Assembly: GCA_963815195.1 (NCBI GenBank)
Contig: CAWFGE010000013.1
Coordinates: forward strand, 288,001-352,000
Source: an uncultured Planctomycetaceae bacterium
GTDB lineage: Bacteria; Planctomycetota; Planctomycetia; Planctomycetales; Planctomycetaceae
Direction: 5' to 3'
DNA length: 64,000 nucleotides
The position numbers and the translations under genes were made by a program. The number at the start of each line of letters is the position of its first letter. Position 1 is the first letter of the stretch. Below the pieces are notes generated by a model, which was not told where the DNA came from, ran no database searches, and saw only the letters and a list, made by a program, of their open reading frames with translations. Of this stretch, positions 1-64,000 are shown piece by piece.

Positions 1-1322
1 CCCTGGACCGCTTGCAAAACGTTCGTGCCGATGCGATCGACAAGAGCCTCGGGGCTGGAATCGGTTTGTCCCGCCGCGGCGGTCGCGGCATCCGCTGTGG
101 GGGCCGCGCCGTTCGCGTTCGCGGGCGAATTCTGCGGCGGATCGACGCTCAACGGCTGCGAGTTCCGGCCGTCCGGCGTGTTCTCGATTTGGTGCGGCTG
201 AGCATCCGGCAGTTTGACTTCCGGAGCCGAGATTTGCGGGGCCGGTGCCTTGTCGCTTTGGGGCGGTTCGCTCGTCGTCGCGGCTTGGAGAGCATCGTCC
301 GTTTGAACCGTCGCCGCGGCGGGCTGTTGAACTTGAGGAGAGTATTCGCCGATCGCACCCGACGGAGGCTGACCGTGCGAAAGGAGCGGACCGGTCGGCC
401 CGTCTACGGAATTCTTGTTTTCCTTGGCCGCCACGCCGTCGAAATTGGCTGCCGCTTTCGAGGTCTTATCTTTGGGCGAGGCGTCAATGGCGATGGAAAG
501 AATCGCGGCGGGGGGGGTTGTCGGTTCGTCCGCACGCGCCTGCCCCGCTGTTGTTTGCGCGGCTTGCGGGGAGGCCTGGTCGTTATGGTCTGTCTTGGAA
601 TCGGCTGGCCGCTCGGTCGGAATCTGCGACTTTCCATCCGATTGATCGGCATGAGCAACCGGCTGGACGTCCGGCGAAGCACCATCGTTACCCGCTTGCG
701 ATTGCGAAGGATTGGCCGGCTGAGCTTGATCGTTCACCGCCGAGGTTTGGGAATTCTCTGGACCCTTGGCGGTTGCCGTCGATGATTGAGAAATCTTCGG
801 AGCGGAATCCGCCGAGGTCGTCTCGTTCGCATCCTTTTGGTCCGCCGGGGGCTTGGCCAAATCGACTTGAGCCGCATCGACTTTGGGCTTCGCGGAGTCA
901 TCGAAATCGACGTTCTGCGAAACATCGGCCGGTTGGGAATCGACAACCGCAGCATGCAGCGGCGGCGTTCCCTGCGCGACCGGCGGGCTTTGATGCTTCG
1001 GATCCGAAGCGTCTGTTTGAGGTTTGGCCTTTTCGTCCGCTGGTTTCGCGGCAGGCGTTGGCGTCGCGCGAGTTGAATCCGCCGGGGAATTCTGTCGAGT
1101 GTGTGCCGAGGAATGGCCGTGCGGTAGCCCCTTCGGATGGGGGTGTTGTGGAGCATGGGAAGCCGAACGCGCCGGCTGCGATTTCCCGCTCCTCTTCTTG
1201 AGCATCTGCGCAAAAGCAGACGGCTGGTCCGGAAGTTGAGATGGCCCGGCGGCGCGGCCGTGCGAGGGCGATTGGCCGGAGCCCAATCGCCCCGACGAAT
1301 CAACCGGTTTCACCGCCTCCAT
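1..1322 (-). CDS. fliK: Flagellar hook-length control protein (3' end runs off the window)
   Basis: Not in the ORF track. Manual translation from ATG 1322 (MEAVKPVDSSG...) stays open to the window edge: long P/A/S/Q/D-rich low-complexity region ending ...EALVDRIGTNVLQAVQ. Lies downstream of fliJ and the MotE-like gene, where fliK is expected. Confidence 0.75.
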   Translation of the reverse strand, partial: MEAVKPVDSSGRLGSGQSPSHGRAAGPSQLPDQPSAFAQMLKKRSGKSQPARSASHAPQHPHPKGLPHGHSSAHTRQNSPADSTRATPTPAAKPADEKAKPQTDASDPKHQSPPVAQGTPPLHAAVVDSQPADVSQNVDFDDSAKPKVDAAQVDLAKPPADQKDANETTSADSAPKISQSSTATAKGPENSQTSAVNDQAQPANPSQSQAGNDGASPDVQPVAHADQSDGKSQIPTERPADSKTDHNDQASPQAAQTTAGQARADEPTTPPAAILSIAIDASPKDKTSKAAANFDGVAAKENKNSVDGPTGPLLSHGQPPSGAIGEYSPQVQQPAAATVQTDDALQAATTSEPPQSDKAPAPQISAPEVKLPDAQPHQIENTPDGRNSQPLSVDPPQNSPANANGAAPTADAATAAAGQTDSSPEALVDRIGTNVLQAVQ

Positions 1323-1403
1323 GCGCTATCCCCCCACAATCGCCTTGCAAACTCGGCCCGATGCCGAGGCACAATGCTTATGTATCGTCTTGGACTGGGA
1401 GGA

Positions 1404-2048
1404 TTATTGAACCTGCTTTATTTGGTCGGCGATAAACTGGACAGACGGATCGCCGTGCGCGAGCGATTCGAAGATTTCCACCCCCCGTTTTCGCTGTTCG
1501 TCGTCACCTTGATTGAATTCCTTGAGGATTTTTCCAATCGATTTGACGGGCATGCCTTTGAGGAGCGTCACGTTCTGGTCGGTCGGCAACTGCATCAGTT
1601 CCTGAACGGCTTCACCCGGCGGCAACGCCAAGAGGACGCCTTGGGCCAGTTGGGTGGCCTCGGAAACTTCGCGATCTTTTAGCTGTTTTAACTCCTCGGC
1701 AAACTGGGTTTTGCCGGCTTCGAGCATCTGCTTTTCCCGCAGGAGCGCATCCCGCCGCTCGACAATCATCTGCGCGAGCCGGTCCAACTCGCGTTCGCGG
1801 TCTTCGAGATTGAAGGTGCGAATCACGCGTTCGCGCATCAGTTCTTCGATCGAAAATTCCCGCTTCAAGTTTTCCGCCGGTTCATCGACCGACTTTAACG
1901 ACTTGCCCTCCTCGAGCACCGCTTGGATTTCCCAGAGGCTTTCCGTGGTCAGCACTCCCGTCGCGTAGAAGTAGCCCATCGCGGCCAGTTGCGCGAGCAC
2001 GGCGATCGACGAGGCGACTGCGAACGTCATCAGGATCGTGCGTTTCAT
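1404..2048 (-). CDS. MotE/FlbB-like flagellar protein (N-terminal TM, coiled coil, MgtE-N-like C-terminus)
   Basis: N-terminal hydrophobic anchor, coiled coil, ...LLALPPGEAVQELMQL...LLKGMPVKSIGKIL; sits between fliJ and fliK. Confidence 0.65.
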   Translation of the reverse strand: MKRTILMTFAVASSIAVLAQLAAMGYFYATGVLTTESLWEIQAVLEEGKSLKSVDEPAENLKREFSIEELMRERVIRTFNLEDRERELDRLAQMIVERRDALLREKQMLEAGKTQFAEELKQLKDREVSEATQLAQGVLLALPPGEAVQELMQLPTDQNVTLLKGMPVKSIGKILKEFNQGDDEQRKRGVEIFESLAHGDPSVQFIADQIKQVQ

Positions 2049-2497
2049 GGCATCGGCTTCCTTAACCTAATCGCGGAGAGGACGTCCTCTTGCTCTTTAA
2101 GGATTTGCTTCGTCTGTTCGCGGCGGAACTCGTCCCGCTGTTTCTCTTCCAGCTTTTCGAGGGCTTTGACTTCCTGGTCGGCAAGAACCAGCCGGGCCCG
2201 GCATTGGCCCGCGCTGTTTCGCGCCTGATCGCATTCCGCGAGGTTTTTGTGATAAGCCATCTTTAATTCCGACAAGTGCATCTGGCACCGCGAGATGATA
2301 TCGATGTCGATTTCTCCAAGAGCGGACTCTTCCCGCAAATGCCCCATCAGCTCGTGTTGCTCGCTTAGGACCGCTTGGTTTTTGTTCTCAAGTTCTTTGA
2401 GCTGCTCGATCGCTTTCGCCAGATCACGCCGGCATTCATCGCGTTTTCGTTTCCGAAGCCCGAGCACCGACGCCAAAGAAAACCGAAATGCCGCCAT
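2045..2497 (-). CDS. fliJ: Flagellar export protein FliJ
   Basis: MAAFRFSLASVLGLR start and ...KALEKLEEKQ...EQEDV coiled coil, directly after fliI. Confidence 0.85.
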   Translation of the reverse strand: MAAFRFSLASVLGLRKRKRDECRRDLAKAIEQLKELENKNQAVLSEQHELMGHLREESALGEIDIDIISRCQMHLSELKMAYHKNLAECDQARNSAGQCRARLVLADQEVKALEKLEEKQRDEFRREQTKQILKEQEDVLSAIRLRKPMP

Positions 2498-2563
2498 GAC
2501 GTTCCAACAACAATGAAAGAGGAGCAAACCTGGGAGGATGCGGTTCCGATTTGAGAACGGCTT

Positions 2564-3904
2564 TTATGCGGATGGTGATGCCTCAGTTTGTCTAAAAGCG
2601 TTCGAAGACCCGGCCGTCAGTTGGATGAGTTGCTCGATCGAAACTTCCAGGGATTGTGTTTCGCGGGGAGCCTGCCGAAGGAGGCGGTTGATCGGTTCCC
2701 GAAACGCGATGGCCTTGTCCACAAGGGCGTTCGAGCCCGGCTGGTAAGCCCCGATCAGAATCAAATCTTCGTTTTCCCGATACGCCGCCAGGAGTTCGCG
2801 GAGCCGGTTCGCCGCCTGCTGATGGTCCGGACCGGCGAGTTGGGTGATCAATCGGCTCACGCTCGCCAGCACGTCGATGGCGGGCCAATGGGCTTGATCC
2901 GCGAGCTTTCTCGACAGCACGATATGCCCGTCCAAAATGCCCCGCGCGGCATCGGCCACCGGTTCGTTCAGATCGTCGCCCTCGACCAGAACCGCATAAA
3001 TCCCGGTGATGCTGCCCCGCTCGTTTCGTCCGCTGCGTTCCAGGAGTTGAGGCAGCGCGGAGAAGACGCTCGCCGGATAGCCCCGCGTGACGGGCGGTTC
3101 GCCCCGCGCCAGACCGATCTCCCTTTGAGCCAACGCGAACCGCGTGACGCTGTCCATCATCAATAACACGTCCCGGCCCTGGTCGCGAAAATACTCGGCG
3201 ACCGTCATCGCCGTTAACGCCGCGCGATGCCGATCGAGCGCCGGTTCGTCGCCGGTGGCGACGACGACAACGCTTCTTTGCAATCCCTCATCGCCCAGGT
3301 CGCGTTCGAGAAACTCGCGCACCTCGCGGCCGCGCTCGCCCACGAGGGCGATGACATTCAAGTCGGCGGAAGAAGAACGCGCGATCTGACCCAGCAGCGT
3401 GCTCTTGCCGACTCCGCTTCCCGAAAAAATGCCAACCCGCTGCCCAACGCCCAGCGTCAACAGCGTGTCGATGGCTTTGACGCCCGTGGCCAGCGGCGTG
3501 TCGATCGGCGGGCGGTGCATGGCCGATGGCGGCCGTTCCAAGAGACTTCGGCTTTCGAGCATCGCCGGCGGCGGCTTGTTGTCGAGTGGCTCGCCGCGCG
3601 AGTTGACCACCCGGCCGACGAGCCCGTCTCCCACGAACGCCGCCACCGTCGATTTGTGCAGCCGAACGCGATTGCCGCTGCGAATGCCGGTGAAATCGCC
3701 CAGAGGCAAGAGCAACGTCTTGGAATCCTTGAAGCCGATGACTTCCGCCTCGACGAGCGGGCCGCATTCGCGTTCGATCATCGCCGTGGCCCCGAGCGGC
3801 GCGGGAAATCCGCCGGCGACGATGGATTGCCCCGCCACCTCGGTGACCGATCCGCACAAGGCATAGGGAAAGATTTTCCGCACCTGGTTTTTAAGATTTT
3901 GCAT
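2564..3904 (-). CDS. fliI: Flagellar export ATPase FliI
   Basis: GQRVGIFSGSGVGKSTLLG Walker A, LVGERGREV, LLMMDSVTRFA, ILDGHIVLSR. Confidence 0.97.
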   Translation of the reverse strand: MQNLKNQVRKIFPYALCGSVTEVAGQSIVAGGFPAPLGATAMIERECGPLVEAEVIGFKDSKTLLLPLGDFTGIRSGNRVRLHKSTVAAFVGDGLVGRVVNSRGEPLDNKPPPAMLESRSLLERPPSAMHRPPIDTPLATGVKAIDTLLTLGVGQRVGIFSGSGVGKSTLLGQIARSSSADLNVIALVGERGREVREFLERDLGDEGLQRSVVVVATGDEPALDRHRAALTAMTVAEYFRDQGRDVLLMMDSVTRFALAQREIGLARGEPPVTRGYPASVFSALPQLLERSGRNERGSITGIYAVLVEGDDLNEPVADAARGILDGHIVLSRKLADQAHWPAIDVLASVSRLITQLAGPDHQQAANRLRELLAAYRENEDLILIGAYQPGSNALVDKAIAFREPINRLLRQAPRETQSLEVSIEQLIQLTAGSSNAFRQTEASPSA

Positions 3905-4622
3905 GGCTGTCTCGTTGACTCTCCGGCGGAATCAGCTCGGCGAAGATTCGATCGAGCTGCGTATTCACGCGGCCGTCCAATCGGCCGTATTCCGATTCGA
4001 TCACGCAATCGCCCCGGTGCAAACTGTCGTCCGCGCGAAGTTCCATCAGGTCGTTAAAGCCGGGCCAGCTTTCGGAGGCGTTCATGGCTTTTTGGATGGA
4101 GTCCGCATCTTCGGGATGCAGCCGCACGAGGAGCCGATTCCCCGTGGAGGCAAGTTCCATCAACTCGCGGATCATCGCCCGGCCGAGTTCAGGACGATGG
4201 GCCAATTCGCTGCGGAGGATTTTTTCCGAAATGGCGATGCAAAGTTGAATGGCCGTCGCCTCCCAACGGGCCAGCCAATTCATCCGCGCTTGGGTCACGG
4301 ACTCCGCGAGCGCTTGAAGAGACGAGAGGCTCGCTTCCACCCGCTGGTTGACCTCGGCCTGTAGTTGCGCGTCGGCCCGCTTTTGGATTTCCGCGTCCGC
4401 CGCCTTCATGCCCTCGCGATACCCTTCCGCGTGGCCCGCTTTCCGGGCCTCTTCCTGGATGGAGCCGGCCTCGGTGCGGGCCTGGCTAAGGACTCGCCCG
4501 GCTTGCTGCCGAGTGGCTGCGAGCTGCTCGTGGCATCGGCTCTGAAAGTCCTCAAAGTCGAAGACGAGCTTTTGACCAAGCTGCCGAACCGACTCGGCCT
4601 TAATGACGCGCGGGCGTTCCAT
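3891..4622 (-). CDS. fliH: Flagellar assembly protein FliH
   Basis: AxxxGxxxGxxxG repeats (ARKAGHAEGYREG), VRLHPED, GDCVIESEYGRLDG; start placed at MERPRV. Confidence 0.9.
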   Translation of the reverse strand: MERPRVIKAESVRQLGQKLVFDFEDFQSRCHEQLAATRQQAGRVLSQARTEAGSIQEEARKAGHAEGYREGMKAADAEIQKRADAQLQAEVNQRVEASLSSLQALAESVTQARMNWLARWEATAIQLCIAISEKILRSELAHRPELGRAMIRELMELASTGNRLLVRLHPEDADSIQKAMNASESWPGFNDLMELRADDSLHRGDCVIESEYGRLDGRVNTQLDRIFAELIPPESQRDSHAKS

Positions 4623-4875
4623 GATGTCGGCGTTTCTGAGGTAAATCGATTGATTTCGGTGATCGAGAAGTGATTGTGTTGGATGCAAACACAATCAGCG
4701 AAATTCGCGGCGATCCGGTCGTTACCATTTAACAACGACTAGACTACGTTCGTTCGGATGGAAACATTTATCATGTTGAATCACGACACAAGTCTTTCGT
4801 ATGGACTAATATCCCAACCTCTAGCCTCCATCCTTCATCCTTACATACATTCGCTCGAACGGATCGTTAAGAACA

Positions 4876-5871
4876 CTAGCTAATATACTGATCCCCGTCC
4901 GCGGCGGAGCTGACTTCGATCTCGCCGGCGTCCTCGAGCCGGCGGACGGTATCCACGATTTGCTGTTGATTCGTTTCCACGTCGCTGACTTTCACCGGGC
5001 CGAGGTAATCCATTTCGTCGCGCAACATTTCCGCCGCGCGCTGGGAGAGGTTGCCGAGCACCTTCTCGCGAATTTCCTCGGAGGCTCCCTTCAAAGCGAC
5101 GGCCCACTGCTTGTTGTCCACTTCCTTGAGCAAGGCTTGAATGGCTTTGTTGTCGAGCTTGAGCAGGTCGTCGAACACGAACATCAACCGCCGGATTTCC
5201 TCGACGAGTTCGTTGTCCTCTTCTTCGAGGTTCTCCAAAATGCCTTTGTTCGTCGAGCGGTCGGTCACGTTCAGAATCTGGGCCACCATCGGCACCCCGC
5301 CGGCTTTTTCGAGCTGCTGGCTGAACGTGGACGTCATGCGGCGCTGGAGGCCTTTTTCCACGTCTTTGACGACTTCGGGGCTCGTTTGCTCCATGTTGGC
5401 GATGCGGCGGATAACTTCCGTTTGCTTGTTGAACGGGAGCCCCGCCAGAACCTCCGCGGAGAGATTCGCGGGCAAATGCGACATGACCAGAGCGATCGTT
5501 TGCGGATGCTCTTCGACAATAAAGGTCAGCAGGTTGTCGGCCCCGACCTTTTGCAGAAAGCCAAACGGAACCGCGCTCATCGACTGCTTGACGCTGTCGA
5601 GAATCCGAAGCGCGCGGTCGTTGCCCAGAGACTGCTCCAACAACTCCCTTGCGAAATCCATCCCGCCCCGCTCGATGTGCGACCGCGCATTGACGAGATC
5701 GTAAAAATCCTTGACGACGGTTTCCTGCTCATCCTTGGTCACATCCTTGAGCCGCGCAATCTCGAGCGTGACTTGCTCCACCAGGTCGGCGCGCATCTGC
5801 GACAGCACCGCGGCGGCCAGCGGCTTGTCGAGACTTAATATTAACACCGCGGCTTTTCGAATCTCGCTCAT
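4876..5871 (-). CDS. fliG: Flagellar motor switch protein FliG
   Basis: IRKAAVLILSL, EHPQTIAL, MFVFDDL, NLSQRAAEML, GPVKVSDVE. Confidence 0.98.
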   Translation of the reverse strand: MSEIRKAAVLILSLDKPLAAAVLSQMRADLVEQVTLEIARLKDVTKDEQETVVKDFYDLVNARSHIERGGMDFARELLEQSLGNDRALRILDSVKQSMSAVPFGFLQKVGADNLLTFIVEEHPQTIALVMSHLPANLSAEVLAGLPFNKQTEVIRRIANMEQTSPEVVKDVEKGLQRRMTSTFSQQLEKAGGVPMVAQILNVTDRSTNKGILENLEEEDNELVEEIRRLMFVFDDLLKLDNKAIQALLKEVDNKQWAVALKGASEEIREKVLGNLSQRAAEMLRDEMDYLGPVKVSDVETNQQQIVDTVRRLEDAGEIEVSSAADGDQYIS

Positions 5872-5914
5872 GGGATTTCGGTCGAATTCGGTTTGAAAAA
5901 CTAGGAAGCATCGA

Positions 5915-7528
5915 TCAGGCTTGCACCTGGTCCAGCCATTCTTCGAGGATCCCCGCTGTCAAGTCGGGATTGTCGCGAACCACCGATTGCAGTTTGTCCC
6001 GCACCGATGTCTCCTTGCGGACCGCGGGTTGGTCCGGTTCTTTCGGAGGTTCCGGCTTCGCTTCGCGGGCCTCTTCGTCGGGGTTCGGCTCCGCGGGATA
6101 GTTCGGGAGGGCTTTATAAATCATCCAAAACCCAAAACAAGCCAACGCCAACAGCCCGAGCTTTCCGCTCCACTGGCCAGCGAGCTCCAGAGCTTGTTGC
6201 CAGTAAGACGCTTGCGGCGGCTCCTCGTCCCCGCGGATGGAATGGTAAGTGCTCACATCGACGGAAGCCGGGTCCGATCCTTTCGGGATCAACACCGCGG
6301 CCGTCGCTTTGATCTTTTCGATCTCTTTCTGCTCAATGTCCTTCACGGCCCGCTGATAGGTGTCGGCGGTCCCATTCGCCGCGGGTTCCACTCCGGTCTG
6401 TTTGGCGACCGCCTCGTAATAGGACCGGGGCACCTTGATGGAGACTTGGACGGCTTTGGGCATGGCGGCGAAGAACGCCTGCTCGGTCACGGTGAACGAA
6501 GGCGTGCTCGTGCTGGCGGCGTCTTCCTCGGTGATTTGCCGGGTCTCCGTGGGGCCCGTCGAGGTATCGAGGCTTCGCGGCTGGTTGTTGCGGACGCCCG
6601 GCTCGGAACGCGGGTATTTGTTTTCCACTTCCTCGGTGCGCGACTGAGTCGTTTCGTAAAGTTTCATCGTGCCTTTGGTGTCGATCTTTTGGATCCGCTC
6701 GACGCGGGATTTCAACGCGTCCACATCGACATTGACCGTGACCAAGACGTCGGGAATATAGGAAAGCGCCTTCGCGATTTTGCTTTCATACTCGCGCGTG
6801 AACTCGCGAATCCGCTTCATCAAACCGTGATCGATCGCGCCGTCCAGGTCGTCCGACGTGTGCGAGACGCCGGTGGACATATCGAACACCGTCACGTTGG
6901 CCGGCGTGAGATCGGGGACCATCGAGGCGACGGCGGTGCGAAATGAACGCGTTTGGACGGGCGAGATTTCGTGGCCGCGCTTGGGGCGGACGTTGACCGT
7001 CGCTGTCACGGCGGCCCCCTGGTGAGGCCAGCGGTTCGCTTTGGAGCGGGCCCAGGCGACGCTGGCGTATTCGATCGAAGGAATCGCCTCGAACGTCTGT
7101 TGCAGGAACTTCGCGAGGGCAATGTCCTTTCGCTGCTGCGTCGTGCGGTTGCTTTCGAACACACCCATCCCGCCTTCGAGTTGTTTTTCGAGCGCATCGC
7201 CGAACCCGGAAGGCAGCGCGCTTCCGTTGATGAGTGCCCCGTGATAACGAGCCACTTCTTTTGCGGGCACGAGCAGCATCTGGCCGTCCCGCCGGAAATC
7301 ATCGAGGCCGGCGTCTTTGAAGGTTTGCTCGGCGTTGATGATTTCTTCCGTGGTGAAAGGTTTTCCGAATGACAGCGGCGTATAGCCCGACGAGGAATCC
7401 CGCATGGTCAACAGCAGAAACCCGCCAATGAAGATCGCCGGTACGATCGCCAGCGACAATCGTTGGCTAGGCGAAAGCGATGAGACGATTCGCGAGATTT
7501 GTTGAAATGTCTGCCCCAACGCTTGCAT
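5915..7528 (-). CDS. fliF: Flagellar M-ring protein FliF
   Basis: Two TM segments flanking a periplasmic region (TATVNV, VASMVPDLTPANVTVFD, VTVNVDVD, SEPGVRNN); C-terminal VRDNPDLTAGILEEWL; between fliE and fliG. Confidence 0.92.
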   Translation of the reverse strand: MQALGQTFQQISRIVSSLSPSQRLSLAIVPAIFIGGFLLLTMRDSSSGYTPLSFGKPFTTEEIINAEQTFKDAGLDDFRRDGQMLLVPAKEVARYHGALINGSALPSGFGDALEKQLEGGMGVFESNRTTQQRKDIALAKFLQQTFEAIPSIEYASVAWARSKANRWPHQGAAVTATVNVRPKRGHEISPVQTRSFRTAVASMVPDLTPANVTVFDMSTGVSHTSDDLDGAIDHGLMKRIREFTREYESKIAKALSYIPDVLVTVNVDVDALKSRVERIQKIDTKGTMKLYETTQSRTEEVENKYPRSEPGVRNNQPRSLDTSTGPTETRQITEEDAASTSTPSFTVTEQAFFAAMPKAVQVSIKVPRSYYEAVAKQTGVEPAANGTADTYQRAVKDIEQKEIEKIKATAAVLIPKGSDPASVDVSTYHSIRGDEEPPQASYWQQALELAGQWSGKLGLLALACFGFWMIYKALPNYPAEPNPDEEAREAKPEPPKEPDQPAVRKETSVRDKLQSVVRDNPDLTAGILEEWLDQVQA

Positions 7529-7641
7529 GGTCTAACTGTCCTTACGGTTTAATCTTTAGGTCAAGTCTCGAACCAATTGGTGCCGTCTGAGCGATTCCGA
7601 GCGAGATGAGAGGTTGGAGGTTGGAGGATGGAGTATAGAAA

Positions 7642-7772
7642 CGAGTGTATTTTCAATGCTAAGAATTCGGAGCTGCCGGAACGCGCCAGCGTCCTGTTGG
7701 CTCGGCAAAAACCGGGGCTAGCGCCCTGCGGCCAATTTTCAGCCTGAAATTCATGCTCTGACGGAGCACTCG
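7642..7772. mobile_element. ~130-bp MITE-like element, copy 1 (contains a REP-like palindrome)
   Basis: Similar to 8216-8348 and 9397-9510 (TTTCAATGCTAAGAATT...AACCGGGGCTAGCGCCCTGCGGC...GAAATTCATGCTCTGACGGAGCACT); ends lie in a perfect inverted repeat TAGAAACGAGTG/CACTCGTTTCTA. Confidence 0.7.
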
Positions 7773-7795
7773 TTTCTAACATCCTTCAGAATTCA

Positions 7796-8101
7796 CTAGA
7801 CCTGGATTTGCTTGAGTTCCTTATAGGCTTCCACAACTTTATTGCGGATTTGCAACATGGTTTTCAGCGACAGCTCCGCTTGTTTGATGGCCGTGAACAT
7901 TTCGATGTTCGTCACGGGGCGTCCGAGCAAGTTTTCCTCCATCAAGTAGTTCGCCTGCGACTGCTGGCCGGCGACGTTATTGACGGCTTGCATTAACATT
8001 TGACCAAAGAGACTTGTCTGCGCGGGCGGATTCGCCGCCGGATTCGGCAGCCGGAGCGCACTTTGCGGGGAAATTAAAGGGATCGGCGGCATATTCATCA
8101 T
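7796..8101 (-). CDS. fliE: Flagellar hook-basal body protein FliE
   Basis: AELSLKTMLQIRNKVVEAYKELKQIQV C-terminal motif. Confidence 0.95.
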   Translation of the reverse strand: MMNMPPIPLISPQSALRLPNPAANPPAQTSLFGQMLMQAVNNVAGQQSQANYLMEENLLGRPVTNIEMFTAIKQAELSLKTMLQIRNKVVEAYKELKQIQV

Positions 8102-8156
8102 TGAATCGTTCTCCCATGCACTTGCTTTCTAACCATCCATCCAGTCACATCATCCA

Positions 8157-8183
8157 TTAGCCGCAGGGCGCTAGCCCCGGTTC
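8157..8183. repeat. REP-like palindrome (family AACCGGGGCTAGCGCCCTGCGGCTAAT)
   Basis: ATTAGCCGCAGGGCGCTAGCCCCGGTT, inverted relative to the copy at ~8284-8310; related copies at ~7710, ~9465, ~19492, ~20456, ~27150. Confidence 0.75.
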
Positions 8184-8215
8184 TACCGATGCCACTGTTT
8201 TGCACTAACAAGTAT

Positions 8216-8348
8216 CTTGTGCAGTTTCAATGTTAAGAATTCGGGTCCGATGGAACGCGCTAGCGTCCGGTTCGCTCGGCGAAAGCCGGGGTGAGCGCCC
8301 CGCGGCTAATTCTTTTAACCCGAAATTCATGCTCTGACCGAGCACTAG
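8216..8348. mobile_element. ~130-bp MITE-like element, copy 2
   Basis: CTTGTGC...GCACTAG; colinear with copy 1; terminal CTAG contains the flgC stop codon. Confidence 0.7.
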
Positions 8349-8755
8349 CCTAGAATTCGCAGCGTCAGGTTGGCCATTTCTTTGGTCATATCCATTGCGG
8401 CGACGTTGGCTTCATAGGCGCGGCTGGCTTCGAGGGCGTTCACGAACTCTTGCGTCAAATCGATGTTGGGGTAACTCACGAAGCCGTCTTCGCCCGCATC
8501 GGGATGCCCCGGTTGATAGACGCGTCGAGGCGTCGAGGTCTGATCGGTTTCCACTTGAAAATTCACGCCGACGCCACCCTTGGCTTCGGAATGCCGCTGG
8601 CTGGCGGAGAACGTGACGAACCGCCGCTCAAAGGGTTTGACGGTTCCCTGTTCGTCGCGTGTGGTATTCAGGTTGGCGATGTTGCCGGCGATGACGTTCA
8701 TGCGTTGCCGCTGCGCCAAAAGGCCGCTGGCACTAATATCTAAGGAGCGAAGCAT
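8345..8755 (-). CDS. flgC: Flagellar basal-body rod protein FlgC
   Basis: ISASGLLAQRQRMNVIAGNIAN, YQPGHPDA, ASRAYEAN. Confidence 0.97.
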   Translation of the reverse strand: MLRSLDISASGLLAQRQRMNVIAGNIANLNTTRDEQGTVKPFERRFVTFSASQRHSEAKGGVGVNFQVETDQTSTPRRVYQPGHPDAGEDGFVSYPNIDLTQEFVNALEASRAYEANVAAMDMTKEMANLTLRILG

Positions 8756-8790
8756 AGGTTATACACCTTCGACTGAGGATTTAGATTCTT

Positions 8791-9249
8791 TCAAACGCGT
8801 TCGGAAATGACGGTTTCGAGCTGGCTCATTTGGTTTGTGAGCATTTGGAGCAGGAACGATTGTTTGAGCATATTTTTCGAGAGTTCCGCGACCTCTTGTT
8901 CGATGCTGCGGTTGTTGGCGTCCTGAAACGTAATGTTTCGCGGCTTGGCAAGGACGGGGTCACTCAGGGCGGCAATTCGCATCGGCGGCTTGTCTTGAAG
9001 ATACGGGTGGGCGGCCAAATCCGGCGAAATCGACGGAGACCGCCGCTCTTGGATCACCGCTTTGAGGGTTTCTTGAAATCCTTGGGTGTCCAAATCGCGA
9101 GTTTTATAGGTCGGGGTATCGATGTTCGCGACGTTTCCCACGAGCACATCGTGCCGCTTCTCGCCGAAGATCGCGGCCTGCCGGAGGGCTTCGGTGATCG
9201 TCTGCCCTAAAAACGGCATGGGCGGATTTGTAGTCGATGGGGTTAACAT
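8791..9249 (-). CDS. flgB: Flagellar basal-body rod protein FlgB
   Basis: RHDVLVGNVANIDTPTYKTRDL and DANNRSIEQE motifs; start at 9249 or 9219. Confidence 0.93.
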   Translation of the reverse strand: MLTPSTTNPPMPFLGQTITEALRQAAIFGEKRHDVLVGNVANIDTPTYKTRDLDTQGFQETLKAVIQERRSPSISPDLAAHPYLQDKPPMRIAALSDPVLAKPRNITFQDANNRSIEQEVAELSKNMLKQSFLLQMLTNQMSQLETVISERV

Positions 9250-9396
9250 TAATAGGTCTTTCAAGCGTTTCACATCAGTTCGCCGCCGGGAGGGCACCGC
9301 CCGCAGGGTGGTCCGCCCCGGTCGATCTGTTTGTTCCAATTTCGCTGAGCCGGCCACTACCGCGTGCCGGCTGATGAGGGTTGGTTATCCTATCGA

Positions 9397-9510
9397 CTAG
9401 TGCATTTTCAATACTAAGAATTTGGATCAGCCGAAACGCGCTAGCGTTGGCTTCGCTCGGCGAAAACCGGGGCGGTGCCCCCCTGCGGGCGGTGCCCGAC
9501 GGAGCGCTAG
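9397..9510. mobile_element. MITE-like element, copy 3 (CTAG at both ends)
   Basis: CTAGTGCATTTTCAATACTAAGAATT...GACGGAGCGCTAG; right CTAG contains the stop codon of the FlgN-like gene. Confidence 0.7.
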
Positions 9511-9956
9511 CTCGAGATGTCGATGCGTGATTTAAGATTTCCTTGAGGAGGGGATTCGTAATAGGTTGAGATGTTTTTTTGTTGTGATAGGATTCGCAGT
9601 TGTTCACCGGTGTTGTGCTGGCGTTCTTGCATGAGGCGGATGGATATTTGTTCGGTTTCGGACATGGCCAGTATCGAGCGGTCCACTTGTTCGAGCGTCT
9701 GGAGAACCTGGTCGGCGATTGTCTGGGAGGGGTCTTGTTTGATTTGACGGCAGGCTTCGCGAAGATCGGACACAGTCGCCAACTGGTCGATGAGATGCTG
9801 CTTCTGGCGGAGAATCGCCTGGACCGTAACATCGTCGGCTTGCTCGATCGCCTCGAGTTGCGATCCCGCGAGCTGGACGAGTTGCCGGGCGAGGCGCTCA
9901 CATTGTTGCGTTTGGAGGAAAAGTTGTTCGGCGTCGACGGGGGCGCTGCTTGGCAT
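9507..9956 (-). CDS. FlgN/FliT-like flagellar chaperone
   Basis: Helical Q/L-rich protein (QLEAIEQADDVTVQAILRQKQHLIDQL) ending Y...RIDISS, directly upstream of flgB. Confidence 0.5.
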   Translation of the reverse strand: MPSSAPVDAEQLFLQTQQCERLARQLVQLAGSQLEAIEQADDVTVQAILRQKQHLIDQLATVSDLREACRQIKQDPSQTIADQVLQTLEQVDRSILAMSETEQISIRLMQERQHNTGEQLRILSQQKNISTYYESPPQGNLKSRIDISS

Positions 9957-9970
9957 GGTTTCTTGTTGGG

Positions 9971-12501
9971 CTAGTGGCTTGGGTTGGATGGAACGGCGCG
10001 CGGCAGGGAAGTCATTTCGAGCGTCCAATCAAACCAGTCCGTCCACTGTTTCCGCTGGTGCAGATTGGTGGATGGCGATTGGAAGATCGAAGGCTCCATG
10101 CGCTCGGCCAGGATCTGGGCTTGCTTTAGGGTGCTGCGGGCTTCTTCGGGCTTTTTGAGTTGCTGATAGCATTGGGCCATTTGCAGATAGGACAGCAAAA
10201 CGCGGACGTGGTTGGGATAGCGGTTGATGGCGCTGCTATAGACCAGAAGGGCGGCATCGTAATCGTGCAGGGCGAATTCGATGTCGCCCAGGTCGAAGAA
10301 GGTGTTTTGCATCAGACGCAGCTCGAGGGGGCTTAAGCCGACGGTTTCTTCCGTCTGGAGCAGACGCGTTCTCAGTTCGCGCAGAATCTGTGCCGCGACT
10401 TTGAGCCGCTGGTGATATTCCTTGGCCAATTCCTGCTTCTCGTTGGCGATCTGCGCGTTTTCGAGTTTTTCCTGATACTCGCTGGCGCTTTTCTGATAGG
10501 CCCGCGCGAGCAGGTATTGCGCTTCGAAGTGCTTGTCCTGCGAGGGATACCGCCGGACGTATTCGCTCAGCTTTTTGATGGCCTCGTCCCAGTTGACGAG
10601 GTTCGATTTTTTCGAGGCGCTCGGGTTTTCCGGTTGGGCGGGATCGGCGGCGAGCTTGTTTTCCAGGTGGCCGCTCATAGCGATTCGCGCGGAGGTGACG
10701 TGATAGAGCGTGCTGCCCAGCGCGAAGAGCGATTCCCGCCATTCCTTGGCGGCGGGGCCGAGCGAACTGGATTCGATGATGTCCCGCCAGGTCTCTTCGG
10801 CTTTTTGGAACTCCCCGCGTTCGAGGTGGGCGATTCCCGCGAGGTACGACGCCTCGAACGATGCGGGATCCTTGGGATGCCTTTGGATCGTGCGTTCGAG
10901 AAGGTTAAGGGCGTCCTGCGTTTTGTCGTCGGTGAGATCGGTATAGGCGAGTTGGACATAGGCCAAGGGCAGCCGCTCTTTGGGCGCGGTCGCGATGAAT
11001 TTTCTGATCTGGGCCTGGGCTTTTTTGAAGCGGTGGCCGCGCATGTAATGCTCCGCGCTGATCCATAGAACGTCGGAATACTTGGGAGACGACTTGAGCA
11101 AATCGGCCAAGGCGGCAAACGCATCGCCGCTGGCGGTCCAGCGCTCCTGGATTTGCAGCCCGTAGGTCTTGGGATCTTTGACGAGCCATTGGGCGTTTTG
11201 CTCTTCGTAGTATTCGGCCCACTTCTCATAGGTGCGGGCCTCGAGTTCGCGGGCCTGGATCACGGTAAACAGCGGCGGCATGAGGCGCGACAAGGCGATG
11301 GCGTTGGCAAAGTCGTGCCCTTCGGCCCATCCGCTCCACGCCTGGAGGATCAATTTGCGAAACTGGGCGATGCTGACCCAGCGGTTATGATAGGTTTGGG
11401 GATCCGGAAGACCTTTGAGCGCCTGCTCGTAAGCGGAGAGGGCTTCCTCGTCGCGGCCGGCCAGTTGCAACAGCCAGCCTTGATGCAGCGAGGCGGCCAC
11501 GCCTTCGTGGGATTTGGGATAGCGGGCCGTCGTGCGCTCGTATTGATTGATGGCCCGGTCCATGTCGCCGAGCGCCTCTTCGCAGACTCCCAAAAGATAA
11601 AACACCTGCCGGGTTTGTACATCGGTCAAACCGCTGGCGTTTTGGAGCGACTGCAGAGATTCCCGCGCCTCTGGTAGCCTCCGACCGTCTTCAAGGCCAG
11701 GAGGGTTTGCACTTGGATAATGCGAATTCCGACATGCCCTTCTTCGCGGGGATCGAGTTTGGGCAGCGCCTTGACGGCTTCGTCGGTGCGATCGAGCGCG
11801 ACGAGCACCTGGGCCTTGAGAAGCATCGCCAGGTCGACGTCTTTCGCGGCGGCCTTCTCCGCCTGGAGCTTTTTGAGGAGCCCGTCGGCGTGGTTCAATG
11901 CTTTCGCGAGCAAGGGCGGCGTCCGCAGCTCGAGATAGATTTCGATGAGCTTCGTCGTGAGTTCCTGGTCGTCTTGGGGCGAGGATTTCAGGGCTTCCTC
12001 GACGTAGGGGCGAGCCTCGGAAGGAGAGCCGAGCGCGTGCAGGCTCAAGCCCAGGGCGTAAGCCCATTCCGTCCGGTACTGGGCATTGAGTGCCAAGCGC
12101 TCCGCGTCGCGCAGGTATTTGACGGCCGCGGTGAACCGTTCGTCCCGCTTGTCTTCGGAGGCGTCCAAGCCGTCGCGGAAGGCGGCGATCCCCAAAATGT
12201 ATTCCGCCGCTCCGGGAAAATCCGGATCGTGGTATTTGATCGCCTGCAAATCGAGCGCGATTTTCCGGGCGGCCCGGCGATTGGCGGGGGAGTCGTTTTG
12301 CTTTTCGATCAAGGCAATGGCTTGCTGTTGCCGTTCCGCGGGGGGCTGGCCACCCGACGAGGCACTGTACCAAATCCAAACCCCCAACAACGAAAGCGCA
12401 GCGGTGCCCGCCATGCCGATCCGCCGTTTGGACCAGAATCCGGCGGACGCCTCGGCGGTTTCGGGTTGGTCTTGAGGATTTGCTTTGTTCTTGATCGGCA
12501 T
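9971..12501 (-). CDS. Membrane-anchored tetratricopeptide-repeat protein (apparent frameshift ~11690)
   Basis: ORF 11626-12501 (N-terminal TM, TPR) joins the C-terminal part of ORF 9971-12568 (many TPR/BamD-like repeats such as AINQYERTTARYPKS). Confidence 0.8.
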
Positions 12502-12912
12502 GGATTTGAATGAGTGAGGGGCCCGCAGTGCGGAGAATCGCCGGCCGGCAAGGTGCACCGCTTATCACCAGATGTTCATTCAGGAGATTACGGCAAAATG
12601 CGATCCGAAATCTGTGAGGGGAACGAGTGAGAAAAGTGGGGAATCTATAGGAGAAAACTGCATTCCTGTCAATCAGATTTTTAACCCTTGAAAAATGCTT
12701 AAACGTAGAAACGTCGTTGGCTCACCGGAGGGGGAGAGCGATCCCGGAACTCTTGAAAACCAAGCTCGCGAGACCGGCGCACAGAAAATCTGTCCATGCA
12801 GAGGAAAGATCGAATTTGGGTAACGCCGGGGTTTATCATGGTTTACGAAGGGCGGACTTCTTAGAATGTGTGGAAATTGCGAATGAATTTCCCTTCTTGA
12901 ATCCCTTCACGA

Positions 12913-13862
12913 ATGAAACACACTTTGACACCCGAGTCCGGGCAACAGATTCGAGCGCTCCGAAACAACCTGGCCCAAGTCATTCAAGGAAAAGACGACG
13001 TCCTGGATATTCTCATCGTGGCCTTGCTCGCGGGCGGGTCGATTTTGATGGACGATGTGCCGGGCGTGGGGAAGACGACCCTCGCGAAGGCGCTGGCCCG
13101 GTCGATCGACGTCACGTTTCACCGCGTGCAGTTCACGCCGGATTTGCTGCCTAGCGATATATTGGGATCGTCGATTTATCATCCGGTGGACGGGTGCTTC
13201 AATTTTCGCGGGGGGCCGATTTTCTGCAACGTCCTTCTGGCGGATGAAATCAACCGCGCCTCGCCGCGAACGCAGTCGGCCCTGTTGGAAGCGATGAGCG
13301 AAATGCAGGCGACCATCGAAGGCGTGCTGCATCCATTGCCTGCCCCGTTCCTGGTGATCGCCACGCAGAATCCGATCGATTTCCACGGGACCTATCCGCT
13401 GCCCGAGGCCCAGTTGGACCGGTTCCTGGTGCAATTGCATTTGGGGTATCCCGACGAAGAGCACGAAGTCGAGGTGCTGTATTCCCAGCAGGAGACGCAC
13501 CCGGTGGAGTGGGTCGAGCCGGTGCTCACGCGGGAAGAGGTATTGGAGCTTCAGGACTCGGTGAAGCACGTCCACGTGGAGCGGAACGTGGGCGAGTATC
13601 TCGTGCGGGTGGTGCGGGCCTCGCGGGAGGATCCGCATTTGAAGCTGGGCGTCAGTCCGCGGGGATCGCTCATGCTCTTTGCGCGGCTCAGGCGGCGGCG
13701 TTTACGGCGGGACGAAGCTATGTGCTGCCCGACGATGTGCAACGGCTCGCGCCCTATGTGCTGCCTCACCGGATGATCCTCACCGCGAAAGCCCGTTATG
13801 CGAACATCCAGCGGGCGGAGATCGTCAAGAACATGCTCGAGCGGGTGCCGGTGCCGACATGA
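12913..13862 (+). CDS. moxR: MoxR-family AAA+ ATPase (apparent 1-nt deletion ~13680)
   Basis: DVPGVGKT, RVQFTPDLLPSD, DEINRASPRTQSALLEAM, YPLPEAQLDRF; ...SPRGSLMLF continues in another frame as AAQAAAF...PDDV...HRMIL. Confidence 0.93.
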
Positions 13863-15163
13863 CTCAATGGAGCAAACGCTGGCTGAATCAACTTGTCGTC
13901 CCGCGCTGGGTGTGGGATTTTTGGCGGTTCAAGGTGACGCTTTCGGGCCGGCTGTTGATCGGGTGCACGGTGATGTCCTTGTTGGGGACCATTTCGGTGC
14001 AGATCCCGGTGTATCAGATTTTTTGCGCCTTCGCTTCGCTGTTGGTGCTTTCGTTTATTGCGGGAATTTGGTGCCGGCCGCGGGTGACGCTTTCGGGTGA
14101 ATTGCCGCGAACGGCGACGGTGGGGCAAGTGGTGCGGGGGGAGTTTCAGATCATGAATCCCGGCCGCCGGGCCGCCTATGATTTGTCGCTGGGCTTCATC
14201 GATCTGACGAAAGCCGTCGAACACACGGACCGGGAGTTGTCGGTGGACGTGTTGGCGGCGGGGGATGCGGTGACGATGCCGGTGACGTTAATGCCCAGCC
14301 GCCGGGGCCTTCACGAGCTTCCGGATCTCCGCGCGTACAGCACGTTTCCGTTTGATTTGTTTCGCAGCGGGTCGTCGGCGCTTCCGATGCCGCCGCTGTT
14401 TGTGTTGCCGGCGTTTCATGCCCTGGCGGATGTCAGCGTGCCCGTGGGAATGCGGCATCAGCCGGGCGGGGTCGCTTTGACGTCCCACATCGGCGAATCG
14501 CCGGAGTACATCGGCAATCGCGAGTACGTGCCCGGCGAACCGGTCAGGCGGATCGATTTTCGCTCGTGGGCCCGGCTGGGCAAACCCGTGGTGCGGGAGT
14601 TCCAGGAGGAATATTATTGCCGAATCGCGCTGGTCCTGGACACCCACGTCGTTCCCAAGCGGACCTGGGGATCATTCGAGCGGTGGGCCGAGGGCTGGTA
14701 TCTTCCTTATGAGCCGGGGCCGGATGAATTTCCCGAATTGGAGGCGGCGGTGAGCCTGACCGCGGCCCTGGCGGATGCCCTCGCGCGCGGCGAATACCTG
14801 ATCGACCTGTTCGCGGCGGGGCCGGATTTGTACGTCTTCCAAGCGGGCCGGCACATCGCCCACTTCGAAAGCGTATTGGAAATCCTCGCCTGCGTGGAAG
14901 CCTGCCGGCAGAACCCGTTCGCGGACATCGCCCCCGCGTTGTTCGACGAACTCGGACAGATTTCCACGGCGGTTTGCGTGTTTCTCGATTGGGACGAATC
15001 CCGCCGGGAGCTGGCGCAGACGATCGTGGAAGCCGGCTGCCAAATCAAACGCATCATCATCCGCGACGGCCCCACGACAGATCCCCCCGACGACCCGGCC
15101 TTCGGCCCCTGCCGGCAATACAGCATCGCGGAAGTCACCGGCGGCGGACTGGAGTTTATTTGA
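13859..15163 (+). CDS. DUF58-domain protein
   Basis: N-terminal TMs, REYVPGEPVRRIDFRSWAR, VREFQEE, LVLDT; ATGA overlap with the moxR stop. Confidence 0.9.
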   Translation: MTQWSKRWLNQLVVPRWVWDFWRFKVTLSGRLLIGCTVMSLLGTISVQIPVYQIFCAFASLLVLSFIAGIWCRPRVTLSGELPRTATVGQVVRGEFQIMNPGRRAAYDLSLGFIDLTKAVEHTDRELSVDVLAAGDAVTMPVTLMPSRRGLHELPDLRAYSTFPFDLFRSGSSALPMPPLFVLPAFHALADVSVPVGMRHQPGGVALTSHIGESPEYIGNREYVPGEPVRRIDFRSWARLGKPVVREFQEEYYCRIALVLDTHVVPKRTWGSFERWAEGWYLPYEPGPDEFPELEAAVSLTAALADALARGEYLIDLFAAGPDLYVFQAGRHIAHFESVLEILACVEACRQNPFADIAPALFDELGQISTAVCVFLDWDESRRELAQTIVEAGCQIKRIIIRDGPTTDPPDDPAFGPCRQYSIAEVTGGGLEFI

Positions 15164-15339
15164 GAGCGCGCCACCGAAAAATTGAGTGCGTGGTTTGCGA
15201 TCATCGGGAGAATTCTTCGAGATCTAAAACCCGTTGATACGTGCACGTCCTTGACCGCAGACGCTGGGAGTGCTTTTATAATTGTTGTTCGGTGCCGCGC
15301 CGGTCACGAAACGAAGGCTCCTTCATCGAAAGAGAAATC

Positions 15340-15918
15340 ATGGCGGGATCCGGCTGGAGTTTCTTAGTCGAATACGATGGCAAGCCAGAATCTCTGATGC
15401 GATCGCTGGAAACACATGTTTTCCAATCCGGTCGCTTCGACATCCCCATCGTGGAGCCTGAGTTCCTTGACGAGATCGATTTCTTCTCGGTCAGTGATGA
15501 AGAACGCGAGGAGATGGCAGAGCAATACGGACTCGAGGCGATGCTGACGGTGGCCCGGCGTGTCGGTTTCGCCGATTTCGTACCGTGGTGCGTCGAACGA
15601 ATGAAAACGGGACGCGTTGAAACTCTTGAGGAATTGCGGGCCATGCAATGCCTGTCGTCCTCAGGCACTCATTCACCCCTCGACATGTCCGGCATTTCGG
15701 ATGCCCCTGAAGACTTCAAACTCTATCCTCTCGCGGACGATCAGATATTGAAGGTGTTCGGAACGTCGCGTGTTCGGTACGATGATGTCGCATCGAGGGA
15801 CATGTTCGTGGCCAGGTCGCTTCCAGAGGCGTATGCGAACTGGCAAGGCGTTTTTGTCCCGGTTTATACTGGCGATTCCATCACTCATGCGTATGTCGAA
15901 GGCGCAAGTGGAGATTGA
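15340..15918 (+). CDS. Hypothetical acidic protein
   Basis: Protein-like composition (GTHSPLDM motif, ends VEGASGD); no family recognised. Confidence 0.65.
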   Translation: MAGSGWSFLVEYDGKPESLMRSLETHVFQSGRFDIPIVEPEFLDEIDFFSVSDEEREEMAEQYGLEAMLTVARRVGFADFVPWCVERMKTGRVETLEELRAMQCLSSSGTHSPLDMSGISDAPEDFKLYPLADDQILKVFGTSRVRYDDVASRDMFVARSLPEAYANWQGVFVPVYTGDSITHAYVEGASGD

Positions 15919-15980
15919 ATGGCCGGGCGTCGTCGGCCTTTGCTCCTGAATGAAAACCACATCCCTATTGGAGGTGAACG

Positions 15981-16888
15981 ATGAAACGATTTGATGTTTT
16001 TTGCGCGATCGCAGCGGCTTTGTTTTTGGCAGGTCCGCGGATTTCCCAGGCTGCGGACGAGAAAGAAAAGCTCGAACACTCCGCGGCCGAGAAAACCGCG
16101 ATGGCGGATGTCCGCAAGCTCGGCGGGCACGTGATGGAACTCGCCCAGACCGATCCGCACCTCGAAGTCGCCTATCATCTGACGGACGGAAAGGTCGGCG
16201 ACGACCATTTGAAACCGCTCGCCCAGATGCCTTTGCTCGTGTCGCTGAACCTGCGGGGCACGGACATCACGAACGCGGGGCTGGCCCATATCTCGGCCGT
16301 CAAATCGCTCCGCCGGCTGCACCTTGAGAAAACGCAAATCACCGACGAGGGCCTGGCGAGCCTCAAGGATTTGGAGAACCTCGAATACTTGAACCTCTAC
16401 GGTACCGCCGTCACCGATCAAGGCCTCAAAAGTCTCGAAGGCCTGAAGAACCTGCGGAAGCTGTATCTCTGGGAGACCAAGGTCACCGATGCCGGGGTCG
16501 AAGCCCTCAAGAAAAAGCTGCCCATGCTGGAAGTCATCCGCGGCCTGAGCCTCGCCGAACCCGAAAAGAAAGAAGAACCGAAAAAAGAAGAACCGAAAAA
16601 AGAAGAACCGAAAAAAGAAGAACCGAAAAAAGAAGAACCGAAAAAAGAAGAACCGAAAAAAGAAGAAAACCGAAGAAGGAAGAACCGAAGAAGGAAGAAC
16701 CGAAGAAGGAAGAACCGAAAAAAGAAGAGCCGAAAAAAGAAGAACCGAAAAAAGAAGAACCGAAAAAAGAAGAGCCGAAGAAGCCCGAAGCGAAGAAGGA
16801 AGAGCCGAAGAAAGACGACGCCAAGAAAGTCGCGCCGAAAGAGCCTGAGGACAAGAAAGCGGACGAGGCGAAGAAGAAGGATTCGTAG
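15981..16888 (+). CDS. Secreted leucine-rich-repeat protein with a C-terminal (EEPKK)n tail (apparent 2-nt insertion ~16667)
   Basis: Signal peptide, LRRs (LNLRGTDITNAGL, LHLEKTQITDEGL, LNLYGTAVTDQGL), GGAGG RBS; the repeat frame resumes and ends ...AKKKDS-TAG 16886-16888. Confidence 0.85.
16572..16813 (+). repeat. 15-bp coding tandem repeat GAAGAACCGAARAAR, about 15 units
   Basis: Directly visible in the sequence. Confidence 0.95.
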
Positions 16889-16900
16889 CGCGGCGGCAGT

Positions 16901-16938
16901 CCCCTCACCCTAACCCTCTCCCCCAAGGGGACAGGGGA
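16901..16938. repeat. REP-like palindrome CCCCTCACCCTAACCCTCTCCCC..GGGGACAGGGG
   Basis: Imperfect palindrome just after the LRR gene stop; widespread bacterial REP style. Confidence 0.6.
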
Positions 16939-16954
16939 CAAAACCGGGGCGCCT

Positions 16955-17002
16955 AAAAATAAAAAACCGCACCGGGTGCGCATTGAATGCGCGGCGGTGC
17001 GG
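16955..17002 (-). terminator. Intrinsic terminator for the usp-nadB transcript
   Basis: CCGCACCG..GCGCATT/AATGCGC..CGGTGCGG hairpin followed by a U-tract on the minus strand. Confidence 0.65.
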
Positions 17003-17018
17003 CGACCGTTCGGTTTTG

Positions 17019-17062
17019 ACGCCGGCTTTGGACTTCTAAAAGAAGTCCGCCGGCGTTTTTTT
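17019..17062 (+). terminator. Intrinsic terminator for the LRR gene
   Basis: ACGCCGGC..GGACTTCT-AAA-AGAAGTCC-GCCGGCGT followed by a T run. Confidence 0.7.
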
Positions 17063-17384
17063 GCCGGGCGCGATTAAGCTTAAGAAGGCGAAAAGGCCCG
17101 GCCCGGATATCCGGTGGAGGGAGCGATGTTGAAGACGAGGACAGACTCGGTCCCGGTTCGCCAAGGATTGCAATCGTGACTTTGCCGCTCGAACTGCCGC
17201 GGCAAAGCGGCCGGCGTTCCGGAACCCCACATCAAGTGGAAACTCCAAATTCAATCCCTCTACCCTAAGGGACTTCATTGCGCCACAAGCCGATTTTCGG
17301 CTGTAACTGCCCCGCAGATAAGCAGTTCGGCCGCGAATTCTTCGGTGCGGCCGCGGACCGGGATCATTTCTTCTGGAGCATTCC

Positions 17385-19006
17385 TTAGATCGGCTCGGCG
17401 ATGAGGGGGATGTGCTCGGCGGGGTCGACGGTTTCGGGAAAATCGCTGCGGTAATGCACGCCCCGGCTTTCCCGGCGGGCGGCGGCGGCCGCGATCATCA
17501 TCCGGGCCACCAACAGCATGTTTTGAAGCTCCCAGCCGGCGGGATGTGAAAACTCGTGCGTCGAGACGTAGCGGTCCCAGAAATTCACCTGGTCCGCGGC
17601 TTCCTTGAGGCCCTCCGCATCCCGGCGAATCCCCACGTTCCGCCACATCAAACTCATTAGCGAGTTTTGCACATCGGTCAGGTTGAGCTCGTTCTCATCC
17701 GCGGGCTGCTCCGAAAAGCTGGCTTCGATGGCGAGCGCCGCAAAGCGGTCCGGCAACTCCTTCGCCTGGGCCGCGGCGCCTTGGCCGCAGCTCAAACCGA
17801 AGACCAGGCCTTCCAAAAGACTGTTCGAGGCCAGGCGATTTGCCCCGTGCAGTCCGCTGGATGTGACTTCCCCCGCGGCCCAAAGTCCGGGCAGCGTGGT
17901 TCGGCCGTCGATATCCACTGTCAATCCGCCGACCATGTAATGTGCGCCGGGCCGGACGGGGATCAGATCCCGCGTGATGTCCAATCCGAAATCCGCACAG
18001 ACTTTGCCGATGTGCGGAAACCGCTCGCGGACCAGGTCGGGATCCAGATGCGACAGATCGAGATACACGCACGGCTGGCGGGTTTTCGCCATCTGGCTCG
18101 TGATGGCCCGGCTGACATCATCGCGCGGCGCAGCTCGCCCGCTTCGTGATAATCCGGCATGAAGCGGTAGCCGGTGCTGTCCCGCAGATAAGCCCCTTCG
18201 CCGCGGACGGCTTCGGTAATCAGATGCCGGGAGCTTCCCGCGATATACAGCACCGTGGGATGAAACTGCATAAACTCCATGTCCCGCACCTCGGCCCCCG
18301 CGCGGAACGCGATCGCGTGCCCGTCGCCGGTGGCGATTTCGGGATTGGTCGTCTCGCGATACAGCCGGCCCGCGCCGCCGGTGGCGAGAATCGTCTGCTT
18401 GGCCCACACGATTGTCTTGCCGTGATGCGGGTTCCAGACGATCGCCCCCTGGCATTGGCCGTCGAACGTCAACAGGTCGATCGTGAAGGTTCGCTCCCAG
18501 ATTTGCACGCTCGGCCGGTTTCGCAGCTCCGCGAGCATCGCCCGCATGACTTCTTTGCCCGTCGCATCGCCCAACGCGTGCACGATTCGGCGGTGGCTGT
18601 GCCCCCCTTCTTGGGTCAGCGCGATTTCGCCGCCTTCCACGTCGAAGTTCGTCCCCATCTGGACAAGATCGCAGATTTGCCCGGGGGCCTCTTCGACGAC
18701 GTGGCGGACGACGCTTTCATCACACAGCCCCTTCCCGGCGGCGAGGGTGTCGGCGACGTGGCTGGCGAAATCGTCCAAGGGATCCAACACCCCCGCGATG
18801 CCGCCTTGGGCGTAGGTGCTGTTGGATTGGGCGAGCACGTTTTTGGTGACGACCACGGTTTCCAGGGCGGGACCGATGGCCAACGCCGCCCGCGTGCCGG
18901 CGATCCCGCCGCCGATGACGAGCACATCCACAAACATGTGCGGCACACGTTTGGGATGGAACTGAATCAAATACCGGCGTTTGGACGCGAGCTTCAAGGG
19001 AGTCAC
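17385..19006 (-). CDS. nadB: L-aspartate oxidase (apparent 1-nt deletion ~18131)
   Basis: VIGGGIAG, AQGGIA, EGGHSHRRIVHA, QFHPT, TEAVRGEG, AHYMVGG, GLHGANRLASNSLLEG, ESRGVHYR; the conserved ELAPRD is split by the indel; GTGA overlap with the usp stop. Confidence 0.95.
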
Positions 19007-19470
19007 GGCATTTCGAATTTGTGTTCGGTGTGCCGGACGGTGAGCACCGGGCACGGGGATTTCCGCACGACTTTCTCCGCCACGCTGCCCAACAGAACAT
19101 GCGCGAGCCCCGATCGGCCGTGTGTGCCCATTACGATTAGATCGATGTCATGCTGTTTGGCGTAGCGGATGATTTCCAGAAACGGCGTGCCCTGGATCAC
19201 GTCCCGCACCACGGGAAAGTCCTCCGGCAGCGCGTCTCCGGGCCGCTTCGCGAGCGCCTGTTCCGCGCTTGCCTGGAGTTCCTTCATGTAATCGCCGGGC
19301 GGCGGGAAGGCCATGCCGGGCTCCGGGGCCATCGCCACCAGGTCCTGCAAAACGTGCAGCAAATGTAGCTCGGCCCCGAATTTCTCCGCAAACGAGCAAG
19401 CATAGTTTTTGGCCGCCTCGGAAAACTCGCTGAAGTCCGTGGGCATCAGAATTCTCTTGAGCGAAATCAT
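19003..19470 (-). CDS. Universal stress protein
   Basis: ILMPTDFS, DLIVMGTHGRSGLAHVLLGSVAEKVVRKSPCPVL. Confidence 0.96.
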   Translation of the reverse strand: MISLKRILMPTDFSEFSEAAKNYACSFAEKFGAELHLLHVLQDLVAMAPEPGMAFPPPGDYMKELQASAEQALAKRPGDALPEDFPVVRDVIQGTPFLEIIRYAKQHDIDLIVMGTHGRSGLAHVLLGSVAEKVVRKSPCPVLTVRHTEHKFEMP

Positions 19471-19743
19471 GCCAGTCTCCCTTTCAATAAATTGGCCGCA
19501 GGGCGCTCGCCCCGATTCATTCGATCTCGTTCGCTATCGCGTGCCGGCCGAGGTCCTGTCTCGTCGTCATTGAACCGCCAACGACCGTCCGCTTGGTCCA
19601 TCATATCCGGCGGACGATGCCAAATCCAATCGTTATGAACTTCTATCGTGGTCTCGGCGAGAGCGGTGGACAGCCGGGATTGCGGGCTACTACAGTAAGC
19701 CTACGTTTATTGCAGAGTTCCCCTTGAGAAAAAGCCGTTCCCG

Positions 19744-20382
19744 ATGTCAACTCCGTCAAAACGCCGACAATTTCTGCAGATGGCCGTTCTTGTCGAAGGC
19801 GGGTTGATTGTTTTGGCGATCGGGTTGACGTGGGCTCTGCAGATTTTCAACCGCGACCTGTTGGCGTGGAACGGACCGGCGGTGTTGTGGGGGCTGGCGG
19901 CGACGCTGCCGCTGCTGCTTGTGTTCGGGGCCATCTATTATTGGCCGGTGAGCGGATATCGCCGGATCAAGGATTTTCTCCTCGAAGCCTTGGGGCCCTT
20001 CATCGCGGCCTGCCGATGGTACGAGCTGTTGTTCGTGGCGATGCTTGCCGGCGTGGGGGAAGAATGGCTGTTTCGGGGCGTGTTGCAAATCTGGATGGCG
20101 CAGCGGTGGGGCGAGGTGGCGGGGCTCGTCGTCAGCAATCTCGTGTTCGGCATGTGCCACGCCATCACCATCACCTATGTGGTGCTCGCATTTTGCATGG
20201 GCGTGTATTTGGGCCTGTTGATGGACGTCCCCGCCGAGCGGTCTTTGCTCTCGCCGATGATTGCGCACGGGCTTTATGATTTCTTCGCATTCCTGCTGGT
20301 CGCCGCCGACTGGCGTAAACGGCTCCGCGAGCGCCAAGAAGAAGACGCCCCAGAGGAGGAAAAGGAGCCGCGCACGCAGTAA
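19744..20382 (+). CDS. CPBP/Abi (CAAX) intramembrane glutamic protease
   Basis: EEWLFRG, FGMCH, AHGLYD motifs; multiple TMs. Confidence 0.92.
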   Translation: MSTPSKRRQFLQMAVLVEGGLIVLAIGLTWALQIFNRDLLAWNGPAVLWGLAATLPLLLVFGAIYYWPVSGYRRIKDFLLEALGPFIAACRWYELLFVAMLAGVGEEWLFRGVLQIWMAQRWGEVAGLVVSNLVFGMCHAITITYVVLAFCMGVYLGLLMDVPAERSLLSPMIAHGLYDFFAFLLVAADWRKRLRERQEEDAPEEEKEPRTQ

Positions 20383-20481
20383 GCGGGAGCCGTTCAACCG
20401 CTTACTGCGTGCGCGGCTCGTGTCTCTTGCGGATGTGGTCCCGTTGTCGCCATGAACCGGGGCTAGCGCCCGTCGGCTAAT
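20377..20481. repeat. Hairpin plus REP-like element between convergent genes
   Basis: GCAGTAAGCGG/CCGCTTACTGC stem (20377-20409) and AACCGGGGCTAGCGCCCGTCGGCTAAT (~20455-20481). Confidence 0.6.
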
Positions 20482-20745
20482 AAATGGTCGGCGGCTGGAA
20501 TCCGCCGCGACGACTCGATGGTGAAAAAGACGGCGGTCACGGGTTTGCGGCATCCGTGCCTTTTGAAAGGTGGATGTGAAACCGGCGATCCATGCCGGCC
20601 GCCAAAAATTGGCCCGCCGTGGGCGACGTCAACAAGCCCGCCTGATGGCCATGAGCCGGTTGATCCTGTTTTTCGATTTTTTATCAAAGCCGCGCGGGGA
20701 CTTCCCCTCCTTGAGAAAATCCCCCGCGCGGGGTCGGGTCTGCCG

Positions 20746-21510
20746 TCATGCGGCGTGTCGGGCCGTCATCGGCAGGATGGCCGGTTGTTCTTCCGCCTGG
20801 CAGGCTTCCAGAAACGCTTCGAAGACTTGCATGTCCAAGGCCGAGGCCGTTTCGTTTTCGGGATGCCATTGCACGCCCAGGCAGAACCAGTCGGACGTGG
20901 ATTCGTACGCTTCAATCACGCCGTCGGGAGCGGTCGCGCACACGCGGAAGTGCGATGCAACCTGATCGACGGACATGTGGTGCTGGCTGTTGACGCGGAT
21001 TTCGCCGGGTCCATAGATTTTGTCCATGCGGGTTCCGGGCACGATATCGATAATGTGCCGGAGGCAGTTCTCGACCGAGTCCCGGTGGTGCAGGCTGCGG
21101 GGGATGTCTTCGGGAATGTGCTGGAACAACGTCCCGCCGCAGATGACGTTCATCGTTTGCATCCCCAAACCGATGGCAAGCGTGGGGATCCGCATTTCCA
21201 CGGCGAGTTTGCACAGTCGGCGGTCGAAGTCCTCCCGGCGGGTGGGCATGGAGCGGGTGTGCGGATGCCGCTCCATGCCGAGCCGAACGGGATCCAAATC
21301 GAAATTGCAGCCGGTCAAAACCAGGCCGTCGAGCAGTTCCAGGTATTGCCTTAAGTCGGCATCATCGGCCAGTGGGGGAATCAGCGAAGGCAGCCCCCCG
21401 GCCGCGGTGACCGAATCGTAATAGCCGGTGTTGACCCAGGTGAGCGGAATCGTGTCCTTCCGGGCCGCGCGAAACTCGCCATTGATACCGATGAGGGGTT
21501 TTCTGGACAT
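20746..21510 (-). CDS. Peptidase C26 / PuuD-like class I glutamine amidotransferase homologue
   Basis: KPLIGI, LDGLVLTG, VNSQHH, APDGVIEA, GVQWHPE; the nucleophile elbow reads AIGLGMQ. Confidence 0.9.
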   Translation of the reverse strand: MSRKPLIGINGEFRAARKDTIPLTWVNTGYYDSVTAAGGLPSLIPPLADDADLRQYLELLDGLVLTGCNFDLDPVRLGMERHPHTRSMPTRREDFDRRLCKLAVEMRIPTLAIGLGMQTMNVICGGTLFQHIPEDIPRSLHHRDSVENCLRHIIDIVPGTRMDKIYGPGEIRVNSQHHMSVDQVASHFRVCATAPDGVIEAYESTSDWFCLGVQWHPENETASALDMQVFEAFLEACQAEEQPAILPMTARHAA

Positions 21511-22109
21511 TTTTCGGGTCCTTCCGTAATTGGGCGCGTCGATGCGCCGCCAGAAAAACAAAACAGGCGAACATGCCTGACGGGTCTTGTTGTGTTCCTC
21601 AAATGGATTCAGGGAATTGACGGAAGCTTCCACGCAGGAAATAATCGGCACGCGACCGCAAAGTAGCTGGACGGCTACGAAGAAAGCATCCCGTCTGTTT
21701 GTTCGTTTCCCTAAAACCAAATCGTTTGGTGGGAATGATGCTCAAGGCATCATCGTCAAGTCGCATGACAAATGCCGCCCAACAAGATTTGTTTGGGCCG
21801 CGTGCTTTCGATGGATGGATATTATTCTGGCTTGTTTGAGAAGTCTAGAATTTCATCGATTTTGGGATTTGGAGCCGCCGGAACCCGACATCTTGTGGTT
21901 CGTTAGGACACTCAGAAATCCTCCCTTTTGAGCGCGAATCGTGTAACATCAAAGTAATAAACCACTTGCGGCATCGACCAGAATTCCACCGCCACCCCGC
22001 CAAGTGGACGCTCCAGGGGTGTCTTACCGATTTTTTCTGAAAGTTTTTTCGGAAGACTGACCACGCGGCGATGTAGCAAACAAATGACACGCCCCGCCGG
22101 ACATTCCCT

Positions 22110-22589
22110 ATGACGTGGACCTGCTCGACCCATTCCGAAACGCAAACCGAACAGCTCGGCTCGCTGCTCGCGGGCGAATTGGCGGCCGGGATGGTCGTCG
22201 GTTTGGTCGGACCATTGGGCGCGGGAAAGACCCGGCTGGTCAAAGCGCTGGCGGCGGCGCTCGGCGTGGACCGCGATGATGTGAGCAGCCCCACCTTCGT
22301 GTTGATTCAGGAATACCCGGCCCGCATTCCGCTTTTCCATTTCGACGCCTACCGCCTCCGCGACGTGGAGGAGTTTTTGGAATTGGGAGCCGAGGAATTG
22401 ATGGCCTCAGACGGCGTGTGCCTCATCGAATGGGCCGACCGCGTGACCGATGTCTTGCCGCCGGACACGCTGTGGATCGAGATCCGCCTCGTGTCTCCCA
22501 CGTCGCGCGAATGGGAGTTTCGCGCGGACGATCCGCAAACGGAACGCGTCATCGCCCGGCTCCGCGAAAAATGGGAACCCCCGGCCTGA
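22110..22589 (+). CDS. tsaE: tRNA threonylcarbamoyladenosine biosynthesis ATPase
   Basis: GPLGAGKT, SSPTFVLIQEY, HFDAYRL, IEWAD. Confidence 0.97.
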   Translation: MTWTCSTHSETQTEQLGSLLAGELAAGMVVGLVGPLGAGKTRLVKALAAALGVDRDDVSSPTFVLIQEYPARIPLFHFDAYRLRDVEEFLELGAEELMASDGVCLIEWADRVTDVLPPDTLWIEIRLVSPTSREWEFRADDPQTERVIARLREKWEPPA

Positions 22590-22630
22590 CAGAGAGCCGG
22601 GTGCGTGTTTCAGAAAAGTAGGTAGGACTT

Positions 22631-22710
22631 GGGTGGCACGTCCCTGAGCTCCAGCGAAGGGCGTGGCCATCACCAAGACCACGCCCTTCGTGCCTCAGGC
22701 CGTGCCACCC
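22631..22710. repeat. Long palindromic REP-like element
   Basis: GGGTGGCACG..CCTGAG..CGAAGGGCGTGG / CCACGCCCTTCG..CTCAGG..CGTGCCACCC. Confidence 0.7.
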
Positions 22711-22846
22711 GCCCCGGACCTTCGGTCCTTTTCTGATGACAGTGAAAATGAAATAATGCAATCTGCCGACGGCGTGTTTCCAGAAGCGGGGGAGATCGGC
22801 GATCTAAACTTTTCAACGGGGCCACCAATCCTCAAGCGAGGGGCTT

Positions 22847-23914
22847 ATGCGACCAATCATTCTTGTTGGTTTGATCTCCGTTTTGCTGCTCGGTTTTGCC
22901 CGGCGCCATCCCGCGGCGGAGAACGAACAGGCTGACGAGGCAAGGCGTGCCAAGAGCGATCCGGCGAGGCTCGCTCGACTCCGCAAGGCCAAGATGCCCG
23001 ACATCAAAAAGCCCGTGATGTTTAATACGCCCGAAGCCGATGCCATTCTCTCGGCGCTCGAAGTCTTTCCGCCGGACAACGCGTTCAACCAGGTCGTCGA
23101 GGCATGGCCCCGGCATCCCAACTCCGAGAAGATCATCGACTCGATCGGTGCGGGCAAGCCGTTCCGCTATAACCCCGACATGGCCTTTGTGCTCGTGCCG
23201 CCCGGCCAGGCGCGCGTCAAGGTGAAACTTGTCGAATATCCAAACGAGTCGGATCCCGGCCCCTATCCCGTGCCCGATAACATTCCCATCGAAGGCTGGC
23301 CCGCCGCGTTCGAGCGGGGGCAGGCCAAAGCCCCCACATTGGCCGAAGTGCAGCGTCGCCCGGCGAAGTACGCAGGCGACCGCCACGCCATTGTGGTCGA
23401 TGCCCAAAACCGTATGCTCTACGAGTTTTTCACCTTTGGAAAAACGCCCGAGGGTTGGGCGGCCGGCCAGGCCTCGATTTTCGACTTGAAGACGAACAAG
23501 CTGCGGCCGGACGGGTGGACCTCGGCGGACGCGGCGGGCTTGCCGATCTTTCCCGCGGTCGTGCGTTACGACGAGATCGAGCGCGGGATCGTCGAGCATG
23601 CCATGCGCGTGACCGTCCGCCGCACGCGCCGGGCCTACGTACATCCCGCCACCCACGACGCGAGCCGGTTCACCGACGAGAACCTCCCCCGCATGGGGGA
23701 ACGCCTCCGCTTGCGGGCGGACTTTGACACCAGCAAATTTACTCCGCCGGTCCAGGCCATCTTGAAAGGCCTCAAGAAATTCGGCATGTTCGTCGCCGAC
23801 AACGGAATCGACTGGGCGATTTCCGTCGCGCCCGATCCGCGGATTCCCGTCCTGCACGAGGAACTTCGAAAAATCAAAGGCTCTGATTTCGAAGTCGTCG
23901 TCGCGCCGCAATAA
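22847..23914 (+). CDS. Secreted conserved hypothetical protein
   Basis: Signal peptide; motifs GDRHAIVVD, LRPDGWTSADAAGLPI, HAMRVT, LKKFGMFVADNG; function unknown. Confidence 0.8.
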   Translation: MRPIILVGLISVLLLGFARRHPAAENEQADEARRAKSDPARLARLRKAKMPDIKKPVMFNTPEADAILSALEVFPPDNAFNQVVEAWPRHPNSEKIIDSIGAGKPFRYNPDMAFVLVPPGQARVKVKLVEYPNESDPGPYPVPDNIPIEGWPAAFERGQAKAPTLAEVQRRPAKYAGDRHAIVVDAQNRMLYEFFTFGKTPEGWAAGQASIFDLKTNKLRPDGWTSADAAGLPIFPAVVRYDEIERGIVEHAMRVTVRRTRRAYVHPATHDASRFTDENLPRMGERLRLRADFDTSKFTPPVQAILKGLKKFGMFVADNGIDWAISVAPDPRIPVLHEELRKIKGSDFEVVVAPQ

Positions 23915-24074
23915 GCGAAGCGCCAATTTGTCCCGCCGGGAATCCCGGAAAAGTTTTGGAAAAATGGGCTACGGTGGTGTAGGATCGGGGGTGAATCCGA
24001 ATCGGTGAATTGCATCGGCGACAAGCCGTTCCTTGCGTTTCCCCAATCCGTCCTCATTCAAAGGAGGTGCCCCC

Positions 24075-25608
24075 ATGGCCGGCCGGGAGTCCCATTGTCG
24101 CGAAACCGAGATTGGATACAGTCTTCCACACCTTTTAGGCCTGGTGAGCATTTTGGCGGGGATGGGGATCGTGGTCTTCATTTTCACCCGGCCGCAACCG
24201 GAACCGGCTCGCGGCGAAAAAGACCCTGCCTCAACGCTGGCCGTGCAAGATCGTACCGCGGCGAAAACTTTCGTTCCCATTCCGCCCGCGATTGCGGAAC
24301 GGGCACCGTTCCTTCCTCCAGGTCCAAGAGAAAACGATTTGACGGGAGCGGTCGCCGTCGCAGAAAAGCCTGCGGTCAAGTTGGCCCGGACCGAAACCCC
24401 GCCTGATCCTTCGCCTTATTTTTATCCCTCGATGGAATTGGAGTTGGAAGAGCACCTCGGCCGGAATGTGCCCACGGTGGGGCTGGATTCTGAAACAAGC
24501 CGGCGAGCTTGTCCGAACGCTGCGAGGCCCCCAGAAGGAAAACGAGAATCTCCAAGGGCCGGAAGAAGCGGTGCTTTCGCTGCTCGACGAGGCCACGCGG
24601 AAGGGGTTGCCGTTCCAGGAAAAAAGCCGCTGCCAGCTTGACGAGAGCTCGGCGAAATCCCTCGAAAAGTTCTCCGGAATGTTGCATGCGAAGAAACGCG
24701 ACGTGGACCGCTTCGTTCAGATGTCTGCTTCTTCTGCGAGCGCGAGCTCCGCCGAATTGGACCCGAAGTTCTCTACGCTTGCTTACGCCTTGGAGCACGG
24801 CAGCCAATGGAAGGCGAAGGAAGCGGTGCCGGCGCTTGTGCAGATCCTCGAAGCCGAGCCCGCCCCGGTCCGCGGGCAACTCGTCAAGATGCTGGCGGCC
24901 CATCCGGGGCCGGAGACTACCCGCGCCCTCGTGGACCGGGCCGTTTATGATGTGTCTCTGCAGGTTCGCTATTCCGCGAACGCCGTGCTCCTGAATCGTC
25001 CGCCGGCCGAGTCTCGCCAACGACTGCTCGAAGCCCTCCGCTATCCGTGGGATCCGGTGGCCTGGCACGCCGCCGAGACGCTCGTGCTCCTCAAAGATGA
25101 AAAAGCCGTCCCCGCGCTCATCAAACTTTTGGATGCCCCCGACCCGGCGCAGCCGTTCGCGGACGTGTCGGGCCAGATGGTGGTCCGGGAATTGGTGCGG
25201 GTCAATCACATGCGGAATTGTTTGCTCTGCCACGCCCCGTCTCGGAAAAACTCTGATCTGGTCTCGGCCCCCGTTCCCGTTCCGAACAGGCGGCCCTTCG
25301 CCGCGTATTACGGAAAGCGTCGATTTTCGGGGCTCGTGCTCGTGCGGGCGGACGTGACGTACCTCCGGCAGGATTTTTCGCACGTGCACCACGTGAAGGA
25401 TGCCAACCCCTGGCCCGAAGAGCAGCGGTTCGATTACTTCGTGCGAACGCGCCCGGCCACGCCGGAGGAGACGGCGGCCCTCAAAGACCAGCCTCCCGCA
25501 GAGAGAACCAACTACCCGCAACGGCAGGCCGTGCTCACTGCCTTGCGAAAGCTCACGGGCCGGGACCTGGGCACAAGCTCCACGAATTGGCGGCGGTTGA
25601 ATCTTTGA
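24075..25608 (+). CDS. Membrane-anchored HEAT-repeat protein with a CxxCH motif (apparent 1-nt insertion ~24500)
   Basis: AAGGAGGT RBS, N-terminal TM, HEAT-like repeats (AVPALVQIL, AVPALIKLL), NHMRNCLLCH. Confidence 0.7.
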
Positions 25609-25723
25609 AACCCCGCGAGTCGGCCCGTCTTCGTTTGAGTCGCCGTCAATCAACGATTTTCTGTTGGAGATCGAAGCCCGATCCCTCGAACGTAGCGGTA
25701 CAAGATGCCTGACACGCTCGCCT

Positions 25724-27004
25724 TTAGGTTTGTTTTTCCGGGACGGGATTAAAGTCCAATGTGTCGGCGGGGACCATTTCTTGTTTGGTTTCGTCCCAGC
25801 CCATCATGCGGCCCGAACGCCAGGATTCGTTGGCCATGTTGACCGCGGCCACGCCCGCCATGCCGAGTTCCACCGGGCAGTTCAAGGGCTCGCCGTTTCG
25901 GAGGTGGTTGTGCAGGTTGGTGTGGTGCAGGTGGATGTCTTCGCCACCGGTCTTTTTGTGCTCGGCAAGGACCTGGTCGTCTTTGTCCTTGGCGACCCAG
26001 CCGGAGCCTGTGAAATACATCGTCCCGCGGTAGCCGCGGATCAGGTGATCGACGCCCACGCGGTTACTCATCGTGCCCAGGACATAGACCGTCATCCCCC
26101 GCGGGTATTCGCAGATCATCTCGAAGTTGTCCGGCAGATCCCGGCCGTCGGGCCATTGCCAGATCCCGCCCATGCCCGCGACTCGGCGGGGGAACTGCAG
26201 CTTGCAGGCTTTCATAATCCGCGTGATGCGGTGGATGAAGAGGTCCGTCGCGATCCCGCCGGAGTAGGCCGCGTAGCAGCGCCATTCAAAATAGTGGTTC
26301 GGGTTCCAGGGCACTTTGGGGGCATGGCCGAGCCAATCGTCCCAGTTCAGGTCCGCGGGTTTGGGCATGTCCTCTTTGAGCGGAGGCCGGCTCCGCCAGG
26401 GGCCTTGCGTGTCGTAGCGGCGGACGTATTCGATCTGAGCCTGGACGACCTGGCCCAGCACGCCGTCTTCGATGGCTTTCGCGGCGGAGCTGTAGCTGTC
26501 GTCGGACATGGCCTGCACGCCGACTTGCAAAGGCATGCCGGTTTCCTTCTGCTTTTTCATCACCTCGAGGCCTTGCGGGATCGTGTGCGTCATCGGCTTT
26601 TCGCAGTACACGGCTTTGCCGGCGTCCATCGCAGCCATTGTCATCGTGGAATGCCAATGCTCCGGCGTGGCGATGGTGACGTAGTCGATGTCCGCGATCT
26701 CCAGCAGCTTGCGGTAATCGGTGAAGGCCTGCTTGGCCCCGATGCGGGCGGCCCCTTCTTCCGCGCGTTTTTTCCAGCAGTCGGCGACGGCGATGGATTC
26801 GAGATTGTTCGTTTCCTTGAGGCGTTTGTGGGCGTTGAGATGATTGGTCCCCATGCCGCCGGCCCCGATAAAGCCCACGCGGATCCGCGAGTTCGCGCCC
26901 AGAACCCGGCCGTAACTCGCCGCGGTCATGCCCGCCGTCGCCAGGCCCGCGGCTCCCGCCGTGTACAGAAACGACCGCCGAGACACATTTGGTGAATCCA
27001 TCAT
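25724..27004 (-). CDS. Tat-exported Gfo/Idh/MocA oxidoreductase
   Basis: SRRSFL Tat motif, GFIGAGGMG, IATPEHWH, YCEKPM. Confidence 0.93.
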   Translation of the reverse strand: MMDSPNVSRRSFLYTAGAAGLATAGMTAASYGRVLGANSRIRVGFIGAGGMGTNHLNAHKRLKETNNLESIAVADCWKKRAEEGAARIGAKQAFTDYRKLLEIADIDYVTIATPEHWHSTMTMAAMDAGKAVYCEKPMTHTIPQGLEVMKKQKETGMPLQVGVQAMSDDSYSSAAKAIEDGVLGQVVQAQIEYVRRYDTQGPWRSRPPLKEDMPKPADLNWDDWLGHAPKVPWNPNHYFEWRCYAAYSGGIATDLFIHRITRIMKACKLQFPRRVAGMGGIWQWPDGRDLPDNFEMICEYPRGMTVYVLGTMSNRVGVDHLIRGYRGTMYFTGSGWVAKDKDDQVLAEHKKTGGEDIHLHHTNLHNHLRNGEPLNCPVELGMAGVAAVNMANESWRSGRMMGWDETKQEMVPADTLDFNPVPEKQT

Positions 27005-27233
27005 CTTCAATCCCGTGTGTTAGAGTGCAAAATTGTGGGGCAAAAGGAAGAAAATCGCCCCAGCAGGATTTCATGGTAAACCGAGACTCCGCACGCCGCA
27101 ATTCCGAGGGAGATTTTGCGAGCCGAGGGTGCGTGCTTCACAAGAACCATCAGCGGCTGGGCGCTAAGCCGGAGGCTAGCGCCTACCGCTCAGATGTTCA
27201 AAAACCGCGGGCCGCGATTCTCAATCGAGAGTT

Positions 27234-28301
27234 TTACTTCAAGAGATCGCTGATGGAGCCGCCTTCTTCGTGGGTGCGGCGGATGGCTTGGGCGAACATC
27301 ATCGCGGTGGGGATGAGAAACAAGCGGTCGTGCCAGGTCTTGGCGTCCAGCCGGAACGGTTGGATGGTGTCGGCGACGACCAGCCGCTTCACGCCGTTCA
27401 AATGCTGGCCGGCCCGGCCGACGAAGAGGCCGTGCGTTGCGCACGCGGCCCAGACTTCGCCGCCGTGCTTTTCCACGGCCCGCATCGCCGCGGCGATCGT
27501 GCTGCCGCTGGAAATCAGGTCGTCGAGAATGATCACCCGCTTGCCTTTCACGTCGCCGACGATTTTGCTGGCGATGACTTCGTTCCCGCTGATGCGTTCC
27601 TTGTCGAGATAGACCACGTCGATCTGGTTGCCCATGTGCAGGCGTTTTTCCAAAGCGCTCCGAAAGCGTTTGGCCCGGCCCATGCCGCCGCTGTCCGGGG
27701 CGAGAATCGCGACGTTTTGGGGATCGTTGATCAGCGGATCGGGAATGTGCACATCGACATATTGCGGCTCGCCGTCCGCACCGTGCCCCGCATCGACGCC
27801 GCACAGAAAATCCGCGAGCAGGTTCTTGGCTTCCAGCGTGTCGGTGGGAATGCGGAAGGCGTTCTGAAAGGCCGAGAGGTTGTGCACGTCCATCGCCAGC
27901 ACGCGATCCACGCCCACGGCTTCGATGGCCTGGGCGAAATACTTGATGCTGATCGGGGCCCGGCTTTCGGTTTTTCGGTCCTGGCGGGCAAAGGGCAGAT
28001 AAGGCGTGACCAGCGTGATCCGCCGAGCCGAGGCGTCCCGCAGCGATCCGATGAAGAGCATCGCCTTGGTGAACTTCTCGCCGACGGACTGATCCTGCCC
28101 GGAATACAGCGAGGTGATGACGTACACATCGCAACCGCGGACGTTCTCGTCGCTGCGGACGTAAGGCTCCTTGTCGGCGAAATATTTCTCGATGTGCCGG
28201 GAGAGGGGCACATCCAAATACCGCGCCACCCGCTGCGCGTATTGCCGCGAACCGTCCAAACCGAATAGCCGGAAATTATTCAAACCTCGACTCCCCTCCA
28301 C
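27234..28301 (-). CDS. prs: Ribose-phosphate pyrophosphokinase
   Basis: ENVRGCDV, PYLPFARQDRK, APDSGG, ILDDLISSGST, THGLF. Confidence 0.95.
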   Translation of the reverse strand: MEGSRGLNNFRLFGLDGSRQYAQRVARYLDVPLSRHIEKYFADKEPYVRSDENVRGCDVYVITSLYSGQDQSVGEKFTKAMLFIGSLRDASARRITLVTPYLPFARQDRKTESRAPISIKYFAQAIEAVGVDRVLAMDVHNLSAFQNAFRIPTDTLEAKNLLADFLCGVDAGHGADGEPQYVDVHIPDPLINDPQNVAILAPDSGGMGRAKRFRSALEKRLHMGNQIDVVYLDKERISGNEVIASKIVGDVKGKRVIILDDLISSGSTIAAAMRAVEKHGGEVWAACATHGLFVGRAGQHLNGVKRLVVADTIQPFRLDAKTWHDRLFLIPTAMMFAQAIRRTHEEGGSISDLLK

Positions 28302-28530
28302 CGGCGGGAGCCTCGAACGGATCGATGTCTGGGCCCCTCATGCGCGACGGCGATTGTTAAGAATTTCTGTTTCTTGCACATTACGCTCCGAACGATTTCC
28401 GGGTCAAGCGCAGCGGCGGAGTTTGTCGGCAAAAGACGGGTTTCACCCCTGTTGGCGGAACCGGGTTGACTTATTCTCACGCGATTTGGCTGACCGGTGC
28501 GGTTCGCCACGCCCTTCGAGGACCGAGGAA

Positions 28531-29295
28531 TTACACGTGGATTGCGGCCCCGCCGTCGACGGTGAGGGTCTCGCCTTGGACCAGATCCGACAGCGGGCTC
28601 GACAGAAACAGCACGACGTTCGCGACGTCATCCGCTTCCAGCACGCGGTCGCCCATCATGCTTTTTTCGGTGCGGCCGGCGAACATGCGGTCGGCGAAGG
28701 GGATTTTGCGGGTGGAATCGGTCTCGACGAGGCCGGCTTTGACGACGTTCACATTCACCCCGCGGTCGCCGACTTCCAGCGTCAAATGCCGGGCGATGCT
28801 TTCGAGCGCGGCTTTCGATCCGCCGATGAGTCCATACATGGGGAGTGCCATGTGCGAGCCGTGGCTGGAAATCGCCACGACCTTGGCCCGGCCTTCGCTC
28901 TTTTGTAAGAGCGGCAACGCGGCCCGGACGAGATACACGAGGCTCAACACGTTGGTGCTCATCGTGGTCTGGAAATGCCTCGCGTTTGCGGCAAGCAGCG
29001 GGCGAAATCCGCCGGTCGCGGCGTTGCTGACGACGATGTCCAATCGCCCGATGTTTTGAGCCACGAAGTCCATCATCGATTCCACATCATCTTCTTCGCC
29101 CACGTCGGCTTTGATGACATACGCCCGCCGGCCCATGCCGACGACTTCGCGGGCGACCTCCATCGCGGCTGCCTTGGAAGTGACGTAGTTGATGATGACA
29201 TCGGCCCCGGCCTGGGCGAATTTCAAAGCACATGCCCGCCCGATGCCCCGCGAAGCGCCGGTCACCAAAGCCACTTTGCCGTCCAAATGAATCAT
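28531..29295 (-). CDS. SDR, FabL-like enoyl-ACP reductase (last gene of the PKS operon)
   Basis: ALVTGASRGIG, VSNAATG, Y-x6-K motif YGLIGGSKAALE as in FabI/FabL enoyl reductases. Confidence 0.8.
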   Translation of the reverse strand: MIHLDGKVALVTGASRGIGRACALKFAQAGADVIINYVTSKAAAMEVAREVVGMGRRAYVIKADVGEEDDVESMMDFVAQNIGRLDIVVSNAATGGFRPLLAANARHFQTTMSTNVLSLVYLVRAALPLLQKSEGRAKVVAISSHGSHMALPMYGLIGGSKAALESIARHLTLEVGDRGVNVNVVKAGLVETDSTRKIPFADRMFAGRTEKSMMGDRVLEADDVANVVLFLSSPLSDLVQGETLTVDGGAAIHV

Positions 29296-29316
29296 GGGTT
29301 TCTCGATGTTGCAGGA

Positions 29317-29352
29317 TTAAGAGTAAGATTAAGATTAAGATTAAGATTAAGA
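29317..29352. repeat. Hexamer microsatellite (TTAAGA)n, about 6 units
   Basis: TTAAGA GTAAGA TTAAGA TTAAGA TTAAGA TTAAGA between the Rieske and SDR genes. Confidence 0.85.
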
Positions 29353-29355
29353 ATT

Positions 29356-30492
29356 TTAGCCGACCATCACCGGGTCTTCGACATTCGCGTTGGTTTTATC
29401 GCGGATGTATTCTTGGAAATGGAACAGCCGCTCTTCGCGGATGGAGATCAACCCGCGGGACGGATGCTGGCCTGATTCCATGCCTTTCTGGATGTCGGGC
29501 ATAATGCTCGTGTCTTCGGTATGCACCGTCGGCCAGAACTTGCGGCCCCAATGCCTGAGTCCCCGGTACAGCAGATAACTTCCCAACCGCCCCGGTTCGC
29601 CGGAATACACGAAGACCTTCGCAAGAATCCGCGAGCGGTGCGGGTTGATGGGGAACACCGCCTCGGCAAACGAGAACAGGGCCATTTTCCCGTACATCGT
29701 GTTGGGGTAGTAATGATAGTGCTTGTATTCGTTGTCGAACTCCCGCCGGGCCAGGCGATGCACCAACACGTTCAAGCGGTGGTCGATTTCCCGGTCGGCC
29801 CGCTGCGTGGTGGCATACGTCGTCCAGCCGTCTTCCAATTCATGAAAGCAAATCTCCGCCTCCGGCGACGAGCGGAACGTGTTGGGATGCACGTAGTCCA
29901 CGTGGTAGCTTTCCAGCGAATTCTCGATCTTGATTTTCCAGTTGCATTCGACTTCGTAATCCAGCGACAGGATCAGCCGCCGGTCCATCCCGAACAGGTT
30001 CTGGGCGATTTCGTAGCCCGGCCCCAACTGTTCGGACAACGGCGGCGGGTTGTCGCTGAGGTTCACGAAGATCAACCGGCCCGCGGTCTCGGTGTGGTAT
30101 TTGATTAAACCGAGTTCGCCTTGCTTCATGGGTTTGAAGCTGCGGGCGTCGGGGATTTTTCTGGTGTTTCCCGTCTCGTCGAACTCCCAGCCGTGGTATT
30201 GGCAGCACAGCCGTTCTTTCGCCTGGCCGCATTTCGCGTGGGTCAGCATGGAGAATCGGTGCGGACACACATTGAGCAGCGTGTGCAGCTCGCCGTCTTT
30301 GTTCCAGACGATTATGGGCCTGCCGAACAGTTCAAACGTCAGGAAGTCGCCGTCGTTCGGGATGTCCGTCAGCGTGCCCACGAACTGCCAACTGTCGCGG
30401 AACAGCCCGGCCATTTCCTGTTCGAGGTGCGCGTCCGAGGTGTAATGCTCGGGGCATAGCACCTGCGGCAGATGAGTTTCATGGATAAACAT
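29356..30492 (-). CDS. Rieske non-heme iron oxygenase, alpha subunit
   Basis: NVCPHR...CQYHGW Rieske ligands, NWKIKIENSLESYHVDYVH mononuclear Fe site, C-terminal ED. Confidence 0.93.
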   Translation of the reverse strand: MFIHETHLPQVLCPEHYTSDAHLEQEMAGLFRDSWQFVGTLTDIPNDGDFLTFELFGRPIIVWNKDGELHTLLNVCPHRFSMLTHAKCGQAKERLCCQYHGWEFDETGNTRKIPDARSFKPMKQGELGLIKYHTETAGRLIFVNLSDNPPPLSEQLGPGYEIAQNLFGMDRRLILSLDYEVECNWKIKIENSLESYHVDYVHPNTFRSSPEAEICFHELEDGWTTYATTQRADREIDHRLNVLVHRLARREFDNEYKHYHYYPNTMYGKMALFSFAEAVFPINPHRSRILAKVFVYSGEPGRLGSYLLYRGLRHWGRKFWPTVHTEDTSIMPDIQKGMESGQHPSRGLISIREERLFHFQEYIRDKTNANVEDPVMVG

Positions 30493-30506
30493 GGCTGCTT
30501 CCTCTT

Positions 30507-31274
30507 TTAGGAGATCCCCACCAAGACGGATCCTTGACGGGCGAGAACCGCGTCGGATTCCATTCGGCCGCCAATCGTCGGGACTTCCCGCAACGCGGCG
30601 GGTGTTTCGGAGACGATCGCTGTCACCGCAATGTGGCCGTCCACGTGCCAGGTCGTGATGCGGGAGCGGTCCTTCAATGAAGTTCCCTCATATCGGCAAT
30701 GATACGCGCCGCCCTCAACGGATAATACTTCAAACTTTCGGGGCACGAAACTTTCGCCGGTGCCCACGGCTTTATAGACGGCTTCCTTCACGGCCCAGCA
30801 CGCCGCGGCCTGGCGGGCATCGCCCCTTCGCAATCGCCGGCGCTCCTTGGCGGAAAACCAGAACACGAGCGACTGCGGGTTGAGATCTTCCGGCTCCGCC
30901 AGATCCACGCCGACGCGGATCGCGGGATTCAATGAGACGCCCACCAGCGCGCCCCGGCGGGAATGCGAAATCGAAACGTGCCACGGCTGCGGTTTTTGCT
31001 CAACGTGAACCAGCGGCCGCACCGCCCGGCCCTCACCGTCGCGGGAGAGGATTTCAATCTGCTTCCACTCCGTAAACCAAGGCAGGAGTTGCTCGGCGAG
31101 CAGCTCTTTCGCGAGCCAACGCCCGGCGAGCCATTGCCGGTGCCGGCTTTCGTCGCGGTAGCGCTCGCATTCGCGGCGTTCCGCTTCGCTCAGCCAGTCG
31201 GCCGGTTCGGTTTCCCAGGCGGGCTGGATATTTTCAAAGGATCGATAACAGACCCAAATATTACGAGACAGCAT
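30507..31274 (-). CDS. Sfp-type 4'-phosphopantetheinyl transferase
   Basis: SISHS, VGVDL, WAVKEAVYKA. Confidence 0.93.
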   Translation of the reverse strand: MLSRNIWVCYRSFENIQPAWETEPADWLSEAERRECERYRDESRHRQWLAGRWLAKELLAEQLLPWFTEWKQIEILSRDGEGRAVRPLVHVEQKPQPWHVSISHSRRGALVGVSLNPAIRVGVDLAEPEDLNPQSLVFWFSAKERRRLRRGDARQAAACWAVKEAVYKAVGTGESFVPRKFEVLSVEGGAYHCRYEGTSLKDRSRITTWHVDGHIAVTAIVSETPAALREVPTIGGRMESDAVLARQGSVLVGIS

Positions 31275-34200
31275 CGAGAGGAGCCTCTGTCACAATGACG
31301 TTTCGGTATCCCTCCACTTGGAGTATGACGGAGCCGTCTTCTCCGAAGACGGTAAAATCGAACAACGCGAGCTTGCCGGTCCGGCCCCGTTTTTTGATGT
31401 GGACCAGGCAGACTTCGCCCGGCGCGGGAGCGCGGCCGAGGCGGACGGCTTCGATTCCATCGGGAATCGACACCGCCCCCCGCAAATGCCACCAGAGCAC
31501 AACGCCGCAACTGAAAAAACAGGCATCGAGCAAAGCCGAGGGCATGACCCAGCGGCTGCCTTGCCGCCGGCCGCCGACTTCGCCCGGCGAGGGAGCGACG
31601 ATCTTGCCCCAGCCGTCTTCTTCGTCGACGGCGAACTCGCGCAGGCAGCGGAACACGGGGCCGTGATAAATCACCAGCTCGCTTTCCGGATACCAGCACA
31701 GCGTCCAGCCTGCCGGTTCCGGCGGCGGCGGAACGGCAAGAGCCGGCCGCCTGGGAGCGGTCTCGACCTGGGCCCGCAGATACGGTTTGTCCTTCAATAG
31801 CAACTGCCCGCGGCGGTTGTAAAAGTCGCAGGTGAAATCGCATTGGATCATGTCCCCTTCGGCCTGGGCGTGAACCCGCGCGGCTTGCATCTCGTCCGTA
31901 TGAAACCTGAGGCCGTTCAGGATTTCGATGTTCTTGATCCCCACGATTTCGGAATCCTCGCCCGCCAAGAGCCAGGCCGATTCCAGGATGGTTTCCAAGG
32001 TCATCACCACGGGCATCATCGGGCGTTCTTTGTAGCGGTGCTGGACGAGGAAAATGTCGTGCACCGGATCGAGCCGCACTTCGCTGATCAGCCGACGGCC
32101 GGGTTCCTGTTCGATGATCGAATCCACCATCGGAAACGCCTCCGGCCCGAAGGCATCGGCCGAATTGTGGGCCGCCGGTGAAGACAACAGGTTCGAGGTG
32201 TTGGCGTATTTTTCCCGGCAGTAACCGAGTTCGGTAATCGCGATTTCCCGTTCCGGCAGGCCCGCGGCGATTTCATTGAGCAGATGCTCGCAGCCTTCGC
32301 GGGCGGGCATGAAGGTGATGTTGTGCAACTTGGCGATGTGCTTCGATTCCGGCCGCACCGCCATCCCCACATCGTCCCACGCGTGCCAGTGGAACGTGGT
32401 CACCGGGCAATCGGGCCGTTGCTTCTTATACCACGCCCCGAGCTTGGCGAGCATTTCGTTGGCGAGGCAGTAATCGGTTTGCCCCACGCCGCCGAACCGC
32501 CCGCTGACCGAGCCGAACGTCACAAAAAACCCTAGCGGGTCGTTGATCGTCAAGGCCATCAGGTTCGCGGCCCCGTCGACTTTGGCCCGGATCGTGGCAT
32601 CGACGAGTTCGAGCTTTTTCTTCTCGAAGCTGGCGGCCCGCTCGAAGCCCGCCCCGTGCACGATCCCGGTGATCGGGCCGCTGGTCTGGCGAATCTCCGC
32701 GAGCAGTTGTTCGAGCGTCTCGCGGTCCGCAATGTCTGCGGAATGATAGCTCACATCCAGCCCCGCCTCGGCGAAGGCTTGGAGGTTCCGGTCGATCTCG
32801 ACCGCCTTTTCAAATCTGGCCCAGACATCGATCGGCTTTTGACCGGCGGCGAGGGCTTCTTTCATCACGGCGGCTTTGTAGTCCTTTAAGTCGGCTGTGC
32901 TAAATTGATGATACCCCGCCGGCACCAGAGGCTCTGGGCTGGAGCCGATCAAGTGCAGTTTCGCCCCGGTCCTTGAGCCGAGTTCGCGGGCGACTTCCGC
33001 CGTCACGCCCCGCGCTCCGCCCGTGACAACGAACACGCCGCCCTGCGGCAACTCGGCGGACTCGGTTTTAAGCGAAACCGCTTCCGGCCGGACCACAAAC
33101 CGCCGGCTTCCCAGGTAGCCAACTTCCAGTTCCGCATCGTTCGACAGCCATTCCCGAAGCGCGGCGTCGGCGAGTTCTTGCGGAGACATCGAAGCCGGGG
33201 CGTCGACGATTTTCGCGCGGAACGATTGCACATGCCGGGCGAGGCGGAGTTCCATCGCCACGCCTTTGACCAGGCCGGCGAGCGCACCGCTTTCCACGTT
33301 TTGCACATCGCCCGAAAACCCGAAGTCCCCGCCCAATTGCGTCAAGGCCAACAGCGAACCCTGGGCGAAGCGGTCGTCCGCGAGCATCAGTTGATACCAC
33401 TTCTGGCACACTTGATAAGGCAGCATCACCCCGCGCTGCCGGCGCTGATCCCACGCCGGCTCATCGAGATTCGTCACCGCTTCTGCAGCGCAGGTGGTCG
33501 CCAGGATCAAATGCGGCGACGGCGTGGTTTGCCAAACGGACTCCAATTTCGCCAGCAGGTTTTCGATGGATTCCTTCGCCGACAAATCCGTCACCAGAAC
33601 ATTGCACGATTGCAGTTTTTCCCGAATCGCCGCCGAGACGGGATTCTCGCCCACGATCACCACGCCGCCGGCGATTGGAGCGGTCTCGTTTTCCGGAAGC
33701 GGTTCGGTTTCGACCATCCGCATCGCGAATCGCTGGCAGACCGTTTTCTGATGGCGCTCTTCCGCTTGCCTGTAGGATTCGAGTAGTTCCTCGCGGGAAA
33801 TCGTGCTTGCGAAACTCGGCGAGGGATTTTCATTTGAAGGACCTTTTGATTCCGCGGACGAATGGGCCTGGAGTTCCGGCAGGAGTTCGCTGAGCTTCAA
33901 TTCGCAGAACTCATTTTGATGCCCGTTGGACTTGGGGCCGGCGGTGACCCACAGGTTGCCTCGGCCCGGCTCGAAAACGATGCTGATCTGGTTGTCCACT
34001 CGGCGGAGCGTGTTGATATTGGACGCGGGAACCTCGCGGCCCCGGCTGGGATCGAAGCGGTCCCGCAGGACTTGCTGTGCTCGTTCCGAAGTGATATTGC
34101 GGGGTGGATCGCCGCCCAGGAGATCGCGGAGCCGGTTCAAGCGGTGCTGCGAAGCGGCGGGGATTTCGCTGGCGAATGTCCGCATCAGCCGGTGGTTCGC

Positions 34201-37200
34201 GGAGATCACCGCCGGGGCGGTGGGCAGGACCTTGAGTTCGTGTCCATCGAACTCCACGTAACACACCCGGTCCGCGGCGTGATGGCTCAAGCACAAACTG
34301 AAAGCCCCGGCCTTGGGCAGTTGGCGGATGATCGCCACCGCGGTTTCGATGTCCTCCGCCTGCTCGAGCGCGGCTTTGACCATCACAATCGGCAGGCGGC
34401 CGACGGGGGACAATTCATCCTTGGGAATATCCAAGAGGGCCGCGGTGCTGATCGCCAGCCCGCGGGCGTTGATGCCGTTCAAACTGCCCACCTGCCCGGC
34501 GACGCCGAAGGTGATGCTCGCGAGCCCGTCCGCGGGTTTTCGGACTTGGATGACGCGGTCCAGACAATCCTGGACCCCCAAACCGAGCCTGAGTTCTTCA
34601 TTGGCCGCGTGGAGCAAGCCGTGATTTTGATTGAGCCGGGCCGTGACCGCGAAGTGCAACCCCCCGGCCCCGGCATCGAGATACAAGCGAAGGTTATGGG
34701 AAATCACGCTGCCCCATGTCACGTCCGCCCCCTTGGCGATGCCCCGCATTTCCTCCATGTCCCGAGGACCAAAGAAGGCGTCCGCCTGGGCCACGAGCGT
34801 TTCCATGTCCCGCATGCGGTCCCAACGGCTGCCGGCGAGGTCGGCGTACCGTCTGAGGATCGCGCGGATCTCCGCCTTGCGAGCCTGCCCGTGTTGATAG
34901 CCCATTTCATAAGGCGAGCCGGACAGCCTGAGCACATGGAGCCCGTGATGCTCTTCCACCACCGGCGATGCGTCGGCGACGGCAGATTCCACGGCCGGTT
35001 GTACGGAAGATGGTTCGGTGGCCCGAGCGATCCGCAGCCCGGAGGTTTGACGATCGGGATCGAGCGCCCCGGTGACTTCCACGCAGGCGCGGGCGGCGAA
35101 GAGTTGTTGGAGGCCGCTGCGCTTGGGATGATCGCAGCCGACGGTCACGAGTTCGCCATTGGGAAAGATGCGGTTGTGGAGTCCCGTGAGCACCTGCCGG
35201 GGACCGACTTCGATGATGATGTTGACCCCCTCCGCCACGAGCCGTTCTGCGAGGGCAACGTATTCCACGGGTTTCGTCATTTGGAGGACGAGGTTTTCGC
35301 GGATGTCTAACGGGTCGGCCACATAGCGGTTGGTGACGCTGCTCAACACCGGAACCTTGGGCGGCGTGATGGCGATTTGCTCGAGGGCCGCTGCGAAGGG
35401 CTTCTTGACCGGTTCCATCAGCCAGGTGTGAAACGCGGCGGGCACATCGAGAATTTTCGCTTGAAAGCCCTGTTGGATCACGGCCTCGGCCAATCGCGAG
35501 ACCGCTTCTTCCGTTCCACCCGCGACGGTCTGGTCGGGGGCGTTCTGGTGGGAGATGGCCAGGTCGGAAATCTGCCGGCAGTGGGTTTCGATCACGTCGG
35601 CGGGTGCGGAGGTGGAGACCAGGACACCGGGATTTTGGGCACAGTTGTCGATGGACTCGCAGCGGGCGCGGGTGGCGAGCACGGCTTCTTCAAAACTCCA
35701 AGCCCCGGCCGCGACCAAGGCCGCCAGTTCGCCGAAACTGTGCCCGAACACGCAATCGGGTTTGAGCCCCAGTTCGCTCACCGCCGCATACGCCAGCGTA
35801 TTCGCGACCAGCAGCGACAGCTGCGTCCGCCAGACATCGGACTCCAGCGGGTTCTCTTCCTGCCACGCGAGCTTGGCGAAGCTCGGGAGATCGAGTTTGG
35901 CGAGGACTTCGTCGAGCTTTCGGCACGTTTCCCGCGCGGGGGCGAAATCTTCCACCAAGGATTTGAGCATCCCCGTGTACTGCGATCCCTGTCCTGGAAA
36001 TGCAAACGCAATCCGCGGCGGCTCGCTGAGGACTTCATTCCAGAAGATGCCTTTGCCTTCCAGAATCGATTTCGCCGCCGGCTCCCGGCCCTGCTTGAGG
36101 AACAGATCGAGCTTCGCCGCCAGGTCGTCCGCGGACTCCGTGACGATCGCCAATCGATTGCGGTGCGACGCTTGGAAAGCCGATTGATCGGCTGCGGCAT
36201 AAAGTTTCCCGGCCTGCTCGATCGCGTCCGCGGCGGCATCCCAAAGCTCGGTTTCGTTCGCGGCCCCAATCCGCACGGTCCGCCAGGTTCCAATGGAATC
36301 TTGATCGGATTTCGCACTATCAATCGGCTTCGCGGCGTCACGGCTGGGTTTCGTGCGCGGGGCGGGAGCTTTGGGCACCTTCAATGCGCCTTCGATGATG
36401 AGGTGATACGCCACCTGGCATTGGGAGAAAGAATTGATGCCGGCGTACATTCGGCCGTCTTCGTTGAGGCCCGGCAGCTTCGCCGCGGTTCGGGAAAGAG
36501 CGAGCGTTTGCTCGTGGGATGAGATTTCCGGCCGGAGCGAATCGCCGACGACGTTGGGCGGCATCTCGGCGTGATTGAGTTCCGACATCGCCTTGAGCAA
36601 TTCGAGTGCCCCCGACACGCCGCCCGTGTGCCCGAACTGCCCGGCGACCGCGCCGATTTGAAGCTGAGCATCCCGCGGTTCGGAGCCGAAGGTCTTGACG
36701 ATGGCCGCGAGTTCGGCCTGGTCCTTTTGCGGAATGCCCGTGGCAGCCGTCTCCACGATGGAAATTTGCGACTGCGACAGCCCGGCATTCGCGTAACTGC
36801 GGTTCGGCGGCGAGCTTCAGGCCTTCTTCGAGAGATTCGCTTCGGGCCACGCCGATGCCGCGGATGATGGCATGAACGCGGTTGCCGTCGCGCTCGGCGT
36901 CGGAAAGCCGTTTGAGCAACAAGACCCCCACGCCTTCGCCGGGCACGCAGCCGTCGGCGTGTTGGTCGAAGGGACCCTTTGGCGACGTGAAGGTGAGCAG
37001 TCCATTGCGGGCCATGAGTTCATACGATCCAAAGCCCATCGCCCTATGCCCGGCGGCGCAGATCATCATGTCGCAGTCGCCCGTTTCGAGCAAATCCATG
37101 CAGGCGTTGAGAGCCGCCAACGACGAGGCATCGCCGGAGTCCACCGCCGTCGCCCCGCCCATCAGGTCGAAGGTTTTGGTGATCCGCGAGGACATGGTGC

Positions 37201-39250
37201 TCGCGGTGAAGCTGCCGGTCTCGTCGACCAACGCCGGCATCCGCTTGAGCAGGATTTTCTGGTACTCGTCGGCGATGCGGCCGATGGCCTTTTCCGGGAC
37301 GCCTCGTTTTCGCAGGCTGTTCGCGAGGTGCTTTTGGAACTTGGGCAGGCCCAGCCCCATTTGCAATTGCTCGCCGAAGTCGCCGCCGCAGAAAATCGTG
37401 CCCACGACCACGCCGGTCCGCAGGCGGTCGAAAGGTTTCTCCTTGCTGTATCCCGCATCCTGGAGCGCCTGGTCCGCGGCGTCGAGGAGCATGAACTGCA
37501 GCGGGTCGGCGGTGGCGATTTGCTTGGGCGGGACTTTGTGCTTTTTCCAATCGTATTCGAAATCGGTGATAAAGCCGCCGACGTTCACGGGCACTTTCCA
37601 GATCTCGTTCGATCCCGGCTCGTAGCCGAGGGACGCATCCCAGCGATTTAGCGGCACGGGGCGTTTTTGATCCTGCCCCGAAGCGAGAACGTCCCACAGA
37701 GCGTCCGCCGTCCGTGCCCCGGGAAACACGGCGCCGACGCCAATGATCGCAATCGGCTCGCAGCGCTTGCGGCTGAGAACGCGCGGTGCGCTGGTTGTCT
37801 TTTTCGATGGACCGATGAGTTGCCTGGCGGTGTCGGGGCGGCCTTCTTCCAAGACGACGTGCACATTGAGGCCGCCGATACCGAAAGCGTTGACGGCCGC
37901 TCGGCGGGGCCCGCCCGCGGCTGGTTCCGGCCAAGGCAGAGACTGTTGCGGGACGAAGAACGGCACCTGGTCCCATTGGATCGCTGGGTTTTGATGGTGG
38001 ATGTTGATTTGCGGCGGGATCAGGCCGTTTTTCATCGAGAGCACGGCTTTGACGAGGCTCGCCAGACCCGCCGATTCCAGCGTGTGGCCCACATTCGCTT
38101 TGACGCTGCCCACGGGAATTTTCTGGCCGGGCCGGAAGTGCTCGCCGAGGACTTTGGTGAGGGCCGCGATTTCGGTGGCGTCGCCGACCTGCGTGGAGGT
38201 GGCGTGCATTTCGACGTATTGGAGATCCTCGATCTTGAGTTCATCGTGATAAGCCCGGCGGATCGCTTCGATCTGCCCTTCCTGCCGGGGTGCCCAGAGG
38301 CTCTTGCCCTTGCCGTCGGAGGAAATCCCGATCCCGCGAATCACGGCCTGAATCTCATCGCCCGCGGCGAGCGCGGCTTCCAAAGTTTTGAGGCAGAGCA
38401 CGATGTAGCCGTCCGAAGCCACGAGGCCGTCGGCGTCGGCATCGAAGGGCCGGCTGCCCGTCGGGCTGACCGATTGGGCCTGAGAGAACAGCACCAGGCA
38501 ATCGGAATGCACATAAGACGCCCCGCCCACGATCGCCATGTCGATCTGGCCGAGTTGGAGCGCTCGAGCCGCGTGGCCCAAGGCCCGCAATGACGAAGCA
38601 CACGCGGCATCGAACGCCATGGACGGACCGTTCAAGTTGAGGCCCTGCGTAATCAAAGCCGCCGCGTGATACGCATTGGAGCACATGCGAAGCTGCGGAT
38701 GGTCGGGATGGAAGGGGCCGCGAAATTGGGCGATGATTTCGCGGATCACATCGTCCGCCTGCTCCGGCGTGAGTTGCTTGAAGTCGGCGATCTCGCGGAG
38801 ATACTGGGCCGCATGTTCCAGTTGCCGGGCATAAACCACCGCCCCGGCGAGCGCGCTGGGCGGGGTATGGCCGATGTAAACCCCCACGTTGTCGGTCGGC
38901 AATTTGAACGGATCGAGCCCCGCATGCCGGCACGCCGCAACCGCGACTTCATAGAGCCTTAAATGCACTTTGTGGGATTGGTTGATGAGCGACTGCGGCA
39001 GCGGGCTGGTTTTGGGATCGAACGGCCGCTCGGCCACCATCCCGCCCATCTTGGTGTAGGACTTGGTCTTGTGGCCTTTGTCGGGATGGTAATAGAGGGC
39101 GGGATCGAAACGTTCCGGCGGAAGCTCGCCCAGGTTGCTCAGGCCCTCGGCGAGCAAGCTCCAAAACTCGTCGAGATTGTCGGCTCCGGGCAGCCGGCAA
39201 GCCATCCCGGTGATGGCCAGGGGAATTTCCGCGTCAATGGATTTTGACAT
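31261..39250 (-). CDS. Type I (PfaA/Hgl-like) PKS: KS-KS(inactive/CLF-like)-AT-C45 Ntn-hydrolase-like-KR-DH (apparent 1-nt insertion ~36803)
   Basis: KS1 DAACASSL/EMHATST/NVGHT; KS2 DSGDASSL; AT FPGQGSQY/GHSFG/AAFH; C45-like LSGSPYEMGYQHG...LLHAANEE...GINARGLAI; KR TGGARG/HGAG/YCLAN; DH QHRYKERPMMP/DACF. ORFs 36338-39274 and 31261-36756 join as ...KLAA[E/N]RSYANAGLSQSQISIVETAATG. Confidence 0.9.
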
Positions 39251-39357
39251 TTTGGAAAAGTCAACGTGATGCAAGGCGAGGCGGGCGATATTGCATCGTG
39301 CAAAGGAACCGGCGCGAGTTCAGTTTGCGCCACATCAGGCGGGGCAGGGTGGAGTGG

Positions 39358-39392
39358 GCCTTCCGAACTCCGGCCGTGGGAGTTCGGAAGGC
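39358..39392. promoter_or_regulatory. Intercistronic stem-loop between the ACP and PKS genes
   Basis: GCCTTCCGAACTC / GAGTTCGGAAGGC perfect 13-bp stem, no U-tract. Confidence 0.55.
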
Positions 39393-39411
39393 GAAGCGGA
39401 GGTTTTCGCGG

Positions 39412-40815
39412 TCAGCCCGCGGCTTTTCCCGGCGCGGCCAAGAATTCGCAGACGTGCCGCAATGTGGGGAAATCGTCGAGGGACAAATTCTCGTCGGTCA
39501 CATCGACCGAAATCGCAAATTGTTCGGCCAGTTCGCCCATCATTTGGGCTTTCTTGATGCTGTCGATGCCGAGGTCCGCTTCGAGGTCGGCATCCAACTC
39601 CACCATCTCCGGCGGGTAGCCGGTCTGCTCCACCACGAAGTTCACAAGGAACTCTTCGAGTTCATGCTGCCCCAAAGCGGACGGCGCGTCTGCCTGGGTT
39701 TCTATCTTGGTCTCGGGTTGGGCGGACGGATGAGTGCCATTCGCCGAGGGACCGGGCGGCGCGGCGGTTGTCGTGACAGGTGTCGCCGGAGCTGGAGAAA
39801 TGCTCTCGGCCACGGGGGTGGGCGTTTTCGTTTGAGGCTTCGCCGCGGTGGATCCCGAACTTGCCGATTGCAAAAACTCCATCACGTGCCGGAGCGTGGG
39901 AAAATCGTCCAGCGAGAGATTTTCATCGGCGACATCGACCGAGATGGAAAACTGCTCCGCAAGCTCGCCGAAGAGTTGAGCCTTTTTGATGCTGTCGATG
40001 CCCAGGTCGGCTTCGAGGTCGGCGTCCATTTCCACCATCTCCGGCGGGTAGCCGGTTTGCTCGACGACGAAATCGACGAGAAACGATTCCAAATCCACAT
40101 TACCCAGCGGATTCGCCGCGGGAGCCGAATCCTCTGCGGCCGGACGCGCGGAATAATGAACCGCCCCGTTCCCGTTGGCGTGCGGATTCACCGAACCATT
40201 GCTGCCCGGCTTTTCCGGCTCTCGGCTCCGGGCTCTCGGCTCTGGGCTCTGGGCCGGCTCTGGGCTCGCCGCTTTTCGCGCTCCGCTTTCCAGGAACTGC
40301 ATTACGTGGGCGAGGGTCGGAAAGTCGTCCAGCGACAAACTTTCATCGGCGACATCGACCGCGATTTCAAATTGCTCAGCGAGTTCCCCGAAGAGTTGAG
40401 CCTTCTTGATGCTGTCGATGCCCAGGTCGGCTTCGAGGTCGGCGTCCATTTCCACCATTTCGGGCGGGTAGCCGGTTTGCTCGACGACGAAATCGATCAA
40501 GAAGTTTTCCAAGTCCGCCCCGCTGAGTTGCCTGAGCGACGGGGCGGTCTTGGCGGGTTCGGGCGGATTGATGTTGAAAGCATCCAAAGTCGCCGCCGGC
40601 TCTTTTGGTTTTTCCGCTGGCTTCGGCGCAGGTTCCGGCACGGATTTCGGGGCCGGCGTTTGTTGTTGCGGTTCCGTTGCGGGCGAATCCTGCGACTTTT
40701 GGCGCATTTTCTCCTTGCGCCGCTGGGTCGCATCGAAATGGATGATTCCCGCCTCACAATCTTCAGTCAGCGCCTCGTGACCCAACATGTCGGACGCATG
40801 GATGAGTGAACTCAC
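39412..40815 (-). CDS. Stand-alone triple acyl-carrier protein
   Basis: Three near-identical domains FVVEQTGYPPEMVE.DADLEADLGIDSIKKAQ separated by P/A-rich linkers. Confidence 0.95.
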   Translation of the reverse strand: MSSLIHASDMLGHEALTEDCEAGIIHFDATQRRKEKMRQKSQDSPATEPQQQTPAPKSVPEPAPKPAEKPKEPAATLDAFNINPPEPAKTAPSLRQLSGADLENFLIDFVVEQTGYPPEMVEMDADLEADLGIDSIKKAQLFGELAEQFEIAVDVADESLSLDDFPTLAHVMQFLESGARKAASPEPAQSPEPRARSREPEKPGSNGSVNPHANGNGAVHYSARPAAEDSAPAANPLGNVDLESFLVDFVVEQTGYPPEMVEMDADLEADLGIDSIKKAQLFGELAEQFSISVDVADENLSLDDFPTLRHVMEFLQSASSGSTAAKPQTKTPTPVAESISPAPATPVTTTAAPPGPSANGTHPSAQPETKIETQADAPSALGQHELEEFLVNFVVEQTGYPPEMVELDADLEADLGIDSIKKAQMMGELAEQFAISVDVTDENLSLDDFPTLRHVCEFLAAPGKAAG

Positions 40816-40936
40816 TTCCCACTCCGCTTATTCTAAACAATCGAAAGATCTCCCTCGCCCCTGTCCAACCAGGAGCGACCCAGCCCACTCGCGGGATCGC
40901 ACGGGTCCATCGTGCTGTCCCGCAAATGGAGACGTT

Positions 40937-42478
40937 TTATTCCCCCGGCGAGAGGTTTGGACTCTTGCCGGCGGCGATTGCCAAATTCTGCAAGGCGTCG
41001 GCGAGGTCTTCTAAGGGAACCCCGTTGCCTTCGATCACGACGCGGCCAGTCCCAATGGCCTCTCCGGCATTTGTGCGGGATTCCGCCAATTGCGCGAATG
41101 TCGTGGTGTTGAGATAGTATGTCGCCGTGCATCGTGCGCTCAAGCCCGGACGCGTGGAAATCAATTTCCCCTGTTCCAATGTTAACTCCCATTCGCCGCC
41201 GCCAGGACCGTTGATCTGCAGCCCCAAATGGATCGGCGAGGAACTTTCAACATTTTTCGCGGCGGAATCCGAAACCAGCAGCCGGCCGGGCATCGGCTTC
41301 ATGCGGGCATGCACATCAAAAGCCGGGGCCGGCGGAATCATTCGCGGCCAGCCGAAATTGTTTTCGATGGCATACCGGCACATGCGGCGGATCACCGCGT
41401 GATTCATTTCCGGGCACGGCAAATGCGGCAGGGCGTGCTCGAGGTTTCGCCGGTCGAACGTCGGATCATCCTTCCAATACGCCTGGTAAACGGTCATCCC
41501 ATCCAGAAACGACTTGCGAAACAAGTCCCAATCGATGGATTCGGGCGTCAATTCGCTTTCGTAATCCATCTTGTCCAAGAAAACCTCCTCCATCACGTCC
41601 TGAATCATCCGCACCGACGTTTTTTGCGCCGGCGTGAGATGATAGGTCTTCTGGTGAAACTTGGGGGACTGGAAAATCTCGGAAATCACGCGAGAACACC
41701 AATCCACCGGCACCAGATTTTTGCACTCGTGGCCTTCGAGCTTTAAAATCTCCCGCAGACGCTCGGAAACCATTTTGATGACTTCCGTCATGCCTTCGCG
41801 GGACGCCCCCGGCATCGCCGCCCGCGAAAGCAGCGTGGAAACCAACTTCAGCGGCACGTAAAACCCGTGAAAGGTTGTGGAATAGCCCGTTTGCGAATCG
41901 CCCAGAATGATCGCGGGCCGATAAACCGTGACCGAATCCAAAAAGTCGGCCCCGCGGACGAGCAACTCCGCCTGAAACTTGCTGATTTCATAATCGTTGC
42001 CGTGTTTTTGGCCGACGTCGAGTTCATCTTCCCTCACGATGTCCTGCCGGAGTCCGCAGACATAAGCCGTGGAGACATGATGGAACTCGCGAATCCGCGC
42101 CTGCCGGGCGAACTCGAGGAGATATTGGGTCCCGTGCAAATTCGACCGCCAAGGCTCGCCGTCCGGCGAGTCGGCGTGGAACGTCAAACTGGCGGCATTG
42201 TGCAGAATCGCCCGGCAGTTTTCGGCGGCCCATTTCGCCTCGGCCTCTGTCAGTCCCAAACCGGGCTGGCACAGATTTCCTTCAAGCACGACGGGGCGGG
42301 GCAGCGCATGGCCCGCGGCTTTTTCCCAGCGGGCGACCAGATTTTCCACGCGGTGCACCGCCGATTCAAATCGGGTGCCACGAACCAAAACCGCCAATTT
42401 CACATCGGCGCGAAGCAGATCGCGAATCAAATAGGACCCTAAAAGCCCCGTGCCGCCGGTGAGGAAAACATAACTCAT
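40937..42478 (-). CDS. Thioester/acyl reductase (NAD_binding_4, HglB/FAR-like) with a C-terminal SCP2-like domain
   Basis: FLTGGTGLLG, HNAAS, HVSTAYV, YEISK, YRPAII; C-terminal LQINGPGGGEWEL...GRVVIEG. Confidence 0.85.
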   Translation of the reverse strand: MSYVFLTGGTGLLGSYLIRDLLRADVKLAVLVRGTRFESAVHRVENLVARWEKAAGHALPRPVVLEGNLCQPGLGLTEAEAKWAAENCRAILHNAASLTFHADSPDGEPWRSNLHGTQYLLEFARQARIREFHHVSTAYVCGLRQDIVREDELDVGQKHGNDYEISKFQAELLVRGADFLDSVTVYRPAIILGDSQTGYSTTFHGFYVPLKLVSTLLSRAAMPGASREGMTEVIKMVSERLREILKLEGHECKNLVPVDWCSRVISEIFQSPKFHQKTYHLTPAQKTSVRMIQDVMEEVFLDKMDYESELTPESIDWDLFRKSFLDGMTVYQAYWKDDPTFDRRNLEHALPHLPCPEMNHAVIRRMCRYAIENNFGWPRMIPPAPAFDVHARMKPMPGRLLVSDSAAKNVESSSPIHLGLQINGPGGGEWELTLEQGKLISTRPGLSARCTATYYLNTTTFAQLAESRTNAGEAIGTGRVVIEGNGVPLEDLADALQNLAIAAGKSPNLSPGE

Positions 42479-42810
42479 CGCGTCAAACTCTTGGAGTCGG
42501 ATCCCTCCCCTCCGTTTGTATGAGATTCTCTCTAAAAGAACATCAAAAGATCGGCTGATCTTGCGTTTACGTACCCTGGCCCTCGGATGTTACGTCTTAC
42601 GAATATAATGTTGGTGCAACCCCGAATCAAGAACCAGCCTGGGTAAACTTCCTATCTTGACAAGTTGACTTCAATTCCTCTCCCTTATTACTCTGGATTC
42701 CGGTTTAGGGAGGTTTCGACGGCGGTGCGGGCCTCTTTTCCACAGATTCCTTAAGAATTCCTCCCGAAATGCGGCCGGCGATCGGCCGGTCGCCAACCCG
42801 AAAGACCTCC

Positions 42811-43502
42811 ATGACCTCCGTGATCGAAAATCCCTCCTCCCGCTCCAGCGACTCGGTCCCCTCCCCGGTTTCGAGCCACCGGCTGGGAGGTCGGACAACG
42901 AGTTCTATCGAAAGCTGCTGCACATGCTGCCGGGGCTCTTGCCGTTCGGGTTGGCGTTTCTGCCTCACGGCGACCCGCCGGATTGGATCGCCCTGGGGTG
43001 CGTGATCGGGATTTCCGCCCTGTTGACGGGAATGTATCTCGTCCTGCACCGCCGGGTCAGCCGGCCGGAGGAAGCGAACTTCTTGAGCACGGCCCTCAGT
43101 TACCCCGCCACCGTTTTGGGCACGCTGCTTGTGTTTCGCGCCCACGCCGAATTTGCGATGGTCGTGGTGATCCTGATCGCCTTCGGCGACGGCTTCGCCT
43201 ACATTTGCGGGAAGAATTTCGGGCGGCGGCGTTTGCCCTGGAACCCGGAAAAAACCTGGGCGGGCAGCATCGGGTTCATGGTGTTCTCGGCGCCGGTGGC
43301 CACGCTCGCGTTTTGGCTGGAGGCTAAGAATCCGGACGTATCGTGGCTCGTGGCGGGGGCTTGCTGCGCCACGGCTTCGCTGTTTGCCGCGGTCGCCGAA
43401 TCCTGGCCGACCCAACTCACCGACAACCTCCGCGTCGGCCTGACCGCCGCCATAACGGTTTCCGGCAGTTACTTTCTGCTCGCCGCGTGCGGCCTGCATT
43501 AA
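42811..43502 (+). CDS. CTP-dependent phytol/dolichol/diacylglycerol-kinase-like membrane protein (apparent frameshift ~42888)
   Basis: EFYRKLLH, GDGFAYICGKNFG, KTWAGS, AES...DNL; the RKLLH frame has no upstream start, so it is joined to ATG 42811. Confidence 0.75.
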
Positions 43503-43713
43503 GATTCCATGTATGCTCCTGCGTCTTGCGGATCGAATTCCATGAGCCCGAATCGCCAGCGGGGGAAAATGTCGCCCGGCGGCCTGTTCCGAGTGGACTC
43601 ACTCTTTGCGAGCGGGTAGAGTCTCCCATTGGAGAAAATTGATCTATCCGTTTCTCCTCGCGTTTCGGCGTCCCGCGTTCTGCGTATTCCCCATGAAGGG
43701 AGGTCGGCTGTCG

Positions 43714-44475
43714 ATGGTCGAAGAGGCGATTCGTATTCTGGTGGTGGACGATGAGCCGGGCATGCGGAAGTCCCTCGCGGACATCCTGCTCGATGAGGGT
43801 TACGTGGTCGAGGTCGCGGAGGACGGCCTCCAAGCGGTCGAGCTTTGCTCCCAAAGCGCCTTCGACGTGGTCATTATGGATGTGCGGATGCCGGGCTTGG
43901 ATGGGGTGGAGGCCTTTCGGCGAATCCGCACCCACCGCAGCGGGACCCGCGTCATCTTGATGAGCGCCTTCGGCGTGGACGAATTGAAATACGAGGCCCT
44001 CGACGAAGGAGCGATCGCGTTTTTGGAAAAGCCCTTGGACATCGACGCCGTGGTGGATCTAATTGAAAACGCCTCCGACACCGCCGTGCTGGTTGTCGAG
44101 CCCGAAGTGGTGCTGCAAACGCAACTTCACGATTCCCTCAAGGCCCACCGCTACCGCGTCACGACGGCCGCCTCCCCGCATGATGCCTTGAAGCTTTTGG
44201 AGCAGATCCGTTTCGACATCATTTTGATCGACATCGACTTGCCCGCGATGAGCGGGCTGGATCTGTATCTGGCCATCAAACGCCTGACCCCGGCTTCGCT
44301 CGCGATCATGATTTCCGGGGCCGAGGAAGAATTTCTGGAACTCGCCCAAAAAGCCGTCGATCAAACGGCCTACACCTTCGTGCAAAAGCCGTTGGACATC
44401 GAGCACTTGCTGCACGTGTTGGAACGCATCCACCAGCAGCAACTCTCCAAAGCCCTGAAGAAACCGCAAAACTGA
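43714..44475 (+). CDS. Response regulator with two tandem receiver domains, no output domain
   Basis: LVVDDE/MDVRMP/KP and LVVEPE/IDIDLP/KP; GGAGG RBS. Confidence 0.9.
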   Translation: MVEEAIRILVVDDEPGMRKSLADILLDEGYVVEVAEDGLQAVELCSQSAFDVVIMDVRMPGLDGVEAFRRIRTHRSGTRVILMSAFGVDELKYEALDEGAIAFLEKPLDIDAVVDLIENASDTAVLVVEPEVVLQTQLHDSLKAHRYRVTTAASPHDALKLLEQIRFDIILIDIDLPAMSGLDLYLAIKRLTPASLAIMISGAEEEFLELAQKAVDQTAYTFVQKPLDIEHLLHVLERIHQQQLSKALKKPQN

Positions 44476-44486
44476 CGGGGCTTCCG

Positions 44487-45389
44487 CTACGAAGCCGACG
44501 GAGACAGGCCCGCGTTTTGCAGTTCTCGCTCCAGCTCCGCCAAGATCTCGAGCGGCGGGGGAAGCATCGGGGCGCGGGGGTGCGTGCCGTCGTAGCCCAG
44601 CCAGTTCATCGCGGCTTTGACGCCGCCGGCTCCATATTTCAGCATCACGGCGTCGATGCGTTGAATCTTCTCCTGAAGTGGCCGGGCCTCGTCGTGGCGT
44701 TGGCTCATGCCCATTTGCAGGAGTTCATAAAGAGCCGCGGGCCAGACGTTCGCAAAGGCGGTGGTCGTGCCGTTACAGCCGATCAACGTGCCGTGCAGGA
44801 TCAGGCTGCCGTTGCAAATCCAAAACCGCTTGTCGGAGGCGACGTGCCGGCGGACGTTCGCTTCGAACCGCACATCGTGATCGGTGACGTAGCCGAACAC
44901 GTTGTCCCGGTTGACGATCTCGCCGATGACTTCCGCAGTCGCCGCCGGCACGCCGACCGAACCGAACCGCTCCGGATTCGACTGGTGCATCACCAACACC
45001 GGCAGCGGACACCGCGGCACGACCTGCTCGAAATACCGGAGCGCCGCCGATTCATATCGGGGAATCCGCACGCGGACCATTTCCGCTCCGACATCGGCAA
45101 AGGCCTCGGCCCGCCGCAGCGTTTCGGTGACCGACGGGCAATCGATCCCGCCCATCAAAAACCGCTTCTCATCGAGGCTTTGGGCAATCGTGCAGGCGAT
45201 GGCGAGCTTTTCCTGTTCGCTCAGAAACCATTCCTCGCCCGTGGCCGTGCCCACGGTCAATCCCGCGGCCGGCGTTTTCAGCCACCGGGCGACATTCCGG
45301 CCGAGCGCCTCGTGGTCCACGCGGTCCTTATCGTCAAACGGCGTGGAAACGGGAATCGCGACAATGGGATCCGTTGCGGGAATCGGCAT
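44487..45389 (-). CDS. DapA/N-acetylneuraminate-lyase family protein (atypical active site)
   Basis: TPFDDKDRVD, GTATGE..LS.QEK, GVKAAM...G...PRAPM. Confidence 0.85.
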   Translation of the reverse strand: MPIPATDPIVAIPVSTPFDDKDRVDHEALGRNVARWLKTPAAGLTVGTATGEEWFLSEQEKLAIACTIAQSLDEKRFLMGGIDCPSVTETLRRAEAFADVGAEMVRVRIPRYESAALRYFEQVVPRCPLPVLVMHQSNPERFGSVGVPAATAEVIGEIVNRDNVFGYVTDHDVRFEANVRRHVASDKRFWICNGSLILHGTLIGCNGTTTAFANVWPAALYELLQMGMSQRHDEARPLQEKIQRIDAVMLKYGAGGVKAAMNWLGYDGTHPRAPMLPPPLEILAELERELQNAGLSPSAS

Positions 45390-45552
45390 GATGTTTTCCA
45401 TCCAAGCTGGCGAGCGGTTGGCAGTTGTCCCCAGTGTAGCCAGGACCGATCCGCTCCGAAATCGTAATTGGAGTTGGATTTTGTTATCATCCGGTCGTCC
45501 TTGAGAGAACCATGTCACCCGCGAACCCGCCGCATTCCCAAGGGAGCGACAC

Positions 45553-45783
45553 ATGACGATGACCGTAGCCGAACTTTGCCTGAAACATCAACTCACCATC
45601 GCGCAATTGGCGGAGCAATCGGGCCTGGCGGAAGACCGCGTGACCGCCATCGCGTTGGGCCGCTGGACCCCGAGCCCTGCGGAGCGAACCCAAATCGCCC
45701 AGGTGTTCGGCGTCGAGAAGGAAGAGATCTCCTGGGGCCACACAACGCCGATCCAGCACATCTACGGCCACGGCCCAGGCTAA
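45553..45783 (+). CDS. Small XRE-type helix-turn-helix protein
   Basis: LTIAQLAEQSGL...IALGRWTPS...IAQVFGV; AGGGAG RBS. Confidence 0.8.
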   Translation: MTMTVAELCLKHQLTIAQLAEQSGLAEDRVTAIALGRWTPSPAERTQIAQVFGVEKEEISWGHTTPIQHIYGHGPG

Positions 45784-45851
45784 TCAAGGCGAGCGGCCGG
45801 CGTAAGCCGGCCGATGGCGCACAACAAAGAACCGTTTCCTATTCAAGAGAA

Positions 45852-46925
45852 TCACGGCGCTGACGTCGCCCGGTCGCGCGATTCGATCGAAACCATCTCC
45901 TGCGTCTTCGCGGATTGGAGCAACGCCAGCACCGCTTGGACGCCGGCTCGACCGTCTGCGGGCGTGCCCTCGCCGCCCGGTGGGCCCTGGATGGAGTTGA
46001 CGAAGGCCTGCATCTGATCGCAGTAGGCCTGCATGCGGTTCATCGCGAAGGCGGAGTGGGAATCCTCGTGGCCCACGGGCGGCTGCTCGTAAACGGTTTC
46101 GATCTCTCCGTCTTTCCCCAACTGCAAGAGGCCGTAGGGGTCGAGATCGATCACGCCCTCGTCGCCCATCATGCGAAAGCGGAACGCCTCGCCGGCAAAT
46201 CCCGGAGCCGGCAGCACGCTCGACGACCAGAACGTCGCCATGGTTTGGTTGGAAAATGACAAAAGCGCCATCGTCGTGTTTTCGTTGGGGTTTTCTTCGC
46301 GGAAGGTTCCCGACTGGGCGGCGACCGTTTGAAGCTCGCTGCCCAGCCACCACCGGCAGAGATCGATGTTATGCGGTCCGCTGTTGATCAGGTGGGCCAG
46401 GCTCCGCGGATCGCGCCACCAGCCCCAATCGCCCCCGAAGCCGGCGTCGTGCCGCATCGAAGTGATGTCGAACAGGGCTGACATCTGAATGCACCGCACG
46501 GCTCCGATGGCTCCCGACTGAATCAACTCCCGCGCCCGACGGTTCGATTCACGAAACCGCTGATGATAACCCACCGACAATACCAGGCCGCGTTTTTGAA
46601 ACTCGGCCGTCATCCGGTCGCAGTCTTCCACGGACGTCGCCATCGGCTTTTCCACCAAAACGTGCTTCCCCGCGTTCGCGGCAGCCAGCGCTTGTTCGCA
46701 GTGCACATGATGCGGGGTGGCGATCACGACGGCGTCCACATCCTCGCGGCCCACGAGTGCCCGCACGTCCGGTTCCACGTCCAAACCGTAATCCTCCGCC
46801 AGTTGTTGCGCCCGGCGGCCGCCTGTGACGGCGGCGGGGGTCGTCGAACCCAATTTGCTCGCCGCATCCACGTGCGTGCGGCCCATGAAACCCGATCCGA
46901 TGAAACCCAATCTGATGCTGGACAT
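45852..46925 (-). CDS. Gfo/Idh/MocA oxidoreductase
   Basis: GFIGSGFMG, IATPHHVH, HVLVEKPM. Confidence 0.93.
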   Translation of the reverse strand: MSSIRLGFIGSGFMGRTHVDAASKLGSTTPAAVTGGRRAQQLAEDYGLDVEPDVRALVGREDVDAVVIATPHHVHCEQALAAANAGKHVLVEKPMATSVEDCDRMTAEFQKRGLVLSVGYHQRFRESNRRARELIQSGAIGAVRCIQMSALFDITSMRHDAGFGGDWGWWRDPRSLAHLINSGPHNIDLCRWWLGSELQTVAAQSGTFREENPNENTTMALLSFSNQTMATFWSSSVLPAPGFAGEAFRFRMMGDEGVIDLDPYGLLQLGKDGEIETVYEQPPVGHEDSHSAFAMNRMQAYCDQMQAFVNSIQGPPGGEGTPADGRAGVQAVLALLQSAKTQEMVSIESRDRATSAP

Positions 46926-47052
46926 GGTGGCGCGATTCCGGTTGGACAGGAAGGTTTTTGACGGCAGGCTTTTTTCTCGGCCTCATTCTGCGCAAAATCG
47001 GACGGGAACGCCAACCTTGCCAATCCGTTTGTTCGCGAGAAAGCTGCCCGGC

Positions 47053-48786
47053 ATGAAACGGCTTTTGATTTTGGTCTTGATGATCGTCCTGTGGAGTGCG
47101 GCTCCTTGCGGAGCGGCCGAGTCCGCGGGGAAGGCGGAGGCCTCGAAGCCCGCGGGCCTCGCGCCCATCGATTGGGCGATCATCGCGACGTATGCCGCCG
47201 CGACCATCGGCTTAGGCTGGTACTACGGCCGAAAGCAGGAATCCACGCAGGAGTACTTCACCGGCACCGGGCATATGAATGCGGTGCTCATCGGCGTTTC
47301 GCTGTTCGCGACGCTCTTGAGCACGATTTCGTATCTGTCGATGCCCGGCGAATCGCTGGGCAAGGGCCCGGGCTACATGGCCAGTTATCTCGCTCTGCCC
47401 TTTGTGTTCGTCGTCGTGGCTTACGGGTTGTTGCCCGTTTATATGCGGGAGCGCGTCACCAGTGCTTACGAATTGCTGGAAGCCCGGCTCGGCTTGAGCA
47501 TCCGCCTGTTGGGGGCCGGGATGTTCATCGTGCTGCGGTTGGTGTGGATGTCGCTGTTGATTTACCTGACCGCGAAGGCCTTGGCGATCATGATCGGCGT
47601 GTCGAAAGAGGCCATCCCCTGGATCGCCTGCGCGACGGGGCTGGTGGCGGTGATTTACACTTCCATGGGCGGACTGCGAGCCGTGGTCATCACCGACTTG
47701 ATGCAAACGATCCTGCTTTATGGCGGTGCCCTGTTGGTGCTCGGGACCATCAGCTACGACCTCGGGGGCTTCGGCTGGATTCCCACGCGGTGGAACCCCA
47801 AATGGGACACGCAGCCGCTTTTCAGTACCGACCCCGCGACGCGGGTGACCTTGGTCGGGGCGTGGCTCAGCTTTTTCGTGTGGAACGTCTGCACGTCCGG
47901 AGGCGATCAGACCTCCGTGCAGCGGTTCATGGCCACTGCGGATGTCCACTCCGCCCGGCGGGCCGTCGCCACGCAATTTCTGATCACATTGATCGTGGCG
48001 ATGACGTTGGCCTTGGTGGGGTTTGCGATGTTGGCCTACTTCGAAGCCCATCCGGAGCGGCTGCCCGAATACTTGTCGCTCAAAGCCAATGCCGACCAGA
48101 TTTTCCCGCACTTCATCGCTTACGAACTGCCCGTTGGCATTTCGGGGTTGGTGGTGGCGGCGATGTTCGCCGCGGCGATGTCCAGCATCGACTCGGGCGT
48201 CAACTCCATCACGGCGGTCGTGGTGACCGACCTGTTCGACCGCTTCGGCCGCGCTCCGAAAACCGAACGCGGCCACGTGCGGATCGCCCGCTGGATGGCG
48301 TTCGGCATCGGGGCGTTCGTCGTCCTGTGCAGTTCCTTGATGGAGCACGTGCCCGGCAACATCACGGCGGTCACGCAAAAGACCTCGAACCTGCTGACCA
48401 CGCCGATCTTCGGGTTGTTCTTCTTCGCTTTGTTCGTCCCGTTCGCCAGCCCCAAGGGCGTCTGGACCGGAGCGGTCTGCGGGACATTGACGGCGGCGGG
48501 GATTGCCTTTTCCGGTCCGCTGGTCGTGTTGTTGGCTACGCGGTTCGGCGTGGACCCTGCCCAGTTCGGCGTGGAACTGATGACCAAAATCGACCCGGCG
48601 ACCCAGGCCGAAACCCTGGTGAGCGCCATTCGCGAATTGAACCCGCAAACCGGACGGCTCGAACTCGTTGAGCGCGACCCCATCAGCTTCCAGTGGATCG
48701 CCCCGGCCGCGATTTCGGTCAACATCATTACCGGCACCTTGGGCAGCGTGCTCTTCCCGCGCAAAACCCCGGATGCGGAGATATGA
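47053..48786 (+). CDS. Sodium:solute symporter (SLC5/SSS)
   Basis: SAYELLEARLG, GGLRAVVITD, DQTSVQRF, AAAMSSIDSGVNS. Confidence 0.93.
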   Translation: MKRLLILVLMIVLWSAAPCGAAESAGKAEASKPAGLAPIDWAIIATYAAATIGLGWYYGRKQESTQEYFTGTGHMNAVLIGVSLFATLLSTISYLSMPGESLGKGPGYMASYLALPFVFVVVAYGLLPVYMRERVTSAYELLEARLGLSIRLLGAGMFIVLRLVWMSLLIYLTAKALAIMIGVSKEAIPWIACATGLVAVIYTSMGGLRAVVITDLMQTILLYGGALLVLGTISYDLGGFGWIPTRWNPKWDTQPLFSTDPATRVTLVGAWLSFFVWNVCTSGGDQTSVQRFMATADVHSARRAVATQFLITLIVAMTLALVGFAMLAYFEAHPERLPEYLSLKANADQIFPHFIAYELPVGISGLVVAAMFAAAMSSIDSGVNSITAVVVTDLFDRFGRAPKTERGHVRIARWMAFGIGAFVVLCSSLMEHVPGNITAVTQKTSNLLTTPIFGLFFFALFVPFASPKGVWTGAVCGTLTAAGIAFSGPLVVLLATRFGVDPAQFGVELMTKIDPATQAETLVSAIRELNPQTGRLELVERDPISFQWIAPAAISVNIITGTLGSVLFPRKTPDAEI

Positions 48787-48827
48787 TAGAGACCACCGAC
48801 ACAAAATTTATGCGGGAATGCTAAACC

Positions 48828-51118
48828 ATGCTCGAACGGCGAGAGTTCTTAAGCGGATTGACCTCGATGGGCCTGGGATTCAGCCTCTTCCCGCTGCGGC
48901 CATCGATCGGAGCCGCCCCGAAGCCGGCCCGGTTGGCACCGGCGATGCCCGGCGAGGGTGTCTTTGCGTACCTCCGCCGGACCGGGCGAGGCCGCGATCA
49001 AGATTTGTACAGATGGATTCTGGGAGCCGCCAACGAATTCAAGGAAGGCGATCAGATTGTCGGGATCGCCGCTTTGAATGAGGGCGAGCGCCGCGAAGCC
49101 CGCCGGTTGTTGGCGGCGACGCGGATTGCCGACCTCAATAAGCGTCCGGTGTTTGGGGATCGATTCTACGACTTCATCACGAAGGATCCTGGCGCCAACG
49201 CGGTGCAAAGCCCGGCCGAAATGACGTTGGGCGATCTGAAGGCGTTTCTGCTGCATCGAGAGGAGCCGGACGTCAAATCTCTGGCGGCCGGCCTGTCCAG
49301 CGATGTGATCGGCTGCGTCGTCAAGCTCATGTCGAATGAGGAGTTGATCGCCGTCGGCGCGAAGGTTTTTCATCCTCTGCCCGGAAGCCAAATCGGGGCC
49401 AAAGGGTATCTCGGCGCACGAATCCAGCCCAACTCGCCGACCGATCACGTGGAGGACATTCGCTGGCAGGTTTTGGACGGCTGGGCCTATGCGGTGGGGG
49501 ACGTGGTGCTGGGGACCAATCCCGTGTCCAGCGACCCCAAGTCCGTGGCCGCGGTGGAAGAGACACTCAAAGATTTGCTCAAGACCTTCGGCCTCGAAGA
49601 CGTTCTCCCGCACTGCGTGCTTTCGCACATCGACGTGCAGGCGAAAGTCGAGGAGCAGCATCCCGGCAGCACGGCGATCTGGTTTCAGAGCATCGCCGGC
49701 TGCGACACCGCAAACGCGACCTTCGACATCAATCTCAAAAAAATGCTCGATTACACCCGCCGGCGGAAAGGGCGATACGGATTATACTTTGAAACCGGCC
49801 AAGGCGCGGATTTCACCAACGGCCACGCCCACGGATTCGACATGGTGCTTCACGAATCGCGGAAGTACGGATGGGCGAGATCCCTCAAACGCGTGCTCGC
49901 CGAGACCTTGAAAGAAGCCCGCGCCCCTTTGAGCCCTGGCTGCATCTGAACGATGTCGCGGGCTTTATCGGCCCGGAGGTGTTCCGCACCCGCGAACAGT
50001 TGGTCCGCTGCTGCCTGGAAGACATCGTGATGGGCAAGCTGCACGGCTTGTGCATCGGGCTGGATGTGTGCTCGACCTTGCACATGGACATTTCCTTGAG
50101 CGACCTGGATTGGTGCCTCGATCAAATCCTGCCGGCGAACCCGGCGTATCTGATGGCCCTTCCCACAAAAATCGATCCGATGCTGGGTTATTTGACGACC
50201 GGATTTCAAGACCACGTGCGGCTGCGGGAGAAGTTCGGCTACAAAGTCAACGACCGCATGGCCCGGTTCTTTCAGGAGTTGGGCGTGATCGATTCCCAAG
50301 GGCGGCCGACGCCGCACTTCGGCGATCCCCTGTGGGTGTTTTTGCAATACCGCCGGCGAAAAGGTGATGCCCGCAGCGATCAGGAACTCCTCGCCGAAGG
50401 AGCGGCGGAGATGGACGCCGTGCGCGGGCGGGGGCTGTTTCTCGCCCAAGGGCACGGCCCAAATCCCTGGGATATGAATCCCTCGCTGGAAAAGCAAATC
50501 CAGCGGATTTATGCGGACGCCAAAAAGTGCATCTGGACCGAATGGAATCCGAAATTCGTCGCTCAGATTCCCGAGGAGTTGCCGCTTTCCACCCGCTCCG
50601 CCGACCGCACCGATTACATTCTGCATCCCGAAACCGGCGAGCGACTTTCGCCAGAGTCCCAGGACAAACTGGCCCGGCTGCGAAAACAACATGCTGGACG
50701 GTACAACGTCCAGATTGTGATTTCAGACGGCCTCAATGCGCTCGCCCTTATGGATCCGGGACAACTCGCACCGTTTCTCGCGAAGCTGCGGGAGGAACTG
50801 GACGATGCCGATTACAAGACGGCCCCCGAACCCATCGTGCTCACGTCGGGGCGCGTGCGGGCCGGTTACCGGATCGGCGAGGCGCTGTTTGGATCGCTCC
50901 CAAATCCGCGGGCGGTCTTGCACATCATCGGCGAGCGTCCCGGCTCTGGGCACCATACGTTTTCCATCCACATCACCTCCACCACCGGTCAAACCTGGGG
51001 CCAACCTGGGAAGGTTGATCACAACATCACCAAAGTGGTGTCCGGCGTCGCGGTCACGGCCCTTTCGCCCGCCGCCGCCGCGGTGGAAACAGTCCGCCTG
51101 CTCAAAACGTTGATGTGA
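48828..51118 (+). CDS. eutB: Fused ethanolamine ammonia-lyase EutB-EutC-like protein with a Tat-like signal (apparent 1-nt deletion ~49930)
   Basis: ERREFL N-terminus; EutB motifs RIQPNSPTD, GDVVLGTNP, YFETGQG, VAGFIGPE, CLEDIVMGKL; EutC motifs QIVISDGL, GRV..G..IG, IIGERPG. Confidence 0.85.
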
Positions 51119-51164
51119 TATTCACGTCGTGTAATCGGCGTTCAGTTCGCCCGCTCGCGAATTC

Positions 51165-51539
51165 TCAAATCGCGTTTTGGTCGAAGAAACGCTGGATCGC
51201 ATTCAGTTTTTGTTCAAACTGTTCCAGTCTGACGTCAAGTTCCAACTGTTTTCCAGGTCTGGCCTCCTGAGCGTGTTGAATCCATTGGGACGACTTGCGG
51301 ACTAATGTACCGTATACAGGAATAAACGATCGAAACATGTCGAGATTATTTGTAAATCGATTCTTCAAGTATCTTCGCTCTTCGTCAGACTTTACACTCT
51401 TTGCACCGCTGTCATGATACAAATCCAGGACTTTGATGGTATCTAGCCGCAACCTTTCAATCTCGTCCGAATATTCCTTGATCAATTTGCATGCGGTCTC
51501 TGCAAATTCGTCTGAGACGGATTCAATATCAGTCGCCAT
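51165..51539 (-). CDS. Hypothetical helical protein
   Basis: 124-aa ORF overlapping the GTPase stop, same AT-richer composition. Confidence 0.6.
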   Translation of the reverse strand: MATDIESVSDEFAETACKLIKEYSDEIERLRLDTIKVLDLYHDSGAKSVKSDEERRYLKNRFTNNLDMFRSFIPVYGTLVRKSSQWIQHAQEARPGKQLELDVRLEQFEQKLNAIQRFFDQNAI

Positions 51540-52374
51540 GTTTCTTCTCCCAATCCATCAATCCTTCGAGTTTATGTAGCAGGCTTTCCATGGACTTTTG
51601 TTGGTCGGACTGATCGTAACCCGCGACGGTTGGCTTTAACGTTTCGTCACGGCCTGTGACTAGATTTCTGATAACCAACGAGACAAAAGCGATTTCGTGC
51701 CGAAATTCGTGCGGTTGCTTTGAGCCCGCACACTTGGTGACGATATTTCGATATTTCCCAACGGAATAGTGATTTTCCGCCACGTCCCGTTCATTCCACC
51801 ACAAGTCTTGCTTGGTTACCAACGTCAGCAACCAAATCGTTTGATGGCACTTTTGGATCGCGTTGCAAAGCTTTTCAAAAACTTTTTCCTCAGCCTTCAG
51901 ACAGGCAGCAATATACTTATTGAGAAATTCTTCGAGGCCCTCGTCTTCCGAATAAAGCTTGTGGTTTTTGTAGCTGAAATCCCCAATCGTGTGATGTCCA
52001 TACGCCAGGACGAGTACAATTCCTCTGAAGTCGCCGTTTTTGACTTCCTCCAGAATCTGCGGCCAAGTTGAATCCATTCTTTTGGCTTGCCCGGGTGGAA
52101 CGACAATTTGGACTTTGGGATTGTCGCGGACTTCGTAAGATTCAACTTTTATGCTTTCGATATACTCCGTTAATCGAACGGCATCGTCTGATGCCGGCGG
52201 GCCGGCCAAAAAATGGCCAAGTGTCGTCTTGCCGACGCCACCAGGACCTATCACGAGGATTTTTCTTGGATCGTCTTCCTTTGTGAACCACGATGAGATT
52301 TTAGACCAGATTTGCCCTTTGTTTTTCCACAATTCTTTGATCGCTTCTTTCGTAAACCACTCTTCCAGCGCCAT
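51529..52374 (-). CDS. P-loop GTPase-like protein
   Basis: G1 IGPGGVGKTT, G3-like VVPPGQ, G4 TKQD; GAGGA RBS before ATG 52374. Confidence 0.75.
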   Translation of the reverse strand: MALEEWFTKEAIKELWKNKGQIWSKISSWFTKEDDPRKILVIGPGGVGKTTLGHFLAGPPASDDAVRLTEYIESIKVESYEVRDNPKVQIVVPPGQAKRMDSTWPQILEEVKNGDFRGIVLVLAYGHHTIGDFSYKNHKLYSEDEGLEEFLNKYIAACLKAEEKVFEKLCNAIQKCHQTIWLLTLVTKQDLWWNERDVAENHYSVGKYRNIVTKCAGSKQPHEFRHEIAFVSLVIRNLVTGRDETLKPTVAGYDQSDQQKSMESLLHKLEGLMDWEKKHGD

Positions 52375-52534
52375 TGTCGTCCTCTTCGGTTTTAGATTGA
52401 AAACAATCCTTGCTCTCAGGAGAACCAACAAGTAACACGAAATGCTTTTTTCGCTGAAGCGAACCGTTTCGATTCCAATCGACATCTTTAATTCAGTGTA
52501 TCAGACAAATGATTCGTCGTCATGGGAATTCTTC

Positions 52535-53794
52535 TCACGTCGTATAGTCCGCGTTCAAACGCACGTATTCCGCGGTGAGGTCGCTCGTCCAGAACCGCAC
52601 GCCCGCGTTGCCTTGGGAGAGGATGAGCTCGATGCTCGTTTCGCGGGTTTTTTTCAGGGACTGAGAAACGGCGGCGGCATCGAACGGCGTGGGTCGGCCA
52701 CTTTCGTAGAGCAGGGTGCCGTTTAGGCGGAGGGTGATCTCGGCTTCTTGAATCTCGACGCCGCTGTAGCCCACGGCGGAAACAATCCGGCCCCAGTTCG
52801 GATCGCCGCCGGCGATGGCGGTTTTGATCAGCGGCCCCTCGGCCACGGTTTTCGCAATGCGGTGCGCCTCTCCGCGGTTTCGGGCGCCCTGGACATCGAT
52901 CGTAATAAAATGCCCCGCGCCCTCGGCATCGCGAATGATCGCCTGGGCCAGTTCGGCGGAGAGAGAGTTGAGTGCAAGTTGAAACGGCGAGCCGACCAAC
53001 CTCCGGTCGGTGCCCGCGTAAGCCCCCTGGTTATTTCCACTGAAGGAACCGCTCTCTTTATTTTCATGACCAGGGGGCTTACGCCCCCCGCTCGCCAGGA
53101 GGATTACGGTGTCGCTGGTGCTCGTGTGGCCTTCGACGCTGATACAGTTGAAACTCTGATTCACCGCTTCCCGCAGCATGGCATCGGCCTCGGCGGGCGT
53201 GAGCGCTGCATCGGTCATAATCACCGAAAGCATCGTGGCCATGTTGGGGCCGATCATCGCTGCCCCCTTGGCCGCCCCGCTGATCCGCACGGTTGTTCCA
53301 GCGAGTTCCGCTTCCCGCACGGCTTGTTTGGAGACCGTGTCGGTCGTCATCATCGCCCGGGCCGCGTTGTGAAATGCCTCTGGAGTATCGGCCAGATGGG
53401 AAACCGCCAACGGAATGCCCGCCCCCAATTTCTCCAGCGGCAGAAACCGCCCGATGACGCCCGTCGAGCACACCAGGACATCTTCCGCGTCGCAGCCGAT
53501 TTGCTTGGCGAGTTCCGCGGTCATCCAGCGGGCGTCGTCTTCGCCCTTTTCGCCGGTGCAGGCGTTGGCATTGCCGGAGTTGATGATGACTGCCCGGGCC
53601 GAGCCTCGGGGAACCCGCGTCCGCGAGACCTTCACCGGGGCCCCGACGACTTTGTTCTGCGTGAACACCCCCGCCGCCGTGCAAGGCCCATCGGAGACGA
53701 AAATGGCCAGATCGAGCAACCCGGGATCAGGCTTCACCCCGCAATAGACCCCCGCGACGCGAAACCCTTGGGGCAATGGAAATGTCCCAGACAT
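52535..53794 (-). CDS. argJ: Ornithine acetyltransferase / N-acetylglutamate synthase
   Basis: NSGNANACTG, STGVIG, KGAAMIGPNMATML, TSTSD, GDPNWGRI, DLTAEYVRLNADYTT. Confidence 0.97.
   Translation of the reverse strand: MSGTFPLPQGFRVAGVYCGVKPDPGLLDLAIFVSDGPCTAAGVFTQNKVVGAPVKVSRTRVPRGSARAVIINSGNANACTGEKGEDDARWMTAELAKQIGCDAEDVLVCSTGVIGRFLPLEKLGAGIPLAVSHLADTPEAFHNAARAMMTTDTVSKQAVREAELAGTTVRISGAAKGAAMIGPNMATMLSVIMTDAALTPAEADAMLREAVNQSFNCISVEGHTSTSDTVILLASGGRKPPGHENKESGSFSGNNQGAYAGTDRRLVGSPFQLALNSLSAELAQAIIRDAEGAGHFITIDVQGARNRGEAHRIAKTVAEGPLIKTAIAGGDPNWGRIVSAVGYSGVEIQEAEITLRLNGTLLYESGRPTPFDAAAVSQSLKKTRETSIELILSQGNAGVRFWTSDLTAEYVRLNADYTT
52986..53096. repeat. REP doublet inside the argJ coding sequence
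   Basis: GGCGAGC..GCGTAAGCCCCCTGGT / ACCAGGGGGCTTACGCCCCCCGCTCGCC; related intergenic copy GGCGAGCGGCCGGCGTAAGCC at ~45788. Confidence 0.8.
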
Positions 53795-53816
53795 CAGCAC
53801 GATCCAAGAAAAAGGC

Positions 53817-53880
53817 CCCAAGCCGACGACTTGTCGTCGGATCTCGTCAGATTCGACCGACGACAAGTCGTCGGCTTGGG
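53817..53880. repeat. REP doublet CCCAAGCCGACGACTTGTCGTCGG-N16-inverse
   Basis: Perfect 24-bp inverted pair between argC and argJ. Confidence 0.92.
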
Positions 53881-53903
53881 TAGAAATCAATGATAGACAC
53901 GTT

Positions 53904-54914
53904 TCACATCAAAGCCGTCGTTTCCGGCAGGCCGAGCATCAGGTTGAAATTCTGCACCGCCACGCCCGCCGCGCCTTTGATGAGATTATCCGTCGCCGAG
54001 AACACAATCAACTGCCCCCGCGAGAACCTGAGGCCGATGTCGCAGAAATTCGTGTGGGCCACGTGCTTCGTCGCCGGGATGTGATCGACCACGCGGATGA
54101 ACGGCTTGTCCTGATAAAACTCGCGGTAAAGTTCGAGCAGCTCCGCTTCCGTTGCTTCGCGTTTGAGCCGGGGATACATCGTGCACAAAATGCCCCGGTC
54201 CATTGGGATCAAATGCGGCGTAAAGATCACGTGCACTTCTTTGCCGCTGGCTTGGGAGAGGACCTGCTCGATCTCCGGCGTGTGCCGGTGGTTGCCGACG
54301 CTGTAGGCGGTCAGGCTTTCGTTGCATTCGGGAAACAGCGTGGTGAGTTTGGGTTTCCGCCCGGCTCCGCTGACGCCGCTCTTGGCGTCGATGATAATGC
54401 CCGCCGGTTCGATCCAATCTTCGCACAACAGCGGCGCGAGTCCCAAAATTGACGTGCTGGTATAACAGCCGGGGTTGGCGACGAGGTCGGATTGGGGAAT
54501 GCGGTCGGCGAACAACTCCGGCAGCCCGTAAACCGTGCTGCCCAGCCGGGTGGGATCGGTGTGGACGAGGCCGTACCATTCCTCGTAAACGCCGGGATCG
54601 CTCAAGCGGTAGTCGGCGGAAAGATCGATCACCTTCGCCCCGCCCGCCAAGAGTTCGGGAATCGCTTCCATGCTCGCCCCGTGAGGCAGACAGCAAAACA
54701 CAAACTTCGCGCGGGCCGCGGTCTCGGCGGGGCTGAGATTCTCCAACCGCAAATCCAACAGCCCCGTCAACTGCGGATGCACTTCGCGAACGTGGGGCGA
54801 ATCCTCCTGGCGCGTGGTGAGGGCGGTGACCCGGGCCCCCGGATGCCGGACCAGAATTTTCAACAGTTCCAGCGCGGTGTAACCCGTCGCTCCCAAAATC
54901 GCAACGTCAGGCAT
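53904..54914 (-). CDS. argC: N-acetyl-gamma-glutamyl-phosphate reductase
   Basis: [45 protein letters not shown]. Confidence 0.97.
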
Positions 54915-55348
54915 GGTTTTTAAGAAATCCCAATGACCAGGCACCAATGACCAACTCAAAGTGCAAACGGTTGGGTGGCTGGGGCGCAAATCCCCCTTTG
55001 AATCAGGCTTAGGTTGCAAATACTGGGGCTATGGACGAGCTAGAAAAAAATCACATGGCCCCAGACCTCTGAACCCTGTTGTCCTCGGGATTTTCTTTTG
55101 CGCCCCAGCCACCCTTCAGCTTCCATTTGCAGTCTGAGCAACCAACAAGACCGACGCCATTTTCGTGCGCGGGTTCGCGGATCGCAAGCGGCAATCGGAA
55201 CATTTGGGTTTGGCGCTTTTCAAAGCGGACCGAAAAGGTCAGAATACCATTCTCCACCATAGCCCTATTCGCCCATTTCCTTTCGATTTGGGATGATTGT
55301 CTCACGGTCTCAAAACTGACACACACCATTTGAACGAGGACTTCTCTC

Positions 55349-56581
55349 ATGGCCGGCATTGCTCAATTGGCTTCCAGCGCGCTCACCGAAGGCGGCGGGA
55401 TTTTTCGTTTGGCCCCGACTTGGGTTCCCCGCTCGTTTCTGCAACCGGGCCGGCGTTTGAAACTGCACCCCGCCGACTATTACGCCCTGGGCATGCATCG
55501 CGGCGGGATCGATGAACGCTGGTTCGGTTCCACCACCGCCGCCGCCAACGAAGGCGCGCCGCCCGATGAAGGTTTGAGCTACTGCGTCTTCGGCGGTCAA
55601 AAATTCACGCTGCGAGACGCCGTCGCCGAGCTCAAGTCCGAGGTCATCGGCGACCCCATCTGGAACACCTACCAGCGCTGGCCGGTGTATTCCAAGTTCT
55701 TCGACAACATGGGCCCGATCCCGCACCACATGCACCAAAACGCCGAGCAGGCGAAGCTCGTCGGCCAGGAAGGCAAACCGGAGTCGTATTACTTCCCGCC
55801 GCAGATGAACGCCATCGGCAATAACTTTCCCTACACGTTCTTGGGCCTGGAGCCGGGCACGACGAAGCAGGACGTGATCGACTGCCTGGCCCGCTGGAAC
55901 GACGGCGACAACGGCATTTTGGATCTCTCCAAAGCCTACCGCCTGAAACCGGGCACCGGCTGGCTCGATGCCGCCTTGCGTGCTGCACGCCCCGGGCAGC
56001 CTGGTGACGTATGAGCCGCAATGGGGCAGCGACGTGTTCGGCATGTATCAGTCGATGGTCGAAGGCCGCGCCGTGCCGCGGTCGCTGCTGACGAAGGACT
56101 TCCCCGAAGGACAAGCACGACAATCTGGAATACCTCGTCGATGCCCTCGACTGGGAAGGCAACGTGAACCCCAGCTTCAAGGACAGCCATTACCTGGAGC
56201 CGATCCCCGTTCAGCGATACCGCGTCCGAAGGCTGGGTGGACCGCTGGATCGTGTACGGCAAAGTGGCGGGGCAGCAGCTCTTCACCGCGAAGGAACTGA
56301 CCGTGAACCCCGGCGCAAAGTGCACGATCAAAGACGGCGGAGCCTACGGCTGGATCACCGTGCAAGGCGAAGGCAAGATCGGCAACCTCAAGCTGCAAAC
56401 GCCGGCGATGATCCGCTTCGGCGAGATGACCGAAGACGAAGTCTTCGTCACCGCCAAAGCCGCCGCCCAAGGTGTGACCGTCGAAAACACCGGCACCGAA
56501 CCCTTGGTCAGCCTCCGCTACTTCGGCCCGGACGCGCAACCGGGCGCGCCGAATGTGGGCGACCACAAGAAGTCAAAATGA
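55349..56581 (+). CDS. Cupin-fold, phosphomannose-isomerase-like protein (three apparent 1-nt insertions at ~55966, ~56110, ~56210)
   Basis: KFFDNMGPIPHHMH, KPESYYF, LHAPGSLVTYEPQ; four ORF pieces join and return to the starting frame. Confidence 0.75.
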
Positions 56582-56597
56582 CTCACGAGAGAGATAA

Positions 56598-56661
56598 CCC
56601 AAGCCGACGACTTGTCGTCGGTTTAATCTTCAACGCTCCGACGACAAGTCGTCGGCTTGGG
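56598..56661. repeat. REP doublet CCCAAGCCGACGACTTGTCGTCGG-N16-inverse, upstream of the transposase
   Basis: Perfect 24-bp inverted pair ending 11 bp before the ATG. Confidence 0.92.
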
Positions 56662-56672
56662 AGATTGAAGTC

Positions 56673-57197
56673 ATGGCAAAGTGGTGGCTGGTAACCTGGA
56701 CGACTTATGCCACATGGCTTCCCGGTGACCCCCGCGGTTTTCAAACCTGGAGGAATCGTGAATACGTTCCACCTCCGAAGCGTTATGCTCACGCAGACGA
56801 ACCTGTTTATGAGGCCGCAACTTATCAAGAAAGGCACGAACAGGCTGCCGAAAAATCGGATCCTCCGATCATTTTTACATTGGAACAGCAGCAAGTTGTC
56901 TTGGAGGCTTTGGTTAGCGAGATCGCAGAATTGTCGCTGCAATCATCCGTCCTATCTGTCGGCCCCACCCACGTCCATTGGCTCGCACGATTTGGAGAAC
57001 TTTTGATTCGTCCAACTGTGGGCCGTATCAAGGCCGCGGCGACGACCGCATTGCGAGCGAATGGCTTTCTCGGAAAACGGCCATGGACGAAAGGATGTCA
57101 CATGAAATCGAAAACCACGGACGAGGAATTCTCAAATGCCCGAGAATACATCAAATGGCATGTGGACGAGGGCTGTTTAGTTTACGATTGGGATTAA
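56673..57197 (+). mobile_element. REP-associated tyrosine (HUH/Y1, IS200-like) transposase, RAYT-like
   Basis: LVTWTTYATWLPGD N-terminus, HUH motif THVH, W..G, and AREYI helix carrying the predicted catalytic Tyr; flanked by REP doublets. Confidence 0.85.
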
Positions 57198-57258
57198 ACC
57201 ACCACTTGTCACCGGTTCAAGTTGTGGATTGATTCCGACGACAAGTCGTCGGCTTGGG
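57196..57258. repeat. REP doublet downstream of the transposase (left unit degenerate)
   Basis: AAACCACCACTTGTCACCGG ... CCGACGACAAGTCGTCGGCTTGGG (57235-57258). Confidence 0.85.
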
Positions 57259-57288
57259 GAAAATAAACAAAGTTTTTGGAGACAATCA

Positions 57289-58345
<1,057 letters not shown>

Positions 58346-58363
58346 ATAAGATTCACCCAACTC

Positions 58364-58412
58364 CCCAAGCCGACGACTTGTCGTCGGTCCGACGGCAAGC
58401 CGTCGGCTTGGG
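58364..58412. repeat. REP doublet with a 1-nt spacer
   Basis: CCCAAGCCGACGACTTGTCGTCGG-T-CCGACGGCAAGCCGTCGGCTTGGG. Confidence 0.92.
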
Positions 58413-58475
58413 TTCTGTTTTGATACACCATCTTGTGTTTCACCCCGCGAACTGGCAACAAGGAGTTTTCGATCC

Positions 58476-59618
58476 ATGTCAAACGCAAAACCCCTCAATA
58501 TCGGCCTCATCGGTTATGGCTTTATGGGCCGGACGCATACGAATGCGTATCGGCAGGCGCCCAAGTTTTTTGATTTGGAATACGAACCCGTCCTCAAGGC
58601 GTGTTGTGCGCGGAATGAGGACAAGATCAAAGACTTCGCGGACAATTGGGGGTATGAATCCTACGAGACGGATTGGAAGAAGCTCATCGCGCGGGATGAT
58701 ATTGATGCCGTCGATATCTGCACGCCGAACAATCTGCACAAGGAAATCGCGCTCGCCGCCGCCAAGGCCGGCAAGATGATTCTCTGCGAAAAGCCGCTGG
58801 CGATGAACACGGCCGAGGGCGAGGAGATGTGTAAAGCCGTGGAAGAGGCGGGGGTGGCGAACATCGTGTGGTACAACTACCGCCGGGTGCCCGCGGTGAC
58901 GTTGGCGAAGCAACTGATCGATGAAGGCCGGCTGGGGCGGATTTTCCATTACCGGGCGGTGTTTTTGCAGGACTGGACGATCTCGGCCGATGTCCCGCAG
59001 GGCGGAGCGGCCACCTGGCGGTTGGACGTGAACGCCGCGGGCAGCGGGGTGACCGGGGACCTGTTGGCCCATTGCATCGACACGGCGATCTGGCTCAACG
59101 GCGGGATTTCCACCGTCAACGCGATGACGGAAACCTTCGTCAAAGAGCGCGTCCACGCCGAGACGGGCCAGAAGCAGAAAGTCGGCATCGACGACGCCTG
59201 CGCCTTCCTGGCGAAGTTCAAAAACGGTTCACTGGCGACGTTCGAATCGACCCGCTACGCCCGCGGGCACAAGGCGCTTTATACGTTCGAAATCAACGGC
59301 GAAAATGCTTCGATTGCCTGGGATTTGCACGATTTGCACCGCTTGAGCTATTTCGATCACCGGGACGATTCCCTCGTCCGCGGCTGGCGGAGCGTGCACG
59401 TCACCGATACCGACATGCCTTACATGGGCCACTGGTGGGTGCCGGGCCTGCAGATCGGCTATGAACACACCTTCATCCATCAAGTGGCCGACTTCTGCGA
59501 AGGCCTCGCCACCGGAAAGCCCGCCGGCCCCACGTTCCGCGACGCCCTGGAAACCCAAAAAATCTGCGACGGCGTGCTCCAAAGTGCGAAAGACGGAAAG
59601 TGGGTCGAGATCGCCTGA
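58476..59618 (+). CDS. Gfo/Idh/MocA oxidoreductase
   Basis: [32 protein letters not shown]. Confidence 0.95.
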
Positions 59619-59635
59619 TCGCTTGGCAGAAGATA

Positions 59636-59723
59636 GGGAGAAGGGGAGATCGGGAGAGGGGGAGAAGCAGATTTCTGCATTTTCTCCCCCTCTCCCGATC
59701 TCCTTGTCTCCCCCTCTTGTCTC
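59636..59723. repeat. Purine/pyrimidine-asymmetric inverted repeat (REP-like)
   Basis: GGAGATCGGGAGAGGGGGAGAA / TTCTCCCCCTCTCCCGATCTCC. Confidence 0.7.
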
Positions 59724-59765
59724 CACGCGGGTCGAGGGGCCTTTTCACTTTTTGCCGCTGACTCC

Positions 59766-59865
59766 TTGAAGAATAGCCCATCTAGCCGCTAGGATTGAGT
59801 GTATTGCGGACAACATTTCCGATGGTCGAATGCTTCCCGGCGGGAGCATCGGCCATCGCCTTTTT
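59766..59865 (+). promoter_or_regulatory. Putative greA promoter and leader terminator
   Basis: TTGAAG-N18-TAGGAT, then hairpin 59820-59858 followed by CCTTTTT, upstream of the greA RBS. Confidence 0.55.
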
Positions 59866-59931
59866 GTTGGCCGCCTTTTTTCGTGTTTGGAACGAAACGA
59901 ATTTTTCACCTCCTTCACACAGGAGACCGCG

Positions 59932-60414
59932 ATGGATCGGCAACCGATTTCCCGCAAGGGTTACGACAAGATCAAAGCCGAGATCGACAAGCTGGAAGAC
60001 GAGTTGACCAAGGTGGCCGAGCAGATCAAACTGGCCCGCGAGGAAGGCGACCTCAGCGAAAACGCCGAGTACCACGGCCAACGCGAGACGCAGGGCATGC
60101 TCCAGGCCAAGGTCAACCAGCTCAAATCCAAGCTGGCCGACTGTTATATTGTGGATGCGTCCACGATGCCCAAGGACGTGGTGAACTTCGGCTCCATCGT
60201 CACCGTGAAAGACGTCTCGGACGGACTGGAAGAGCAATACATGCTCGTCGGTCCCGGCGAAGAGGACTACAACAGCGAACCCATGAAAATCCTCACCAAC
60301 AGCCCGATCGCCCAAGGCCTGTTGGGCAAAAAAGTCGGCGACCAGACCGAAGTCGAAATCCCCGCCGGCAAAGTCACGTTTGAAATCGTGGCGATTGAGT
60401 TCGAAAACGAGTAA
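59932..60414 (+). CDS. greA: Transcription elongation factor GreA
   Basis: [41 protein letters not shown]. Confidence 0.96.
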
Positions 60415-60516
60415 GGGCACCGCGAAACACGAAGGAAGAGAGAGAGTCTTTCGCGGATTCAAGCAGTCGTGGTCACGGGCCTGTCCCCATTTTTATCAAG
60501 CCAGGAGTAATGCATC

Positions 60517-61767
60517 GTGCGATTGATGTTCGATTTTTCGTTGGCTTTATTGTTATTCGCATCGACTCTTCACGCCGAGAACTGGCCGCAGTTTCGGGGG
60601 CCGGATGGGCAGGGGCATTCCTCGGCCGCGAATCTGCCGACCGAATGGAGCAATACCAAAAACGCCCTGTGGCAGACGCCGATTCCCGGCGAGGGCTGGT
60701 CGTCGCCGGTGGTCTGGGGCGATCGGATTTTCCTGACGACGGCGGTGCCTTCGGAAGAGGTCAAGAACCAATACTCGCTCAGGACGTTGTGCCTCGCAGG
60801 AGATACGGGAAAGGTTCTGTGGAATGTGGAAGTCTTCCAGGAGTCGCCGAAGTCGTCGCAGCGGATCCACAACAAAAACAGCCACGCCAGCCCCACGCCC
60901 GTCACCGACGGCAAACACCTGTTCGTCCATTTCGGAGCCCACGGCACGGCTTGTTTGACTTTTGACGGCAAGATCGTCTGGCGAAATGGCGAACTCGCGT
61001 ATCCCATGAACCACGGCACCGGCGGCTCGCCCGTGTTGGTGGACGGCCTTTTATTTTTCAGCTGCGACGGTTCGAAGAATCCCTTCGTGGTCGCGCTCGA
61101 TCAGGCCACCGGCAAAGTTCGCTGGAAGAAAGACCGGCCCAAGGTCACCAATTCCAAAACGTTCTCGTTCAGCACGCCCTTGGTCATCGAAGTGGACGGC
61201 GAGCAGCAAATTGTCAGCCCCGCCACCAATCAGGTCGTGGCCTACCGGCCGAAAGACGGCAAGGTTATCTGGTCGGCGGGATATGACGGGTACTCCGTGA
61301 TCCCGCGGCCGGTGTATGCCGAGGGCCTGGTGTTTCTTTCCACGAGTTACAACAATGCCGTCGCGATGGCGATTTCTCCGGAAGGCGAAGGCGACGTGAC
61401 CTCGACCAATGTCGCCTGGGAAAACAAGCGGGCCGCCCCGCATACGCCGTCGATGCTCGTCGTCGGCAAGGAAATCTACATGGTCAGCGACCGGGGCATC
61501 GCGACCTGTGCGGACGCCCAATCCGGCAAGGTGCACTGGCAAGAGCGGTTGGGCGGGAATTTCTCGGCCTCCCCTCTTTACGGCGACGGGAAAATCTATT
61601 TCCAAAGTGAGGAGGGCGTGGGGATTGTGATCAAGCCCGGGACGACGTACGAGGAACTGGCCCGCAATCCGATGAGCGCGCGCACGCTGGCGTCCTCTGG
61701 GGTGATCGATTCCGACCTCTTAATCCGCACCGATGCCGCGCTGTTTCGGATTCATCAGCCGCAATGA
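60517..61767 (+). CDS. Secreted PQQ-like/BamB-type beta-propeller protein
   Basis: Signal peptide, ENWPQFRGP, repeated SSPVV/ASPTP and G..W motifs. Confidence 0.9.
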   Translation: MRLMFDFSLALLLFASTLHAENWPQFRGPDGQGHSSAANLPTEWSNTKNALWQTPIPGEGWSSPVVWGDRIFLTTAVPSEEVKNQYSLRTLCLAGDTGKVLWNVEVFQESPKSSQRIHNKNSHASPTPVTDGKHLFVHFGAHGTACLTFDGKIVWRNGELAYPMNHGTGGSPVLVDGLLFFSCDGSKNPFVVALDQATGKVRWKKDRPKVTNSKTFSFSTPLVIEVDGEQQIVSPATNQVVAYRPKDGKVIWSAGYDGYSVIPRPVYAEGLVFLSTSYNNAVAMAISPEGEGDVTSTNVAWENKRAAPHTPSMLVVGKEIYMVSDRGIATCADAQSGKVHWQERLGGNFSASPLYGDGKIYFQSEEGVGIVIKPGTTYEELARNPMSARTLASSGVIDSDLLIRTDAALFRIHQPQ

Positions 61768-61849
61768 ACGACTCGAAATTCATCGGCGACCGGCTAGAAT
61801 AATCATTGGGAGAACGAGGACGGATTTCATTCCCGGGGAAAGGGAGCGT

Positions 61850-64000
61850 GTGAGTCAGCAGACGGATTTGGATTTGCCTGAGGCCGTGGAGGCCGAGACC
61901 CAGCGGATCGGCCGCAAACTTTGGCAGTCGATGGAGCGCCGCTCGGCTTCGATTTTTGAACGGCGGTGGTGGGACGACCGCATCTTGTCCTGGGCCATGT
62001 CGGACGAATCGGTCAAGGTGCAGATGTTTCGCTTCGTCGATGTGCTGCCCATGCTGCACACCCACGAATCCGTCACCCGCCATCTGCAGGAATACTTCGA
62101 GGAAGTCCGCAAGGCTCTGCCTTGGGCGGCCCGATTGGGACTGAACGTCTCGCAGCCGAACACCGTCATGGGCCGATTGGTGGCGGTGAATGCCCGCAAC
62201 AACGCCCGCAACATGGCCCGCCGCTTCATCGCGGGATCGAATGTCGAAGAGGTGTTGCAATCCGTGGCGAAGCTTCGCCGGCAGGGGTTTGCCTTCACGC
62301 TCGATCTCTTGGGCGAAGCCGTGATGAGCGAGCGCGAAGCCACCCTCTACCAGCAGCAGTATCTCGATCTGATCGAAGGCCTCGCCCCGCAGGTCAACGA
62401 ATGGGCCGAGAACATGCAGATCGACTGCGATCAGTTCGGCCCGATTCCCCGCGTCAACGTTTCGCTGAAGCTCTCGGCCCTCTACAGCCAGTTCCGGCCG
62501 ATCGATCCCGCGGGAACGGCGGAAGGCGTGAAATCGCGACTGCGGCCGCTGCTCCGGGCCGCGCGCGAACGCGACGCCTACGTGCATGTGGACATGGAGC
62601 ATTACGCGTATAAAAACCTCACGATCGAGATCTTCAAGCAGGTGTTGATGGAGGAGGAGTTCCGCGATTTTCCCGATGTGGGGATCGTGATTCAAACTTA
62701 TCTTCCCGATGCGGAGGACGACCTGGCGGGGCTGTTGGAATGGGTCCGAAAACGCGGGACGCCGGTGTGGGTCCGGTTGGTCAAGGGGGCGTATTGGGAT
62801 TTTGAAACCGTCCACGCGAAGGCCGAGAGCTGGCCGGTTCCCGTCTATCTGCAGAAGTGGCAGTCGGACGAAAACTTCGAGCGGCAGACGCGGTTCGTGA
62901 TGCAGCATCACGATTGGCTCCGGCCGCAGATCGCCAGCCATAACCTGCGGAGCCTCTGCCACGCCGTCGCCTGGGCGAAGGAACTCGGCATCCCGCCGGC
63001 CGCGTTTGAACTGCAGATGCTCTACGGCATGGGGGCGGAACTCGCCCAACTGCTCGCGGAGATGGGACACCGCGTCCGCATCTACACTCCGTTTGGAGAA
63101 TTGATTCCCGGCATGGCGTATCTCGTCCGCCGGCTTTTGGAGAACACATCGAACGATTCGTTCCTGCGGCAGAGTTTCCGCGAGAACGTGTCCTTGGAGG
63201 ATTTGTTGATGAACCCGACCGCGAAGGGCAAGAAGACCCCGCCGCCCGAAAAAGAGCCCGCCCCGGAGTTCCAGAACGAGCCGCATTCCGACTTCAGCAA
63301 GGCCAAGGTCCGCGAGGCGATGCGGGCGGCGGTTGAGGATGTCGAATCGCAGTTGGGCGAGGAATATTCGCTGGTCATCGGCGGCCGGGCGGTGGACGGC
63401 AAGACCACGATGCTCTCCCGCAATCCCTCCGACAAATTGCAACTCGTGGGGACCGTCGCCTCGGCCAGTGCCGACCAGGCGGTCGAAGCCATCGAAGCGG
63501 CCCGGCGGGCCTTTCCGCGCTGGTCGCGGGAGAAAGTCGATTACCGCTGCGAGTACTTGGAACTCGTCGCCGCGGAGCTTCGGAATCGGCGGTTCGAGAT
63601 CGCCGCGTGGGAAGTTTTCGAGTGCGGCAAGCCCTGGGCGGAAGCCGACGCCGACGTCGCCGAGGCCATCGACTTCTGCATGTATTATGCCCACCAGATG
63701 CGCGAGTTGGCGCGACCTCAGCAACACGACCTGCCCGGCGAGGAGAACACCTACAGCTACCGGGCGCGAGGCGTCGCGGTCGTGATCGCCCCCTGGAATT
63801 TCCCGCTGGCGATTTTGACGGGCATGACCGTGGCCGCCTTGGTGACGGGGAACGCCGTCATTATGAAGCCCGCCGAGCAATCCCCGATCGTGGCGGCGAA
63901 GCTCATGGAAATCTTCCAGAACGCGGGCATTCCCGACGGCGTGGTGAATTTCCTGCCGGGCGTCGGCGAAGAAGTCGGCCCGGAACTCGTGGGCAATCCC
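61850..64000 (+). CDS. putA: Bifunctional proline dehydrogenase / P5C dehydrogenase (3' end runs off the window)
   Basis: Not in the ORF track. Open from GTG 61850: QMFRFVDVLP, DLLGE, VDME, RLVKGAYWD, ASHN, FELQMLYGM, AYLVRRLLEN, then ALDH motifs EAIDF, IAPWNFPLAI, MKPAEQ. Confidence 0.95.
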   Translation, partial: MSQQTDLDLPEAVEAETQRIGRKLWQSMERRSASIFERRWWDDRILSWAMSDESVKVQMFRFVDVLPMLHTHESVTRHLQEYFEEVRKALPWAARLGLNVSQPNTVMGRLVAVNARNNARNMARRFIAGSNVEEVLQSVAKLRRQGFAFTLDLLGEAVMSEREATLYQQQYLDLIEGLAPQVNEWAENMQIDCDQFGPIPRVNVSLKLSALYSQFRPIDPAGTAEGVKSRLRPLLRAARERDAYVHVDMEHYAYKNLTIEIFKQVLMEEEFRDFPDVGIVIQTYLPDAEDDLAGLLEWVRKRGTPVWVRLVKGAYWDFETVHAKAESWPVPVYLQKWQSDENFERQTRFVMQHHDWLRPQIASHNLRSLCHAVAWAKELGIPPAAFELQMLYGMGAELAQLLAEMGHRVRIYTPFGELIPGMAYLVRRLLENTSNDSFLRQSFRENVSLEDLLMNPTAKGKKTPPPEKEPAPEFQNEPHSDFSKAKVREAMRAAVEDVESQLGEEYSLVIGGRAVDGKTTMLSRNPSDKLQLVGTVASASADQAVEAIEAARRAFPRWSREKVDYRCEYLELVAAELRNRRFEIAAWEVFECGKPWAEADADVAEAIDFCMYYAHQMRELARPQQHDLPGEENTYSYRARGVAVVIAPWNFPLAILTGMTVAALVTGNAVIMKPAEQSPIVAAKLMEIFQNAGIPDGVVNFLPGVGEEVGPELVGNP

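What the first reader, a model, noticed from the sequence alone, without database searches (positions are those of the whole stretch)
28531..43502. Self-contained PUFA/Hgl-like PKS lipid pathway with a rearranged architecture (top candidate system)
Seen: one minus-strand run of reductase-SCP2, free triple ACP, a ~2,660-aa KS-KS*-AT-C45-KR-DH protein, Sfp PPTase, Rieske oxygenase and FabL-like SDR, with a phytol/dolichol-kinase-like gene divergent from the same intergenic region. Known: in PfaA/HglE the tandem ACPs lie between AT and KR, KS-CLF is on PfaC/HglC, the enoyl reductase is FMN-dependent PfaD, and HglB-type reductases release chains reductively. Here the ACPs are a separate gene, PfaA- and PfaC-like parts are merged, and a Y-x6-K SDR appears to replace PfaD. 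Inference: an iterative synthase making a long-chain lipid that is released as an aldehyde/alcohol, oxidised by the Rieske enzyme and possibly phosphorylated by the kinase. I do not recognise a characterised cluster with this combination.
Basis: partly seen in the sequence, partly recalled or inferred. Interest (0 to 1): 0.9.

Follow-up and report, generated by a model that had tools for sequence, protein, structure and literature searches.

The report
Planctomycete PKS-like lipid gene cluster
This planctomycete gene cluster encodes a fatty-acid-synthase-like assembly line, conserved in related bacteria, that likely builds a long saturated lipid chain and would release it as an aldehyde or alcohol; its product is unknown and it differs in several parts from the known enzymes of this kind.

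Summary
All seven genes lie at the stated coordinates. The large gene is broken by one extra base at about 36801/36802, which close relatives lack.

The cluster is a conserved module. In 31 related loci (Planctomycetaceae, Pirellulaceae, one Acidobacteria MAG) the KS-CLF-AT-...-KR-DH synthase lies next to a FabL-like enoyl reductase in 19 of 19 loci with at least 4 kb downstream. A thioester reductase with an SCP2-like tail is found in 17 of 31 loci.

The PPTase (17/31), Rieske oxygenase (10/31) and CTP_transf_1-like membrane protein (6/31) are accessory. The free triple-ACP gene marks one sub-lineage; sister clusters keep the ACPs inside the synthase.

Catalytic residues are intact, except in the C45 domain. 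There the nucleophile cysteine is alanine in every orthologue that aligns, so it is predicted to be a dead domain.

The cluster has no PfaD and no FabA-type dehydratase, so a polyunsaturated product is unlikely. Best reading: an iterative synthase likely makes a long saturated or partly hydroxylated chain that is released reductively. Oxidation by the Rieske enzyme and phosphorylation are conjecture.

I found no characterised equivalent. Verdict: a new variant of the PUFA/Hgl-like "secondary lipid" synthases, of moderate to high interest.

The parts
28531..29295 (-). FabL-like enoyl-ACP reductase (SDR, Y-x6-K); predicted trans-acting ER of the synthase
   Evidence: Pfam adh_short_C2 E 6e-58. 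NCBIfam FabL 252 bits, below the 328 cut-off. Best PDB hit is B. subtilis FabL 3oic at 177 bits against 125 for the next hit, with YGLIGGSK aligned to the FabL Y-x6-K. Adjacent to the PKS in 19 of 19 loci with at least 4 kb downstream.
29356..30492 (-). Rieske non-haem iron oxygenase, alpha subunit only (accessory tailoring enzyme, substrate unknown)
   Evidence: Pfam Rieske and Ring_hydroxyl_A. Best PDB hit is carnitine monooxygenase CntA 6y9c at 91 bits over residues 16-352. CPHR...CQYHGW and ESYHVDYVHP motifs are visible in that alignment. Present in 10 of 31 related loci.
30507..31274 (-). Sfp-type 4'-phosphopantetheinyl transferase (255 aa); its start overlaps the PKS stop by 14 nt
   Evidence: Pfam ACPS E 1e-16. 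Coordinates. Present in 17 of 31 loci.
31261..39274 (-). Iterative type I PKS/FAS-like synthase, KS-CLF-AT-C45(dead)-KR-DH; 2,670 aa if one base at 36801/36802 is ignored; read here as two frames (36338-39274 and 31261-36756)
   Evidence: Pfam and NCBIfam. Orthologues are single ORFs of 2,392-3,868 aa. Active sites.
37820..39229 (-). KS domain with Cys-His-His (Cys225 at 38602)
   Evidence: DAACASS, HATST and GH motifs kept in the window and in 17 of 17 orthologues. Coordinates.
36391..37759 (-). Second KS-like domain = chain-length factor (Asp at the Cys position, 37132; first His lost); contains the frameshift
   Evidence: D/E/N/S/A at the Cys column in 17 of 17 orthologues; one stretch, 201-743, aligns to the KS-CLF didomain 6riw.
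36801..36802 (-). One extra base (C in 'gaaCCgc') that breaks the PKS frame
   Evidence: Relatives P0004, P0005 and P0006 read AAERSYA / AADRSFA / AIERGLK straight through. A metagenome contig lacks one base at 36802, but only 16 nt lie beyond the gap.
35167..36006 (-). Acyltransferase domain (GHSFG, AAFH)
   Evidence: Pfam Acyl_transf_1 E 1.5e-37. NCBIfam FabD 187 bits. Motifs.
33958..34923 (-). C45 / isopenicillin-N-acyltransferase-like domain with Ala (34650) at the nucleophile Cys position; predicted non-catalytic
   Evidence: NCBIfam C45_proenzyme 135 bits, above the 85 cut-off. Alignment to IAT 2x1d places Ala opposite Cys103. Ala in 14 of 17 orthologues, gap in 3, Cys in none.
32371..33039 (-). 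Ketoreductase domain (TGGARG; S...Y...N)
   Evidence: Pfam KR E 7e-32. Motifs.
31279..32079 (-). PKS-type double-hotdog dehydratase (His1573 at 32040, Asp1744 at 31527); not FabA-like
   Evidence: Pfam PS-DH. PKS_DH_N in orthologues. Motifs. None of the 4 FabA-family matches in the genome lies in the window.
39412..40815 (-). Free-standing carrier protein with three PfaA-type ACP domains (Ser at 40413, 39993, 39561) joined by Pro/Ala-rich linkers
   Evidence: Pfam PP-binding x3. NCBIfam PfaA ACP region 151 bits. Translation; positions. A separate gene in 12 related loci and in G270.
40937..42478 (-). Stand-alone thioester reductase (residues about 4-301) with a C-terminal SCP2-like lipid-binding domain (about 418-497)
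   Evidence: Pfam NAD_binding_4 E 1e-44 and TIGR01746 134 bits. Best PDB hit by sequence and by fold is the MxaA R domain, with TGGTGLLG and YEISK kept. SCP2. Model has mean pLDDT 79.9.
42924..43502 (+). Divergently transcribed CTP_transf_1-family membrane protein (192 aa; CdsA / dolichol-kinase / phytol-kinase superfamily); accessory, role unknown
   Evidence: Pfam CTP_transf_1 E 3e-11. Weak NCBIfam CdsA match at 28 bits. Atlas neighbours are named 'phosphatidate cytidylyltransferase family'. Linked in 6 of 31 loci.

Best explanation
This is a conserved operon for an iterative type I FAS/PKS-like 'secondary lipid' synthase that likely builds a long, largely saturated acyl chain and would release it reductively as a fatty aldehyde or alcohol.

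Shown by sequence:
- A KS with an intact Cys-His-His triad, fused to a chain-length factor.
- A malonyl-type AT, a KR and a PKS-type DH in one 2,670-aa protein.
- A separate protein with three PfaA-type ACP domains, and an Sfp-type PPTase.
- A FabL-like Y-x6-K enoyl reductase that is additional to the genome's FabI.
- A stand-alone thioester reductase fused to an SCP2-like domain.

Inferred steps:
- The PPTase would arm the ACPs and the AT would load malonyl units.
- KS-CLF would extend the chain and set its length. KR and DH in cis and the FabL-like ER in trans would reduce each round.
- The thioester reductase would cleave the acyl-ACP with NAD(P)H, while its SCP2 tail would hold the hydrophobic product.
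- The Rieske oxygenase may then hydroxylate or desaturate the chain.
- The CTP_transf_1-like membrane protein may phosphorylate or otherwise activate the alcohol. These last two steps are accessory and speculative.

The C45 domain is predicted to be a non-catalytic structural or docking domain.

The single-base frame break is probably an assembly error or a very recent private mutation.
For: Domains and motifs.

KS-CLF is co-linear with the PUFA-synthase KS-CLF structure 6riw.

ER:
- The best PDB match is FabL 3oic, with Y-x6-K aligned.
- The genome has a separate FabI-type gene: L032, best 14 NCBIfam hits all FabI/InhA-type enoyl-ACP reductases, top 324 bits. The cluster's ER is therefore an extra copy.
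- No pfaD-family match in the genome.
- No FabA-type domain in the window.

TR:
- The best sequence and fold matches are the terminal R domains of PKS/NRPS: MxaA 4u7w/4w4t and 8v1x.
- The SCP2-like tail is supported.

Linkage in 31 related loci:
- SDR in 24 of 31, counting matches of at least 50% identity. All 19 loci with at least 4 kb downstream have it.
- TR in 17 of 31, which is 16 of 17 loci with at least 3.3 kb upstream.

Linkage in a 300-genome sample of the phylum:
- The PKS-specific region lies in a large ORF in G270, G190 and G173, and on a short contig in G255.
- Each of these four has the SDR within about 4 kb.
- The three fetched (G270, G190, G173) also have the TR next to the PKS.
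- Within the window's own family, the 3 of 15 genomes with the SDR are the same 3 that have the PKS.

The core set (TR, PKS, SDR, Rieske) recurs in an Acidobacteria MAG, L029.

Precedent for a stand-alone TR releasing a chain from a PUFA-like synthase: Zmn14 of the zeamine pathway (PMC5811116, passages read).

Frame break:
- Relatives read through it.
- P0004, at 93% identity, is broken elsewhere but not here.
- eutB in the same window and an OleD-like gene are also split. This fits indel errors in the assembly.
Against: - No product, expression or biochemical data. No RNA run was listed.
- Chain length and the pattern of reduction cannot be read from the sequence.
- As assembled, the gene is broken. 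The metagenome contig that lacks the extra base has only 16 nt beyond the gap, so it is not a firm bridge.
- The SDR scores below NCBIfam's FabL cut-off (252 vs 328), and enoyl reduction was not tested.
- FabL-like proteins of 38-46% identity occur in 26 other genomes of the sample without this PKS, so the family is not exclusive to the cluster.
- The Rieske and CTP_transf_1-like genes are missing from most related loci.
- Relatives carry other tailoring genes: class-III aminotransferase, AMP-binding enzyme, Condensation-like protein. The final products therefore probably differ between lineages.
- No reductase or ferredoxin partner for the Rieske protein lies in the cluster.
Confidence: 0.65

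Rival explanations
1. The cluster is a pseudogene remnant in this organism. The frameshift separates KS and half of the CLF from the rest of the synthase, so no product is made here, whatever the intact orthologues do.
For: The frame is broken in the assembly. The gene caller behind the protein database also split it: P0003 has only 1,671 aa.
Against: - There is only one 1-nt break in 8 kb, and all catalytic motifs are intact.
- All six partner genes are intact.
- Close relatives read through the site.
- Two other split genes, eutB and an OleD-like gene, suggest assembly indels.
- A near-identical metagenome contig lacks the base, though it is a weak bridge.
Confidence: 0.15
2. It is a PUFA or polyene synthase, for example feeding the C31:9 polyolefin known from planctomycetes through Ole enzymes, as proposed for the Type I pfa-like clusters.
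For: There is similarity to PfaA and PfaC parts. n-C31:9 is widespread in planctomycetes (PMC3327967, passages). Shulse and Allen link pfa-like clusters to olefins (PMC3098273, passages). An OleD-like gene exists elsewhere in the genome.
Against: - No FabA-like dehydratase/isomerase domain in the cluster: none of the 4 genome matches lies in the window.
- No PfaD.
- A dedicated FabL-like ER and a thioester reductase point to saturated, reductively released chains.
- The genome carries another PKS with FabK/NMO-like ER matches at C13:406991-409861, outside the window. That is the more Pfa-like candidate.
Confidence: 0.07
3. The chain is released as an aldehyde and converted to a long-chain amine or amide (zeamine/fabclavine-like logic), not to an alcohol.
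For: In 3 related loci (L016, L021, L028) a class-III aminotransferase and an AMP-binding enzyme follow the cluster. A Condensation-like protein follows it in 8 related loci. Zmn14 releases an aldehyde that is transaminated (PMC5811116, passages).
Against: The window cluster has no aminotransferase, AMP-binding or Condensation-like gene between 28.5 and 43.5 kb, and the flanks are unrelated.
Confidence: 0.08

Closest known systems
Bacterial PUFA synthase (PfaA-E)
   Same: Iterative type I synthase. It shares tandem PfaA-type ACPs (LGIDS), a KS-CLF didomain, a malonyl AT, KR, a PKS-type DH and an Sfp-type PPTase.
   Different: - One protein carries KS-CLF-AT-KR-DH.
- The ACPs are a separate gene.
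- No FabA-like DH pair and no PfaD; a FabL-like SDR is present instead.
- An embedded dead C45 domain.
- Reductive release by a thioester reductase.
- NCBIfam PfaA scores are 334 and 385 bits for the two pieces, against a cut-off of 1010.
Heterocyst glycolipid synthase (Hgl island of Nostocales)
   Same: A Pfa-like synthase without DH/isomerase domains. HglC is KS-CLF-AT (PMC3098273, passage), and the island includes ER, thioester reductase and PPTase (PMC11804610, figure legend read). The chemical logic matches: a long saturated chain released as an alcohol.
   Different: - The ER is of FabL type. That the Hgl ER is PfaD-like is recalled, not tested here.
- No glycosyltransferase or exporter in the cluster.
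- The KS-CLF is fused to AT-KR-DH.
- A C45 domain and an SCP2 tail on the reductase.
- Different phylum.
Shulse and Allen 'Type R' secondary lipid cluster (Acidobacteria, Chloroflexi, Elusimicrobia), product unknown
   Same: A single large pfaA-like gene with KS, MAT, CLF, 3-6 ACPs and KR, followed by a PPTase gene (PMC3098273, passage). The ACP-embedded relatives here have a similar layout. Relatives of the C45 region carry Acidobacteria and Thermomicrobiaceae names.
   Different: The printed domain order is KS-MAT-CLF, and no DH, SDR or reductase is mentioned. No Type R sequence was compared here, so identity with this family is untested.
Zeamine/fabclavine polyamine synthase (Zmn10-14)
   Same: A PUFA-like iterative synthase with a stand-alone thioester reductase that releases the chain (PMC5811116, passages).
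   Different: Zmn10-12 resemble PfaA, PfaC and PfaD, with an aminotransferase domain. The window cluster has no aminotransferase and no PfaD.
Bacillus subtilis FabL (PDB 3oic)
   Same: It is the best PDB match at 177 bits over residues 6-252, and Y-x6-K is aligned.
   Different: The score is below NCBIfam's FabL equivalog cut-off (252 vs 328). The gene sits in a PKS cluster while a separate FabI is present.
Isopenicillin-N acyltransferase / peptidase family C45 (PDB 2x1d)
   Same: Sequence match at E 1e-9 over about 255 residues. It scores above the NCBIfam C45 family cut-off.
   Different: The nucleophile Cys103 is Ala, so neither self-cleavage nor acyl transfer by the known mechanism is expected. 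The domain is embedded in a PKS.

Membership tests
PUFA synthase (Pfa) | Tandem ACP domains with an LGIDS phosphopantetheine site | tested here: met
   Three PP-binding domains with LGIDSIKK, but on a separate protein.
PUFA synthase (Pfa) | KS-CLF didomain | tested here: met
   The second KS lacks Cys and the first His. It aligns co-linearly to 6riw. That 6riw is PfaC is recalled.
PUFA synthase (Pfa) | FabA-like DH/isomerase domains | tested here: not met
   PF07977 gives four matches in the genome, none in the window. Only a PS-DH type domain is present.
PUFA synthase (Pfa) | PfaD-type (FMN) enoyl reductase | tested here: not met
   TIGR02814 gives no match in the 94.6%-complete genome.
PUFA synthase (Pfa) | Reaches the NCBIfam PfaA (TIGR02813) cut-off | tested here: not met
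   334 and 385 bits for the two pieces, and 151 for the ACP protein, against 1010.
Heterocyst glycolipid synthase (Hgl) | Thioester reductase for reductive release | tested here: met
   A stand-alone TR with TGxxGxxG and YxxxK. Its best matches are PKS/NRPS R domains.
Heterocyst glycolipid synthase (Hgl) | Linked glycosyltransferase and exporter genes | tested here: not met
   None between 20.7 and 53.9 kb of the window.
FabL enoyl-ACP reductase | Y-x6-K catalytic motif and equivalog-level score | tested here: inconclusive
   The motif is present and the best PDB hit is FabL. The score of 252 bits is below the 328 cut-off. Activity was not tested.
Peptidase C45 / IAT | Family-level sequence match | tested here: met
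   NCBIfam C45_proenzyme 135 bits, above 85. Pfam AAT E 3e-11.
Peptidase C45 / IAT | Nucleophile Cys at the self-cleavage site (Gly-Cys) | tested here: not met
   Ala is aligned to Cys103 of 2x1d. Ala in 14 of 17 orthologues, gap in 3, Cys in none.
SCP2 lipid-binding domain | Sequence match to the SCP2 fold | tested here: met
   The window protein scores 20.8 bits, just under the 21.3 cut-off. 7 of 13 orthologues match. The profile's best PDB hit is the SCP2-like C-terminal domain of 7tl5 at E 7e-8, and the further weak hits are SCP2 proteins and alkylsulfatases.
Rieske non-haem iron oxygenase (alpha subunit) | CxH...CxxH cluster ligands and His-His iron motif | tested here: met
   CPHR...CQYHGW and YHVDYVH are seen in the alignment to CntA. 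Pfam Rieske and Ring_hydroxyl_A.
Phytol/dolichol kinase or CdsA (CTP_transf_1) | Assignment to a specific subfamily | tested here: inconclusive
   Only the superfamily model matches: E 3e-11, and CdsA 28 bits against a cut-off of 385. The Atlas gives generic names only.

The most novel reading that the evidence does not exclude
This cluster family makes a so far unassigned class of planctomycete envelope or membrane lipid. One possibility is very long-chain alcohols or diols: reductive release, Rieske hydroxylation, then phosphorylation or CDP-activation by the CTP_transf_1-like protein to give alkyl-phosphate or diol-based polar lipids. Another is the C26-C32 (omega-1)-hydroxy chains that mark some planctomycetes and have no known pathway. 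In this reading the conserved dead C45 domain is a new kind of non-catalytic PKS domain.
Probability: 0.12. Interest if true: 0.8.

Novelty: new variant of a known kind. Interest (0 to 1): 0.6.

Why it matters
PUFA-synthase-like 'secondary lipid' clusters are widespread, and most have no known product.

This family combines four features that I did not find described together:
- KS-CLF-AT-KR-DH in one protein.
- A conserved but catalytically dead C45 domain.
- A trans-acting FabL-type enoyl reductase instead of PfaD.
- A stand-alone thioester reductase with an SCP2 tail.

It is a defined, testable candidate for unusual long-chain lipids of Planctomycetota. It also offers a natural experiment on ACP placement, since close relatives carry the ACPs either free or embedded. 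Knowing the product would help interpret planctomycete lipid biomarkers and add parts for engineering fatty alcohol synthesis.

Tried and rejected
- Expression: the look-up of sequencing runs listed no RNA holder, so nothing can be said about expression.
- Reads: only Logan contigs with small shares were available. One 251-nt contig crosses the indel with 16 nt beyond it. This is suggestive but not a firm bridge.
- Promoter and terminator scan: counts were at the level of shuffled sequence, 4 vs 2.9 and 24 vs 21, so it was not used.
- Rfam over 27.5-44.5 kb: no match.
- Earlier findings of the scan: nothing by place, words or sequence.
- FabV search (PF12241): no match, but the control rang nowhere, so it is uninformative.
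- Whole-model fold search: it returned only the reductase domain. The SCP2 tail was settled by a profile search instead.
- Literature: ten searches found no characterised cluster of this architecture, no PKS-embedded C45 domain and no TR-SCP2 enzyme. The library lacks most subscription journals. MIBiG and antiSMASH were not available.
- Link to (omega-1)-hydroxy C26-C32 fatty acids (PMC3327967): it could not be tested, because genomes in the genome search are unnamed. From my own knowledge, similar (omega-1)-hydroxy very-long-chain acids of rhizobial lipid A come from a type II AcpXL pathway, which weakens this link.
- Link to alkane-1,2-diol lipids of Thermomicrobia and Roseiflexus (PMC3504966, passages): the only support is a 'Thermomicrobiaceae' name on one partial relative. 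It was not pursued.
- Housekeeping ER: I considered that the highly conserved SDR might be the housekeeping enoyl reductase. I rejected this because a separate FabI-type gene exists and the SDR co-occurs with the PKS.

Full report
**What is there**

The window is G000:C13:288001-352000 of an 8.87-Mb, 25-contig genome that is 94.6% complete. Its nearest named relatives are Planctomycetaceae MAGs.

Between 28531 and 42478 seven minus-strand ORFs follow each other with gaps of -14 to 137 nt. Pfam and NCBIfam identify them as follows:
- a 254-aa SDR
- a 378-aa Rieske oxygenase alpha subunit
- a 255-aa Sfp-size PPTase
- a large PKS read as two overlapping frames (31261-36756 and 36338-39274)
- a 467-aa protein with three ACP domains
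- a 513-aa NAD_binding_4/thioester-reductase protein

A 192-aa CTP_transf_1-family ORF is transcribed divergently on the plus strand (42924-43502).

The flanks are unrelated to lipid synthesis. On one side lies PRPP synthetase. On the other lie a double-receiver response regulator, DHDPS-family and GFO/IDH/MocA enzymes, an SSF transporter and ethanolamine ammonia-lyase. GC content shows no anomaly.

**The frame break**

- The N-terminal frame reads ...IRGIGVARSESLEEGLKLAAE and then runs out of register.
- The other frame opens after a TGA at about 36816 and reads RSYANAGLSQSQISIVETAATGIP.
- One extra C in 'gaaCCgc' (36801/36802) explains this. Without it the ORF is 2,670 aa.
- Orthologues are single ORFs of 2,392-3,868 aa.
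- The relatives P0004 (93% identical in the C45 region), P0005 and P0006 read AAERSYA / AADRSFA / AIERGLK straight through.
- P0004 is itself truncated at other places but not here, so the breaks are not shared.
- One 251-nt contig of a wetland metagenome run lacks exactly one base at 36802. Only 16 nt lie beyond the gap, so it is a weak bridge.
- Two other genes are also split: eutB in this window and an OleD-like gene elsewhere on the contig.

I read the break as an assembly indel or a very recent private mutation. It is not decay and not programmed frameshifting.

**The synthase**

The domain order is KS, CLF, AT, C45, KR, DH. In an alignment with 17 full-length orthologues:
- The first KS keeps Cys-His-His in 17 of 17.
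- The second KS has D/E/N/S/A at the Cys column in 17 of 17 and has lost the first His, so it is a chain-length factor.
- The AT has GHSFG and AAFH.
- The KR has TGGARG and S...Y...N.
- The DH has the His...Pro and Asp motifs of PKS-type double-hotdog dehydratases.

These 17 are the ORFs of at least 2,300 aa among the 31 loci. Partial contigs and the frameshift-fragmented L001, L002 and L019 were left out.

The N part aligns in one stretch (201-743) to the KS-CLF didomain structure 6riw. That this entry is PfaC of Moritella is my recollection.

**The C45 domain**

Residues 612-933 of the C part exceed NCBIfam's C45 cut-off (135 vs 85 bits). They match isopenicillin-N acyltransferase at E 1e-9.

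The residue aligned to the nucleophile Cys103 is Ala (HFAVTA). In the orthologues it is Ala in 14 of 17, a gap in 3, and never Cys. Self-cleavage and acyl transfer by the known mechanism are therefore not expected, and the domain is predicted to be structural.

A stand-alone paralogue in the same genome (C17:357187-358629, 41% identity) also has Ala at this position. It carries an ACP-like N-terminus without the Ser.

Seventy-two database proteins (90% clusters) of 1,018-2,854 aa match this region, most of them within PKS-type domain sets. They carry only automatic names, from Planctomycetaceae, Thermoguttaceae, Pirellulales, a Sulfotelmatobacter and a Thermomicrobiaceae MAG. Two searches found no paper on a PKS-embedded C45 domain.

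**The partners**

*Carrier protein.* It has three nearly identical PfaA-type ACPs (LGIDSIKK) joined by Pro/Ala-rich linkers.

*SDR.*
- It has Y-x6-K (YGLIGGSK).
- Its best PDB match by far is B. subtilis FabL: 177 bits, against 125 for the next hit.
- The genome has a separate FabI-type gene (L032; best 14 NCBIfam hits all FabI/InhA-type enoyl-ACP reductases, top 324 bits).
- There is no pfaD-family match in the genome.
- None of the four FabA/FabZ-type matches in the genome lies in the window.

*Reductase.*
- It keeps TGGTGLLG and YEISK.
- By sequence and by predicted fold (mean pLDDT 79.9) it is closest to terminal R domains of PKS/NRPS: MxaA, and a Streptomyces PKS thioreductase.
- Its C-terminal 170 aa, as a 13-sequence profile, hit SCP2-fold domains: best E 7e-8 to the C-terminal domain of 7tl5, then SCP2 proteins and alkylsulfatases. 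Pfam SCP2 is found in 7 of 13 orthologues.

*Rieske protein.* It keeps the cluster and iron ligands and is closest to carnitine monooxygenase CntA at only 91 bits. Its substrate cannot be inferred.

*CTP_transf_1-like protein.* It could not be placed in a subfamily.

**Conservation**

The search for related loci returned 31 loci: Planctomycetaceae, Pirellulaceae, one Acidobacteria MAG, and two with doubtful bin names. By tblastn at E 1e-8 or better:

| Component | Loci with it (of 31) | Notes |
|---|---|---|
| SDR (matches of at least 50% identity) | 24 | All 19 loci with at least 4 kb downstream have it. The 7 without it end within 4 kb. |
| Reductase | 17 | 16 of the 17 loci with at least 3.3 kb upstream. 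The exception, L015, is an AT-less second copy. |
| PPTase | 17 | |
| Rieske | 10 | Often 2-3 tandem copies. |
| CTP_transf_1-like gene | 6 | |

The SDR is the most conserved protein: 94-95% identity in L001 and L002, where the PKS is 71-73%.

The ACPs are a separate upstream gene in 12 loci. They lie inside the PKS between AT and C45/KR in 10 loci (L026 is counted as inside because its contig starts in the ACP region).

In a 300-genome sample of the phylum:
- The C45-linker region matched in 36 genomes besides the window's own. It lies in an ORF over 2,500 aa only in G270, G190 and G173, with a partial match in G255. The other matches are stand-alone C45-like ORFs of 386-968 aa.
- The SDR's two high-identity matches (78% and 70%) are in G270 and G190.
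- G255 (48%) and G173 (43%) also have an SDR within about 4 kb of the PKS.
- Twenty-six other genomes have 38-46% matches without this PKS.
- The fetched regions confirm TR, ACPs, PKS and SDR in G270, and the same core with embedded ACPs and a Rieske gene in G190 and G173.
- G173 belongs to the window's own family, so the free-ACP layout marks a sub-lineage.

Pirellulaceae-type loci add further genes: a Condensation-like protein (8 loci), a class-III aminotransferase and an AMP-binding enzyme (3 loci, including L016), and polysaccharide genes (Wzy_C in 5 loci; Bac_transf and Wzz in 4 each).

**How it most likely works**

Shown: the domain set, the intact catalytic motifs, the extra ER, the reductase type, and the tight linkage of the core.

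Inferred:
- Malonyl units are loaded.
- KS-CLF performs iterative extension.
- Each round is fully reduced by KR and DH in cis and the FabL-like ER in trans.
- The reductase releases the chain as an aldehyde or alcohol, with the SCP2 tail binding the chain.

A polyunsaturated product is unlikely without FabA-like DH domains and PfaD. Rieske oxidation and any phosphorylation or CDP-activation are guesses, and these genes are dispensable in most relatives.

**Comparison with what is known**

- The cluster works like the Pfa/Hgl group of 'secondary lipid' synthases. It fails the tested membership features of Pfa: FabA-like DH, PfaD and the TIGR02813 cut-off.
- It lacks the glycosyltransferase and exporter of the Hgl island.
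- The planctomycete types I and J of Shulse and Allen both have pfaD. Their uncharacterised Type R (one pfaA-like gene plus a PPTase, in Acidobacteria, Chloroflexi and Elusimicrobia) is the closest printed layout (PMC3098273, passages read). I could not compare sequences.
- The zeamine pathway gives a precedent for a stand-alone thioester reductase on a PUFA-like synthase (PMC5811116, passages).
- Planctomycete genome papers only count 'hglE-KS' or type I PKS clusters, without products (PMC13190842, passages).
- Ten literature searches found no characterised equivalent. The library lacks most subscription journals, and MIBiG was not available.

**Verdict**

This is a real, conserved and uncharacterised biosynthetic module. 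It is a new variant of a known kind, with three unusual parts: the dead C45 domain, the trans FabL-type ER and the TR-SCP2 fusion.

Links to known planctomycete lipids, such as the C26-C32 (omega-1)-hydroxy acids that occur residually bound (PMC3327967, passages), are attractive but untested.

Interest 0.6.

Noticed in passing
window 48828-51118 (+): The ethanolamine ammonia-lyase large subunit is split over two overlapping frames. ORF 48828-49949 covers EutB positions 8-314. ORF 49871-51118 covers EutB 305-434, and the same ORF continues into EutC. This looks like another indel, and it bears on the quality of the assembly.
   Followed up: partly
G000:C17:357187-358629 (outside the window): A stand-alone paralogue of the PKS C45 domain (41% identity) also has Ala at the nucleophile position. 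It is preceded by an ACP-like segment without the Ser. Many other planctomycete genomes have stand-alone C45-like ORFs of about 400-500 aa.
   Followed up: partly
G000:C13:406991-409861 (about 55 kb beyond the window's end): A second PKS ORF of 2,020 aa has a KS and two FabK/NMO-like enoyl-reductase matches. It recalls the pfaD-pfaA 'Type J' layout described for a Planctomyces species (PMC3098273).
   Followed up: no
G000:C13:484113-485077 (outside the window): An OleD-like reductase gene is split into two ORFs of 199 and 207 aa that cover model positions 3-188 and 187-325. This is another probable indel.
   Followed up: no
L011 15056-23323 and L020 10187-18393: In these relatives an ABC transporter pair and a second PKS on the opposite strand (about 1,714 aa; KS...KR-DH, no AT found) lie between the PPTase and the FabL-like SDR.
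   Followed up: no
L015 4822-12000 (same MAG as L013): This is a second copy of the synthase. Its AT motifs are missing from the alignment, and no reductase, ACP, PPTase or SDR was found on the 17-kb contig.
   Followed up: no
L021, L023, L024, L027, L028, L031, L016: The ACP-embedded (Pirellulaceae-type) clusters carry a Condensation-like protein. Some carry a class-III aminotransferase plus an AMP-binding enzyme, or Wzy_C, Bac_transf and Wzz polysaccharide genes. This suggests amine, ester or glycan-linked end products in those lineages.
   Followed up: partly
L029 7499-15712 (Acidobacteria MAG): Here the thioester reductase domain lies in the same ORF as the synthase, N-terminal to the KS. 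The SDR and a Rieske gene lie downstream.
   Followed up: no
window 43606-44475 (+): A response regulator with two receiver domains and no output domain lies directly beside the CTP_transf_1-like gene. It was not found linked in the related loci.
   Followed up: no
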